A DNA stretch of 64,000 nt from the NCBI GenBank assembly GCA_051362555.1, contig CM120646.1, positions 3,658,001 through 3,722,000 of the forward strand, written 5' to 3'. Numbering within the stretch: the stretch's first letter is position 1; each line of letters starts with the position of its first letter. The DNA is from Lingula anatina (Eukaryota > Animalia > Brachiopoda). Below are positions 1 through 64,000 of the stretch, one piece after another. Below the pieces are notes generated by a model. It was given only the letters and a program-made list of their open reading frames with translations. It did no database searches and was not told where the DNA came from. Both the position numbers and the translations under genes were made by a program.

Positions 1-89
1 TTCCACTTCCGGTAGACGGTTTCGAGACTACGGTGAGTAACGAGAGAACTAACGACCGAACTTTACGACTGAACTTAGCGATGAGTTAA

Positions 90-2531
90 AGGACAATGTT
101 CATGTAAAAATCCATTTCTCGAATTTTGAAGATACAGCACTCAATCTATACACTAGAGGTATGTTTTAATCGATCCCCGCCATTTAAAAATTATAAAAAC
201 AATCTATTAGTTGAAAAAAAAGCGTTTTAGTAAACCTCACCTCAATATGCAAAAATGAAGCAACAGATCTGGGTCACGTGGTACTGTGACGACAATCACG
301 ATAAAGGTCTATGAGACTCAACTGAGCTGCATACAGACGGAGAAGTTAAGGAAAGTTGTGTTGAACGGAGTTGAGGAATTTTCGTTATGCCTCGGTGTGT
401 TGCCGTGGGATTCACCAATATTGCAGCTCTCGTTGACAATCTTTCTTTGTCTGTGACGGTCTTCCGTGACTTACTTACTAACTTCGGTGACAATAGTTGC
501 GATGCTCTAGATCATGGTCACCTCAGGTGGTTTAGATCATATCAAGAGCTGGTAGTCTTTCAGATTAATTGTCATCAGTTGGCAAACTTACTGATTGCTG
601 ATGCATTTTAAATGCATTGTAGTTGACCAAAAGCTCGTTTACAACAAACCTGTTAATTATGCACCGCTGCAATTCCCAAGCCAGGTAATAACAGGTATGA
701 AACTCGTCTTGGTGGGCTTTCATATTTTTCAAAATATCTCATTTATTTCAAGGGGTGATTTTATTGGTATTTGTAAATGACGTTAAATATCAATACTTAA
801 ACAATTAAGTTCAAACACGGTCGCGAACATTAATAAAAGAAATTGCTCTCAGGGTATCTTGAAGCTTCCGTGGAAGAAAACGTGTTGAGGAAAAACAGGA
901 AAAAGAGCGTTATATTAAAGAAAAAATGGGAACTGCTATAATAAAATGGTTCGTTATCCTAATTCGTTTATGCTTTGAGGATTTGTTTCTGAAGATTATT
1001 TCATCTGAAATATTAAATAATTTAAAAGATTGATTATTTTATAACTTGAAACGCAAATTCTGCGTCAGTACGCAATTTTTTTTTTTTTGCAAATTTGTAA
1101 GCTTATAACACCGTGCTATAAAGATCTACTCAAGAAAAAAATTTGCTTGGGTAAAATTGAGTACGGAATGAACTGGAGACACTTGGCTTGTCATTAAGTT
1201 TACACGAAAATATGTCAGGTAACTTTATACTGTCTTTGAAAGAGTAAAGATTGAAAGATAATTTTAGACAAACTTTGACGGGGGAAATACCTACAAAGAG
1301 TAATGGGCTATTTCGCCAACATCTTGTTGAAAATTTTACACTGCAATTCTATTCAAATAAGCTAAGGAACTAATTGCCAAATTAATAATCTCATCACATA
1401 ACAGGGGGGTAACCAGACCTGCAAAAATTGTACGCACATATTTAAAAAGATTACAAGCACATACAGCAAAATGTAGACTTACGCAAAACATGAAGGACAG
1501 CGTAATCACAGCAAATGTACCTCATATAGTAGCTTAATTTCCATTAATAATAAAATCATCATTTAAGTCAAAAATATTCTTGCGATTTAATAACTATTTT
1601 AATTTACCCAGAACGGTATATTTATTTTAAAGGCGGTTAACTGAAATATAGTTTTATGATTTGTTTGTGAAAATTGCCCATGTCACCCTGTTAGTTTGGA
1701 GGTCTAAGCTGGATCAAGTCCGTGTTAAAATTCCTATGAAGTTGTGCAGGAAAAATTCTTCCTTTCTTTCTCTAGCTCCTCGATAAACCTGGTGTTCAGA
1801 TTTTATCTAGTACCCCCAGGTCTACGGGAGCTGCGCTTTGTAACTGACGCACAGGTAGAATTTTACCTGAGATAACTGGAGTAAAGCTTAGATAGAGTGT
1901 GCGTTCGATACAAGCAAGACAAATTGAATGCCATTTAACCCTCTAATTAAGAGGTAAAGGAAGTTCCAGTTAGATGGATGATTAAGATGGGACTTGTAAA
2001 GGTAACGGGCATCGTTTACCTCAGTTTAAGAAAAGCATGCAAGACGGATAAAATAAAATGAATTTCACAAATAACATGGACCTCATATGCAATAATCAAC
2101 ATTTCCCTTAACTCATTCAAATGCAGTGTTTTATACAACTTGGGATAACCATAATGAAATGCTTGTTAAAGAAATGACTAGACGGGAAATGGTTTTACAC
2201 AGCTTCACGAGGATTTAGACCCCTCGGGTAAGAGATTTGAATGAGTATAAACTTTTATCAGAAGCCAGAGAAGTCATCTTACAGGTAGACAATGCAGCTC
2301 AGTTTGACAGCTAAGCACGCTCTGTTCTCCAGTGGCTCGATTGTCGTCATTGGACCACGTGACCACGTAGCTCATTAACTCCCAGGCCGAGCAAATAGGA
2401 CGTTTTTTAAAGCCAAAAATTTACAAAATGAGCTTTTAATTTGTGTATTTGGATAAAGATATCGTTAGTTGGGCATGTTTTCTGAAGAATATGTTCCGTT
2501 CAGGCCATTCTGACGGCATGAAGCAAACCCT
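90..2531. mobile_element. Kolobok-like non-autonomous DNA transposon
   Basis: TTAA flanks both ends (86-89 and 2532-2535). Imperfect termini AGGacaatgTTCATG / AGGgtttgcTTCATG (rev-comp). Inverted subterminal motif GGTCACGTGGT-n4-TGACGACAATC at ~272-297 and ~2339-2364. THAP-like start MPRCVAVGFTN at 387. Confidence 0.55.
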
Positions 2532-2535
2532 TTAA

Positions 2536-2640
2536 CTACTGCTTCGTGAAACACCCCTCGAAAATCGCTAAGTTTGCTCGTTAGCGAGGTAGTTCAGTAG
2601 TTAGTTGTTCTAACTAACTACTGCTTTGTGAAACCGGCCC
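2536..2640. mobile_element. Terminus of a PIF/Harbinger-like MITE (other part at 1-89 and beyond the window)
   Basis: Ends in CTTTGTGAAACCGGCCC followed by CAG, exactly where the Tc1 fragment resumes. Internal motifs (aactaac.ac.gaact, aacttagcgat) are shared in inverted orientation with positions ~45-82. Confidence 0.4.
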
Positions 2641-3173
2641 CAGGCTTGCTACCATCTATTACTAACATGTTTGGTGACAGGAATTATCCATTTGTTCACC
2701 AGGATGACAATGCTCCTTGTCACAGACCCAGAGCAATTGATGATTGGTTTGACCAACAGGACATTCGCAGGGTGATGTGGCCTGCCCAGAGTCCGGATGC
2801 AAACATAATAGAAAATGTGTGGAATGATATGTCAAAACTTTTGACAAATGCCCGTCTAACCAGCAGAGAAACTCTGTTATATTCAGTGTTTCATGCTTGG
2901 GTCAGCATAAGCCCTGAACGCATCAGACAATTATATGAATCCTTGCCTCGTAGACTGGCACCTATTATTAGGTCACGTGGTTATGCCACTAAGTACTAAT
3001 TTTGGACTTGAAGCTGCATATTTTGGTAGAATGTATATTTTGTTCTCATTTTGTGATTTTTTTGTGAAATTTGATGTTAATAAAATGATACCAGTAGCAT
3101 ATCATTCCACATTCATTTATCTCCCCCATAGTATTGTTTCAGTAGGGGTGACACTTCTATTGTCCAGTGTGTG
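2641..3173 (+). mobile_element. Tc1 transposon 3' fragment (same family as 15381..16760)
   Basis: ORF 2628..2999 contains QDDNAPCHR, WPAQSPDANIIENVW and RGYATKY. TIR GGGGTGACACTTCTATTGTCCAGTGTGTG at 3145-3173 is followed by TA. Near-identical to the reverse complement of 15381..15905. Confidence 0.92.
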
Positions 3174-3175
3174 TA

Positions 3176-5470
3176 CAGTCCGTTTTACTTCAACAAGATA
3201 ATTAGACATGTCATTACATACTTGAGACATTTAAACATCCGCCTATCATTATATGTTGATCATTTTCTTATTTGCGGACAATTAGATGTCATTCAGGAAC
3301 ACAAAAACATTGTGACTCAAGTATTACAAAACTTCAGTTGGAAAATTAATTGGGACAAGTGTTTATTACAGCCCTGTTATTCAGTGGAATATATAGGATA
3401 TCGAATAATTACAAAGACGAAAGAGGGGGTTCCTATTATAAAAGTTCCCTGTACCTGTATAAGAAATCTACATCGACTTATAAAGTATGCAGTAGAGACA
3501 CGTCATCTAACTGCACGTAGAATTGCAAAGATTGCAGGTACCTGTGTTGCTATGACTAAAGCAATCTTACCTGGTAAACTATTGCTAAGAAATACTTATC
3601 GTCTACTTGGCACACGGGAAGGCTGGGATGATGTACTAACGTTAGATGAGGGAACAGTTAAATATTTTGTGCAAACCAGTGGATCTTCAAATGGTAACCC
3701 ATGCCAGCCACATAGGATGGGGAGCAATACTAAATGGTCAAGAAGCCCAAGGACAGTGGGACAGCCCATGCACTCCAACGCCCGCGAACTAATGGCAGTA
3801 TTAATGGGCCTTCACTCATTCCGTTCACAAGTTCAGACCAAACATTTGCAAATTCTGTCAGACAATATCAGTACAGTAGCCTATTTAAATCATTTAGGAA
3901 GGCCAGCGAAACTTTTAACAGAACTGGCAGCCTCAATATGGTCCCTAGCATTCCACAGCAAAATGCACATATCGGCAAAACATCTTCCTGGAATACAAAA
4001 TCAGGGAGCCGACAGACTCAGTCGTTACGAGGGTCCCTACGAATGGCAATTAAACCCAAGGATGTTTCATTGCCTCGACCAGAGATGGGGACCGCACTCT
4101 TGCGATCGGTTCACCAGTATGTTAAATGCGCTGACACAAAATTACAACAGTTTGTACGCAGACCCACTCACAAGTGGGATATAGATGCCCTAGCTCAACA
4201 AGACTGTGTCAACCACAACAATTGGGTAAGTGCACCATTATTCCTACTAAACCAAGTGCTGCAAGTAATTGTAAAACAAAAAGCTTGGGCAACAGTAGTA
4301 GCTCCATGGTGGCCATCCCAACCATGGTTTCAGGTTCTACAGAATCTCTCAGTGTCGCCACCTTTCAAACTACGAAAACAAAAAGCCTTGTACAAGAATG
4401 TGAAGCCACTCATATATCCAGAACCAGTGAAAAACAGGAAATGGAACATATATGCCTGGAGGATATATGGCGGCGAAAACTTGTGAATAAAGGGTGGTCA
4501 GATCGTGCAGCAACACAATTAAGGTTCGCATGGACAGAATCCACTTTAATGACATACAAAAGAGCTATAAACAAATTAAAAAAGTTTTGTGTTATGAAAG
4601 AGGATGATTTCCCTTCTATACATTTTAACACCATAGTGGATTTCTTCTGTTCTGTTGCTGATTCCTCGGAAAGACCAAAGTCACAGCTGGCTATTGTTCA
4701 TGCCGCTCTCTTCCATTTATATGAAGAATATAATATAGATAACTTAATAACTATGCCAGAAATCATGCCTAAAATCTCAGACAAAAGCAGCCAGATGTAG
4801 ATCTAGAGTAATGCCAATTTCAGCATTCACGGGTATGTTTAGAAGTTGGAGTGACAATGAAACATTAAGCCTGGAACTACTTCAGCTTAAATGCATTGTT
4901 CTGCTATCCATATTATGTATGTGTCGACCATCAGATATCGCACCCACAGCTAAAACATTTGATCCTGTGCTGCGTAAAGTGGATAATAAAACATTTAATT
5001 TAGATCAATTGTGGTTATCAGAAAATGATGATTGTTTTAAGGTTTTATTCATGGGAATAAAAAATGACAGCGATCGGTCAGGATTTGAGATAACCATTGA
5101 TGTTGATGAAAAAGTGTGCAAAGTTAAACCCTGTGACAGTGTTGAGATGTTATATTAATAGGACTGAATGTCTTAGAAAACCAGGAGGCAAGGCTCTGTT
5201 CATTAACCTAAATAATCCAAGCAAAGCATTAACAGCAACTCAAATTGCTGTGTTTTAAACAAAGCCATTAAACTGGCAGGACGAGAAAATCAAGGGTTTT
5301 CGGCAAAGTCCTTCAGACCTACTGGTGCAACTCATGCAGTTCAACATTGCACACCAGATACTGTAATGAAACTTGGACGTTGGAAAACAAGATCTGTTTT
5401 TATGAACAGTTATGTGCATGATAAACCTCCTAAAGATTATTCTCGCCAAATGATCAGTGGTTCGTTATAA
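3176..5470 (+). mobile_element. DIRS-type tyrosine-recombinase retrotransposon, degenerate (RT, RNase H, methyltransferase-like domain, YR)
   Basis: RT: SPFYFNKIIR..LSLYVDHFLI. RNase H: SNARELMAV, ILSDNISTVAYLN, HLPGIQNQGADRLSR. MT-like: WGPHSCDRF, DALAQQD, VVAPWWPSQPWF. YR: CRPSDIA, KSFRPTGAT, KLGRWKT..YVH (~5300-5420). Several frameshifts. Confidence 0.88.
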
Positions 5471-5810
5471 CTTGTTACAACTTTTTTGAGGACTCTGTCA
5501 GTTTTGTTGTTCAGCCGCAGTAAAATTAATCGGAGTTTAATGATACCTTTGCATCTTTAATATACAGATGGTTTTAATGGACTGCTTCAAAAATTAGTCA
5601 TTGTTCTCAAGTTGTCATTTGTAATCTTAAATATATTTTTTACGTTAATTCTCTTTATTTGGTATTGTTTTTATTGTTAATAAAAGTTTCAACATGTTTA
5701 AAAACTAAAAATTTGTTAACGTAGATTTGTTAAAATTATAGTTAAGAATTTTAGTTTTAACATGCGACATCTTGTCTGGTGCTAAGTGATGTTATGTTTA
5801 CCTCTATCAT

Positions 5811-5814
<4 letters not shown>

Positions 5815-5872
<58 letters not shown>
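5815..5872. repeat. (TA)n microsatellite
   Basis: Uninterrupted TA run, lying between two copies of a ~65-bp duplicated segment (~5664-5725 and ~5925-5990). Confidence 0.95.
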
Positions 5873-5875
<3 letters not shown>

Positions 5876-6381
5876 GTAATTAGTCATCTTTCTGGGTTGT
5901 TTAGCATTGTGACAAGGATCGGCATTGTTTGTTTTTATTGTTAATAAAAGTTTCAACATGTTTAAAAACTAGAAAATTATTAACGTAGATGAGAGAAGAG
6001 TTTCATTAGCTCTATATGTATCAATTTAAATTATTGTTTTTCTTTTTATCAAGAGCTTCTAAAATATGTTAACGTAGATTTGTTAAAATTAAGTTTGGAA
6101 AATGTAACAATAAACACACATAAAAATTATCAGGGAAGAATCAACTACAGAAGAATTAACTACACAGAGTTGGAAAAGCTCCCTGTAATCCTGAATTGGT
6201 GGTTAAATAGCGTTGACATGAAGTCGTTTTTCGTGAGTTACACGCAAAAGAAGTGGGGACCTGTATCGTGGACGTGGTCTATTAAATTTTAGAAATTTAG
6301 ATTTGAATAAATATTATAAATATTTCTATATAAATTTAGAAAGCCATGCAAATTAAATATCTTACAATGATTTTTATATAC

Positions 6382-9300
6382 CTCAATATTTGTAACAGCC
6401 TGTGCATATGCAGATAGCATAAGTCCATGATGTCTGTGGTCGGCACCATCAAACATTCTAGCCTGCTCCATCATGTCTTCATAGAAGCCAATACTATCCT
6501 CTGCATAATAAATAACTAATTGATAATCGTGATAACAATGCTGTTTCTAAAAATATTAAAACAAAAGTTATACTTGAGATTTATAACTGATTGTACTGTT
6601 AATAACATCTACATGCTATGATTTGCCGTACTAAATGTCTTACAAACAACTAACACAACCGTGACTCCATTTTAAATGGATGTTTTCACAACTTAAATTA
6701 ATTTTTTCATCTACAACAGGTGACATGTTACCAAAAAGTCAAAACACAAAATCAAACAAATTAACTACAGTGGTAGTATACTCGACACATTTCTACGCCT
6801 GAATTTAAAATGAAACAACATACTTTGGAAAAAGTTGATGATAGGGTATTCTGCAAGCACAGCCACTTTGATAAAACTTTTGTAGCTGTCTTCAGTACAA
6901 TGCATCGCCTGTGTGAGCAGCTTCTCCAAGTTCTTCCATTCCACGTCCATTGTGGCAGTGGCAGTCTTTGAGTTCTTGGACTGCATTTGGACATTAACAC
7001 ACTGAAGAATATCTGCGAAAAACTTACTATAACGTAGCCTTACCTCTGAAAAGAACACAGTATGTTGACTTTAGAGACTCTAGAGTTCTCGTGGTAATGA
7101 GGGCTTATTTCCAGTGAAGGTATTGTTTTATGTAGATCGATCCAGCTCCGTCAAGACTCTTGCTATATGATATCAGATTAACAGATAAGCATGCCTCTCC
7201 TTGTTTCCAACATACCCGTACAATCGCCAGCTTTCTTGTATTCTTCGCAAAGGCAAGGGGGTTGTGTTAATCTGTTGATCTGGTCGCATTTAGCGAGAGA
7301 TCCCATGGAGTTGGATCCATCTACGTAAAACAACAGTTTCGTTGGAAATGAACCCTTATGCTCAAAACGATTTAGTCCTCTAAATGTGAATTTTGCTTCT
7401 ATTCCTTTGATATTACCATAAGCTCAGTAATTTCCTAAACTGCAGATAAAATTGACATCATCTACTTGTATTCAGAAACCTTTTAATACTTTGATAAAAC
7501 TTACCTGGCATTTCCCTTATCCGCACATGCTTTTCCACATATTCTCGTATCAACGAGTTGATGTCGTATCTCATCTTTTGTCTCTGCACTATGGACAATC
7601 CTGTTGATTCTTCTTGTATAATTGACACTCTTGATAGTTCTTTCACGACTTTAACGCCACCAGTTTCTTGCTTGATGTCTATGATATATATATTTTCCAT
7701 ATTAATTACGAATAACAATGGTACAACAGTAAATGCAAGCTGACATTTACATTGGGAACACAAGTTCGCACATTTAATTTTTATTGACGTGTATTAGAAA
7801 CAGTGTTAGTCTTGATGTGAATACTAACTAATTCACTAGCGCGAAAGATTTGGTCTTAAATGATGTTTGAAAATCACCCTTTGGCAATTGGACAATTAGC
7901 ACTTACTTGACAAGAGACCACCTTTTATCAACTCACACAATGGCCCTCTGGTTGGCTGAATGTGTGAGGGGGAATAATTGCTTTACCACTGTAGTGAAAG
8001 TTGGACTAATTATAGGCTTTTCTCACTGGGAGTTAGGTCGTTGTTGAACTTAAATACAGATCCCGTCCATTTTAAGATCACTCTGATAATCCTAAAGACC
8101 ACGTCAGACCAGTTCTGATCTGAAATTGCACTTTAAGACCAAATCAGGAGCACTAGTGCAAGCTTCGTCAACTCTTACCATGTGCAATACGATACACGAT
8201 ATAATAGAAGGCTTTTAACCTTCAACATGCACCATGTCTTTACTTGTATAAAATGAAAGTTTATTGTTTACTGTGAGAGCGAAAGAGAAAGAAAGAAAAA
8301 AGAGAGGGATAGAGTTAGGTTTAACGGCTGTTTCACGATCAGGGGTACAAAATAGGGGTCACCTTGAGTGAAAAATCATCCTTGATGCATGTGTTTTATT
8401 TTGTAACAAGCAAAAAGAATAACATCTTAACTATGAAAACCCAAAATTGTAGAGCACAACAACAATTAGTTTATGTGTTATGTTCAAATTAACATGACAC
8501 CCCTTTGGCTATGATTAGGGGGTACGGACACTTCACGTGCAAGAAACTGATGCTTTTATAACTGAAATAATATATTTTTTCCTGCTATTTGTGTCAATAT
8601 CAAATGAAAAATATTAAAATAAAGATCCAACAATTGAAAAGAAATAAAAATAAAACAAAAAAAGGAAGTTTTTGGAGAATCACCGCACTCCAGATAAACA
8701 GTTAAATGTATTCTTTCATTTGTAATGTCTTTAGGGTCAATTTAAATAAATCATGGCTGTTTGTGCTAATGCCTGGCATCAGATATGGATCGAGAAGAAC
8801 AAGGCTATCCAAAGACTCAGGAAAGGACATCCCATAGTGACAACTGGCAAAGGTTTTGGGTTTTCCACCTTGGATGGATGGATGGATGACTATGAACGTA
8901 ACTTGAGTCTCATCATTCTCAACATCTTGAACCTTAACACAAAATCAAATATATATAAATAAATATACACGTGTGTGTGTGTTTCAAGGTAATTTCCTTT
9001 AAAACTTATTAATACAGAAATATAACATATGAATGATTTTACACTTACTTTTTTCGGAATTTAAGTAGAAAATCACGGTAAACACAAAATTGCCATGGCA
9101 ATATCAACAGTAACTAAAACAAATATTTACCATGTAAGAGGTCAGTTAAGAAACTGAAAAAAACTAAAATATTAAATTAGTATATAATGAAAATAAAGGT
9201 CAGTTTGGTCTTTACAGAACTCTGCAGCAAACTTCTTCAGACCTTTTGCTTTGAGCGCAGCGTTACAACAAGGCTGACAAAGACATGTCCTCCGATTAGT

Positions 9301-12300
9301 CTCAGAGACTTTTTGTACTTGCTTTGGACGTAGCTTACAGAATGATGTCAGCCCTATCTTATCTCCTGGGTGTAGTTGTTTGCAAAAGCATCTTCCAAAG
9401 TTAGTGTCACATAATGTCTTTGAACCAACTCCGAGCCAACTTTCATCGCTGCTCTCTTGTCTGGAACCTCTCGGCTTATTTCAGCGCTCAAGTAGAAGTT
9501 TCTCACCCTTTCTTGGACACTTTCTGGTATCCTGTCTTTTCTTGGAGTCCGTTTTTTTGTTTTCCACCAGTGTGTATCCCTTAACTGTGACTGTTTGGAC
9601 TTCACTTCAAGATGTTTGCTCAGATTGGCCCTCTGCCTGTATTTGCCGCTTTTGAAAACTACTGACTTCAAGATGTTGTATGCTGTGCGTTTTTCAATAT
9701 AAATATCGGGTATATTTGGCAATATAATTAAATCAATGTTTTTAATTTTAATGCAAACAATAGCATCTTTATTGATATTATTTCTTTGCAGAATTTTTCT
9801 TGCTTGGCTTTAATTAATTAGTATTATTTTATCATATATATTTATTTTCCATATTTTTATCTAAGCATTAGACATGAATACATTGTATATAATTTAGAAC
9901 AATATTTTGTGCCATATTTTGAAGTTTTAGCATCATTGAACAGTAGTCAGTTATCCAATGGATAATGTATAACTTGGGGGTACGGACACTACAATAGGGG
10001 TACGGACACTACATTTGGCACGAAATTTGTGCATATCTTTTAATAATAAGGGGTTATGTGCAATTTTTTTCCTGCAAAATAAATGTCAGTGTAGACATTA
10101 TAGAATAATAAAATCAGACAGAATATGCTGTGATTCCTAAATAAAATAGATAGGGGGGTACGGACACTACAAAAAATAGGAGACACCAAGGGGTTCATGA
10201 TTATAAATACCATAGCATTAATAATAAAGGTTACATATGCACAACTCCTTTCTTATGTTTAAGTCATAACATGGTAAATTCATCTTATTATCACATAGGT
10301 GATTTCAAAGTAATATTTGGCCTTATCAAATATGTTTTTCATTGCATTAACAAAAATAAGTAAAATGTGTACAAAAGCCTGTTTCAGCAAAATGGTTAAA
10401 ATAATTTTTTTCTCAGAACATATCTTTGGAAGAACCTGCTAGAAGAGAAGACATATGTTGTGGGAATTATATACCAATATCATATTCACCATAAATCATT
10501 GACATAAAGAGCTAGTGCATCATATGTATGACCTAAGTTGCAAATGACCCATCGTAACAGCTAGAAATAGGTACTTTTTGGACACATAATAGGTCATTTT
10601 TTTGTAAATTGTAGTCCGATTATTATAATTCTTTTTTTATTTTGCTCCTATGAGCAGTGTCTTTGGTATCAGTCTATCAGCAATCTCCAATCATAAATTG
10701 TTAATTTATCAGACACTTGTAACATTAACCACATTTAATTGTTCACCCTGATCGTGAAACAGCCGTTAAGGTTAGGTTTACGTCAATAGCGAAGAAACTA
10801 GACACTTATACAATCCATATGTATCATGTAATATAATAAGCAGAGATTTTCTTCAGAGGCAGTAATATCTTTTTTTATACCATTTATCTTACACTGTTTT
10901 ACATCGGTCAGATCACACCGTTTCATTCGGGTATATATGTTCTTTCGAAATGACACAGATGATATAAAACCATACAGAAAAAAAAAAAAAACTGTAATTC
11001 AAGCTTCCCAGGTCTTTGCTTCATCAGTGTCACAAACTTTCATCAAATATAATAATGATTTCACAAGTCGTCTTAGTACTCTGATGGCTGTATATTATAC
11101 AGAATCATACATTCAAGATGCATCTATCCATACCCAAAACTGCAGCAACGGCCTCTTCGCTGAAATGACCAGGGATATAACCAATGGCCGCTAAGTGCTG
11201 TCTGAAAACTTCCGTCAGTCGTGCAAGGTGATTTCTTATCACTTTATCTTAGAAAAAAATAAAAAATAAAAAAACACACACACACATATCAGATGTACTA
11301 ACTAAATATAACCATTTTATATATTGTCTTTATCTTATTTTTACTTAGATAAAATGTTGACGTGTGATTTTTTCGATGTGATCATTAAATAAAAAGAATA
11401 CTTTATTAAATTTCTTCTACATTACATTTGATCACTTTTAAAGAGAGACAACGTAACTTGAAAGGGGGGAAATAATTTCCTCAATAGATATGCCTTTCAA
11501 GATTTTCCTAAACACATTTTTTGTCGTCCAGTATCTACCTTGGTTTAAATGCATAAAATAATTTGTCCCTGAGCGTTTCATTATCCAAAGTAATCCTACC
11601 TATTCTCTCAAAGTCCGAGAAACTCTCGTCGCTAAGAGCTTTCAACCGCTCTTCCTTCATGAGCTCCAACATTTCACTTGGGCTCAGACTACCGTCGCGT
11701 AGTATGCTCCCTGGGAAAATTCGAGGTATTTTCAGTATATTTCACAAAAAATAACAATAAGAATAAATATATAATTATAATATTAAAGTTTAAAGATCAA
11801 CGTCCTTAATTGTGTCTTTATATTACATTTTAGATAATGCTCATATATTCGACTTACCTACGATGATTATAGCAAGAGGCAATCTTGCACATTGTTCTGC
11901 AAGTTTAGTCAAAGTATTTTCATCTATAAATGGACCTTCATTTTCTGCATGTGAGTGAGAAAAAGTGTCGAGTAATAACGCTTTTGCGTCTGAAATACAA
12001 AGTGGCATTAAACTCTGCTCAAAATATACTCTATTCAGTCTTTCAAACTGAAACTTGGTGCGGGAAACGATGAAGACCCTTACATCAGGGCACTGTTTTA
12101 TAACATCAAACACAAACGTGAGCAGCACATTCTGCAGGTAATGGCTGACGCTTCTCGTAGTTGCCTCAGACTCAGCAATGTGCTCGCATTTTTCAAAGAT
12201 CAACACAGAAGGCGAACTTGTTTTCAAATGTGTAATGATTTGTCGCTGCAGCATGCGCTTAGGGGTTGATTCGTCGGCAAGCAAAGGCACTCTGTCTTCT

Positions 12301-12554
12301 GATAATTCGAGAGCAACATACTTAAATAAGTCTTTTGCATTGTTTACACTTTGCATACACACGAACTTAGTACATAGTTCACCATTATACCTCTTTGTAG
12401 ACACCTGTCTCAAAATCTCCCGCGTTAAGCTCGCCTTACCAATGCCGGGAGGGCCATAAATGCCAAATATCCGATGCTGTGTCCAAGAATCCGTTACAAA
12501 TTTTATTTCTTTTTCTCGGCCGATAAAGGTAGGGAGTTCTAAATGGATCGCCAT
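6382..12554 (-). CDS. STAND (NB-ARC-like) NTPase-TPR gene, copy A; exons 1-6 only in this window
   Basis: GT-AG exons 12554-11858, 11710-11600, 11247-11134, 7678-7505, 7045-6824, 6500-6382 are all in frame. Exons 2-6 match copy B in size; exon 1 is one codon longer. Motifs FIGREKE, GPPGIGKA, VLIFEKCEH, VSRT, RLPLAI. TPR exons 7-9 are not found before the DIRS/Tc1 stack, so they are either left of the window or lost. Confidence 0.8.
7101..7355. mobile_element. MITE (Harbinger-like) in intron 4 of STAND copy A
   Basis: Imperfect ~40-bp TIRs GGGCTTATTTCCAGTGAAGGTATTGTTTTATGTAGATCGATCC / GGATCCATCTACGTAAAACAACAGTTTCGTTGGAAATGAACCC. Absent from the homologous intron of copy B (~19140). Related sequence at ~38528-38750 and ~56120-56165. 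Confidence 0.7.
8322..10768 (-). mobile_element. TIR DNA transposon, Sola2-like, internally deleted
   Basis: Perfect terminal inverted repeat TAACGGCTGTTTCACGATCAGGG. TSD readable as AGGTT or TTAA. Transposase remnant 9722..~9240 (FYLSAEISREVPDK..QRHYVTLTLEDAF..FCKLRPK..RTCLCQPCCN). Repeated internal motif GGGGTACGGACACT at ~8518, 9977, 9997, 10156. Absent from the corresponding intron 3 of copy B. Confidence 0.75.
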
Positions 12555-12900
12555 GTTGTTTACCATTCGACACCTGATGCAAATAAAATAAGTACAGTGT
12601 GCCAACCCAGACATTGGTGTCTTGCAGGTGCGCGCATGTATTTATTTCCAGCCTATTAATGCACAAGGCCTACATCGAAAACATAGGGAAATCCGCTTAT
12701 TTGTCACGGATCTAAAAATACATGGGCTTTTCAAACTATGAATAAAGGTGTGGTAGGTGTAAACAATGCTAATGTTTACCAGCGTCTTTTCTTCATACGA
12801 GTACACGTATTGGTATATGTCGCAGGCCAGATTCAAATCGAAGTCACAATTTTAAATTCTGAATACATTAATCACGCCCAAACAAAGCCATTTTAATCTT

Positions 12901-13125
12901 AGATTACGTTTGAAATTCGATGCCCGTGCGGTGCACGTATACTGCCCGTAACACCCTTTTCGTACGCCGTCTAAGCGGAAGTAGACGGGGGCCGTGCGAA
13001 ATCACACGGTCGTACGGATTTAAGGGCACGTAATGAAGACATACTCGGCGTAACCCGTAGCTCTTTACGTTTTAAAATAATCGTACCGACAATTTCATCG
13101 CACGGCGCCCGTGTGAATGGAATCT
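12901..13125. mobile_element. Probable GC-rich MITE
   Basis: CpG-rich ~225-bp island with repeated GCCCGT/ACGG motifs and short imperfect termini (AGATTACGTT / AATGGAATCT) in an AT-rich background. Confidence 0.35.
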
Positions 13126-14377
13126 ATGCTTTAGTTATATTACATTATATGGATATGAACATCTTCCATATTAATATTAATTAATTTTGTGGTCTCACAT
13201 AGAGGTTCCTTTGAGTAATCAGTTAACACTATATGTACTTTGACAAATATTTTGAGAATTCTATGCTCCTTACATGGAACTTGGAGTTAAGTAGATCTTG
13301 TTGACTGAGGTACATGGATTAAGGCTTGTAACGCATTTACGAAATGAACACAGATACAAAAATAAAACTTAAAAAATATTGTACAAATTTATATCATTAT
13401 GCAAATATGTCAAAATACAATTTAATCAAAGTCACGCAGAAACAAAGCATTATTAGTTATTAATCTATTTATTGTATTGGGATTGCAGCACTTACTAGCC
13501 CTAACACATGTATAAGCAAAAAGTTGTGCCACCAGGACCAACATATTTTAATGAATTTTCGTTTTTCATGGTCCCATAGTACAGTCCAGTGCATTTAAAT
13601 ACAGTCATATTTTTGTCTGATATTTGTTTGATGCTCTGGAGACTTGATTACATAAGTATCACACAAGATAAAACTTATTTTAGAGTATTCGACCGCCAGT
13701 CAGAAAATATAAAGTTAAAAAGAAACAATCGTCTCATACAAATATAAATTATAAATATTGGATAATAAAAGACATTTAGAAAGGACATGCATGTCAGGAA
13801 TAATAGTTGACATTTCGGTGGATATCAAAACGAATATATTGATTAATCCTTTCACTGTTGTCATGTCAGAATCGGCGGACAGAAGCAGATTACTTTAGGT
13901 ATGCCTCAGGGCCAGTAGCCAACCAATTACAATTGATGGGGGGGGGGGGGGGGGGGCTGTTTTAGGTGTAAAATATACATGGTAGAGTATTATTTGGATC
14001 GCCCTGGGATCTCTCTAAGACGCTTATGAACTGAGATTGAAGAAGACTTACTTTATATAAAGAACTCCTCAAACTATTTTTCAAAATCTTTGTGCTCCGC
14101 AGCCTGCGCCAGCCAGGTTGTTCTCGGACGCTTTGAATAATGATTATTATCTTAAAGAGACAACGGCAGGCTTTGTTGTATGCTCAGCTGGTCAAGTAAT
14201 TTTCTTCAATCTACTCAATTAAAATGCCATTCAAAACCCAGTTTCAAGCCGTTACTTAATTTTTGTACTAGCACAGTTGAGCTGTTTTTCAAAGAAAAAA
14301 AAAAAACAAAACATTTAATGCAGTCATGTTGACCCAAACCCGATCAAATTTTCGAAAAAACATTTTTGCTTCCTTAC

Positions 14378-17300
14378 TTAAAAATCTCTATCAACTTGTA
14401 CACCAAGTCCATTCAAACGCGTCACTTCCATTTTTGCCAACATTTCGTTTTTCGTCGATGCTTTGACCTCACCAGCCATCTTGTAAAGCTTTGCCAGTTC
14501 CTTATAAACTATGAACGGCGTTTTAGACCTTGGGAATTGCTCATGAACCTGCGGAGTTAATTCAGCAGCTTTTTCAAAGTTGAACAGACTTTGTTCATAT
14601 AGATTTCGATACTGATCACAGTTTAGAACTTTTTGGTTTGGCCTACCAGTCGCCTTGGGCATAGTGTTATGTTTATTCGTGGACAAAATGCCATCGTGGT
14701 ATCCAAACACTTGCTCACACCCTTTGCTGTTGTTTTCAGTTATCACAGTCTGTCCATTTGGTGCCACGTTTTCTTGGTCGATTCGCTGAGCCACTGCCTC
14801 GTATATTTGCTCAGCCTGTGCCTGTCCTAAATGCAGCAGGTGCTCAGCCAATGTGAAATGATTAGGGGTATGTTCCCTTCGGGTGTCAACAGCTTTCTGA
14901 AAATAATCCTCAGCTTCAGGAAACTCCTTTTTCTTCATACAAACAAGTCCAAAATCATCATAAATGAGAGCTATTTCTGTCGTCTTTCCAATTCGCTGAC
15001 ACATAGCTAATGCCTCCTGCAGCATAGGCAAAGCTCTCTCAGTATCCCCCTTTCTGACGTAAAACATCGCTGTGTTACTTAGTGAGTCAACCACGGCTAA
15101 ATTGGGCTGTTTCATAAATTTTCGTTTGTATTTCAGACCAAGTTCAAAATTCTTGAGTGCTCGGTCATCATCTCCCTGCTCAAGATATGCCATTCCCATA
15201 TTGTTGTACATACCACCGATGGAAGGATGTTCTCCAAAGCTGGATACGCGTAACTCAAAGGAGTGCATAAAATAGCGTATGGCCTCTTTAAGCTTTCCTG
15301 AAATTATTATAATAAGGGCAATTGTGATATCAATCATTTTTTAGCTTATAAAATATAAAAAACGAGCTGAAATTCATATACACACACTGGACAAAAGAAG
15401 TGTCACCCCTACTGAGCCAATACTATGGGGGAGATAAATGACTGTGGAATGATATGCTCCTGGTATCATTTTATTAACATCAAAATTCACAAAAAATCAC
15501 AAAATGAGAACAAAATATACATTCTACCAAAATATGCAGTTTCAAGTCCAAAATTAGTACTTAGTGGCATAGCCACGTGACCTAATAATAGGTGCCAGTC
15601 TACGAAGCAAGGTTTCATATAATTGTCTGATGCGTTCAGGGCTTATGCTGGCCCAAGCATGAAACACTGAATATAGTTTTTTGCTGGTTAGTCGGGCATT
15701 TGTAAAAAGTTTTGACATATCATTCAACACATTTTCTATTATGTTTGCATCCGGACTCTGGGCAGGCCACATCACCCTGCGAATGTCCTGTTGGTCAAAC
15801 CAATCATCAACTGCTCTGGGCCTGTGACAAGGAGCATTGTCATCCTGGTGAACAAATGGATAATTCCTGTCACCAAACATGTTAGTAATAGATGGTAGAA
15901 AGCCTGACTCCAAAACATCGATATATTTCTAGTGATTCATGTTTCCACTAACCACTATCAATTCGCCCAAGCCATGGATGCTGATGCAGCCCCACGCCGT
16001 GATGAATATGCTGCTTAGGGTTCGAAAATTCAGTGCATGTGGTTCAAATACTTTACCAGCAGTTTGCCAGCATAGTACCCGTTTGTCATCAGAGGTCAGA
16101 CCAAAGCGACACTCATCAGAAAAAATATATAGGACCAATTGTCATGAACTGCCCAGTTCCAGATCCTGTTGACCCTAGTTTACTTTACGTTGCCTGTTTT
16201 GTAACGATATAAGAGGTTTCAGTCTTGCTACCCTGCTGTACGCTCTCTGAGCATGTAACCGACGCCTAGCAATTTTCACAGACACATTCTTATGTGTGAA
16301 ATTGTTCCACTGTGTTGTCAACTGACAAGCAGTGTCGAACTTTGACAACCTCGACATCAAAATCAGTCGTCGGTCTTCACAGCCAGTATTATTTCTTGGA
16401 CGACCCATCAGAGGCAATTTGTCTCTTGATCCAGTGTTTCTATACCGAGACCAGACCCTCTGCACGGTTTTGACTGAACAATTCAATTGTATCGATATTC
16501 TGACATTGCTTATATTCCGCCTCTTGAGGTTAATAACTTGCACCTATAGCCGTTAGATAATTGCCTGTATCTTGCCATATTGGAGGAAGACAGGAATAAC
16601 ATTTGCTGTACATGTACAAGACCAACAATACAATTCCATGGTATAGCGGTTTTATACTCATTAGTCACATTATAAGTAGACCAGGCATTATAAATACCCA
16701 AGATCTGCCTACTTTCATTACTCTGAGTTAGGGGGTGACACTTCTTTTGTCCAGTGTGTGTACGTATACTCCTAAATGTACCACACATACTGGTAGCCTT
16801 TATCACACAACTGTGTTCATTTCCAATTTTATGCTCTACACTGTAGTTCAAAGGCGCTAAAATTCTGCACGTGTATATAAAGTGATGATTTTACTACTCA
16901 CCCATCCCTGTAAAGACGAGGCCCAAGGTCGAAAGGGTTTGACACATAACAAGGTTTGTGTGCATACCACCATCCGTTTCCAATTTGAATGCTTTCTGAA
17001 GGTACCTGTAAATACAACATCATCTATATTTAAAGGTACATATGAACCGGTGGAGCATGGATTCCCAGTAACACATATAAACCAATTCTACTACCTGTAG
17101 TTTCTTATACAACTCAAATAACTTCGATATATGCCAAGGGATAAACTGATTAAACCACCCGATCACCCATATTAGAGCTTTAGAGTACTCCCTTCTTTAA
17201 AGTTTTGGTCAGACGTTTAACTTCTTATCTAACCCTTTTTTTCTGCCCCTTTTAAATACAGCATAGAAAGCTAGGAGAAAAATCCGCTCAAATATGATTT

Positions 17301-19571
17301 TCGGGTAATATTAAACAATAAATTTGGGTAATTCTCCTAGTTATACTGTTTTGAAACTATATGCTGATATTTGGTTGGCTTTTGTTGCAAAACATTGACT
17401 TTATATGCATCTTAAAGGTTACATTACTTATGTAACTAAAAGCCAACATCCTACATGAGTCCTATAGGACACTATGGGACCCTAAAGAAATGATATTGCG
17501 CGTCCTATAGACTTCCTATTCAGAAGACATGCTCTATAGGACCCCAGAGGTTTTTGGGCTAATTTCCAATGAAACGACCAACAGGACTCTATAGGAATAC
17601 CAGAAAGTTATGTGTCAAATGTAAAAAAATTGTTTTATCTTGGAAGAAACGATCGAGTCTTAAATGTAATCACCTTATTAGAACACTGATAGATTCAACA
17701 AAAATTAATTCCATCACAGAGTGGGTTGGCGCAAAAGCTAAAGCTCATCCTTAACCTACCATTGTGACTTATTCAGGTCACCAGTCTTGTAGTAATTCCA
17801 ACCCAGGTGCTGATACAGAGAGGCCATGTCTATAGGAGTTCCCTTGACGGAAAGAATTACCCTCGCCTTCTCATAATAATCTATGCCTTTTTGTATATCT
17901 CCCTGAAATATTACAAAGCCAGAACTACAATACTAACTGTTTATGACCTTATTTGTCGTAAATACAACCGTTCAGCATAACTGGAATAATGATGGAATAT
18001 ACATGTTATTGCAATTAAATGAAAAGGCTTTGTGTTTGACATATGGGTACGAGTGCATACGCAAAGCAACATCCTGGTGACAAATAATGAGATAAAAAAT
18101 AAATAGATGAAATACCGAAACTAATAAAGAGAAGTACAGTAATAGAATGACAGAAAATAAGTAGCAGATTTAAACCTAGCAGAACACAAAACGTACAACA
18201 TCTAAGTTAGAAGTGAATACAAAATACCTCATCTTAACTAACCACTCATGGTGAGCTGTAAGACACATCGGATTCAAAAATAACATTTATTATATATGGT
18301 CTCATATACATTTGGAAAGTCATGCAAATTATATACCTTAAACTGATTATTTATTTATTTATTTACCTCAATATTGGTCACCGCCTGTGCATATGCTGAT
18401 AACATAAGTCCATGATGTCTGTGGTCGGCACCATCAAACATTCTAGCCTGTTCCATCATGTCTTTATAGAAGCCAATGCTATCCTCTGCATAATAAGCAA
18501 CTAACCCATAATCGTGATAACAAAACTGTTTATAAAAATATTAAAATAAGTTTTATACTTGAGATTTTTGAATGATTGTTCTGTTAATAATATCTGTATG
18601 CTTTAATTCGCCCAAATAAATGTCCTTCATGTATAAACAACTAACGCAACCTTGGCTCCATTTTAAAATGACGTTTTTACAACTGAATAAATTCATTTCG
18701 TCATGTAGATGTCATGGCAAAAATCAGGAAATACATATTCACAATGAAATCATCAAATACTTTGAAATGAATAAGACTTAATACTATAGATACAAAACAC
18801 CAAATGAAACAAATTTACTACAGTGAAATTATACTTGTGACTTGACACACTTAAAAAATAACATACTTTGGAAAAAGTTGATGATAGGGTATTCTGCCAG
18901 CACAGCTACTTTTATAAAACTCTTGTAGCTGTCTTCAGTACAATGCATCGCCTGAGTGAGCAGCTTCTCCAAGTTCTTCCATTCCACGTTCATGGTGGCA
19001 GTGGCAGTCTTTGAGTTCTTGGACTGCATTTGGACATTAACGCACTGAAGAATATCTGCGAAAAACTTACTATAACGTAGCCTTACCTCTGAAAAGAACA
19101 CATTATGTTGACTTTAGAGACTCTAGAGTTCTCGTGGTAATGAATTGATGTACTCATACTCAACACGATTTAGTCCTCTAAATGTGTATTTCGCTTCTAT
19201 TTCTTTGATATTACCATAAGCTCAGTAATTTCTTAAACCGCAGATAAAACCGACATCATCTACCTGTGTTCAGAAACCTTTTAATACTTTGACAGAACTA
19301 ACCTGGTAATTCCCTTATCCGCACATGCTTTTCCACATATTCCCTCATCAACGAGTTGATGTCATATCTCATCTTTTGTCTCAGTACTAAAGACAATCCT
19401 GCTGATTCTTCATGTATAATGGACACTCTTGACAGTTCTTTCACGACTTTAACGCCACCAGTGTCTTGCTTGATGCCTACATGATATAATGCTATAATGC
19501 TATATATATATAACAAGCGTGAGTGTGGAACAGAGTGCTCAACAGTCCGGAGCATTTGTACACAATTGCAA

Positions 19572-19610
<39 letters not shown>

Positions 19611-21045
19611 AAGACATGCAATTATATACCCATACCCAAAACTGCAGCAACGGCTTCTTTGCTGAAGTGACCAGGGATATAACCAATGGCCGCTAAGTGC
19701 TGTCTGAAAACTTCTGTCAGTCGTGCAAGGTGATTTGTTATCACTTTATCTTAAATTGAAAAAGAAAATAAATAAAACAATTATATTGTCTTGGTTTTTC
19801 CGAAATTATCATTAAAAAACAATATTCTATTATCTTTTTTTCTACATTGTATTTGGCCACTTTTAAAGAGAGACAAAGTAACTAGAAAGGGAGAAATAAT
19901 TATCTCAATAGATATGCCTTTCAATATTTTCCTAAACACGTTTTTGTCATCCAATATATACCTTTCTCCAAAGTAAACCCACCTATTCTCTCAGAGTCAG
20001 AGAAACTCTTGTCACTGAGAGCTTTCAGGCGTTCTTCCTTCATGAGGTCCAACATTTCACTTGGGCTCAGATTACCATCACGTAGCATGCTCCCTACAAA
20101 CATTCGAGGTATATATTCTCAAGAGAATGTTTTAACGAAATGAAAAAAAATTATAGATAAATAAGTAATGTTTAGAAAGTTAATAATATCCTCTCTCTTA
20201 ATGGCTAGAAAATTCGAGGTATTCTCAACATAACATTACAGTACAATAATTGGATGAATAAATAAATAGATTATGACAATGAAGTTTAAAAATCTACTTT
20301 CTTAATTGCCCAAAATATTACTTCCCGGAAATATATATAAATTCAACTTACCTACAATGGTTAAAGCAAGGGGCAATCTTGTACATTGTTCTGCAAGTTT
20401 GGTCAAAGTATCTTCATCTATAAATGGACTTTCATTTTCTGCATGGGAGTGAGAAAAAGTGTCGAGTAATAACGCCTTTGCATCTGAAATACAGAGTGGC
20501 ATTAAACTCAGCTGAAAATATTCTCTGCTCAGTCTTGCAAACTGAAACTTGGTGCGGGAAACGATGAAGACCCTCACGTCAGGGCACTGGGTTATGACGT
20601 CAAAAACAAACGTGAGCAGCACATTCTGCAGGTCATGACTGACGTTTCTCGTGGTTGCCTCAGACACGGCGATGTGTTCGCATTTTTCAAAAATCAACAC
20701 ACAGGGAGCAATATTTTTTAAATGCTCAATGATTTGTTGCTGCAGCAGCTCAGGGGTGGAATCGCCGGTAAGCAAAGGCACTTTGTCTTCTAATAATTCG
20801 AGAGCAACGTACTTAAAGAAGTCTTTTGCACTGTTTACTCTTTGCATCGACAAGAATGTAGTGCATAGGTCACCATTATACGCCTTCGCAGACACCTGTC
20901 TCAAAATCTCCCTCGTTAAGCTTGCCTTACCAATCCCGGGAGGGCCATAGATACCAAATATCCGATGCTGTGTCCAAGAATCTGTTATAAGCTTTATTTC
21001 CTTTTCTCGCCCGAAGAAAATAGGGTGCTCTAAATTGAACGCCAT
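14378..21045 (-). CDS. STAND (NB-ARC-like) NTPase with C-terminal TPRs, copy B; complete, ~866 aa
   Basis: Exons 21045-20352, 20093-19983, 19749-19636, 19476-19303, 19088-18867, 18485-18367, 17902-17760, 17005-16902, 15297-14378 sum to 2601 nt with consistent phases. Walker A GPPGIGKA, Walker B VLIFEKCEH, RLPLAL, winged-helix-like region. TPRs: LYQHLGWNYYKTGD, YNNMGMAYLEQGDDDRALKNFELGL, LSNTAMFY, YDDFGLVC. Confidence 0.87.
15381..16760 (-). mobile_element. Full-length Tc1 transposon (frameshifted transposase) in the last intron of STAND copy B
   Basis: Exact 29-bp TIRs CACACACTGGACAAAAGAAGTGTCACCCC (15381-15409 and 16732-16760) with TA on both sides. HTH plus GRPR, FSDECRF, QDDNAPCH, SPDANIIEN spread over ORFs 16175-16543, 15929-16138 and 15554-15913. 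Confidence 0.95.
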
Positions 21046-22218
21046 GTTGTTTACTATTGACACGTGATGCAAAGAAAATGTGACCTTTCTGCAACAAAAG
21101 AACCAGCAGTGCGAGTGCGTGCAGTTGGTCCTTTTATGAACTAGGGCTGTTTAACGTAACACACCCATATGTCAAAGTACAGAGGTACTGGCATTATTAT
21201 CTTTTAGTTGGGATACCACAGAGTATGTTATTTACAGCTTTTGAAATGATACACAAGTCAGCAAAGGCCTATTCTGTATCAACATAGTGTTGTCATTAAG
21301 TGGTGAAATATATGAAAATGTACCCATGTCTAAATTGGGCAATGTACTTGTACGTGCCCACGAAAATTTCTGGCAGTCACATAGGGATCCTATTTTAATT
21401 GAGTGTTGGGGGAATGGGCAGACATGGATATATAGAAAAAAAACTGCGCTAGCGAGTTAATTTCCTGTAGCCTCGTTTCGGTCCTTGTGCATACGCACAA
21501 TATATACGTACGTACAATATATACTATGAAAAAACTGACGTGATTGAAAAATGTGCTGAGTGGATAATGCTCCTGCACGGGTATAGTGTGCCAACCCAGA
21601 CATTGGTGTCTTGCAGGTACGCGCATGTATTTATCTCTAGCCTATCACATATAAATGGACACATGCAGCATTGACCTAAATAGTCTAAATAGCGAAATGC
21701 TAGGGAAATCTGCTTATTCATTGCAGATCTTAACATAGATTGGCATTTTAAACCATGAATAGAGCGAGAAGTGTGGTGTTTTGTGAAACAACACTACCGT
21801 CTACAAGTGCCTATTCTACTGGAAAAGTATTAGAACATGTTTACATGAGCTACATATGTGACTGTCGGTATAATCACTAGCATATATAGCGTGTATCAGT
21901 GTACAGCATTGTAATGCAGAAATAAATGAAAGATATCTTTAATGAGTGAACAATGTCACAATGGACGTATGGCTTGTGTACACTTTTAGGGAACTCTGTC
22001 AGAAGTTGATAAAGCCGGTTGATTTAATTTGTTTGTAGGCCATAAGAAAGAGTGACCTAGATCAATCTCCGATGACTCATAAATTTCATATAATAATCAT
22101 AATCATATGCAGAAACTGCCAATATAGAAACTGGGAACTTTGGCGTAAGCTAAATATAGATTGTTCAGATTAACTGATTCCAAAATTCAGAATTGGCGCA
22201 GAGGGATAGAGAGGAACC

Positions 22219-25200
22219 ATGACACAGTTGGGGTACACGTTTGTTGGTCGTGAATTGGAGATGGACGAAGTTTTGAATCGATGGGAAAAGTTTCGCATAT
22301 TTGGAATCTACGGCCAACCTGCCATCGGCAAGACCGAATTTGCCGAGAGAGTCGTACGAGAAGTTGACAAGCGCTACAGGGAAGAGAGGTCTGTAGCAAG
22401 ATGCCTGCCGCCTGGGAAAACCAGCCACTGCGAAATTGATCGAACAGATAATGACAAAATAGTGCCCCTTTATGTGGCGAGGGTGGATCTCACAGGAGTA
22501 CAATCTGCACTCCAGATTATTGAACGATTCAATCTAGCCACGAAGTTTCCTACATCGTTCAACTACCATGACCCTTTCGACGAGGCGTCGCAGTTTAACT
22601 GGAAGCACGACTTGGCTGCGCATATAAAGAACCATTTTGATAAGGTGTGCAAGAGATACGTCATCTTAATAGATAATTGCGAGCACGTTGTCGTTGCTGA
22701 TGAAAAGAATTTTACTGAGTCCAAGCTTCAGAATGACTTAACAGCCGGTACGAAAGAGGATACGGATACCGACCCTGACTATCTGCATCAGGATAGGCCC
22801 ATCCAAACATTGCTACTGAATCTGATTGGAGACCTAGTCAAGCAATGCCAAAACCTATGGGTATTATTGGTATCAAAATACAGTTTTAACTTTGCCTCCC
22901 TAGGCAGAGTTTATCACCCAGTCCGATTGTCTCGATTGACCACCGAAGAAGGAGGGTCATTGCTGCAGGAGGTGTGCGACTCGGTCAAGTTCAGAAATGA
23001 CCAACTTGAGGAATTAGTAGAAAAGTGTGAAGGCGTGCCCCTACACATCATAGCTGTAGGTAAGTCCTGTATGTGTCTTGTCATAATAATAATAATAATA
23101 ATAATTGGATGACTAAAAAGCACAATCTTCAAATTAGCACGGGTCCACTTATTGGCGAGATCAAACCGTTAAATATGACGACTGACCTAGATACACGTTG
23201 GGACATACACGGCCATATAAGTGCATTAAATGCGTAAAATCAACAAAAGACTTTGAATAAACAGCCTTACAAGTGGAACCAGGATTTATTCTGATTGACG
23301 AATACGCTACGATAATGGTTCAATCCACACCGTTTAGTTTGTCAGGTAGAGGGGTCGATCGGTACGAAGTGGGTGACTTAGGTTCATTGGTATCATATGG
23401 AATCTCATAAATTTAGCCAGGAGTCAGATTATGTGTGGTAGCACTCTCAAATCAGAAGCTTTCATTATGTTTGTAGTCATTATATACGGTAACACCCTAA
23501 CAGATGAGAGTATAAACATCCATATAGTGAAAACATATGATATAAAGCAACACTTTTGCGTCAATATATGCATTTTCAAGAAATAAGTAAAGTTAGTTTC
23601 GTAATATTGAGTAACCTGTTAACAAATGACGTCAGAGGTCACCTGAGGTCAAATTTGAGGCATTTTTATGAAAAATAAACTTGTGAAGTTATTTTTAAAG
23701 AGACTGTTAGTCAATATTAAGGGCATGGTAATTTCTGATAATTTCTGCCCTCATGAAAGAGATTTCATGAGATTTGACAGTTTACTGTACAGTATGAGAC
23801 ATTTATGGATCACACAAATACTTGAAGTGTTTTTGAATTAGGGGATATGGGAGGAAAATACTCACCATTTAATAGGTTTGCTACATGAAGGTATGAATAG
23901 AAGTTAGGCTCATTTATTTAGCTGAAAAATTGTTCTAATAGGTAAAGTAACAAAAATGTTATTGTGCAATCTAGCTTTAAAGTAGGTCAAAGTTCACATG
24001 CGGTCAAATTTGAATGATTTTCAGGCCTCTGTCTAAATATTATAATATCCCTTAAATATAGACTTATTTACTAGAAATAATCTAAAACATTATTTTTCAT
24101 TTCCATTCACTTTAATGAAATAACTTATGGGTTAATTTCTTCCCGAAAATGACTCAAATTTGACATTACATTACTTTTGCCCTTTGATTTGCTTTAATTT
24201 CTACATCACACATAATATTAATTATTGTTGTTTCTTCACCTGTTATGACAGTTATTTTCATATCTAGCAAACCTAATAAATGGTGATCATCTTTCCTACC
24301 CCAACCAGATATTCAAAAATTGAACCAAGCGCCCGCTATAGCACAAACGCAACCATTTTCACCTGCCTTAAATGTGATCTGTCTCTTTCCTTATTTTCTT
24401 TAAGGGACCGAGTTGAATGGCAGTGAACATTTGTACAAAGCAGGTGGATTGCTAGAAGTTCTTAGGGAAGATAGACTGCGGTCATTAGGAGAAGAGGGTC
24501 TCGCCGACGACGAGAGAGCGGGTATAACGGAATTTATTCTCCTTTTCAAACAGATACCAGGCAACACAATTGTACAGTCATATTTAATGGAAATGTTCAT
24601 TTTTAGTCATTCTGCTCCGATTGGGTGGCGCTGTGGTTACCTGTAATTAATAACTGAATGTTTTGAGATTTAACTTTTCGATAGTTTGAATGTACATGGT
24701 ATTCCTCTGAACACAAAGAGCTTAATATACTCCTCGAAGACCTTTGATAACGGTTATAAAGAGCACATGAAATAATTCACTTTTTTAGATTTCATTTTCA
24801 GAGAAAATAGAAGCGAAGGAATTCAGTAGGCTACCACCCAAATTACAGAAAAATGCGTTATCACTGGTCAACTTACAGAATGGTTGCAGTAAAGAAGACA
24901 TGGCAGCACGGACAGGTATAATAAGACTCTACGAATACATCTTCTTAATGTATAGACCCGTCTTAGAAATATGAAATAACCTAAAACATTAAGGATGTAT
25001 TTATTTTTTCTGTTTTTGTGGCGATTTTCCTAACCATACTTACACCATACTTACGCTATGACTATTAAACGTGTTTCAACTTACGACAGTGGGGAAATTG
25101 TCTTGAGTAGCACAGAAAGCAAGGTTTATTGTGCATTAATATTGCTTTCAATACATTAAGCATACATATTAAATATCAATGTGTGTGCGTGAGCGTCAGT

Positions 25201-26569
25201 GTCATTATGCAGTGTTTTGTGTAAGTGTATTTTTCTACTTATCACAACGTGATGTATTGTCTGTAAACCTCTGTAAGGAAATCTGTAAGCAGCATTGAAT
25301 TGCGTTGTGTGTGTTGAATAAAAATTGTCACCGAGGTGCACGAATAAAAAAAAGATATAAATGTCAAGCAGATTTTAATAGTGATGATATGGACTATCTA
25401 AAATATGAGCCATTTGAATAATGAATCTTTTTGCGGGGTGCACTTCGTAATCGATTGTCTTCTTGACCTCTAATAATCACTGACCTCTCTTTCAGGATAT
25501 ACGTCGACTCCCATGGCAATGCGAAATGTGGGTGCTCCTCTTATCAGACGTGGCAAGGCTGACTGCAATCCAAATAATGAAAAGATAGCGCTTCTGCCGT
25601 TCACAGAGGAATTTGTCGCGAACCGAACAGGACAGAAGTTGCCCAAAAGTATGTTAGTTGATCCTTAGCACTATATATACAGACGTGTTAACTCCTATTT
25701 TGTTTCGCAATATCTACTAAAATATCAATAAAAGGAATTATATATTAACAAAAGTGCAATATATAATATGATTTGTTCACCCATTTAAAGCGTTCATTTG
25801 TTTGTATATTCATTCAATTACCTTTTTTATATTATGTTTGTGTTTCAAAAATATTTTCTTATATTCTACAGAACTTGCTGAAAACAGTGCGAATGAAAAT
25901 TATTCGAGAGAGTCTAAAACGTCAAGTTTACCTCAAGTCACAGAGGCCAATCCCTCAGTAACGTACCATCAAACACACACTTCTGAGGTCGAGGCTATCG
26001 GCACAACTGTGCAAGTCACCAAGTCCAAACAGGAGTCGGCGCCAAAAACAAGCGACAAGAAAGCAAAACGATCAAAACTTACTGTGGCCGAGCGTTTAGA
26101 ACAATCCGTGCGACCAAAAACGGCATCTATTAAAACGCCACTGCACTGTGCAAAAGCGGGTCCAATGCTCTTTCCCAATTACCCATCGTCACTAAAGGAA
26201 CGATATGTGACGAACCCGTATCTCAATACTCGATGTTGCTTATCTGACACAGAATCTGTAGTCTCTGATGTAATATTACCTGGGACGTACAACGAGCTTG
26301 ATACACAGCTCAGGAAGTGTGAAGATTATGAACAGAGATCTGAGACAAACCCAGTCAACTTTTCCTCCCCACTGGAGTGGAATATCTTGCCAGATATATC
26401 ACGACCAGGCGGGACAGGGCCGAGTTCATGTGATGACAATAACGACGGTTACAGTGATTTAAGTACACACGTGGACTTCTTTGGTCCAAAATTGATGGCA
26501 GATGGAGGTTTGAATAACTCGTTTAGTTCGACTGACAGCAATCAGACTCCAAGAAAGGAACTTGTATGA
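22219..26569 (+). CDS. STAND NTPase gene C: canonical P-loop, no TPR, Ser/Thr-rich low-complexity C-terminal tail, ~640 aa
   Basis: Exons 22219-23059, 24405-24521, 24802-24915, 25496-25648, 25872-26569 (1923 nt, all phase-1 introns at positions homologous to B). Motifs FVGRELE, GQPAIGKT, VILIDNCEH, GVPLHI. Exon 2 LREDRLRSL..DERAG aligns to B MKEERLKAL..SERIG. AATAAA at ~26631. Confidence 0.8.
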
Positions 26570-27324
26570 ACACAGCCCACATACGTTATTTAAAGGGATA
26601 ATAACTCTTCATATGAGATCTATATTTCACAATAAAAACCTTGTGAATAACTCATAGAAATATAATATATTCTGTTTTACCACAAAAACAGCAGTTATAG
26701 CTTTTATTCTGATATCTGAACTTGTCTTTAGACCACGTGACCTCCACTGATGTCTATACTCTGTTAAAATCTCTTAAGAGATTTTAACAAAAAACCAAAC
26801 TTTTTAGAAAAAAACCAGGGACTAACTTTGAATGTAAAAATGGATTCATTAACCATTGGTAAGTATGGGAAAATTGTTGTTTACTCCAGGAAAATTCATT
26901 TTTTGGCCGAAACGAAGAGTTATTATTGCTTTAAACTGAAAATGAGCTAAGCGTGATGAGAGAAAGAGTGAGAGAGAGAGAGAGAGAGAGAGTGCAATGC
27001 ATTTTCTCACTTTTTTTTCTGAAGCTTCACACGGCGTGTGTATATATGTACATGTGATATACGTGTTAAAAAGAATGAAATATTTATTTAAAGGGTTAGA
27101 AATATTATTCATTGTTTGTGATTCAGTCGAATTTTTATTCAGATGAATAAAAGTATTCTGGTGTATGTTAGCCATTGAGTCGTTTTCCACATATATAAAA
27201 AATCTAATTTGTGCGGAATCTGAAAACGCCATATGGTATCATTGTGTTGGATAAATATAAACCAACAAAGAAATCACGAAGTTTGTGAACATAAGTCATT
27301 GTATCTGTTTCTCCTGAGAACATC

Positions 27325-27495
27325 TAGCTAGCGTATTGCAGAAATTTGGAAACACGCTCACCGGTCTCTTGACCTCAAGCAGAATCGGTCTTGTCGGGAG
27401 AGCCCAAGTTTGGGGGGGGGGGGTCCTAGTGGATAACAGACCAGGTTATAAATTGTGGAAATTTTTTTTTCGACACAGTGGTCTCAAGTTATCAG
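27325..27495. repeat. Dispersed repeat; inverted copy at ~61947-62103
   Basis: TGTCGGGAGAGCCC..GTGGATAACAGACCAGG.TATAAATTGTGGAAA..GGTCTCAAGTTATC matches the reverse complement of ~61947-62103. Confidence 0.7.
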
Positions 27496-28197
27496 TCAGT
27501 TATAGCTCGTGGCAATATTAATCATGACAATTCCTTTGTAGTTTGTAAATTAATTTAAAAGATGATATTAGCCTTTTAAATCTTCAGTATGAAAAATATT
27601 GCCAAGCTTCATAGCATTAGGCGATATGCGTAAAATTATTTGCACATCACTACGTGCTCGAAAAAGTGCTAGGACGGAAATTGAATAGATAATTATATTT
27701 TGAGATTTTAAACTGATTTAGATTTGGCCTTTGTAAAAAAATTTCAATTAAATTCAAATAAAACGACAAAGCTTTGTTTACTTCTATGAAAATTTATTGG
27801 TAACCACAACATTTATGAACTTTCATATATATATATGCTCCACATTAAAATAATGAAAACAGACATCGATGCATTTTCATTTGTGCAGCACAAGCACGAG
27901 GAAAGCAAAAGCTGAAAAGTTTATCTAATGCCAGTTTTCCTTCTTTTCATTTTGAAGAGCAATCCTGTCTCAGCACAAATAAATACACAAAATGATTGAA
28001 TATAAACAAGTCATTATGAGTACTAGAGATGTCTCTCCCTTTACACAGTTAAGAGTCCTCTATTTTGCTTAATATATATAAGAAACTATACTAAAATTAC
28101 CGTTTAGAAATAAGGTGAATAGAATTAAATAAAAGAATGAAATCCAATTACCATGGAATGGATTTTACCAATGCCATAAAATGAAAACTGTCAACTG

Positions 28198-31100
28198 TCA
28201 AATTGTTTCATAAAAACACATTCCCGTATTCCCTACAGCTGCGTCGTCGCCTTTCATTGCCAGGAAAGGGGACAGAAAGCGCTCCACTGGATACTGTTGG
28301 TTGTCTATTCCATATTTCCTGCAAACAGCCAACAGCTTTTTCTTCGCCTCATTTACAGATTTCCCCTTTACAGCTACCTGGCATAACAGGTTCTCAAAGG
28401 GCTCATTTTCTTTCAACTCGGACTCCATTGAAAACAAAATTATTTCCCCTTTTTCATGAGCCTCGGCAAGGATCTCCAGTGTAGCAATGCCCGGTCGCGA
28501 TAGTGCCTTGGCGTGGGCTGTTGTGGTACACATGACCCCTATGAGCTGGCACCTTGGCTCCAACGGTCGGACGCTGGGCTGTATCCCACACGCAATTAAG
28601 AAATTTAGGAAAAGGATATCTGTTTCGAAGACGGTGCGTACCCAGTTCCGGTAATGGGCGCCGGTTACACGTCCGTTGATCTCGATCAGTTTCGGTCCCG
28701 TCGGCGCCATTTTAAACTCTACACTATACACTCCCTCAGTGAGACCAACCGCGTCAACACACTGCTTTGTGGCCATTACCATCTGTCGCTGCTTGTCAAG
28801 GGGTAAACTTGACGGCATACATGACGAAGTCTCAAAAAAGAGAGGAAAGCGGGTAGGTCCACAATCAGAGATGAATGCCGCTAAAATCTTTCCTCGAAAC
28901 ATGACGACCTCGACTCCATGTTTGGTTCCTAGTGCATACTCTGCTAGGTGCATTTCCTTGCCGTAACCAATACCAAACGCTTTTTCATCTGTGTTCTTTA
29001 ATGTTTTCTGAATGCTGTTGAAGCATTTCAGACATTCTTCCTCGTCTTTGACCAGATGGACACCGAAGGAATATGCCCCGTATTCCGGCTTCAGAATGGC
29101 GGGATACCTTATGAGATTTGACGATCCCTTCACATCTTCAGGTCGGACAATTTCGCGTATCTTGACGGCATATAGATGAGGTTTTGGCAAGAAAGAGCTG
29201 TAGGTTGACGATGCCAATAAAGCATTTTGGCTCAAACTTTTCTTCTTAGCCTTTCTTGAAGCCTCGGGGGTATTTCCAAGCATGCGCAGTGCTTCGCACA
29301 CCAGAGCCGTCAGAGGAACGTAATTCTCGTCCACAGTCATGCATCCGTCTACGTCTAGGCCTTGTGTGCGCAGTAGATGGACAATTTTCTTGGTATTTTC
29401 ATCATCGTGGCTGTGGTCTTCTATATCACATTGGATAAACTTGTATACCCTTTTCACCGCACTGTGATTAGGATCTGGGTCAATCAAAATGATCTGAAAT
29501 GGGTTAAAAACACGCACATGCATTAAGGAGCATTCATTAACAAGACTTCATTTTAAGAAAGCTATGACCATTACCTTGATACCAATAACAATTCTGATAC
29601 TTTTCTAATAGAAGTTCTTATAAAAATAAATTTCATATATACTTTAAACGGTAAGTTTACGACATGATATATATTTAAAGTAAATTAAATAAGCAAAACG
29701 TATAACATTTTTTTCAAATCACGAACCCTCTAAATACAAGTGTTAAATTTGTATTTCTACTGCTGAAAAAATTAACCTTAACATTGTACTCCTCGGCAGC
29801 TCTCCAAACGAACTCTTTGCGTATCCCTTCTCCTCCTCCAATAAGGAGGATTTTCTTTCCTCGAAGAAGAAATCGCTGACTACGGTTGACCATGGTTGCC
29901 ACCAGGGACCGCACGCTGCTTCCAAGCTCGGCAGGGTTCTGCAATTCCCACATCTGTGTGTTTGCAATGATTTTCCTGCTGTTATTGACACTGACAGCAA
30001 CGGCCTCATAACTGCCGGCTTCTTGCTAAGTCAAGACAAAATTGACTCCTGAAAAATATAATAAATCTATCTAGAAAAATGTAACTTTTTATCATGCAAT
30101 AAAGCCAGAGCAAGCGAATCTAGTTATCACCATTTCTGAGTCGTCTTTGTACTGCGCAAGCCTGTTACCTCATATACACTACTTAAAAGAAGTTAGGAAA
30201 TGTTTAGAACAGCTGATGTTAAGAAAGAAGGTTTACTGTTCAATAACTTTAAGCGTAAAAATTGCAAATTATAAATTATAATTGTTTGCCACAATATTTA
30301 AAAAAATCATGCATTGTGTTTGAAGCCATGTAATTTTATCTTTATTTTTACTTTATTCACCCGCCAAAATAATAATTATAACACTAATGTTTTCTTTTAA
30401 CAAGCAAAAATTATTTGTATTGCAACACAATTAAGTACAGAAATGACATCCAATACAGAATGACGAATTTGACTTAGAATTGCTAAAATTTAATAACAGT
30501 GCATGGTCATATTTCAAACTTTTGCGCCTTATATAGCGGGTGTCCCCTACGCCTTTTTTATTAGTATATTATTCGCATTCAATAAAAAATGTTAACTTTA
30601 GAGATATACACAATATTGTTTTAAATCTTAAATTATTCCATGATTTACCTATAATGCCTGTTCTTGCTAATAATCCTCCGCGTTCTTCTTTGTTGAGACA
30701 CTCCTCGTGCTTCATCCAATTTCCCAATATATCCTCCGCTTTTTCCTTGATCATTGAACGTATCTGCAAATCATGATATGAATTAGATGGGCTTTTACAG
30801 ATTTTGTTGCATAAATGTGTTGCCATCACCTCTTTGCTTCTGCAGGGATATCAGCACTTTAATTAAGTTACTTCAACGACTCACCTTGTCAATTTCGGAT
30901 CTCTTCTGTATCCCCCACTGGATAAGAAAGCTTTCCAGAGACAGTGGTAAAGTATTGTCGCAATGGAGCGTTCTGTCCGCCTGACCAATGCCGCAGACGA
31001 TGTCTGAAACCAGCTGATTCCCATCAGGAGTGCCGCAGACGACAGCTCGTATTGTGCAGGATAAGTCCTTGCTCTTGATGCTGACTAAAAATAAATGATT

Positions 31101-33414
31101 TGCACTAACAGTAGAAAAAATAATAATGCTGATTAAGCTGTTGTGTGATCTCGTTATGAGTAAAAGCATGTGACTTATATTTTAGATAAACATGAAATTG
31201 GAAAGCGCAACCATAATATTAACTGATTATGGATAGTTTTAGAAATGGACAGATTTAAAAATGCTAGTATTTTGCCGTTTCCTATAGCGAAACGTACCTG
31301 CCTGTTCCTCGTAGTCAAGATGAGGGACTGGTAATGGTTTAAGGGTCTCACAAAATGCCTCCACAACTATGCTCTCCCCCTCTTCCAGAACATCCAGACC
31401 TTGACATACGGCACTGTAGACGCCAGCTTGGTCATTGACAGAAATGTAGGACACTCTTCGTGAAGCACTCGCGCCTGCCTTGACAACTACCTAAACAATA
31501 AGAAGTTATTTTGTGAGGATTGTATGGATGAACACCGGACATGCGCATGCACAAAAAGCATATAACATTTTGAGATCTTGGCACGATCAAGTGGGAAGAG
31601 TGGGTGACTGAATGTTAATTTAATGATCGTCGATAATTGAGTTTCGAGGAAATACATCTTATTCGCCCGCCTTATATATATATATCCACTAATAACATAT
31701 CCACATGCTTGTGCGTTTTTTTCTCCTCTCACAGATAAAGAAAAATATCCTATTATTTAAAAGAATGCAAATATGGTAAAAACAATTCACTTAATATTCT
31801 CTTTTATTGTTTTTGAGAGAGAGAGAGAGAGAGAGAGAGGAGACTCGCTTATTATTAACATTTACCTTTTTCATCCCTTTTCCAAGCAAAGAACTTATTA
31901 ATACAGGCAGTTCCTTTTTGATCTTTTCTTTTCCGTCTTCTCTATTTTCAATAGCGACCACATAAATATTGCGTCTCTCCTGGTTGTAAGGCGTTCGTGA
32001 TCTGTACAAAAATGCCAGCGTATCGGGATAGGCAACACCAGCGTCCGCAACCAGAACACGAGTGAGAATTCGATCATCCAAACACTTCATCAAATCTTGC
32101 GTGACTCCCAGTGGGCATTCTAAATCTTTTTCATAATCCACGTTGTAACTGCGCATGCAAACATTTGTTTTCTCATCATCTGCAATAGGATATGTATTTC
32201 AAATTTTTTGCAAAAAAATTCTAATCCAGTGAATGAATTTTCGGGTTTAGAAATGCAAAAAATTATATAATTTATCATATAAAATTGCATAAATAAATAG
32301 AAAGAAATACAACTGAATAGAAAGATACTTGAAACAATTAATTGATAAGATAATAAGCGTGTGGTTTGAAAAAATTAATAAGACATTGCTATAGGCTTTA
32401 AAATATATACGAAATATGAATAGTCAAACAGAACGACGAATGAATACAGATTAATACACGATGACAGCTATTGTCACATGATGTAATATTTAACTTCTGG
32501 ATATTATACCTGTAGCAAGGTTCATGAAGTAAGTGACACGACGAGGTGGAGTGAAGATGTCCAAAAATGTTCGACCACAAGAGTCAAATGTGACAGCCTT
32601 GTGTACTCGTAAGGTTTGCAGTTCTCCTTCATTGGTGGGTTCTTTCTGAAGCCATGTTAAAGAGGGTACCAGTAACATACCATCAGGACACTGCTTCCCA
32701 CCCTCTAAACACAGGTTCAGACAGGTGAGAGGTTCCCCCAGTACCACCATCGTGATCTCTTCAACCGTTGACTTTGGTCGTGGGTTCTGTAAAAAAAATG
32801 CACACGTTTTAGAGCAGCGTCATCCACAATTTTAAAATATAGGTTTCATCATACATGCCTAATCCCCAATAAATATTTCGCATCATTTACAAAGAATAGC
32901 AAATGAGCTGTCCCCATATTCAAGACTTTGTTTATTTTACATACGATACGGACGGTGACATACCGCAGGAACACACAACAAAATATACTCTGTACATATC
33001 TCTTCGTGAATAGATATCGAACAGCAAATTAATTGTTCATCCTTTTATGACTGAAAGAAATAAACTACAAGGTATCCCCCCGGGCAAATCCAGGATCTCC
33101 GCGGGGCACCCAACGCACTGTCATGGAAGAGTGTGATATTGGGATTGAAATGCGAAATTTCAGGTATTTGCTACACATGAAAAATTACATCCGTGTGCTG
33201 CAGTGTCGCTTTTGGATGTGAGTTGACGAAGAGGACCGACTTTTGATAAGGTGTCGTGATGACATGGATCTCTGGATTTACCTTTGATGTTTGAAAAATT
33301 TCGTCTTACCTGCGTTCTCTCTACAGTTTCCGGCAAGTTGTAAAAACTCAGTCCTTGCTGCAAATCCTGCCAAAATAGACTTGTGTTGGTTTCTTTGATT
33401 GCGCACGCATCCAT
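28198..33414 (-). pseudogene. CARNS1: Carnosine synthase 1-like ATP-grasp ligase, copy 1 (one in-frame TAG)
   Basis: Exons 33414-33310, 32786-32510, 32179-31866, 31490-31298, 31084-30885, 30763-30649, 30048-29777, 29493-28198. CARNS1-type motifs LPET, LEGGKQCP..MLL, KAVTFD..RTFLD.FTPPRRVTYF, KEFVW, GPKLIEIN. TAG at 30028-30026 where copy 2 has CAG. Confidence 0.82.
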
Positions 33415-34799
33415 TTGTACCTTTTAATAGCATAAATATTCGTATCAATTTTCAGTACATATTTCTATCGCACTATTTCTTAGATATCATATTATTATAG
33501 TTAGAAAGGAGGTTTTCAAGCCCCGAACTCTACGGCACGGTACACTTTTAAATGCAATTTTTTGGTCTTAGTATAAGTTGTTATTTTAAGCAACCAATGC
33601 AATTTTTTAGTCTTAAAAAGCTGGTATTTTTAGCCACCGACTGGGTCTAATTTACAGTTCTTGCTATTATTAGCAAGAGCTGTAATCAGGAGCTGTTTTT
33701 AACTATTTACTTGGATTAGGAAGAAGTAGCTTCCCGTTTTATTTTATTTAAAAAAAAAAATTATAGATCAAACTGTTTTATAACCAAAACTTAGTGCATC
33801 TGCGCCCAATGACCAATGGGCTGTTGATGTAAACACAAAATGCATACCCCTGTAGGTTATAGTGTATATGTGAATGGGGAGTGTGCGTAAGAATAACAAC
33901 AACGTCTTAATAAAAGAGAACGAACAATGACCGTCCCGTAGACTTTGACAGCACTGCATGCTAAAACGTTTTACATAAGAACATGTGAATGTTAATTCGT
34001 CATTTGCGGGTAGACAGAGAACAATTATACCATGCTTATAGCTCAAAAGCTTTTAATTTTCCTTTTTTTTCAGAGATGATGAACAGAGAACAGCTCTAAC
34101 GTACCTTTGTGTTCATGAGACTTGCTGGAGAATGCCGTATACCTCGTCCTAATAGTGACTGCGCAAGACGCTCATACATGGAATAGAATAATACAAATCT
34201 TTTCTCACAAGCACAATAGGTTAAACCGCTCGGGCAGTTTTTGAAGGCGAACATTGCATAACTGCCCCTTGCAACACAAATGAGTTTTTATCACAATAAA
34301 TCAGTTGAAAAAATCTTTACTTCGTTATTTTTTAAAGCTAGGTGAGGATTAAGTGCAACAGTGAGAATCCATTAAGCACGCGTTTAACGCAAACATTTTA
34401 TCACCGACGTTAGTAATATATATATTGCTTCTGACCCTGCGAAGGCCTATTATCACGTCGTGTATAAGTTTCTCGCGACCCGGAGTTACTGTACGCGCTG
34501 GATTAAGGGTCGTCCTTCAGAGTTTAGTAGAGCAATAAATCTCGTAGGCCCGTATATACAGACTTGACATTTAATATGGAATATTTTTTCCAAATCATTT
34601 TTCATCAGTTTTTTTCCTATTTTACTGACTGATAAATGAAAATAAGGATTAAAATCGTGTTCTAATAACTTTTAATTATCTCTTTGTTGTCATTGTGACA
34701 TCAGTTCATTAATGGAATTCGCCAGAGAAGCAAACAAAAACACATTGCCTTTTCTACTTCATACGACAACCATTAAATGAGATATTTTGGATCTCCATA

Positions 34800-35900
34800 T
34801 TTTCCAAATTATTATCTGTAAAAGAGTTACACGCTCCACAAAGGACCCTCATGTCAGTGTCTATTCACAGTAACAGTCGCTGTTACGCCTGACCTCTTCT
34901 GGCTGCTACCAGCGCTCTCAAGCGGCAAGGCATTCCTTGGGATATGTTTTTAGAGTTCAATCTGGAATAACATTCCAGGCATCGGTCGAAATCTGTCCAA
35001 TTTGGCCCAGTTTTGTTGTAGGACATGTAGGCCATTCATTTGGCGAGTAATGGCCTACCCACATATTGTCTACGTGGTTCAAATATGGCGGTTTTGATGA
35101 CCAAGGTAGCTGTTCATTCCCTTGGTTCTCTAAGTAATCTGTTATTAAAAGTGCTCTGTGTGAACCGGCAATCCCACCGTACAACCTAAAATTGTTCTTA
35201 AGGTGCCCCCTATCAAATGATAGTCAAGTGTTTCCCAGATTATTCCTTTATTTAATCTGGTTCAGGTTTTCGTCGATGACTGCCATTGGTGTTTTGGCAC
35301 CAATGTGGTATCCACTTCAAATACTGACGCTGTTAATGACCTAAGTCACTTTAGAGGCGGCACACACTTCGTCGTTGGCCTCTTCTGGATGTCTGTAAAC
35401 TCTGTTTTGACTAGTTGAGCGGTACAGGTGAAATCTGACCTCAATAAAGAAAGCCACGAGGTTTTAGTGCTCAACCCAGAAACGGTCATGGTCCCTAATT
35501 CATTAGAGAAACATACAACGATGTTTTGCTGTTTACAGTGGGTTCCTCGGAGGTCGTCTGGTATTCTAACCTGCTAAAACCAGTTTGGTGTTCGCTAAGG
35601 GCCTTGAAAAATGCGTTTTGGTGGCTATTTACCCCTCATTCTGAACGGACTGGGTGGTTTTTGTTTAGTTGCTATAGCATATCCTGAAAGACAGTGGGTC
35701 CTGTACTCTGGTGGTAAGATTTTAATACATTGGGTGTTGCCTCTATGTAGGTACATCAGTCTGGGCATTACTCTATAAAACTGTGCGGACCGTTTCGTTT
35801 GGCGCAATTAACTGTCTGGCAATGTCTGTCTTTTTCGCGCCATTTTGCCACAGATTAACAAACTTGCAAAGCACTGCATAGCTCATTTTACACACTGCAA
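34800..35900 (-). mobile_element. Highly degraded Tc1-like transposase remnant
   Basis: ORF 34957-35184 has HRALLITDYL, PWSSKPPYLNHVDNMW and AWNVIP, matching the Tc1 C-terminal pattern. Boundaries approximate. Confidence 0.5.
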
Positions 35901-36655
35901 AACCGAACACTTGCATGCAAAATTTCAAATTCTTCTATGCAGTAGTTGCCGACATATGGATACTTTTTTGACAGAACCGTGCTTTGCCAAAGCCAAGCTT
36001 TGACCTGCCAAAAGGAGCACTACCCAATTAAATTACTTCATATTACATAATGCAGCAGCGTAACAAACCTGGTATTCAGTTAATTGGAAGCGACACACCT
36101 GACTACACACTTCTCCATTCACATATCTTATATGAGATCTTAGTTTTTTGAAAAAAGAACGCATTTCTACCTAGGCACACCTTCGAAACTGAAATATTCC
36201 ATATTAAATGTCAAGTCTGTAGTAGTATGACGCTGCTGTCGACATGTCGAACTGCTTCTTCAATAAACGCATAAACCGAAACGCTCCATACTGGTTCGAT
36301 ACAAGCAAGTTGCTTTTGGCTGGGGAGATCGATGGCGCAGCAATTTTCACTCATCAGTTGCACGATTTTCTTCGTTACGAAATAGCTGTAGATAAGGCGC
36401 ACAATATCTGTACCTGGCGGTGGACCGGCGGCGGCGTCTTTTTTTCTTGCCTAGAGCTACGTCGAACTTCGGGAACAGCCGCAAGAACGCCAACCAATCT
36501 GTATACCCCATCTCGATGACCGCGGCAACGGAATCACCCTCTGCGTAGCTGATTCTAACAGGGGATCTTTTGTCGTCTAACGACAACGTGTAGCCATCGC
36601 AGAACGGAACTGCTTAAACTTGCTCCTCTAAAAAGACCTCTTCAATTTCTTCTGC

Positions 36656-37147
36656 GTGTCAGTTGTGTATTTATTCTCAGGCCACGCTACAAGCAATCCT
36701 TTTAGAAAAGTTCTGAACAAAAAAGAACTAAAGATTCTAACGTGCATTTGCTTAAAGCCAACAAGTCACTGCACAGAAAGTTTCCCACGGGCAAGACTTT
36801 TGTCGACAGTTTACTTCAACGTAACTGGTATCAGGTGAAAAATCCCGACGCTGTTTTTGCTGTCGGAAAAGTTATCATGAACAAGATGGTTGACGGTGGA
36901 ACAGGGTGGGCAGTGCAAATGGCGGTGGACAGTAATAAACCCGTCTACGTGTTTGACTCTTTTAAAAACGAAAGGACTGGAGGAAGGGTCATGTCAATGG
37001 TACACGTTTGATTTTGTAATGAAAATTTTCGAATTATAACTAGATGTCCCAGAACTCACACATAATTTCGCAGGAATTGGCACTCGTGCTTTGACAGATA
37101 AAGGGAAATCTGCCATAGGGGAGGTATTTGAAAGAACGAATTTTTAA
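36656..37147 (+). pseudogene. Phage/virus-type SLOG (DprA-like fold) protein relic, frameshifted and 5'-truncated
   Basis: Joined frames give YLFSGH..ELK/LLKANKSLHRKFP..LLQRNWYQVKNPDAVFAVG..VDGGTGWAVQMAVDSNKPVYVFD/..NFAGIGTRALTDKGKSAIGEVFERTNF*. I recall this motif string from phage DprA/SLOG-like proteins; not verified by search. Confidence 0.6.
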
Positions 37148-38199
37148 ATAATAGAAAATAATCGTCATTAAAATTCGCTGACAATGAGGTTTGAAGTGGA
37201 CAAAACGAACTTTCTGTATGTTTCAATGTCAATTGTCATACATTTGACTGATGTAGACGGTGGGACGTGGGGTCGGACAATAGAAATGAATTATAACCGT
37301 TTTCTAAAGCTTCAAAACTTTAAAGTTACAATGACCAGTGCTATGACCCGTGGGTCCGGCAACAGAGAAGAAATGATAATGACAAAACGTTTTATGTAAT
37401 AAAATAATCGTCATTAAAATTTGCTAGCAAAGGGGATTTAAAATTACAATGAGAAGTTTCGAGAAGACACACATACTAAAATGACCAGCACTACGATCCG
37501 TGGGGTTACACGTTTAGTTTAAACAAACGACGGCCAGTGCTGTCAAAGTCTACGGGACGGTGATTGTTCGTTCTCTTTTATTAATCTGAAGATAAGATAA
37601 GATAAGATAAGAGTTTAATTAGCCAATTATAAAAATCGGAAATCATTTTCCTTTTGGAGCAATATACAGAGTAAAATAATAGAATAATGCAATATATAAA
37701 TAAATTAAGAATTTGGTTTTGAGACGTTGTTGTTATTCTTAGCACGCTCCCCATTCACACATACACTATAACCTACAGGGGTATGCATTTTGTGTTTACA
37801 TCAACAGCCCAGTGGTCATTGGGCGCAGATGCACTAAGCTGTGGTTATAAAACAGTTTGATCTATAATTAAAAAAAATAATAAAATAAAACGGGAAGCTA
37901 CTTCTACCTAATCCAAATAGATAGTTAAAAACAGCTCCTGTTTACAGCTCCTGCTAAAGATAGCAAGAATTGTAAATCAGAGCCAGTCGGTGGCTAAAAA
38001 AAGCAGCTTACTAAGATTAAAAAATTGCATTTAAAAAGTGTACCGTGCCTGAAAACATCCTCTCTTACTACTATCATCTTACTGTTCATGGGCCTTCCCA
38101 ATTTTCACCTGTTTTTTTTTCAAATGTCTCTTTTAAATATATGTTAAAACTGTTTTTAGTAGGGGATATGCGTTAGCACAGTTCTGCTCCTTGTTTCAG

Positions 38200-38400
38200 A
38201 ACTAAATTTCAATGTTCTTATTTTTGTGTCAAGTAAATTATTCGTGTTCCTTGGTCTTTGGCTCATCTTATTAAGTGTGTCTTTTGACATTGCTGTACGT
38301 TTCTTTATTTCTGTGTCACATTTCGCATCTGATGTCAACATGAACCCGAGATATTTAAATTGGTATAGTTGTTTTAATTTTATTTCTTTGCTAAGTTTGA
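38200..38400 (-). mobile_element. RTE-clade LINE fragment (duplicate of ~39490-39683)
   Basis: QFKYLGFMLTSDAKCDTEIKKRTAMSK. Essentially identical sequence at ~39490-39683. Confidence 0.8.
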
Positions 38401-38527
38401 ATTTAAACTACCGTGAACGGTAAACTGTTTATACTGTATATTTATCTATTTTTAAGCTCAAAATGATGGGTGTTGAATTTGTAATGAACAATTTGCACTA
38501 AAGCGATACACAGTCTTGGTATCATTG

Positions 38528-38750
38528 GGTGCATTCCCAGAGATTTAGATCTATCCTGAGATTAAGATTTAGATCGACCTAACTCCATGGGGGTTCACGC
38601 TAAATTGCAGTCAGCCGAGCGCGCACCATAGTTAATTACCCCTTAACAGCTTTTAGTTGGCGGGACAGACGCTTAAGCAGGCTAAGCTGACAGTAATCTA
38701 GTGAAACTCCCCACAGGGATAGATCGATCTAAAATCTATGGAAATGGGGT
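38528..38750. mobile_element. MITE related to the 7101-7355 family
   Basis: Inverted termini (TTCCCAGAGATTTAGATC / GATCTAAAATCTATGGAA). Shares the AACTCCATGGG..CGCTAAA motif with the reverse complement of ~7290-7312. Confidence 0.5.
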
Positions 38751-39064
38751 CTTTATTTTGCCAAGTTCGACTTTTCTGCCATTGAAATTAACCAGATACA
38801 TTAATCCTACAACGGTTAATGCAGCTTTATATATCAATTAGCTATGATGGCTGACCTTTAAGACTTACAGGAAGGTGAACCTACCCCTGTAGTAGTATAC
38901 CAGTATTTTTCAAATCCTTGGAAGTGATGTATCTGGGCTGAGAATTCAATGTGTAGATACAGGATGAATGTAATGAATTTCTATATGTTGTCATATACAA
39001 CATACTGGTACCGTTATTCAAATATCAAAATGCAAGCGTTTATGAAAGCAGTAACTTTATTATT

Positions 39065-39985
39065 TATCACTCATATTATTCAAGTGTCATGTCACGGCGT
39101 TCATACATCAACGATCATGGTACTTCAGTTTATTCTTTTTTCGGTCCATTGGATGAGCTCGTTGTTGGACAGTCGTTGGCTTGTTGCAAAGGCCTAAGGC
39201 TGTCGGCGCATGAAGTTCCTTGTCTTCCACTTCTTCTTCTTCTTTCAGTTTTTCCGCAGAGTACGAGTATTGTGTCCCGTCTTTTCTGATGGTATGGCTC
39301 AGAGATTTCATTTGTCTTTTTCTGATTGTTTTCATCAGTGAGCGCTGTACTCCTGCAAGTTGTAACAATTCTTCAGTCTTTCTTTCTGTCCTGGATATTC
39401 TCAACATGTCCGTAGCTTCCAGTTTCTTCTCTGTGTTGTTGAAGATATCCCAGTATTCACAATAATGCAAGAAGACTCACCAGACGTAGGATTTCAATGT
39501 TCTTATTTTTGTGTCAAGTAAATTATTCGTGTTCCTTGGTCTTTGGCTCATCTTATTAAGTGTGTCTTTTGACATTGCTGTACGTTTCTTTATTTCTGTG
39601 TCACATTTCGCATCTGATGTCAACATGAACCCGAGATATTTAAATTGGTATAGTTGTTTTAATTTTATTTCTTTGCTAAGTTTACATTTAAGTATTTGTT
39701 TTTGCTTTGATACTACCATGTATTCAATTTATTTGGCATATAGTTCCAGTCTCATTTTCCTGTTTTCTTTTGACTGTATTCTTTTCTGTGTATTCAGAAT
39801 TCTTAGGAGTTGTTACCATAATCTACAATGAGGACCGTTCTCTTGATACCTTTGATTGTTGATGTTTTGTTCATTAACTATTATTCCATCATGATCAGAG
39901 ATGTTGCTTAGAATTATTTCACTATGGATATTAAAGAGGTCAGGTGACAGCACACATCTATGTCTCACTCCTCTACGTATTATCA
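39065..39985 (-). mobile_element. RTE-clade LINE, 5'-truncated, degenerate reverse transcriptase
   Basis: Minus strand shows [12 protein letters not shown] (~39930-39975), MVVSK, FKYLG, MLRISRTERKT, LMKTIRKRQMK. The 3' end runs into a short TAA-rich tail near 39065-39085. Confidence 0.8.
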
Positions 39986-40689
39986 TTTACGCTGATATTT
40001 ATTTTAAGTAGAGGGAAACAAAAGAGGACGAGAAAGACAGCAATGTAAAACGTTTGGGTGGCTGCGCGACGTTGTCATCTTCCTTGTATTTACTCCTATC
40101 AAACAATTATATAAAAAATTGGACAATGTGTTTACTCCCAGTGATTTACTTTTACTTTGTAACGGTCTGTTTTCGATCTTTTGGCATCCTGCAGTACACA
40201 GTTTTGTGGATAATGGCACACCCTTGAAATGTAAGATAAGAATTTTCTTCTCTGCCTTTTTTAAGACACTTAATTCCATTAAAATGTTAATTTTGCATTA
40301 TAACGTCTCTTTCTTTGGTGGATCATGTGTGTTTTGTTCACAATTCAGTTTCCCTCTCGAACTGCACTACCAACCGTGAGAGACAGTTTAAAAGGCTTAA
40401 ATGTGTAAGTTTATGATGATGGATACGCATGTGCTAAATGCTGCCTGTTGTTTGTAGACTACGTGTACAAAATGATAGAAACCTTCATTAAAAAATACAC
40501 CAAACGTGAAAATACATATAAGAATAGAGATATTACGCTAGAAGTGATGTGCAACAAAAATTATTACTGCTCGCCTGGTAATGGTAATATAAAGGAATGG
40601 GATGGTTTAGGTAGTAGATATGTCCATATATCGGTACTGAAAACAGGACAAAATATTTAAGAAAGAAAGTTCACAAAAAAAGGTCCTAC

Positions 40690-40940
40690 CTACCTTGTTG
40701 TTCGATTTCACGAAAAGTAAGGAAAATGGAAAACGCCTTCCGGGTCTTAAAAAAATGGCAGTTCAAGCTTGAAGCAGTAAAGAAAATGGAAAACGCCTCT
40801 CGGGTCTTAAAAAAATGGCAGTTCAAGCTTGAGCACCGACTTCTGAACAATTTACGCTCTGCTGATGTTACTTATATAAAAACACAGTGATGAGACCACC
40901 AACGTGTTAAATGTCATGATCACATTGCGCATGCGTTAAG
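40690..40940 (-). promoter_or_regulatory. Putative 5'-UTR exon and promoter of CARNS1-like copy 1
   Basis: Homologous to ~48712-48885 upstream of copy 2: minus-strand donor CAAG|GTA, AAAACG..CCGGGTCTT, ACACAGTGATGAGAC and a TGCGCATGC palindrome. Contains a local ~51-bp tandem duplication (40722-40832). Confidence 0.5.
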
Positions 40941-42369
40941 TAACTGGGTTACACAGTCAACTTTAGGAGATTTAAATAGCGCAAATCCCTACAGAATATT
41001 AATTTAGGATAATTTAAATTATTAAAATAGGTGCGTCGATATGGTTTTCTTAACAGCAATTTTCATGTTATTTAGTGACTATAATCCATAAAATGATGAA
41101 ATTCAAAATAATTTGAGGTTTCAAAATGCTCGTGATTTGAACCATTGCCCCTTGTAAATGCTAGTAATTTTAGACTTATGCCTATACCACTTTCAATGGA
41201 CCCGCACCATGCAGCAATTTTGAAATATATTGCCTGTTTTTTTAGAAATCCGGACTGACTACCAAAATGAAAGATACTGATTTTTAAACGTAATTACGAC
41301 TACGTCTCGGCCAATCGAGATACCACTAAGGGTACATACACTGCACTTTTAAACGACGTTTTCTCTACTAGTTGTCAATCATTTTGCGATGTCCATAGTT
41401 TAAGTCTAATTTCGTTCATTTTGCATTTAAATGTATTGAAACAAATCACGTCGGAAGTTTTAATTTGTTTTATTTGACACTAACTTGCAATTGTGAGGAT
41501 AATTAGCCCAGTAATCTAACCTAAATTGACCTTCTTTAACTTTCTTTGTTTTTCATTTAAAGAATATTCCAATTTCTGTGCCATTTCTCATAAAGTACAA
41601 CATGAAAGCAACTTAATAGAATGGCATTTACATGTACCAGTGTACCGGTCACAATCTTTAATAGTTTTGCGATATATATTACAGTTCAATAAAGATTTTA
41701 AAAATACCTCTGTGTACCAATCTTCAAAAAACACTACCGCCCCTATGTTTGGATTACGTACTGCCTTCATTGCAACGTGTGGCAAAAGGATACTACTATT
41801 TCTAGTACTACTTTTACTACGTGTACTAAAACCTGTGCTGGTACAACTACTACTAAAGATAATGATCACCAGGGAAATAATTATATAAAACGTTATTGTT
41901 ATTTTTTATTCACGCACTTATAGGTAATAGTAACATATATATACGTTGATGCCTAGAACATTTTTGACATAACTATATTTTTCTAATATAATGGTTATCT
42001 GTACTACCCACTCTGTTTTCTTGACAGCTGTACCATTACTATATTACCAGGACAACACCACGAAAACAACTCCAAGAAAACAACATATACTATTCATGAA
42101 ACCATATATGAACTGAGTAATGTTTATGGTGCACCTTTTTTCAAAATGTTTATAATAATGAAAATAAACAGATGAAAATGCAATGAGAATGAAAGAAAGA
42201 AACGTTCGTGATGCTTTATAATAGTATTAATGGGAAAACAAAAGTTATTACACGGAGACCGATGCCCAAGTGCAAGGATTGTCATCACCGCACCTTCGTC
42301 GTGTGTGTGTGTGTGTGTGTGTATTTGTGTGAAAATGAATATGACAATAACAACTTATTTACTCGTCTT

Positions 42370-45300
42370 TCATTGCCAAGATAACTCCACGAAAGGGGAC
42401 AGAAAGCGTTCCACTGGATACTGTTGGTTGTCTATCCCATATTTCCTGCAAACAGCCAACAGATTTTTCTTTGCCTCATTTACAGATTTCCCCTTTACAG
42501 CTACCTGGCATAACAAGTTCTCAGAGGGCTCATTTTCTTTCAACTCGGACTCCATTGGAAATAATATTATTTCCCCTTTTTCATGAGCCTCAGCAAGGAT
42601 CTCCAGTGTGGCAATGCCCGGTCGCGATAGTGCCTTGGCGTGGGCTGTTGTGGTACACATGACCCCTATCAGCTGACACCTTGGCTCCAATGGCCAGACG
42701 CGTGGTTGTATCCCACATGCAATCAAGAAATTTAGGAAAAGGATATCTGTTTCGAAGACGGTGCGTATCCAGTTCCGGTAATGGGCGCCGGTTACTCGTC
42801 CGTTGATCTCGATCAGTTTCGGTCCCGTCGGCGCCATTTTAAACTCGACACTATACACTCCATCTGTGAGACCAACCGCGTCAACACACTGCTTTGTGGC
42901 CATTACCATCTGCCGCTGCTTGTCAAGGGGTAAACATGACGGCATACACGATGAAGTCTCAAAAAAGAGAGGAAAGCGGGTAGGTCCACAATCAGAGATG
43001 AATGCCGCTAAAATCTTTCCTCGAAACATGACGACCTCCACCCCATGTTTTGTTCCTAGTGAATACTCTGCTAGGTGCATTTCCTTGCCGTAACCAATGC
43101 CAAACGCTTTTTCATCCGTGTTCTGTAATGTTTTCTGAATGCTGTTGAAGTATTTCAGACACTCTTTCTCGTCTTTTACCAGATGGATACCGAAGGAATA
43201 TGCCCCGTATTCCGGCTTCAGAATGGCGGGATACCTAATAAGATTTGAGGATCCCTTCACATCTTCAGGTCGGACAATTTCGTGTATCTTGACTGCATAT
43301 AGATGAGGTTTTGGCAAGAAAGAGCTGCAGGTCGACGATGCCAACAAAGCATTTTGGCTCAAACTTTTCTTCTTAGCCATTCTTGAAGCCTCGGGGGTAT
43401 TTCCAAGCATGCGCAGTGCTTCGCACACCAAAGCCGTCAGAGGAACGTAATTCTCGTCCACTGTCATGCATCCGTCTACGTCTAGGCCTTGTGTGCGCAG
43501 TAGATGGACAATTTTCTTGGTATTTTCATCATCGTGGCTGTGGTCTTCTATATCACATTGGATAAACTTGTATACCCTTTTCACCGCACTGTGGTTAGGA
43601 TCAGGGTCAATCAAAATGATCTGAAATGAGTTAAAAGACGCACATGCATTAAGGAGCATTCTTTAACAAGACTTCATTTCAAGGTAGGTACGACTATTAC
43701 CTTGATATCAATAACAATTCTGATACTTTTCTAATAAAACTTCTTATAAAAATAAATTTCATATAGACTTTAAACGGCAAGTTTACGACATGATATATAT
43801 TTAAAGTAAAGTAAATAAAAAAAATGTATAACATTTTTTTCAAATCACGGACCCTCTAAATTCAAGTGTTAAATATGTATTTCTACTGCTGAAAACATTT
43901 ACCTTAACATTGTACTCCTCGGCAGCTCTCCAAACGAACTCTTTACGTATCCTTTCTCCTCCACCAATAAGGAGGATTTTCTTTCCTCGAAGAAGAAATC
44001 GCTGACTACGGTTGACCATGGTTGCCACCAGGGGGCGCACGCTGCTTCCAAGCTCGGCAGGGTTCTGCAATTCGCACATCTGTGTGTTTTCAATGATTTT
44101 CCTGCTGTTATTGACACTGACAGCAACGGCCTCATAACTGCCGGCTTCTTGCTGAGTCAAGACAAAATTGACTCCTGAAAAATATAAATATATCTAAAAA
44201 AAAATGTAGCTTTTTATCATGCAATAAAGCCAGAGCAAGCGAATCTAGTTACCACCATTTCTGAGTCGTCTTTGTACTGCGTAAGCCTGTTATCTCATAT
44301 ACACTACTTAAAAGAAGTTATGGTACGCTTAGAACAGCTGATGTTTAGATATAAAGTTTACTGTTCAATAACTTAAACCATAAAATTATAATTGTTTACC
44401 ATTATATTTTAATAATCGTGAATTGTATTTGAAGCCAAGTAATTTGTTTATTTATTTATTTTTTACTTATTTCACCCACCAAAATAAGCCTGTTATCTCA
44501 TATACACTACTTAAAAGAAGTTAGGGAACGTTTAGAACAGCTGATGTTAAGAAAGAAAGTTTACTGTTCAATAACTGTAAGCGTAAAAATTACAAATTAT
44601 AGATTTTTATTGTTTACCATAAAAAAATTTAAATCGTGCATTGTGTTTGAACGTATGCAATTTTATCTTTATTTTTACTTTTTTCACCCGCCATTATAAA
44701 AATAATAATATTTACTTTTAGCGAGCAAAAAATATTTGAATTGCAACACTGACATCCAATACATAATGACGACTTTGTCTTAGAATTGCTTAAATTTCAT
44801 AATAGTAGGTATGTCTCAAACTTTTGCGTCTTAAAAGGCGGGTGTCGTTTACGCCCTTTTGAGCAGTATATTATTTGCATTCAAAAAAATGTTAACTTTA
44901 GAGATATACACAATATTGTTTTAAATCTTAAATTATTCAAATATTTACCTATAATGCCTGTTTCTGCCAATAATCCACCGCGTTCTTTGTTGAGACAGTT
45001 CTCGTGCTTCATCCAATTTCCCAATATATCCTCCGCTTTTTCTTTAATCATTGAACGTATCTGTAAATCATGTACATAATATAAATTCTATTTTTTACAG
45101 ATTTTGTGGCTTAAATGTATTGCCATTACCTCATTGCTTCTGCAGGGATCTCAGCTTTTTAACTAAGTTACTTCAAAGACCCACCTTTCCAATTTTGGAT
45201 TTATTCTGTAACCCCCACTGAATCAGAAAGCTTTCCAGAGACAATGGTAAAGTATTGTTGCAATGGAGCGTTCTGTCCGCGTGACCAATGCCGCAGACAA

Positions 45301-45937
45301 TGTCTGAAACCAGCTGATTCCCATCAGGAGTGCAGCAGACGACAGCTCGTATTGTGCAGGACAATGCCTTTGACTTGATGCCGACTGAAAGAAAAGCAGA
45401 ACAAAGATGTCAGTAAACTGGTCGCGTGATTCCTTTATGAGAAAATACATGGGGTATATTCTTTAAATATAAAAGGCTCACACAACCATTCCATGCACTC
45501 ATACATATTTTATAAATACTGGCATTTGCTGTATATATTTAACCTGTAAAGAAACGTACCTGCCTGTTCCTCATAGTCAAGATGAGGGACAGGTAGTGGT
45601 TTAAGAGTCTCACAAAATGCCTCCACTATGATACTCTCCCCATCTTCCAGAACAGCCAGACCTTGACATACGGCGCTGTAGATGTTCTCTACGTCTTTGG
45701 CAGAATGGTAGGTAACACTTCGTGACGCAGGCTCACCTGCCTTGACAACTACCTAGACAGTAAAAATATTTTGTGAAAATTGTTGTCAGCCCGTCAAACT
45801 CTAAACATATTAAACCACCAAACACGTATTTATACATATGAAAGATCGGGAGCAATATCAACTTGGAACAGCGGGTGACTGAAAAGAAAGGTTGTCAACT
45901 TTAATAATTTTACCCATTATTATTTTTGTAGAAGGAA

Positions 45938-45970
<33 letters not shown>

Positions 45971-47116
45971 AACACACACACAAACACATATACAGTTTAC
46001 AAACACATAAAAAGAGGGATCCGCTGATAAACGTACCGCTTTAATCTCTTTTGTAGACAAAGAACTAATAAAAACATCCAACTCCTTCTTCGTTGCCTCT
46101 TTTCCGTCTTCTTTATCGTCAACAGTGACAACGGAAATATTATTTCTCTCCGAGTAATAAGGCATTCGTGATCTGAACACGAACGCCAACGTATCGGGAA
46201 AGGCAACACCAGCGTCCGCTACCAGAATACGAGTGAGAATTCGATCATCCAAATACTTCATCAAATCTTGCGTGACTCCTAGTGGGCAATCTAATTTTTT
46301 CTCAAATTCGACACTGGTGTGACTTTCACTGTGCAAGCGTACATCCGATATCTCCTCATCTGCAATAAGAGAAATAAAAATGAAAAAGTAAACAAATATT
46401 ATATATAATACATCTTTTAAACAAGTATCTTAAAAATGAATTGATAAATAAATGAGAGTGAAGTTAACCGATGTTGTCACACAATGCTATATTTAACTTC
46501 TGGATATCATACCTATGGAAAGGTTAATAAAGTAAGTGACACGGCGAGGTGGAGTGAAGATGTCCAAAAATGTCCGACCACAAGAGTCAAATGTGACAGC
46601 CTTGTGTACTCGTAAGGTTTGCAGATCTCCTTCATTGGTGGGTTCTTTCTGAAGCCATGTTAAAGAGGGTACCAGTAACATACCACCAGGACACTGCTTC
46701 CCACCCTCTAAACACAGGTTCAGACAGGTGAGAGGTTCCCCCAGTACCACCATCGTGATCTCTTCAATCGTAGATTTAGTCCGCCGATTCTGTAAAAATT
46801 TGCAAGTGGCAGTGACATACTGTAGGAATACACATGAAAATGTACTATTTTAACATTAGCAGATAATTTTCTTCCATTCTTTTGACTGAAAGAAATAAGA
46901 TGCAAGCTAGATGGACGAAAAAGACCCATTTTTATGAACGTTGATTGAAGGGTTCACTTGGGCCTTTCTGGATTAACTTATGGTATTTTGATAATTTCAC
47001 ATTATTACCTGCATTCTCTCTATGGTTTCTGGCAAGTCGTAAAATCCCAGTCCTTGCTGCAAATCATACCAAAACTGACTTTTCTTAATTTCTTCGAGTA
47101 AAGAGCAGTGGTCCAT
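42370..47116 (-). CDS. CARNS1: Carnosine synthase 1-like ATP-grasp ligase, copy 2; intact, ~911 aa
   Basis: Exons 47116-47009, 46789-46513, 46359-46037, 45752-45560, 45384-45185, 45060-44949, 44174-43903, 43620-42370 total 2736 nt, in frame, no stops seen. Two ATP-grasp regions. C-terminal motifs KPEYGAYSFG, SDCGPT, VEFKM, LIEINGR. Confidence 0.87.
44283..44700. repeat. ~200-bp tandem duplication in intron 6 of CARNS1-like copy 2
   Basis: AAGCCTGTTATCTCATATACACTACTTAAAAGAAGTTA starts at ~44283 and again at ~44486. Single copy in paralog 1 (~30158). Confidence 0.8.
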
Positions 47117-48711
47117 TTTACGTGCCTATTAGGGTAAATGTTCATATCAATAGATAATACTGCATCATTTACTGCACTATTTTTATTGGAATATGCAATA
47201 ACTTCTGTTAACACACCATTTCCCTTCATTAGCTTGCACTCACCTATCGCGTTTAAATCTATTTTCTCATAAAGTACTAGTACTTGCTGGCATTTACACC
47301 ACATCAGATGCCCTTTTCATAATACGTTACATGTCTGAATAGGAGACAAAGGGTAAATGTTATGAAATTATGATATTTAATATTTGTAAAACAAAGACAT
47401 TTTAAATAGTGTTTTTACCTCTGAGAAGGAAGTTATGTTTGTGGTTCAGTTAGTTAATTTTTATTTTTGCAGCATTATGCAAATGCCATGGACAGATTTT
47501 TATTACGTTTATAGGATAGGTCACAACTTAGACAAGGAAAAATGTTTAGGTGTGAAGGTTGAAACGGATTACATCGTACCATATTGAATTGCAACTGATT
47601 ACCATTGTAACGAAACGAACTCCCATGGCACTTAGATGTTCGCACTATTAAAATGATGATATTTTTCATTTATAAAGAGCGACACTTAGCTTATAAAAAG
47701 TGGCATATGTACATATGTATCTATTATCCCTGAAATAATGATGTTGATTTTGGTTAACAGCGCTAGATAGGGAACGACAGAACGTTCTCCTCAGATTTTT
47801 ACAACAGTTTTCGTATGCAAGGCAGATCGATACCTCGGTATTTTCATGTTGTGGTTAAAACCAGACACATTCATCTTGTTTATGATAAACAGGTTGTCTT
47901 TAAATGGGACCAGTAGGATTAAAGACAGTATACAGCCATTTGTATGTTACAGCATTTTTTCTAATTCGCGGAAGGATATCCATAAGGGTTGAGAACAAAT
48001 GGGAATTGGATTTGGATCAATGTAATGAAGTCTAATACATAACCAAATAGAACATAGAGGTACCGTCATACCTTAGAAGCCAAATAATGCATTTGTGAAA
48101 GCAGCCGTTTTGGTGATTATTTTTCAGTTTCAGGCATTTTTTATTTCGAAGAGTACAAGGCAGACAGCTAGAATACAAAGTGCATGTAGATCCTAGGGGT
48201 TGCTGCCTATTAAACAATGACTTAGGTTGGGCAAAATGTTAACCCTCAAATGGCAAAATTTACGTCTGATTTGAAACGATCCGTTCTCGAGTCTTCCAGA
48301 TCATGCTTTACAATAGACACAGTGTCTTAGACTATGAACCATTCTTAAAAAATGTTTTGGCTTCAAAGCTCGAAGTTGCTGTATAACGTCACATTACTTT
48401 ATGAACACTCATGTTTTCATTCGCAAACTGCACTACAAACTATTGAGAGAAAATGGGTTTAAAAATGGTATTTCATGATAAATATAATATAACTCTCACA
48501 TGGGTATGAAATTGCCAAATGCTGTCTGTTCCCTGTACATGTATACATGTAGAATGACACGTACATTCATTCATACATTCAAAAATTTTAGTATTGCCCA
48601 TATTGTAATACTTATATTAAGGTATGGGATGGGACCCTAACTATGTCAATATATCGGAATTGAAAATGGCAAAATCATGGAAAAAATAACCCATATTTTA
48701 GTTTAAAATTC

Positions 48712-48885
48712 TTACCTTGTTGTTAAGTAAAGAGCATTGAAAACGTCTCCCGGGTCTTCAGAAAGTAATATGTCGCCCTCAACCTTAAGACTCAGACTTC
48801 TTGCGCTGTGCCGATATTATTAATATCTAAACACAGTGATGAGACTGCCAACGTGTAAATGTCACAATCAGTTTGCGCATGCACT
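48712..48885 (-). promoter_or_regulatory. Putative 5'-UTR exon and promoter of CARNS1-like copy 2
   Basis: Consensus donor CAAG|GTAAG on the minus strand at ~48715. Block conserved with 40690-40940, including TGCGCATGC (NRF1-like palindrome). Confidence 0.5.
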
Positions 48886-49668
48886 ACACACTTTGTAACC
48901 ATGCAGGTGGTACAATCGGCTCTTTGTAAATTAGAGATGTTTATTTCCACAAAAACATGAACTTAATAATAATTAATAATTTCAATGATCAACATAGGTG
49001 TGTCGATTTGATATTCCTAAGTGTATGGTTATGTTATTTATTGAAAAGGAATTCATATTCATATACGCTTGGTATTTGGTACATTCCCCCGGTATAAAGC
49101 TAGTGATTCTCTCTATAGAGAGATGTGTTCACATGTGTGACATAACTTTCCCCACATATTCAAACGCCCTGTTACTGTATATGCATTCAGTTCAACCTCA
49201 TGGACTCTCCGGACCATGTTGTTATCAAGTTTTTCTCCAGTTTTCACAGCTATCAATGTAATTAAAGTTTTCAAGGTTATCATGTTACAAGTTTATATGT
49301 AATCAGTTTTTAAGTTTTAAGTTTATGGAGTTTCTTGAAATATGCAATCTATGAACTCCAAAAACGTTTCATCTGTTTTTAATCCACGGTTATGGTACAG
49401 TTACCTCGTATATTCTTCTGAAGACCCTTTTTGCCACCTAAAAATCTTAAGCAAACTGAGTATATTCTTCGGATATAATATAATATAATATAATATAATA
49501 TAATATAATATAATATAATATATAAACATTTTTTCAAGAAATGACGAGCACTTACATAGAAATATTGACCTTTTACACTGTATGTCAAATGTCGCAACTA
49601 TTTCTCATTTATGCTAAATGATCCAAACAAACCTAGCCGCAAAAGTAATATTTTTATTTGACACTTAA

Positions 49669-50834
49669 GGTAGCAATTAACAGTAAATGGCCAAAATGTG
49701 GGTGTTTTTCTGAATTTGTCAGTATTAGATAGATGAAATATCAACTACATATCAGCCTATCTTAAAATAATGGAAGTTTACAAATAAACCCGTAATTTTA
49801 GCCTAATTGCTGATTTACCCCTGTGGTAGCGTGTCTGAGTTTTAAAGTAGGTCACACTTGACCATATATGTGTTTGATAGGCAGCTCCACCGGCAGCTGT
49901 ATATTTCCCCGTACTAGATTGCTGCTAAGCCTTTCACATTCTGTGAGTAACGTCCCGCTTTCGCTTGCCAAACAATACTTTTCATTTTGAATTTATCAGT
50001 GAACTTAATTCTGACGATCTACTAAAGCTCTAAAAAGCAGACATATAGATGAGACGTATATGGGCAAAGGCAATCCCCCTAGGTGTCACGTGGTGAAGAA
50101 GGCTGACGTCACGACTAACATGGTGGCTGCTGTCAATGCATGGAGGGGGCCTCCGGTTGAAAATGTTCAATAATAATGTTGAAAATGGATGAAAGTCATA
50201 GTGGCAGTTACATAGGCAGTGAGTAGAGGGTTGAACCAGTATAAATAACTAAATTTCTCAGCTTGCCAATGCAGCTCACTGGTTATATCTCGTTGGAATC
50301 TCCGGGGAGCACTAAAAGGCTGATTTCTCTGCTTCAGTTTATGGCTTAAAGAGAACGATTTAGACCAGTGTCAAAATTAATTAGAACTCTCAACCGAAGA
50401 AAGCTGGCATTCATTCGTTAGATCTAAGGTTTGTCTTAAAATATGTTTCTGGGATTTCATAACATCAGCTCTGTTTTCAACTTACGCGTGCTTTAGTTAG
50501 ACTAGGGGGTCTCGTTGAACTGGAAAGCAGGTTTATTTTGATATCTCTGCTAATTTAAAACATGTCGCTAATTTGAGGCGCATCCTTGTTGATCCAAGTG
50601 AGGGCTCACGAGTCAAGCTGTCTACACATGTCCATTTGAAGTGGACTTCTAGTTTTTAAGGTGTTAAGATCATGTTGAGCACACCTATTAAGCATTATAT
50701 CTCATTACGTAACGATTACATAATAAAATAAGGATATGAAATGAAAAGCTGTTGAAATAAGCTTTCTATTGATATGTAACATGTTGGTATATCTTGGGCG
50801 GTTTAGAAGATAGCTACCCCTGTTAATTGCTAAC
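49669..50834. mobile_element. Kolobok-like non-autonomous element with TTAA target duplication
   Basis: TTAA|GGTAGCAATTAACAG ... CTGTTAATTGCTAAC|TTAA (15-bp TIR, 1 mismatch). The paralogous segment at ~41470-41560 lacks the insertion. Confidence 0.75.
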
Positions 50835-51525
50835 TTAATTGTGACATAAATTCTCCGTCTAACTTCTTTTGTTTATTTTAAGAAAAAATTAATTTCTATG
50901 CCTCCTTTCATGAAGTACAACATGAAATAAACTTAAAAAAATGCCATCCACATGTAGCATTGCGCTGGTCACAACCAATAATGCCGTTGCGTCATATAGT
51001 TATATAGCGTATTATAGTACAATAAAGATTACATACCTCGGAGTAAAAAAAAAAAAAAGACTGCCGATCCTAGGTTTGCCCCTCTATGTACTGCTTACTG
51101 CCCACATCCACATTGCAATGTTTGTTAAAAGGGCACCACTAGTAGTACTACCTGCGACTACTACTAAAAACAATGATCACGAGGGGAATAAACAGGCGTT
51201 GACAGTACAGTACGAATGAAAAGTGGAAAAGTTGCAGCGTCTTAGGTTTTACTCAAGTATGCTAGCTATTAAACTACTGTAGCAGAAATCAAAGGCTATG
51301 GAGACAGAGTCTATAAAGGATAGAAGTTTTCATCTGTGATATTTAGTCAGATAATGGTGCAATTAACAGCATTGTAAAACGCATAAAATAACCTTGGTTC
51401 TCGCTCATTCAATGATGTTGTAGTTACTTATCTAGGCTGATATTTAATGGATTTGTGTTAAAATGCATTCTGATAGTTTTCATTGAAACACACCCTGCAT
51501 TCCTTACGGTTGGGTCACTGTCTTT

Positions 51526-52560
51526 CATGGCCAAGATAACTCCACGAAAGGGGACAGAAAGCGTTCCACTGGATACTGTTGGTTGTTTATCCCATATTTC
51601 CTGCAAACTGCCAACAGCTAGCTTTTTCTTCGCTTCATCTACAGATTTCCCCTTAACAGCTACATGACATAACGGCTTCTCAAAAGGCTCATTTTCCTCC
51701 AAGTTGGGCTCTGTTGGAAAGAAAATTATTTCTCCTTTTTCATGAGCCTCAGCAAGGATCTCCAGTGTAGCAATGCCCGGCCGCGATAGTGCCTTGGCGT
51801 GGGCTGTTGTGGTACACATGACCCCTATGAGCTGGCACCTTGGCTCCAATGGCCGGACGCTGGGTTGTATCCCACACGCAATTAAGAAATTTAGGAAAAG
51901 GATATCTGTTTCGAAGACGGCTAGTATCCAGTTCATTACCATCTATCCTTGCTTGTCAAGGGGTAAACATAACGGAATACACGATGAAGTCTTAAAAAAG
52001 AGAGGAAAGCGGGTAGGTCCACAATCAGAGATGAATGCCGCTAAAATCTCTCCTCGAAACATGACGACCTCCACCCCATGTTTGGTTCCCATTGCATACT
52101 CTGCTAGGTGTATTTCGTTGCCGTAACCAATACCAAAGGTTTCTTCGTCAGTATTATCTAATGTTTTTTTAATGTTGTTGAAATACCTGAGACATTTTTC
52201 TTCGTCCTCGACGAGATGGATACCGAAGGAATATGTCCCGTATTCCGGCTTCAGAATGGCGGGATCGATACCTAATAAGATTTGACGATCCTTTCACATC
52301 TTCAGTTCGAACAATTTTGTGTATCTTGACTGCATATAGATAAAGGTTTGGCAAGAAAGAGCTGAAGGTTGAAAATGCCAATATAGCCTTTTGGCTCAGA
52401 CTTTTCTTCTTAGCCTTTCTTGAAGGCTCGGGGGTGTTTCCAAGCATGCGCAGTGCTTCGCACACCAGAGCCGTCAGAGGAACGTGATTCTCGTCCACAT
52501 GTAGCCATGCATCTGTCTACGGCTAAGCCCTGTGTGCGCAGTAGATGAACACTTTTCTCG
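51526..52560 (-). pseudogene. CARNS1: Carnosine synthase 1-like copy 3, decayed last-exon fragment
   Basis: Homologous to 42370-43520, with frameshifts and an internal deletion at ~51935 removing ATKQC..VEFK..EINGRVTGAHYR. No upstream exons recognised. Confidence 0.88.
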
Positions 52561-52569
52561 GCATTTATT

Positions 52570-53300
52570 CAAACGCTAAAGTTTAAAGGTCCCTCGTGAA
52601 CAAGAGATTATTGCAAGCTGGTTATTTTACACGACCAGTGCGGAAACCGCTGTTAACAGCAGTTCATATACATTGTACAGCGACATCTGTAGTGGTCTGG
52701 GGACCACGTGCGTTTGCAGCCAAACCACTGTAAACACGTCGTTTTCAGTGATGAGGCCAAATATGGAGTATTTAGAGTTGAGAGTCGAATCCGTATATGC
52801 CGACGTGTACGAGAGGTATATAACGACAATTGTTTACTGCCTTGGGTGCAAGCAGGGGTGGTAGCGTCTCTGTTTGGGGAGCATTTCATGCCGTTGCCAA
52901 AACCCGTTTTTTTTTTTTTTAAGGCAACCTCAAACAGGATTCCTACAGAAACATTCTACAAAAACAATGTTAACAATGTAAGAGTCATCTTCTTTTGTGT
53001 ACCAAGATGACTACGTACCCCCACATCGAGCTCGCAGAATCACTGTTTTTTTTTTTTTTTTTTTTTTTCAAAACTAAGGGGTTCAGCAACTACCCTGGCC
53101 TGAAAACTCCTCAGATATAAAACCGATTGAAAATCAGTGTGGGCGGTTGTAACTCCCTATAGCAGGCAAATATCACTGCGCGGAATGATATCCCCATCCA
53201 ATCTCTGAAAAACTTGTCACAGGGTATGCCATGTAGTGCGAGGGCGCTGCAAGCGGCTGCTGGTCTTACCCGCTGTTGGTTACTACTTGATTTAGTGTAA
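52570..53300 (+). mobile_element. Degenerate Tc1-like transposase fragment truncating CARNS1-like copy 3
   Basis: HVVFSDEAKYGVFRVESRIRICRR in ORF 52708-53010, followed by PHRAR-like and WP-like remnants. Boundaries approximate. Confidence 0.6.
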
Positions 53301-56300
53301 TGAATTATTTGACTGTGTAGCATAGCACTGTCCTGAGGCTATCATTTTCTTTAATATCTTAGCTTAAAGTAAATACTGACATCAAACTGTTGATATGGTT
53401 TTCTGGCGGTGTTCTTTTCTTTGGAATGACATCTTATGTCACATTTGATATCACTGACTAAAATATCTCACAATAGAAGACTGAATATATCATTCAATGA
53501 CACACATTTTTCATAAATAAAGCCAAAAAAAATTATCTGTACTCAAAAATGAAAATGATAAAAAAATTCCATATTAAGTATTTTAACTCTGTACTGTGGT
53601 ATTTACTCCCCCAGCAAAAGAGTGTCACCCCTAACGCAATTTGCTTAAAGTGATACAGAAAATAATTCAATACCTGTGTCCTTGCCGACATGCGCCATAT
53701 TATTATAGAGTTCTATGATTTAAAAACTTTTTTAATGAGAAAATAAACCAAATATACATGTACCGTATTTACATGATTAACCTAAAATGCCCCTATTTTG
53801 CTGTAAGGCTGATTACATGTAGGTAAATTTCCAACTGACAAGAAGGTTTAATTTTACGTTTACTGTTTTCTAACTGTGCATAGCTTGCCATGAATCTATG
53901 GTCTAGACACCCTCAGCAACTCTATGAGTCTCCAGATCTGTTTACATAAACTGACATACCAGTTCGGAGATCTGGGAGTCTTTGTTCTCTTTTTGGTCAA
54001 TATACTGGATATCAAAAACAAAACAGTTCAAAGTTTTATACTGGGGCAAAATCACATGAATGTAGGTATAATCACCTCTTAACTTTTGTTTTAGAATTGT
54101 ACTAAATACCCCAGTCTTTCAATAAAATTATACGAAGTATTTAAAATTTTTTTTTTTTTTTTTTTGTAAAACGTGCCTTGTGTGTACCATGCTGGGAAAA
54201 TGCGACAGATAAAAATAACTGCCTTCCTCGAAGCCCGAGCCTCTACGACCTGACCCCTTACAAATAGCGTGAGGGTGCTATATTTACTGAGGTTATTAAT
54301 CAGGTCATCAAATCGTAAAAATGTGACAAAATATATACACTTAGCAAAATATAAACACCCCATGTGGATTACTTATGTAACTTGTAATTGGGTAAGGACA
54401 GTTATCTGTAGCACATTGAACAATTAATTTCGTATGATTATATATATAGCCGTAATGCTCATAAAACGTTTAAAGTATTGCATGTACGTGATGCGTTAAT
54501 ATTATTTTGCTCAGCGAAGATTTGCTAGCGAAGATTTGAAAAGCTTTCAAAATACACTTGCACGTGTGTGTGTGTGTGTTTGTGTGTGTGTACTTATTTA
54601 CAATGGTTTGACATTTGATGAATATTCATACAGTGACTACGTCGATTTAGTCACTGCCCAGTCCGTTAATAATACTGGCCTTCTGCACCATTCTCTGAAT
54701 GGGCTTCTCGACAAATTGTACGTGGCATTGACAGACTAAGGCACAGATATCAAGAAAAATATAAGTAACTGTGTTATAAATGTTATATTATAGCATATCA
54801 ATTAGAAGACTTACTGAATTTCTATTTTGATGAATCTTTTGACGAAAAAATAACTATATTTTTTTCGACTCACAAAAGCCTAATCAAATGCCCCGGTATT
54901 TACATATAGGCCTACATTCCACTTTACTATATTCTACGAGTACAAATTAATTCACTTTATGGGAGTAGTACATGTAGTTAAAATAGTAGTAGAAGTAGAA
55001 AAGAACCTCAAATGATCGATGCATTCTGTATAAAATACCAACCAAGGTTTTGCAATGATTTTATACATTTTAAGATTTCAGCTTCCTCGCGCACTGAAGC
55101 AAATAAGACTTGAGCATTCAATTAAAAGGGCTATTAACTAAAAAAAGAAAATGAAAATGAAAATAGAAAATGTTTTTTTTTTCGTTTTTCCTGGCTTTTC
55201 TTGTGTGTTGCTAGGGTTAATTTTGGTGTCAACTAACAAGCTGTGGTGTGAACTACTGCCATTTTTTTTCAGGACCATGGGCACAGGTGTCGTGCAGTCG
55301 TGCAGTCGTGAGACCTCTGGCGGAGGGAGCTACTGACTGTGAGCGGTGCAGTGGTTTGTTTACAAACAGCGGGGTGCACATGTTCAAGTAATGCCATTAA
55401 GAAAGTTAGTCTGATGTCAGTATATTTTGTGTCATTGGGAGTTATGTCAGTGTGTCTGCTATCTATGGGGATGGGAAATGTTTCACCCAGTTATTTTGTT
55501 CATGCAGGTGTAGGGAGTTGCTGATTCATCGAGACCTAGTTATTATTCCACAGCTAGAGCGCAGGCGCTAATTCTAAGATAAGGTTTTGTTTATCCAAAG
55601 TCGATGAAGTTACATGTGAGATACACTGTATCTACACGTGTTGAGGATCTTTTGTTATTGGATAAATATGTTTTCTAATTAATTTTTTTCTGTTTGATTC
55701 ATTTTACAACCCTGGGCCTCTCTTACTGCTGAATGACAGCTAGTGGACTACTGGTTACGCATCTCTCTATCAACTAACACATACACTTTTAAATTTTAGG
55801 GTTAATATGAAGTAGCCCAAAACTCAGAAAACTGACTTGAGAACAGAGCAGAACATACGGGCAATTAACAGCACGAAGTTTTATCAAGCTAAGAAATAGT
55901 TAAAACAAAAGTTATGCAACAAAGTGTTATCATAATTAGGCGCCTGTTACACTGTAGACTGAGTGTGCTCATTCCCACTGAAATAATTGTTCTAAGTAGA
56001 TCGATCAAACTCTGCAGGTGCTCTCGGCCAAGGCAATCAGTTTAACAGATTAGCGCGCCTCCACTTATTTCTAACGTGTTTGTATGATCACCGGATTTTT
56101 CTGTATTCTACTCAGCACCATTGATCGATTCATGTAGAACGAAAGTTTGATTAGAAATGAACCCTTACGTTATCAGTGTTCAGTCTGATAAAAATAGATA
56201 ACCGACTTCGAAACGGGAATGATTGACCCGAAATAAAAATATATGTCATTGTATGTCAACTGCCAAGTCTGAGATCAAAAACTGTGAAATCAACCACATA

Positions 56301-57498
56301 TTTTAACAAATAAAATTGATTCTCTAAGATTTTTACTAATCAGTGGGCTAAACCTTAGTCTTATGGACTATAAGGATTAAGAACAGAAAGAAAAAAAAAA
56401 CTTTTTTTGTGAAAGGTGACCTTGGCATCTCAGCTCGTTGATTGATTTAAAACCTGTAAGAAATAGAGGGAAGGCGGTGGGCAGTAGTCCATCCGATAGC
56501 TACGTGAATTGAGGTCTTGGGAGTAATTTTAAGTCCAATATAATGTACAGATGGATCTGATCAGAGTGGTGCCAGCGGGAAAGACCCCCCCACCCCCCAC
56601 CCACACACACACACGCCGTCTGAAAACAGATTTAGATAAGGAGCGATATATTTCAGTAAACTGTGCACGTTTATATATAGCTATTGACAGCAATTGTCCT
56701 GTTATGTTAAATCATTCATTGGGCAGATTTGTTTCCCTTCCCTCTAACTTGATTGAAATATCACGATCCTGCCTGTAATTTTCCTTCCTTTTTTAAAATT
56801 TCACATGCATCTCTCACTTACTCCAATTTCAAGTCCACGTTTTAAGTTTCCTCCAGTTTATAGAATAATAACAATAATGCATTTACTTAAAGTGCTCTAC
56901 CCATTATTCAGTAGGGTTTACAACATATAATATTAATAAAAGTTTATAGGTAAGAGTGATAAATAGATATATAGAATGATAAGTACATGCATGTTACAAA
57001 CGAGTGTACGTGTTTTAATTCTTTTATTTTTTTTCATTTAACGCTTTAATTTGCCTACGGAATTTCTTCTTTTGCTTTAATGCACACCCTGGGTTCGGAG
57101 GACACGAGCAATCCGTTCTCCACTATCTTGGGTGGGTGGGTCTAATGGTAGATAGATGAGTTCCCAGTGTCGCTTGAAACTCAGGGTGTCACAAGGGCAC
57201 TTCCAAGAAATCAAGATAATGAGGTCATATCGCGTACGCGCCCCTCACATGACTCAAACGCGATGCTGATTGGCTAGTATTGGGGTTTCGATCAAGTGGA
57301 CCTTGATCGATGCGTCATTTGGGCTGGGCAGGACGACATGATCCAGTCATGATAATCGCGCAGTTTTAAAATCGAAGGTAGGTACCATATCATTATCATA
57401 AGTAGTTCTGTACTAGCATGACTTTTATATGAAACAAAGAAGAAGGGGCCTGAAAGGATCACTTCCGTATGATCTCAGCATTTCTTTCGCATAACATT

Positions 57499-57540
<42 letters not shown>

Positions 57541-59299
57541 TGGATATGTGCAACGCGCCTTATACAGTTTTTGTTTGACAAAGATTGCATTGGTTCTCCA
57601 TCCACGTTAACTACATCCTCATAAAATCATTTAAGTATTAATAAATGTTTTCTCTTTTAGTATATGTATCATCATTCACATTGGTCACGTACATTGCATA
57701 GATGAAATTGAAAATATGCAATGTATTTTACAATTGCTCTGTGATGCAATTTTAGTATAAAGGTTAACGTTATCATTGTTTATGAATATGTTTACAACAC
57801 TGACCGAAAAAAAAAATTATTTCAGTGATCAATGCTTAAATAAACACAATATCAAAGAAATATGTTTTAGAACGCAGTATTGATTAGCAGATACTATTTT
57901 TCAACGTAAGGTATTGCATCATCTCGTGCTGCCAAATATTTATTAGACATATTTTTATTGAAAATCAATTCAATTATTTCTGATTTTTTTTTCAAAATCT
58001 ATGTGACATAAACTTCTACCCCTACATGATTCTTGTGACTTTTCCATGTTCACTTACTTCAATTTGTTTTTCTGTGGATCAAAAGAAAATAGAAGCCATC
58101 TGTCATTAAGTTACCTGCACTTTTATTTATATTCGTGATATCATTGTACTTCTAGGATGCGTGTTGTTGTTTCCCGCTTTTTTGGCTTGCAATCGCCAAG
58201 GTCACATTACCCACCGCAAGATATCTAAGGCAAAGTCCGTAAGTGTTATCTATATTTTTCTTCTCAGAACTACAGAAATCCTCATTGTGTGGCGTAATAT
58301 GTTGTTTAGATTCTACCCACCAGGTATTTTTGAATTAATTGGCATATATTACACATTACAAACTATACACGAGTGTTTCAGATATAAATGATGAGTGCCG
58401 ATAACCATTGGCAAAGTGCCCATCGTCAATTTTTTGAAATAATTTTATATTATAAAGATTATGTATATATTTGTTGCGTGAAAAAATATTATTTGGTTTG
58501 AGGCATTGAGGCATCGTAACTTAGTATTTTTAATGAGTTATATGTGGGGGGGGGGGGGGGGGTAGCCAGATTTACCTGTTGTATGCAGTCTAATGAATCA
58601 GAGCAACTTGTTTCAGCATATATATTACATAAATGATTTTTTTTCTAATGAAACTTGTCTTGTGGTGTAAAAGAGGTTATATGTTAAATACTTGCGGTGT
58701 GGCACAAGTAAATGGGGAAGTAATTTTTTTAATCCTAGAGAAAAGAGGGAGGTGAGGTGTATTAATTAAGGTATTTTCTCACAGAAGCCATCACTGATTT
58801 AAATTTTCTGTATAAAAGTCTTGTAACTAGGTAAACTTGTTTCAGTGTATTTATCAATTTTATATAACCCTTCTCACAGACCAGCATTTGTTGGTCTAAA
58901 TAATTGTATTGTAAACCTATACACATTTTGTACAAGGCTCTAAGGAATAGTAAAAAATGCTAAAAGCAAAAGGCTGTTATATTAACAACAAAAGTGTAAA
59001 AGCACTCTAAACAGCTATTTTGAATGTTTCCATTAACTATAAAATAAACAAGGTTTAAATTGTACCAAAACAATGATAAGATAAAAATAAAAACTAAATG
59101 AAAATATACATTGTAGTACACATAATAACAGTTATGGCCAATACTCTAAAAATCACCTAAAAAGTACTTCATATATGATTATGTATGTGATAAAGACATT
59201 ATATAGAATGCAATGCAATAGTTATTTATACAAAATATACAAATATGAGAACAGAAAATGTATAAAAAAACAATAGATAATTAATCAGATGTGCTGTTC

Positions 59300-59657
59300 G
59301 AAACACTTTCTGTCTCGCTAATACTGTCACCACTTGATGTTGGTAAATGCGAGGCATCCAAATAGCCTTCTCCACAACATAATTTTCGATTGTATCCCTG
59401 CCTCATGGCAAACCCCATATACCACAGGACTGAATTGATATGTGCACAACTTCCAACTGTCTTGGAACCTGCTTTACACTGGCAGTACCAGCCACTGATG
59501 GGTCTAGTTTTGCTATGGGAGGTCTGAATCCATAATGTGTAGGCCTACTGGTGGCTAACTATTTTGGCTCTGATTAAATTAGGTGCATCTTTGCATACAC
59601 TGATTTCAAACTGGCCATCTAGCAGATGCTCATCAGTATATTGACTAGCTTGCTTTA
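59300..59657 (-). mobile_element. C-terminal SWIM zinc-finger remnant of an ISL2EU/PIF-Harbinger-like transposase
   Basis: Minus-strand translation KQASQYTDEHL..NLIRAKI../SGWYCQCKAGSKTVGSCAHINSVLWYMG fits a CxC-x(n)-CxH SWIM motif. Superfamily assignment from memory. Confidence 0.55.
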
Positions 59658-61197
59658 AGCACCCCGCACACGGTAAGCAATTGGCGCGCGCCACCTGCGC
59701 TGAGCCAGATGCTCGCGGTCCTCAGCTCCCCGCAAACGCTGCGCTCTTTGCTCAGCAGAGGTGCCACCCGGCCTGCCCCTAGCGGACGCACTGTGAACTG
59801 TGGGATCATGTGTTTAAGGAAACATTACATATTGTTGTTTTTTCTGATAGTAATGGAAAATGGTGAACACGTTAATCAATCAGACTAACTATAACTGTGT
59901 ACATTTTTGTTGACTTCGTTGGGGGCTGCCATTTTTGTTTGTTTCCGGCTATCGGCACATGCGCATTGTTGGCATGACTTGAGCAATCGGCGCTTGCACC
60001 CCGCACACGCTGAGACCCCCTTTATCGGGTGACCTTCTGGTAATTATTATAGGCTGTTGGTCTATTATTTGGACTATTTACCAAGTCAATAGGTTTTCAC
60101 TGATCTCCTTGACAAATAAAGCCATTCAGAGCATTTTGGTGATAACTAAAAGAAAAAAAACTCTACAAAACTATTATGAATAGTGCTGGTGTAGAAGATT
60201 AGGTCATAAGTAACAAAACTAGGGTGTGTGTGTAATGGAGTCTTTTATTTTACTTTTTATGCAAAATAGACATAAAAGGGGACATTTCACAACAATTTTG
60301 GTTGTACAAAATGTACTTTCATGCCCATTACAGGGGTTGGGTCAAGCCACCCTAATGTGTAGAGGTCTATTACAGAATGGGCCTCTATATAAAGTAGGAG
60401 CCACCACAATGTACATCTGCTATTATGATAATTAATATAACTTTGCATATCTGAAGCACATTTTCCACTTAATCTTTTTTAATCCTAAGAAATAAGAATG
60501 GAAATAAGATATACTTACTGTATTTGGACTCTATTTCCTATCCATTTTTTTTTTTTTTTTTTTTTTTGATAGCATGCATTACATGAAAATGACTTTTCTT
60601 TTTTCTTGTTTTTTTTTTTTTGGTTGCAATTAAACTAGTTTACTGACTCTAACCCCTATTTTCCTTTCAAAGGCCTACATTTTTTTTTTTTGGGGGGGGG
60701 ATGTTCTTTTTGTACAAAAGATTCCTTGTATCTGCCTAGCCATCCTATGTAAGCATGTAGCAGCTACATGTACCTCATGGCAGGAATAAACATGGCCGAC
60801 TGCTAGCATATGGACTGAAAATGTCCCTATTTAGTTTGAGTAAATATAAAGTCCAACCCTCAGACAAGCTGATTTTCACATATATCTTACCTTATATTCA
60901 TGTCTTTTCAACAGTGAAAAATTAGCTTATCTGAGGCAGGGGCTCATATAAAAAATGAACATCTTTTATCCTCAAGTCACTGTAAAGTTCTTCTTTCAAT
61001 CAGCACTACATGTACGAAAAAAGCAATCAAAATACTGATCACAAACAATGATTGGCCACTTATTGCCTTTCTTTTTTACACGGGCACCTTCTGTACCCAA
61101 TTACAAAATTTCACAGTTAACACCTTACTATTACTTTAGATATGTAGCATTGTTCTTCAGAACCCCCCTAAAACACACAAAAATTAAGTGGATTATA

Positions 61198-61218
61198 ACA
61201 GTATAATATTGTTTGCAG

Positions 61219-61292
<74 letters not shown>

Positions 61293-61313
61293 CTGCAAAC
61301 AATATTATACTGT
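61198..61313. repeat. (TA)n microsatellite enclosed by a perfect 23-bp inverted repeat
   Basis: ACAGTATAATATTGTTTGCAGTT-(TA)n-AACTGCAAACAATATTATACTGT. Confidence 0.92.
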
Positions 61314-62609
61314 AATTCTACTGGGTTTCTTTGGTGTTGAAATGACAGGTCACTTTCAAAAATTAGCACACTCTTAAAACTGATCTGTTAAACTTAACCA
61401 AAAACACGTTCATTATTAAACAATTCACTCGGTCAATATACATCCTGTGATAGCTTTTGTCCCAACACATTTAGCGTAGGTAAAAAGGTGTAGGGCATCG
61501 TTACTAGTATAGAATTATGATTGTACTTGTAATGCAGTTTATTGTTATGCAAGGTATGACAGTAAGCGCCTAAGCTCGTTTAGCTCCTAAACACGGTACA
61601 TGCCTGTAACCTGGATGTGTTTAGCGGTATGACGATATTTCTGAGATGTTCTGAGATTTTGCGGGGTTACCAATAAAATGTCATAAAAGTAAACCTGAAT
61701 TTAATTTAATTTAATTGAAAACATATGTCAAAGGCCAAACCCAAATTCAGTTCAAATTCTCAAATTATAGCTCTCTGTTCAATTTCTGTAATAACACATT
61801 TCTGAGCATGTGTACAGATGATTTTTTGCAAATCCTCCAATTGTATGAAACGTAGCAATTTTTTTCATACTGATACTAATTTCATTAAAAATATCAAACT
61901 TAAAAGAAATTGACATAATAAATATTAGCACGAGCTAAAAGTGATCGATAACTTGAGACCGCTGTGCCGAAACTAATTTCCACAATTTATAGCCTGGTCT
62001 GTTATCCACTGGGATCCACCTCCCAAACTGGGGCTCTCCCGACAATACCGACTGACTCTGAATGAGATCGAGAGACCTGAGGGCGAGTCTCAAACGCTAG
62101 CTACTCGTGTAGGACATTACCCCCTCCCGGCACATTTTTTAACCACGTCAGTCATATTTTAGTATATATTGAACGCAGACGAAATAAGATGAAGCCATAG
62201 AAAATTATGCCGCAATCGCCGTTTTGAATGGTTACCCCCTCACCCAACCCTCAATTAAAATGTGCTCCCTGTGTGACTGGTAGAAATTAACGTGGGAACG
62301 TACAAAGGAGAGGAATGTATACATGTGCATTACCCAATTTACACATTGACCCAATCTTCATAGATTTCCCCACTAGAAGACACCTCTGTTTTGATACAAC
62401 ATATACTGTCATCTGCATCCTTTCAAAAAAGGTAAAATTAGATTCACTTAGGTGAATCCAAATAAAAAGATTAATACCCATGTAATTTTACATATACATG
62501 TAGGATTGCTAATTCACAAGGCAGCAACCTGTTGCACGCAGTTGAATAATCACAGCTGATAATTTTGTTGCAGCAAGGTCACATTTTATTTGCAGATCAC
62601 GTAAACAAC

Positions 62610-63725
62610 ATGGCGATCCATTTAGAACGCCCTACCTTCATCGGCCGAGAAAAAGAAACAAAGCTTATTACAGATTCTTGGACACAGCATCGGATATTTG
62701 GTATCTATGGTCCTCCCGGCATTGGAAAGACAAGCTTAACGCGGGAGATTTTGAGACAGGTGTCTGCAAAGAGGTACAATGGTAGCCTATGCACCTCATT
62801 CGTGTCGATGCAAAGTGTAAACAGTGCAAAAGACTTCTTTAAATATGTTGCTCTTGAATTATTAGAAAAAACAGATCCTTTGCTTACCATCGAATCAACA
62901 ACTGAGCGTCTTCTGCAGCGACAAATCATTTGAAAAATATTACGACATGTGTGCTGATTTTTGAAAAATGCGAACACATCGCCGAGTCTGCGGCAACTAC
63001 GAGAAGTGTCAGCCATGACCTGCAGAATGTGCTGCTCACGTTTGTGTATGACGTCACAACCAAGTGTCCTGATGTGAGGGTCTTCATCGTTTCTCGCACC
63101 AAGTTACAATTTGCAAGACTGAATAGAATATATTTTGAGCTGAGTTTAATGCCACTTTGTATTTCAGACGCAAAAGCGTTATTACTTGACATAGTTTCCC
63201 ACTCCGATGCAGAAAATGAGGGTTCATTTAAAGACAAAAATACTTTGACTAAACTTGCAGAACAATGTGCAAGATTGCCTCTTGCTTTAATCATTGTAGG
63301 TAAGTAAAATATATACTGTATGCATTTTTTAAAAGTAATATATCGCACAACTTGTGTATACACCTGTTATTCTAACCAATATAAACATCTCCCTTTAACA
63401 TAAACTATAACACAACCAAAAATAATAACAATCTTTATTTTTTGGGAAAAAAATCCCTCTATATTTAGAGGGCCATTCAGGGCCATTCATTTTTGTTAAG
63501 GCTCCCGGGTTTTTATTACTACATATTTAATTTCTGAACATTACTTTTCTATTAAATAATTTATTCATTTTGTTAAAATATTTTCTTCAGAATATGTACC
63601 TCGAATTTTTCTAGGGAGCGTACTACGCGATGGTATTCTGAGCCCAAGTGAAATGTTGGACCTCATGAAGGAAGAGCGGCTGAAAGCTCTCAGTGACGAT
63701 AGTTTCTCTGACTCTGAGATAATAG
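62610..63725 (+). pseudogene. STAND NTPase copy D (A/B-like, inverted orientation), frameshifted; continues beyond the window
   Basis: Exon 1 62610-63299 is 690 nt (697 in A, 694 in B), with a frameshift at ~62930. Exon 2 is 63615-63725. Walker A GPPGIGKT, Walker B VLIFEKCEH. Intron 2 aligns to copy A ~11330-11600. Confidence 0.82.
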
Positions 63726-64000
63726 GTAGGTTTACTTTGGAGAATGAAACGTTCAGACAATTATCAATAATACTGTGATTTGTTAAGACACAAAATAAGG
63801 TATATATAGGATGACAAAAATGTGTTTATAAAAATCATATATGTTGGAATAATAATTTCACCCTTTCGAGTTACTTTAGCTCTCTTTAAAAGTAGCCGAA
63901 TACAATGTAGAAGAAATTTAATATAGTATTGTTTTTATTTAGTGATCATATCGGAAAAATCACACGTCAACATTTTAACTAAGTAAAAATAAAGTTAAGA

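Follow-up and report, generated by a model that had tools for sequence, protein, structure and literature searches.

The analysed window is a 64,000-nucleotide stretch of the Lingula anatina genome (assembly GCA_051362555.1, contig CM120646.1, positions 3,658,001–3,722,000, forward strand) that contains two STAND genes transcribed away from each other. Gene B (positions 14378–21045, minus strand) encodes 866 amino acids in nine exons (21045-20352, 20093-19983, 19749-19636, 19476-19303, 19088-18867, 18485-18367, 17902-17760, 17005-16902 and 15297-14378), which specify an NB-ARC-type STAND NTPase, a helical domain, a winged helix, an arm and tetratricopeptide repeats (TPRs). Gene C (22219–26569, plus strand) encodes 640 amino acids in five exons (22219-23059, 24405-24521, 24802-24915, 25496-25648 and 25872-26569), with the NTPase, helical domain and winged helix occupying residues 1–408 and a 232-residue tail following. 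Neither reading frame has an internal stop.

Layout, expression and domain content of the two genes

The start codons of B (21045, minus strand) and C (22219, plus strand) lie head-to-head on either side of a 1,173-bp intergenic region (21046–22218), which agrees with the spacing of about 1.17 kb given in an initial annotation. RNA reads confirm that both genes are spliced and expressed: joints are seen for five of the eight introns of B, with a sixth indicated by loose read ends, and for three of the four introns of C. In the stranded run X6, reads from the two genes fall on opposite strands, and read depth is zero over 21290–21879 in 4 of 4 runs compared there. Transcript levels co-vary, as the initial annotation had anticipated (rho 0.83, n = 8 runs from three studies, at low depth, confounded and with reads from paralogs included). 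The intergenic region is a putative shared promoter. It holds one TGACGT and one AP-1-like palindrome, and no kB or ISRE consensus was found in it.

Both proteins are STAND/NB-ARC-type NTPases in which a P-loop NTPase is followed by a GxP helical domain and a winged helix. C reaches 24.3 bits against the Pfam NB-ARC cut-off of 23.5, and exon 1 of B scores above the cut-off for nSTAND1 and slightly under it for NB-ARC (22.8); the GxP proline is present in 40 of 40 aligned rows. The TPR superstructure of animal NB-ARC-TPR receptors is found only in B (TPR_12, E 1e-23 in exon 9). C lacks such repeats, as initially read: its last exon has no Pfam match, and no TPR exon lies downstream of it in the window. 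Pfam scans of the exons of both genes and of their RefSeq relatives detected no LRR family, and B-type proteins contain only NTPase and TPR families, with no integrated decoy domain. Also as first described, neither protein has the N-terminal effector of a canonical NLR (death fold, TIR, CC or enzyme), given that the P-loop starts at residue 34 in B and residue 32 in C and that no reads cross the intergenic gap, unless a far upstream exon supplies one.

Two further B-type copies in the window, both without a C, were missing from the initial annotation. Paralog A (6382–12554, minus strand) has exons 1–6 open (479 amino acids) and the P-loop GKA; its TPR exons 7–9 were not found within the window, and no C lies upstream of it. 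The dN/dS ratio between A and B is 0.20. Paralog D (62610–64000, plus strand), which is cut by the window end, has GKT and FEKCEH and carries an exon 1 frameshift caused by a 7-nucleotide deletion. Upstream of D (61665–62609), homology to the B promoter (to about 21589) directly abuts sequence homologous to the downstream flank of C (from about 27345; shared flank 27346–27805). The D block therefore carries both flanks but lacks the 5.8-kb C segment. The trichotomy of A, B and D, at 87–88%, is compatible with either loss of C from the D block or its insertion into the B block.

The deep paralogy first claimed for B and C holds: they share 26% identity, fall into sister clades (support 96/89) and are separated by about 2.0 substitutions per site. 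The claim that they share four phase-1 introns stands for the phase of all four and for the positions of introns 1–3, which occupy identical alignment columns, whereas intron 4 falls close by, 12 columns away in one alignment and about 1–2 in another. Such sharing indicates paralogy and not pairing, since numerous short relatives terminate at the same pair of positions.

Nucleotide sites, tail and predicted fold

The motifs originally read in the translations are present: B has the P-loop GKA and the Walker B motif FEKCEH, and C has GKT and IDNCEH. The proposal that these opposite states reflect an ancient specialization is not supported, since paralog D, which is 87% identical to B in exon 1 DNA, retains GKT and all 27 non-Lingula TPR-type relatives have GKS/T. 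GKA is a recent, Lingula-specific change; the Walker B exchange of D to E recurs in 2 of the 27 relatives. The description of B as nucleotide-independent is likewise unsupported, because B retains the P-loop lysine, K40 (K38 in C), the GRE motif, the sensor-1 arginine and the GxP proline, and C itself has a lysine in place of the sensor-1 arginine. With two Mg-coordinating positions lost (T to A and D to E) and the other nucleotide contacts kept, B is likely to be hydrolysis-poor rather than nucleotide-free. The histidine of the latch column (MHD-equivalent) occurs in 15 of 29 TPR forms versus 2 of 11 TPR-less forms, and is absent from C and also from the B of the window.

C has the canonical motifs, the lack of repeats and the tail of about 230 residues initially ascribed to it, but this tail is hardly of low complexity (entropy 4.04 versus 4.13 bits). 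Encoded by a single exon, it is polar and predicted to be disordered (pLDDT mostly <50). A comparison of 17 tails, which include related rows, with shuffled versions gave 8 TRAF6-type motifs versus 5.3 expected from shuffling (P = 0.16), 6 PxQx[TS] motifs versus 5.0, and neither an RHIM nor a strict LxIS; minor TRAF2-type motifs were more frequent (29 versus 20.4, P = 0.035, uncorrected and from related rows). An hxhSG repeat (6 versus 1.0) was defined post hoc and is confined to two oyster-clade proteins, with none in Lingula. The Lingula tail has no convincing signalling motif among those sought.

A model of C, folded alone from a mixed-family alignment (a single-sequence fold reached only pLDDT 31.6), has CED-4 as its best structural match (2a5y; Z 23.7, rmsd 3.8, 320 residues aligned). 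Matches to CED-4 and active resistosomes (Z 22–24, rmsd 3.5–4.1, about 320 aligned) are better than that to ADP-bound Apaf-1 (Z 13.7, 217 aligned), so the predicted fold resembles the open, active-like state. In the Atlas, B neighbours clusters of the cnidarian DED-NTPase-TPR and the AfsR/LuxR type (TM 0.63–0.74).

Relatives in Lingula and other animals

RefSeq L. anatina models P0012 (B-type) and P0001 (C-type) have the same architectures as the window genes, and P0002 and P0013 are further relatives of C. The C architecture is retained in a paralog with 59% identity in the nucleotide-binding domain (NBD) and 40% in the tail. On conservation of the linkage, a point raised by the initial annotation, the picture is mixed. 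The L. anatina loci named in this context are LOC106179959/LOC106179973, LOC106165773/LOC106165845 and LOC106154285. B and C apparently occur together on two RefSeq scaffolds, of 190,331 bp and 1,890,239 bp, but B-types without C exist (A, D and the metagenomic locus L001), and no B-type was found on the 131,726-bp scaffold of the C-type P0002, where short models would escape detection. L001 emerged from a metagenome scan whose 226 pattern matches reduced to two loci; it is a TPR-clade exon 1 from an animal family member, with no partner in the 5.6 kb upstream. The other locus, L002, is a bacterial NB-ARC-TPR gene and was set aside as not relevant.

Residues 1–160 of the window B show no differences from P0012, the 1.89-Mb version, and residues 1–80 of the window C differ at 2 positions from P0013, also the 1.89-Mb version, versus 14 from P0001; the remainder of C matches the 190-kb version. 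This pattern suggests that the 5′ ends of B and C travel as one block. Differences among the versions of C cluster in the NBD, at 14 of 80 and 30 of 160 residues, and are accompanied by mosaic exchange.

Outside Lingula, the family is found in clams, cuttlefish, amphioxus and acorn worm, and its named members are annotated solely as uncharacterized or under generic names. Tailed forms without TPRs are likewise known from oysters, scallops, mussels and acorn worm; among their loci are Saccostrea LOC133178453, Pecten LOC117327899 and Mytilus LOC143047401. TPR-less forms as a whole do not make up one clade (AU P = 0.030, 0.025 and 0.013), and a single ancient C lineage common to Lingula and bivalves is rejected; the other tailed forms arose apart from Lingula C, and tails are wholly different between lineages. 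None of the named molluscan TPR forms belongs to a genus of oyster, scallop or mussel in which tail forms are found. In the acorn worm Glandiceps, a TPR form and a tail form apparently lie on one 25-Mb contig; the two loci named there are LOC144441130 and LOC144441285. Three relatives (P0028, P0045 and P0050) unite TPRs with an extended polar tail within a single chain. In 26 of 28 TPR forms, the P-loop lies among the first 60 residues, and an amphioxus relative (P0020) has a DED slightly under the Pfam cut-off.

A possible split receptor

In plants, sensor/helper NLR pairs encoded head-to-head are a familiar arrangement. Like B and C, the pairs RGA4/RGA5, RPS4/RRS1, Pik-1/Pik-2 and CHS3/CSA1 join deeply diverged NB-ARC-type partners across a short shared intergenic region, and 1,173 bp falls within the hundreds to thousands of bases typical of that arrangement. 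B and C differ in having no LRR, no CC, TIR or RPW8 head and no integrated decoy, and in combining a TPR-bearing candidate sensor with a repeat-less candidate helper. According to PMC9528088, the sensors RGA5 and RRS1 can dispense with their P-loop and have an autoactive helper; Pik and CHS3/CSA1 need both P-loops. In animals, NAIP/NLRC4 is already described as a hetero-oligomeric sensor/helper STAND pair (PMC9975940); it is of the NACHT type and is not a head-to-head NB-ARC/TPR locus. The literature searched yielded no animal NB-ARC/TPR sensor/helper case in this orientation and no description of the present locus or its gene family; the study of Lingula immunity by Gerdol et al. 2018 may cover these genes.

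The NAIP/NLRC4 system belongs to the NACHT-LRR class and has a CARD effector. CED-4 is repeat-less and restrained by a partner. Unlike CED-4 and Apaf-1/Dark, C is devoid of a CARD and terminates with a disordered tail, and its proposed restrainer is the paralog B rather than a Bcl-2 protein. NB-ARC-TPR proteins of placozoans, cnidarians and fungi and bacterial AfsR-like STANDs share with B the NTPase, winged helix and TPRs, whereas the B/C clade is distinguished by its mostly effector-less N terminus and its repeated TPR-less forms with a disordered C-terminal tail.

We consider it possible, at a probability of roughly 0.4, that B and C form a split receptor of divergently transcribed STAND ATPase paralogs. 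The TPRs of B would serve to detect a trigger, and B would keep C inactive until release; C, a CED-4-like repeat-less ATPase, would then assemble an ATP-bound ring whose clustered disordered tails recruit downstream signalling proteins, perhaps in immunity. Lacking the latch histidine as well as the arm and repeats that hold STANDs closed, C would be expected to favour an open state in the manner of CED-4 or of RGA4 and RPS4, two autoactive helpers. The head-to-head placement, with 1.17 kb between genes that differ by about 2.0 substitutions per site, counts for partnership, and the single-chain relatives with TPRs and tail are what would be expected if B and C divide one job. The co-varying expression from opposite strands, the shared RefSeq scaffolds and Glandiceps contig, the joint 5′ block, the retained architecture of C, its CED-4-like model, the distribution of the latch histidine and the plant precedent also speak for it.

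Nearly as likely, B and C are unpaired neighbours that owe their position to an ancient inverted duplication or to C having been inserted later, independent in function and passively sharing a promoter, with B an ordinary effector-less STAND-TPR receptor and C a separately specialized scaffold. The copies lacking a counterpart (A, D, P0002 and L001) count against the pair and fit this alternative, as do the separate origins of tail forms; D, with its ancestral GKT and no C, fits arrival of C after D split off. The recent date of GKA, the missing latch histidine of B itself, the mixed-family alignment behind the open model of C, the lack of a convincing signalling motif in the Lingula tail, the limits of the co-expression data and the mismatch between molluscan genera with TPR forms and those with tail forms also weigh against pairing, and same-contig placement is expected from plain local duplication as well. 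In Sordariales fungi, NLRs arranged head-to-head are uncommon (13 of 225 two-gene clusters) and are not read as plant-type pairs in the relevant part of PMC12258605. Independent neighbours sit less easily with the complementary domain loss, the co-occurrence on two RefSeq scaffolds and one Glandiceps contig, and the single-chain relatives. 

A reversed polarity, in which receptor activity lies with the B-types and C, a truncated regulator, enters B rings and poisons or tunes them, its tail setting location or turnover, seems improbable. Outside Lingula, TPR forms retain their Walker motifs but carry no effector at the N terminus and must therefore signal somehow, B-types outnumber C-types in the window by 3 to 1, and the tails diverge completely; however, two Mg-site residues are gone from Lingula B, GKT and both acids of Walker B persist in C, and the model of C is active-like. 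Partnership in allorecognition, stress sensing or developmental cell death is more improbable still: the NBD-centred mosaic variation of C and the absence of kB and ISRE consensus sequences would suit such roles, but nothing points to one directly, and copy turnover and mosaicism are typical of immune loci as well.

More broadly, marine invertebrates may carry a new clade of STAND-TPR receptors that have no effector domain, use a disordered C-terminal tail for signalling and split at least two to three times (brachiopods, pteriomorph bivalves and acorn worms) into a TPR sensor and a tail-bearing repeat-less executor, forming a head-to-head pair in Lingula, a generalization that we regard as rather doubtful. 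If B and C are partners, animals would have independently reached a plant genetic design, with a different output that runs through a disordered C-terminal tail in place of an N-terminal death fold or TIR. Members of the family occur in oysters, scallops and mussels, farmed animals with poorly characterized intracellular receptors.

Structure and transcription of genes B and C

Gene B, which encodes an NB-ARC-type STAND NTPase with TPRs, occupies positions 21045–14378 of the minus strand (nine exons, 866 aa), and gene C, which encodes the same NTPase without TPRs, occupies 22219–26569 of the plus strand (five exons, 640 aa). Both are free of internal stops. Their nearest protein matches come from Lingula anatina, whose RefSeq models show the corresponding layouts: P0012 (871 aa) for B and P0001 (646 aa) for C. 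In B the NTPase is followed by a helical domain, a winged helix, an arm and TPRs, and the last exon of C has no Pfam match. RNA joints from eight of nine listed runs (three studies) back B introns 1–5 and C introns 1, 2 and 4, and B intron 7 is backed by loose read ends at 17757 that carry exon 8 sequence. Gene models, RNA joints and Pfam matches thus confirm two divergent, spliced genes with TPRs in B only.

The first exons of B and C are 26% identical. The initial annotation had described four common phase-1 intron positions; introns 1–4 are indeed in phase 1 in both genes and three share an alignment column, but in one alignment the fourth, near the winged-helix end, is offset by 12 columns between them. 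Numerous short relatives that seem to be single-exon ORFs stop at the place of intron 1 or intron 2, and therefore the introns mark the family rather than the B/C pair.

In the stranded run X6, B reads run in one direction only and C reads only in the other, and the interval 21290–21879 between the genes is uncovered in every run. Both genes are close to zero in runs X1 and X2 and at their maximum in X6. Across the runs, the normalised depth over exon 1 of B rises with that of C (Spearman 0.83, p 0.011, n=8), which is weak evidence of co-expression because the runs come from three studies, depth is low and paralog reads are counted at 88% likeness. Loose ends in runs X8 and X9 carry sequence of another Lingula C paralog, P0002. 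Two minor joints, each with four reads, may derive from paralogs: one skips B exon 4, the winged-helix end, in frame (19088–19636, run X9), and the other is displaced by two bases at B intron 5 (18485–18869, run X6). A short repeat directly behind the C stop codon (26590–26934) is covered very deeply by RNA reads, has joints on the opposite strand, and is probably a MITE-like element present in many transcripts.

Paralogs and linkage

Two further B-type paralogs, A and D, lie in the window, neither accompanied by a C gene. Paralog A (12554–6382, minus strand) has six open exons, a GKA P-loop and a dN/dS of 0.20 against B, and its TPR exons are absent within the window; paralog D (from 62610, plus strand) retains GKT and is frameshifted by a 7-nt deletion. 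The three B-type genes A, B and D are mutually equidistant (87–88%). Upstream of D, homology to the B promoter ends near 21589, and the sequence then directly matches the flank that follows C, from near 27345. Either C may have been deleted from the D copy, or it may have been inserted beside B after D split off.

Among neighbouring elements are three minus-strand copies of an ATP-grasp ligase gene (28198–32819, 42370–46849 and 51424–52516; ATP-grasp_4, 86–93% alike in DNA), presumably carnosine-synthase-like, of which the third looks fragmented. Downstream of A exon 6 lies a reverse transcriptase/RNase H element (3132–5470, plus strand); it is fragmented, its ORFs overlap, and we take it to be DIRS-like. 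B intron 8 holds a Tc1-like transposon remnant (15379–16700; DDE_3, Tc3 HTH) whose relatives are transcribed, and a piece 95% identical to it lies near the window start (2641–3175).

RefSeq places one B-type and one C-type gene on a 190,331-bp L. anatina scaffold (LOC106165773, LOC106165845), and two B-types and one C-type on a 1,890,239-bp scaffold (LOC106179958, 959 and 973), co-location being judged from scaffold size rather than gene coordinates. The two scaffolds may represent haplotypes of one locus. B residues 1–160 are identical to P0012 and C residues 1–80 differ at two positions from P0013, both 1.89-Mb versions, and C residues 81–640 differ at six positions from P0001, the 190-kb version. 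By these comparisons the window is a mosaic of the two versions; since both 5′ ends match the 1.89-Mb versions, they seem to move as one, which suggests the same head-to-head layout on that scaffold. Differences among P0001, P0013 and window C concentrate in the nucleotide-binding domain (residues 1–240) in a mosaic pattern, and their helical and winged-helix parts are nearly identical. For the third C-type, P0002, on a 131,726-bp scaffold, no B-type was found by searches that miss short models (one missed P0013). In Glandiceps, a TPR form and a tail form (TPR-less, with a polar C-terminal tail) lie on one contig of 25,083,287 bp, and their locus numbers differ by 155.

The wider family and its nucleotide-binding motifs

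A profile search yielded 139 clusters at E values up to 1e-10, and 20 of 148 new hits were given organism names. Among these named hits, TPR forms are known from Mercenaria, Ruditapes, Potamilus, Sinanodonta, amphioxus (with a DED just under the Pfam cut-off) and Glandiceps, and tail forms from two Saccostrea species, Ylistrum, Mizuhopecten, Pecten, Argopecten, Mytilus and Glandiceps. Complete TPR forms are mostly about 800 aa. In three proteins, one of which clusters with a cuttlefish member, a single chain carries both TPRs and a long polar tail. In the Atlas, B falls next to NTPase-TPR clusters of cnidarians and AfsR/LuxR-type STANDs of bacteria. An off-target metagenome match (L002, 3–2795) encodes a bacterial protein with an N-terminal extension, an NB-ARC-like NTPase and highly repetitive TPRs.

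In a tree of 50 selected, mostly full-length hits, B and C of Lingula group as sisters (96/89), the bivalve tail forms fall inside the clade that contains molluscs (98/94), and the acorn-worm tail form is placed apart from them; a mixture-model tree gives a similar picture. Tests reject a single clade of all tail forms (AU p 0.030 and 0.025; second test 0.013), so either tail forms arose more than once or partners have swapped sequence within lineages. Seven oyster/scallop-clade tail forms (P0038, P0046, P0054, P0055, P0058, P0107 and P0147) have a common amphipathic-looking C-terminal segment. Two oyster-clade tails each carry three repeats of an hxhSG motif, which we take to be reminiscent of IRF-docking motifs.

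The degenerate Walker motifs of B had been offered as an argument for a sensor role. This argument is weak: GKS/T is present in 27 of 27 non-Lingula TPR rows, and D has GKT. The degenerate sensor is therefore a trait of Lingula, and in B the change from T to A postdates or parallels the split from D. The first Walker B Asp is kept in 24 of those 27 rows (otherwise two Glu and one Lys), and TPR-less rows have the P-loop Lys in 11/11 and Ser/Thr in 10/11. In B the P-loop Lys and GRE are intact, as are the sensor-1 Arg and the GxP Pro; the sensor-1 position of window C is occupied by Lys. The MHD His locks ADP in NLRs and AfsR, according to excerpts of a preprint (bioRxiv 10.64898/2026.09.02.748808). 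Among rows that are related to one another, His occupies the equivalent column in 15/29 TPR versus 2/11 TPR-less rows, and Pro follows in 1/29 versus 6/11; window B also lacks the His.

In 26/28 TPR rows and 11/11 tail rows the P-loop begins no more than 60 residues from the N-terminus, so an absent head domain is the family norm. Scallop P0058, outside these rows, has a weak DED.

A possible split receptor

An AlphaFold2 model made for C alone, from P0001 (71-row alignment), is confident at residues about 10–410, with pLDDT mostly below 50 from 425 onward. Its top structural match is CED-4 (Z 23.7, rmsd 3.8, 320 aligned), followed by the active NRC4, G10 and RPP1 resistosomes and the active apoptosome (Z 21.6–23), and Foldseek concurs; ADP-bound Apaf-1 aligns over just 217 residues (Z 13.7). 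Because the model fits CED-4 and active resistosomes over ADP-bound Apaf-1, C is an NB-ARC-type STAND modelled in the open state. CED-4 is a repeat-less protein restrained by a partner. In the Lingula C tail no signalling motif stands out, and the tails of C and P0002 are 40% identical with short blocks kept.

We give a probability of roughly 0.4 to a split receptor, in which B would sense a trigger and hold C in check, and C would act as executor through its clustered tails. That B and C are independent neighbours is nearly as probable; that C is instead a damper of B is unlikely, and a role unrelated to pathogens is more doubtful still. Excerpts of two papers (PMC9528088, PMC11298796) describe RGA4/RGA5 and RPS4/RRS1 as an autoactive helper repressed by a sensor with a dispensable P-loop, and Pik-1/Pik-2 and CHS3/CSA1 as requiring both P-loops. 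In published accounts, NAIP/NLRC4 is an established animal sensor/helper pair (PMC9975940), head-to-head pairs are rare in Sordariales (PMC12258605), and NB-ARC-TPR proteins are known from placozoans and Hydra (PMC6321704) and from fungi (PMC4986451). A search of literature mostly outside subscription journals found neither an account of this clade nor one of an NB-ARC/TPR pair arranged head to head in an animal. The B/C pairing is plausible; the wider family with its recurrent tail forms is the firmer novelty.
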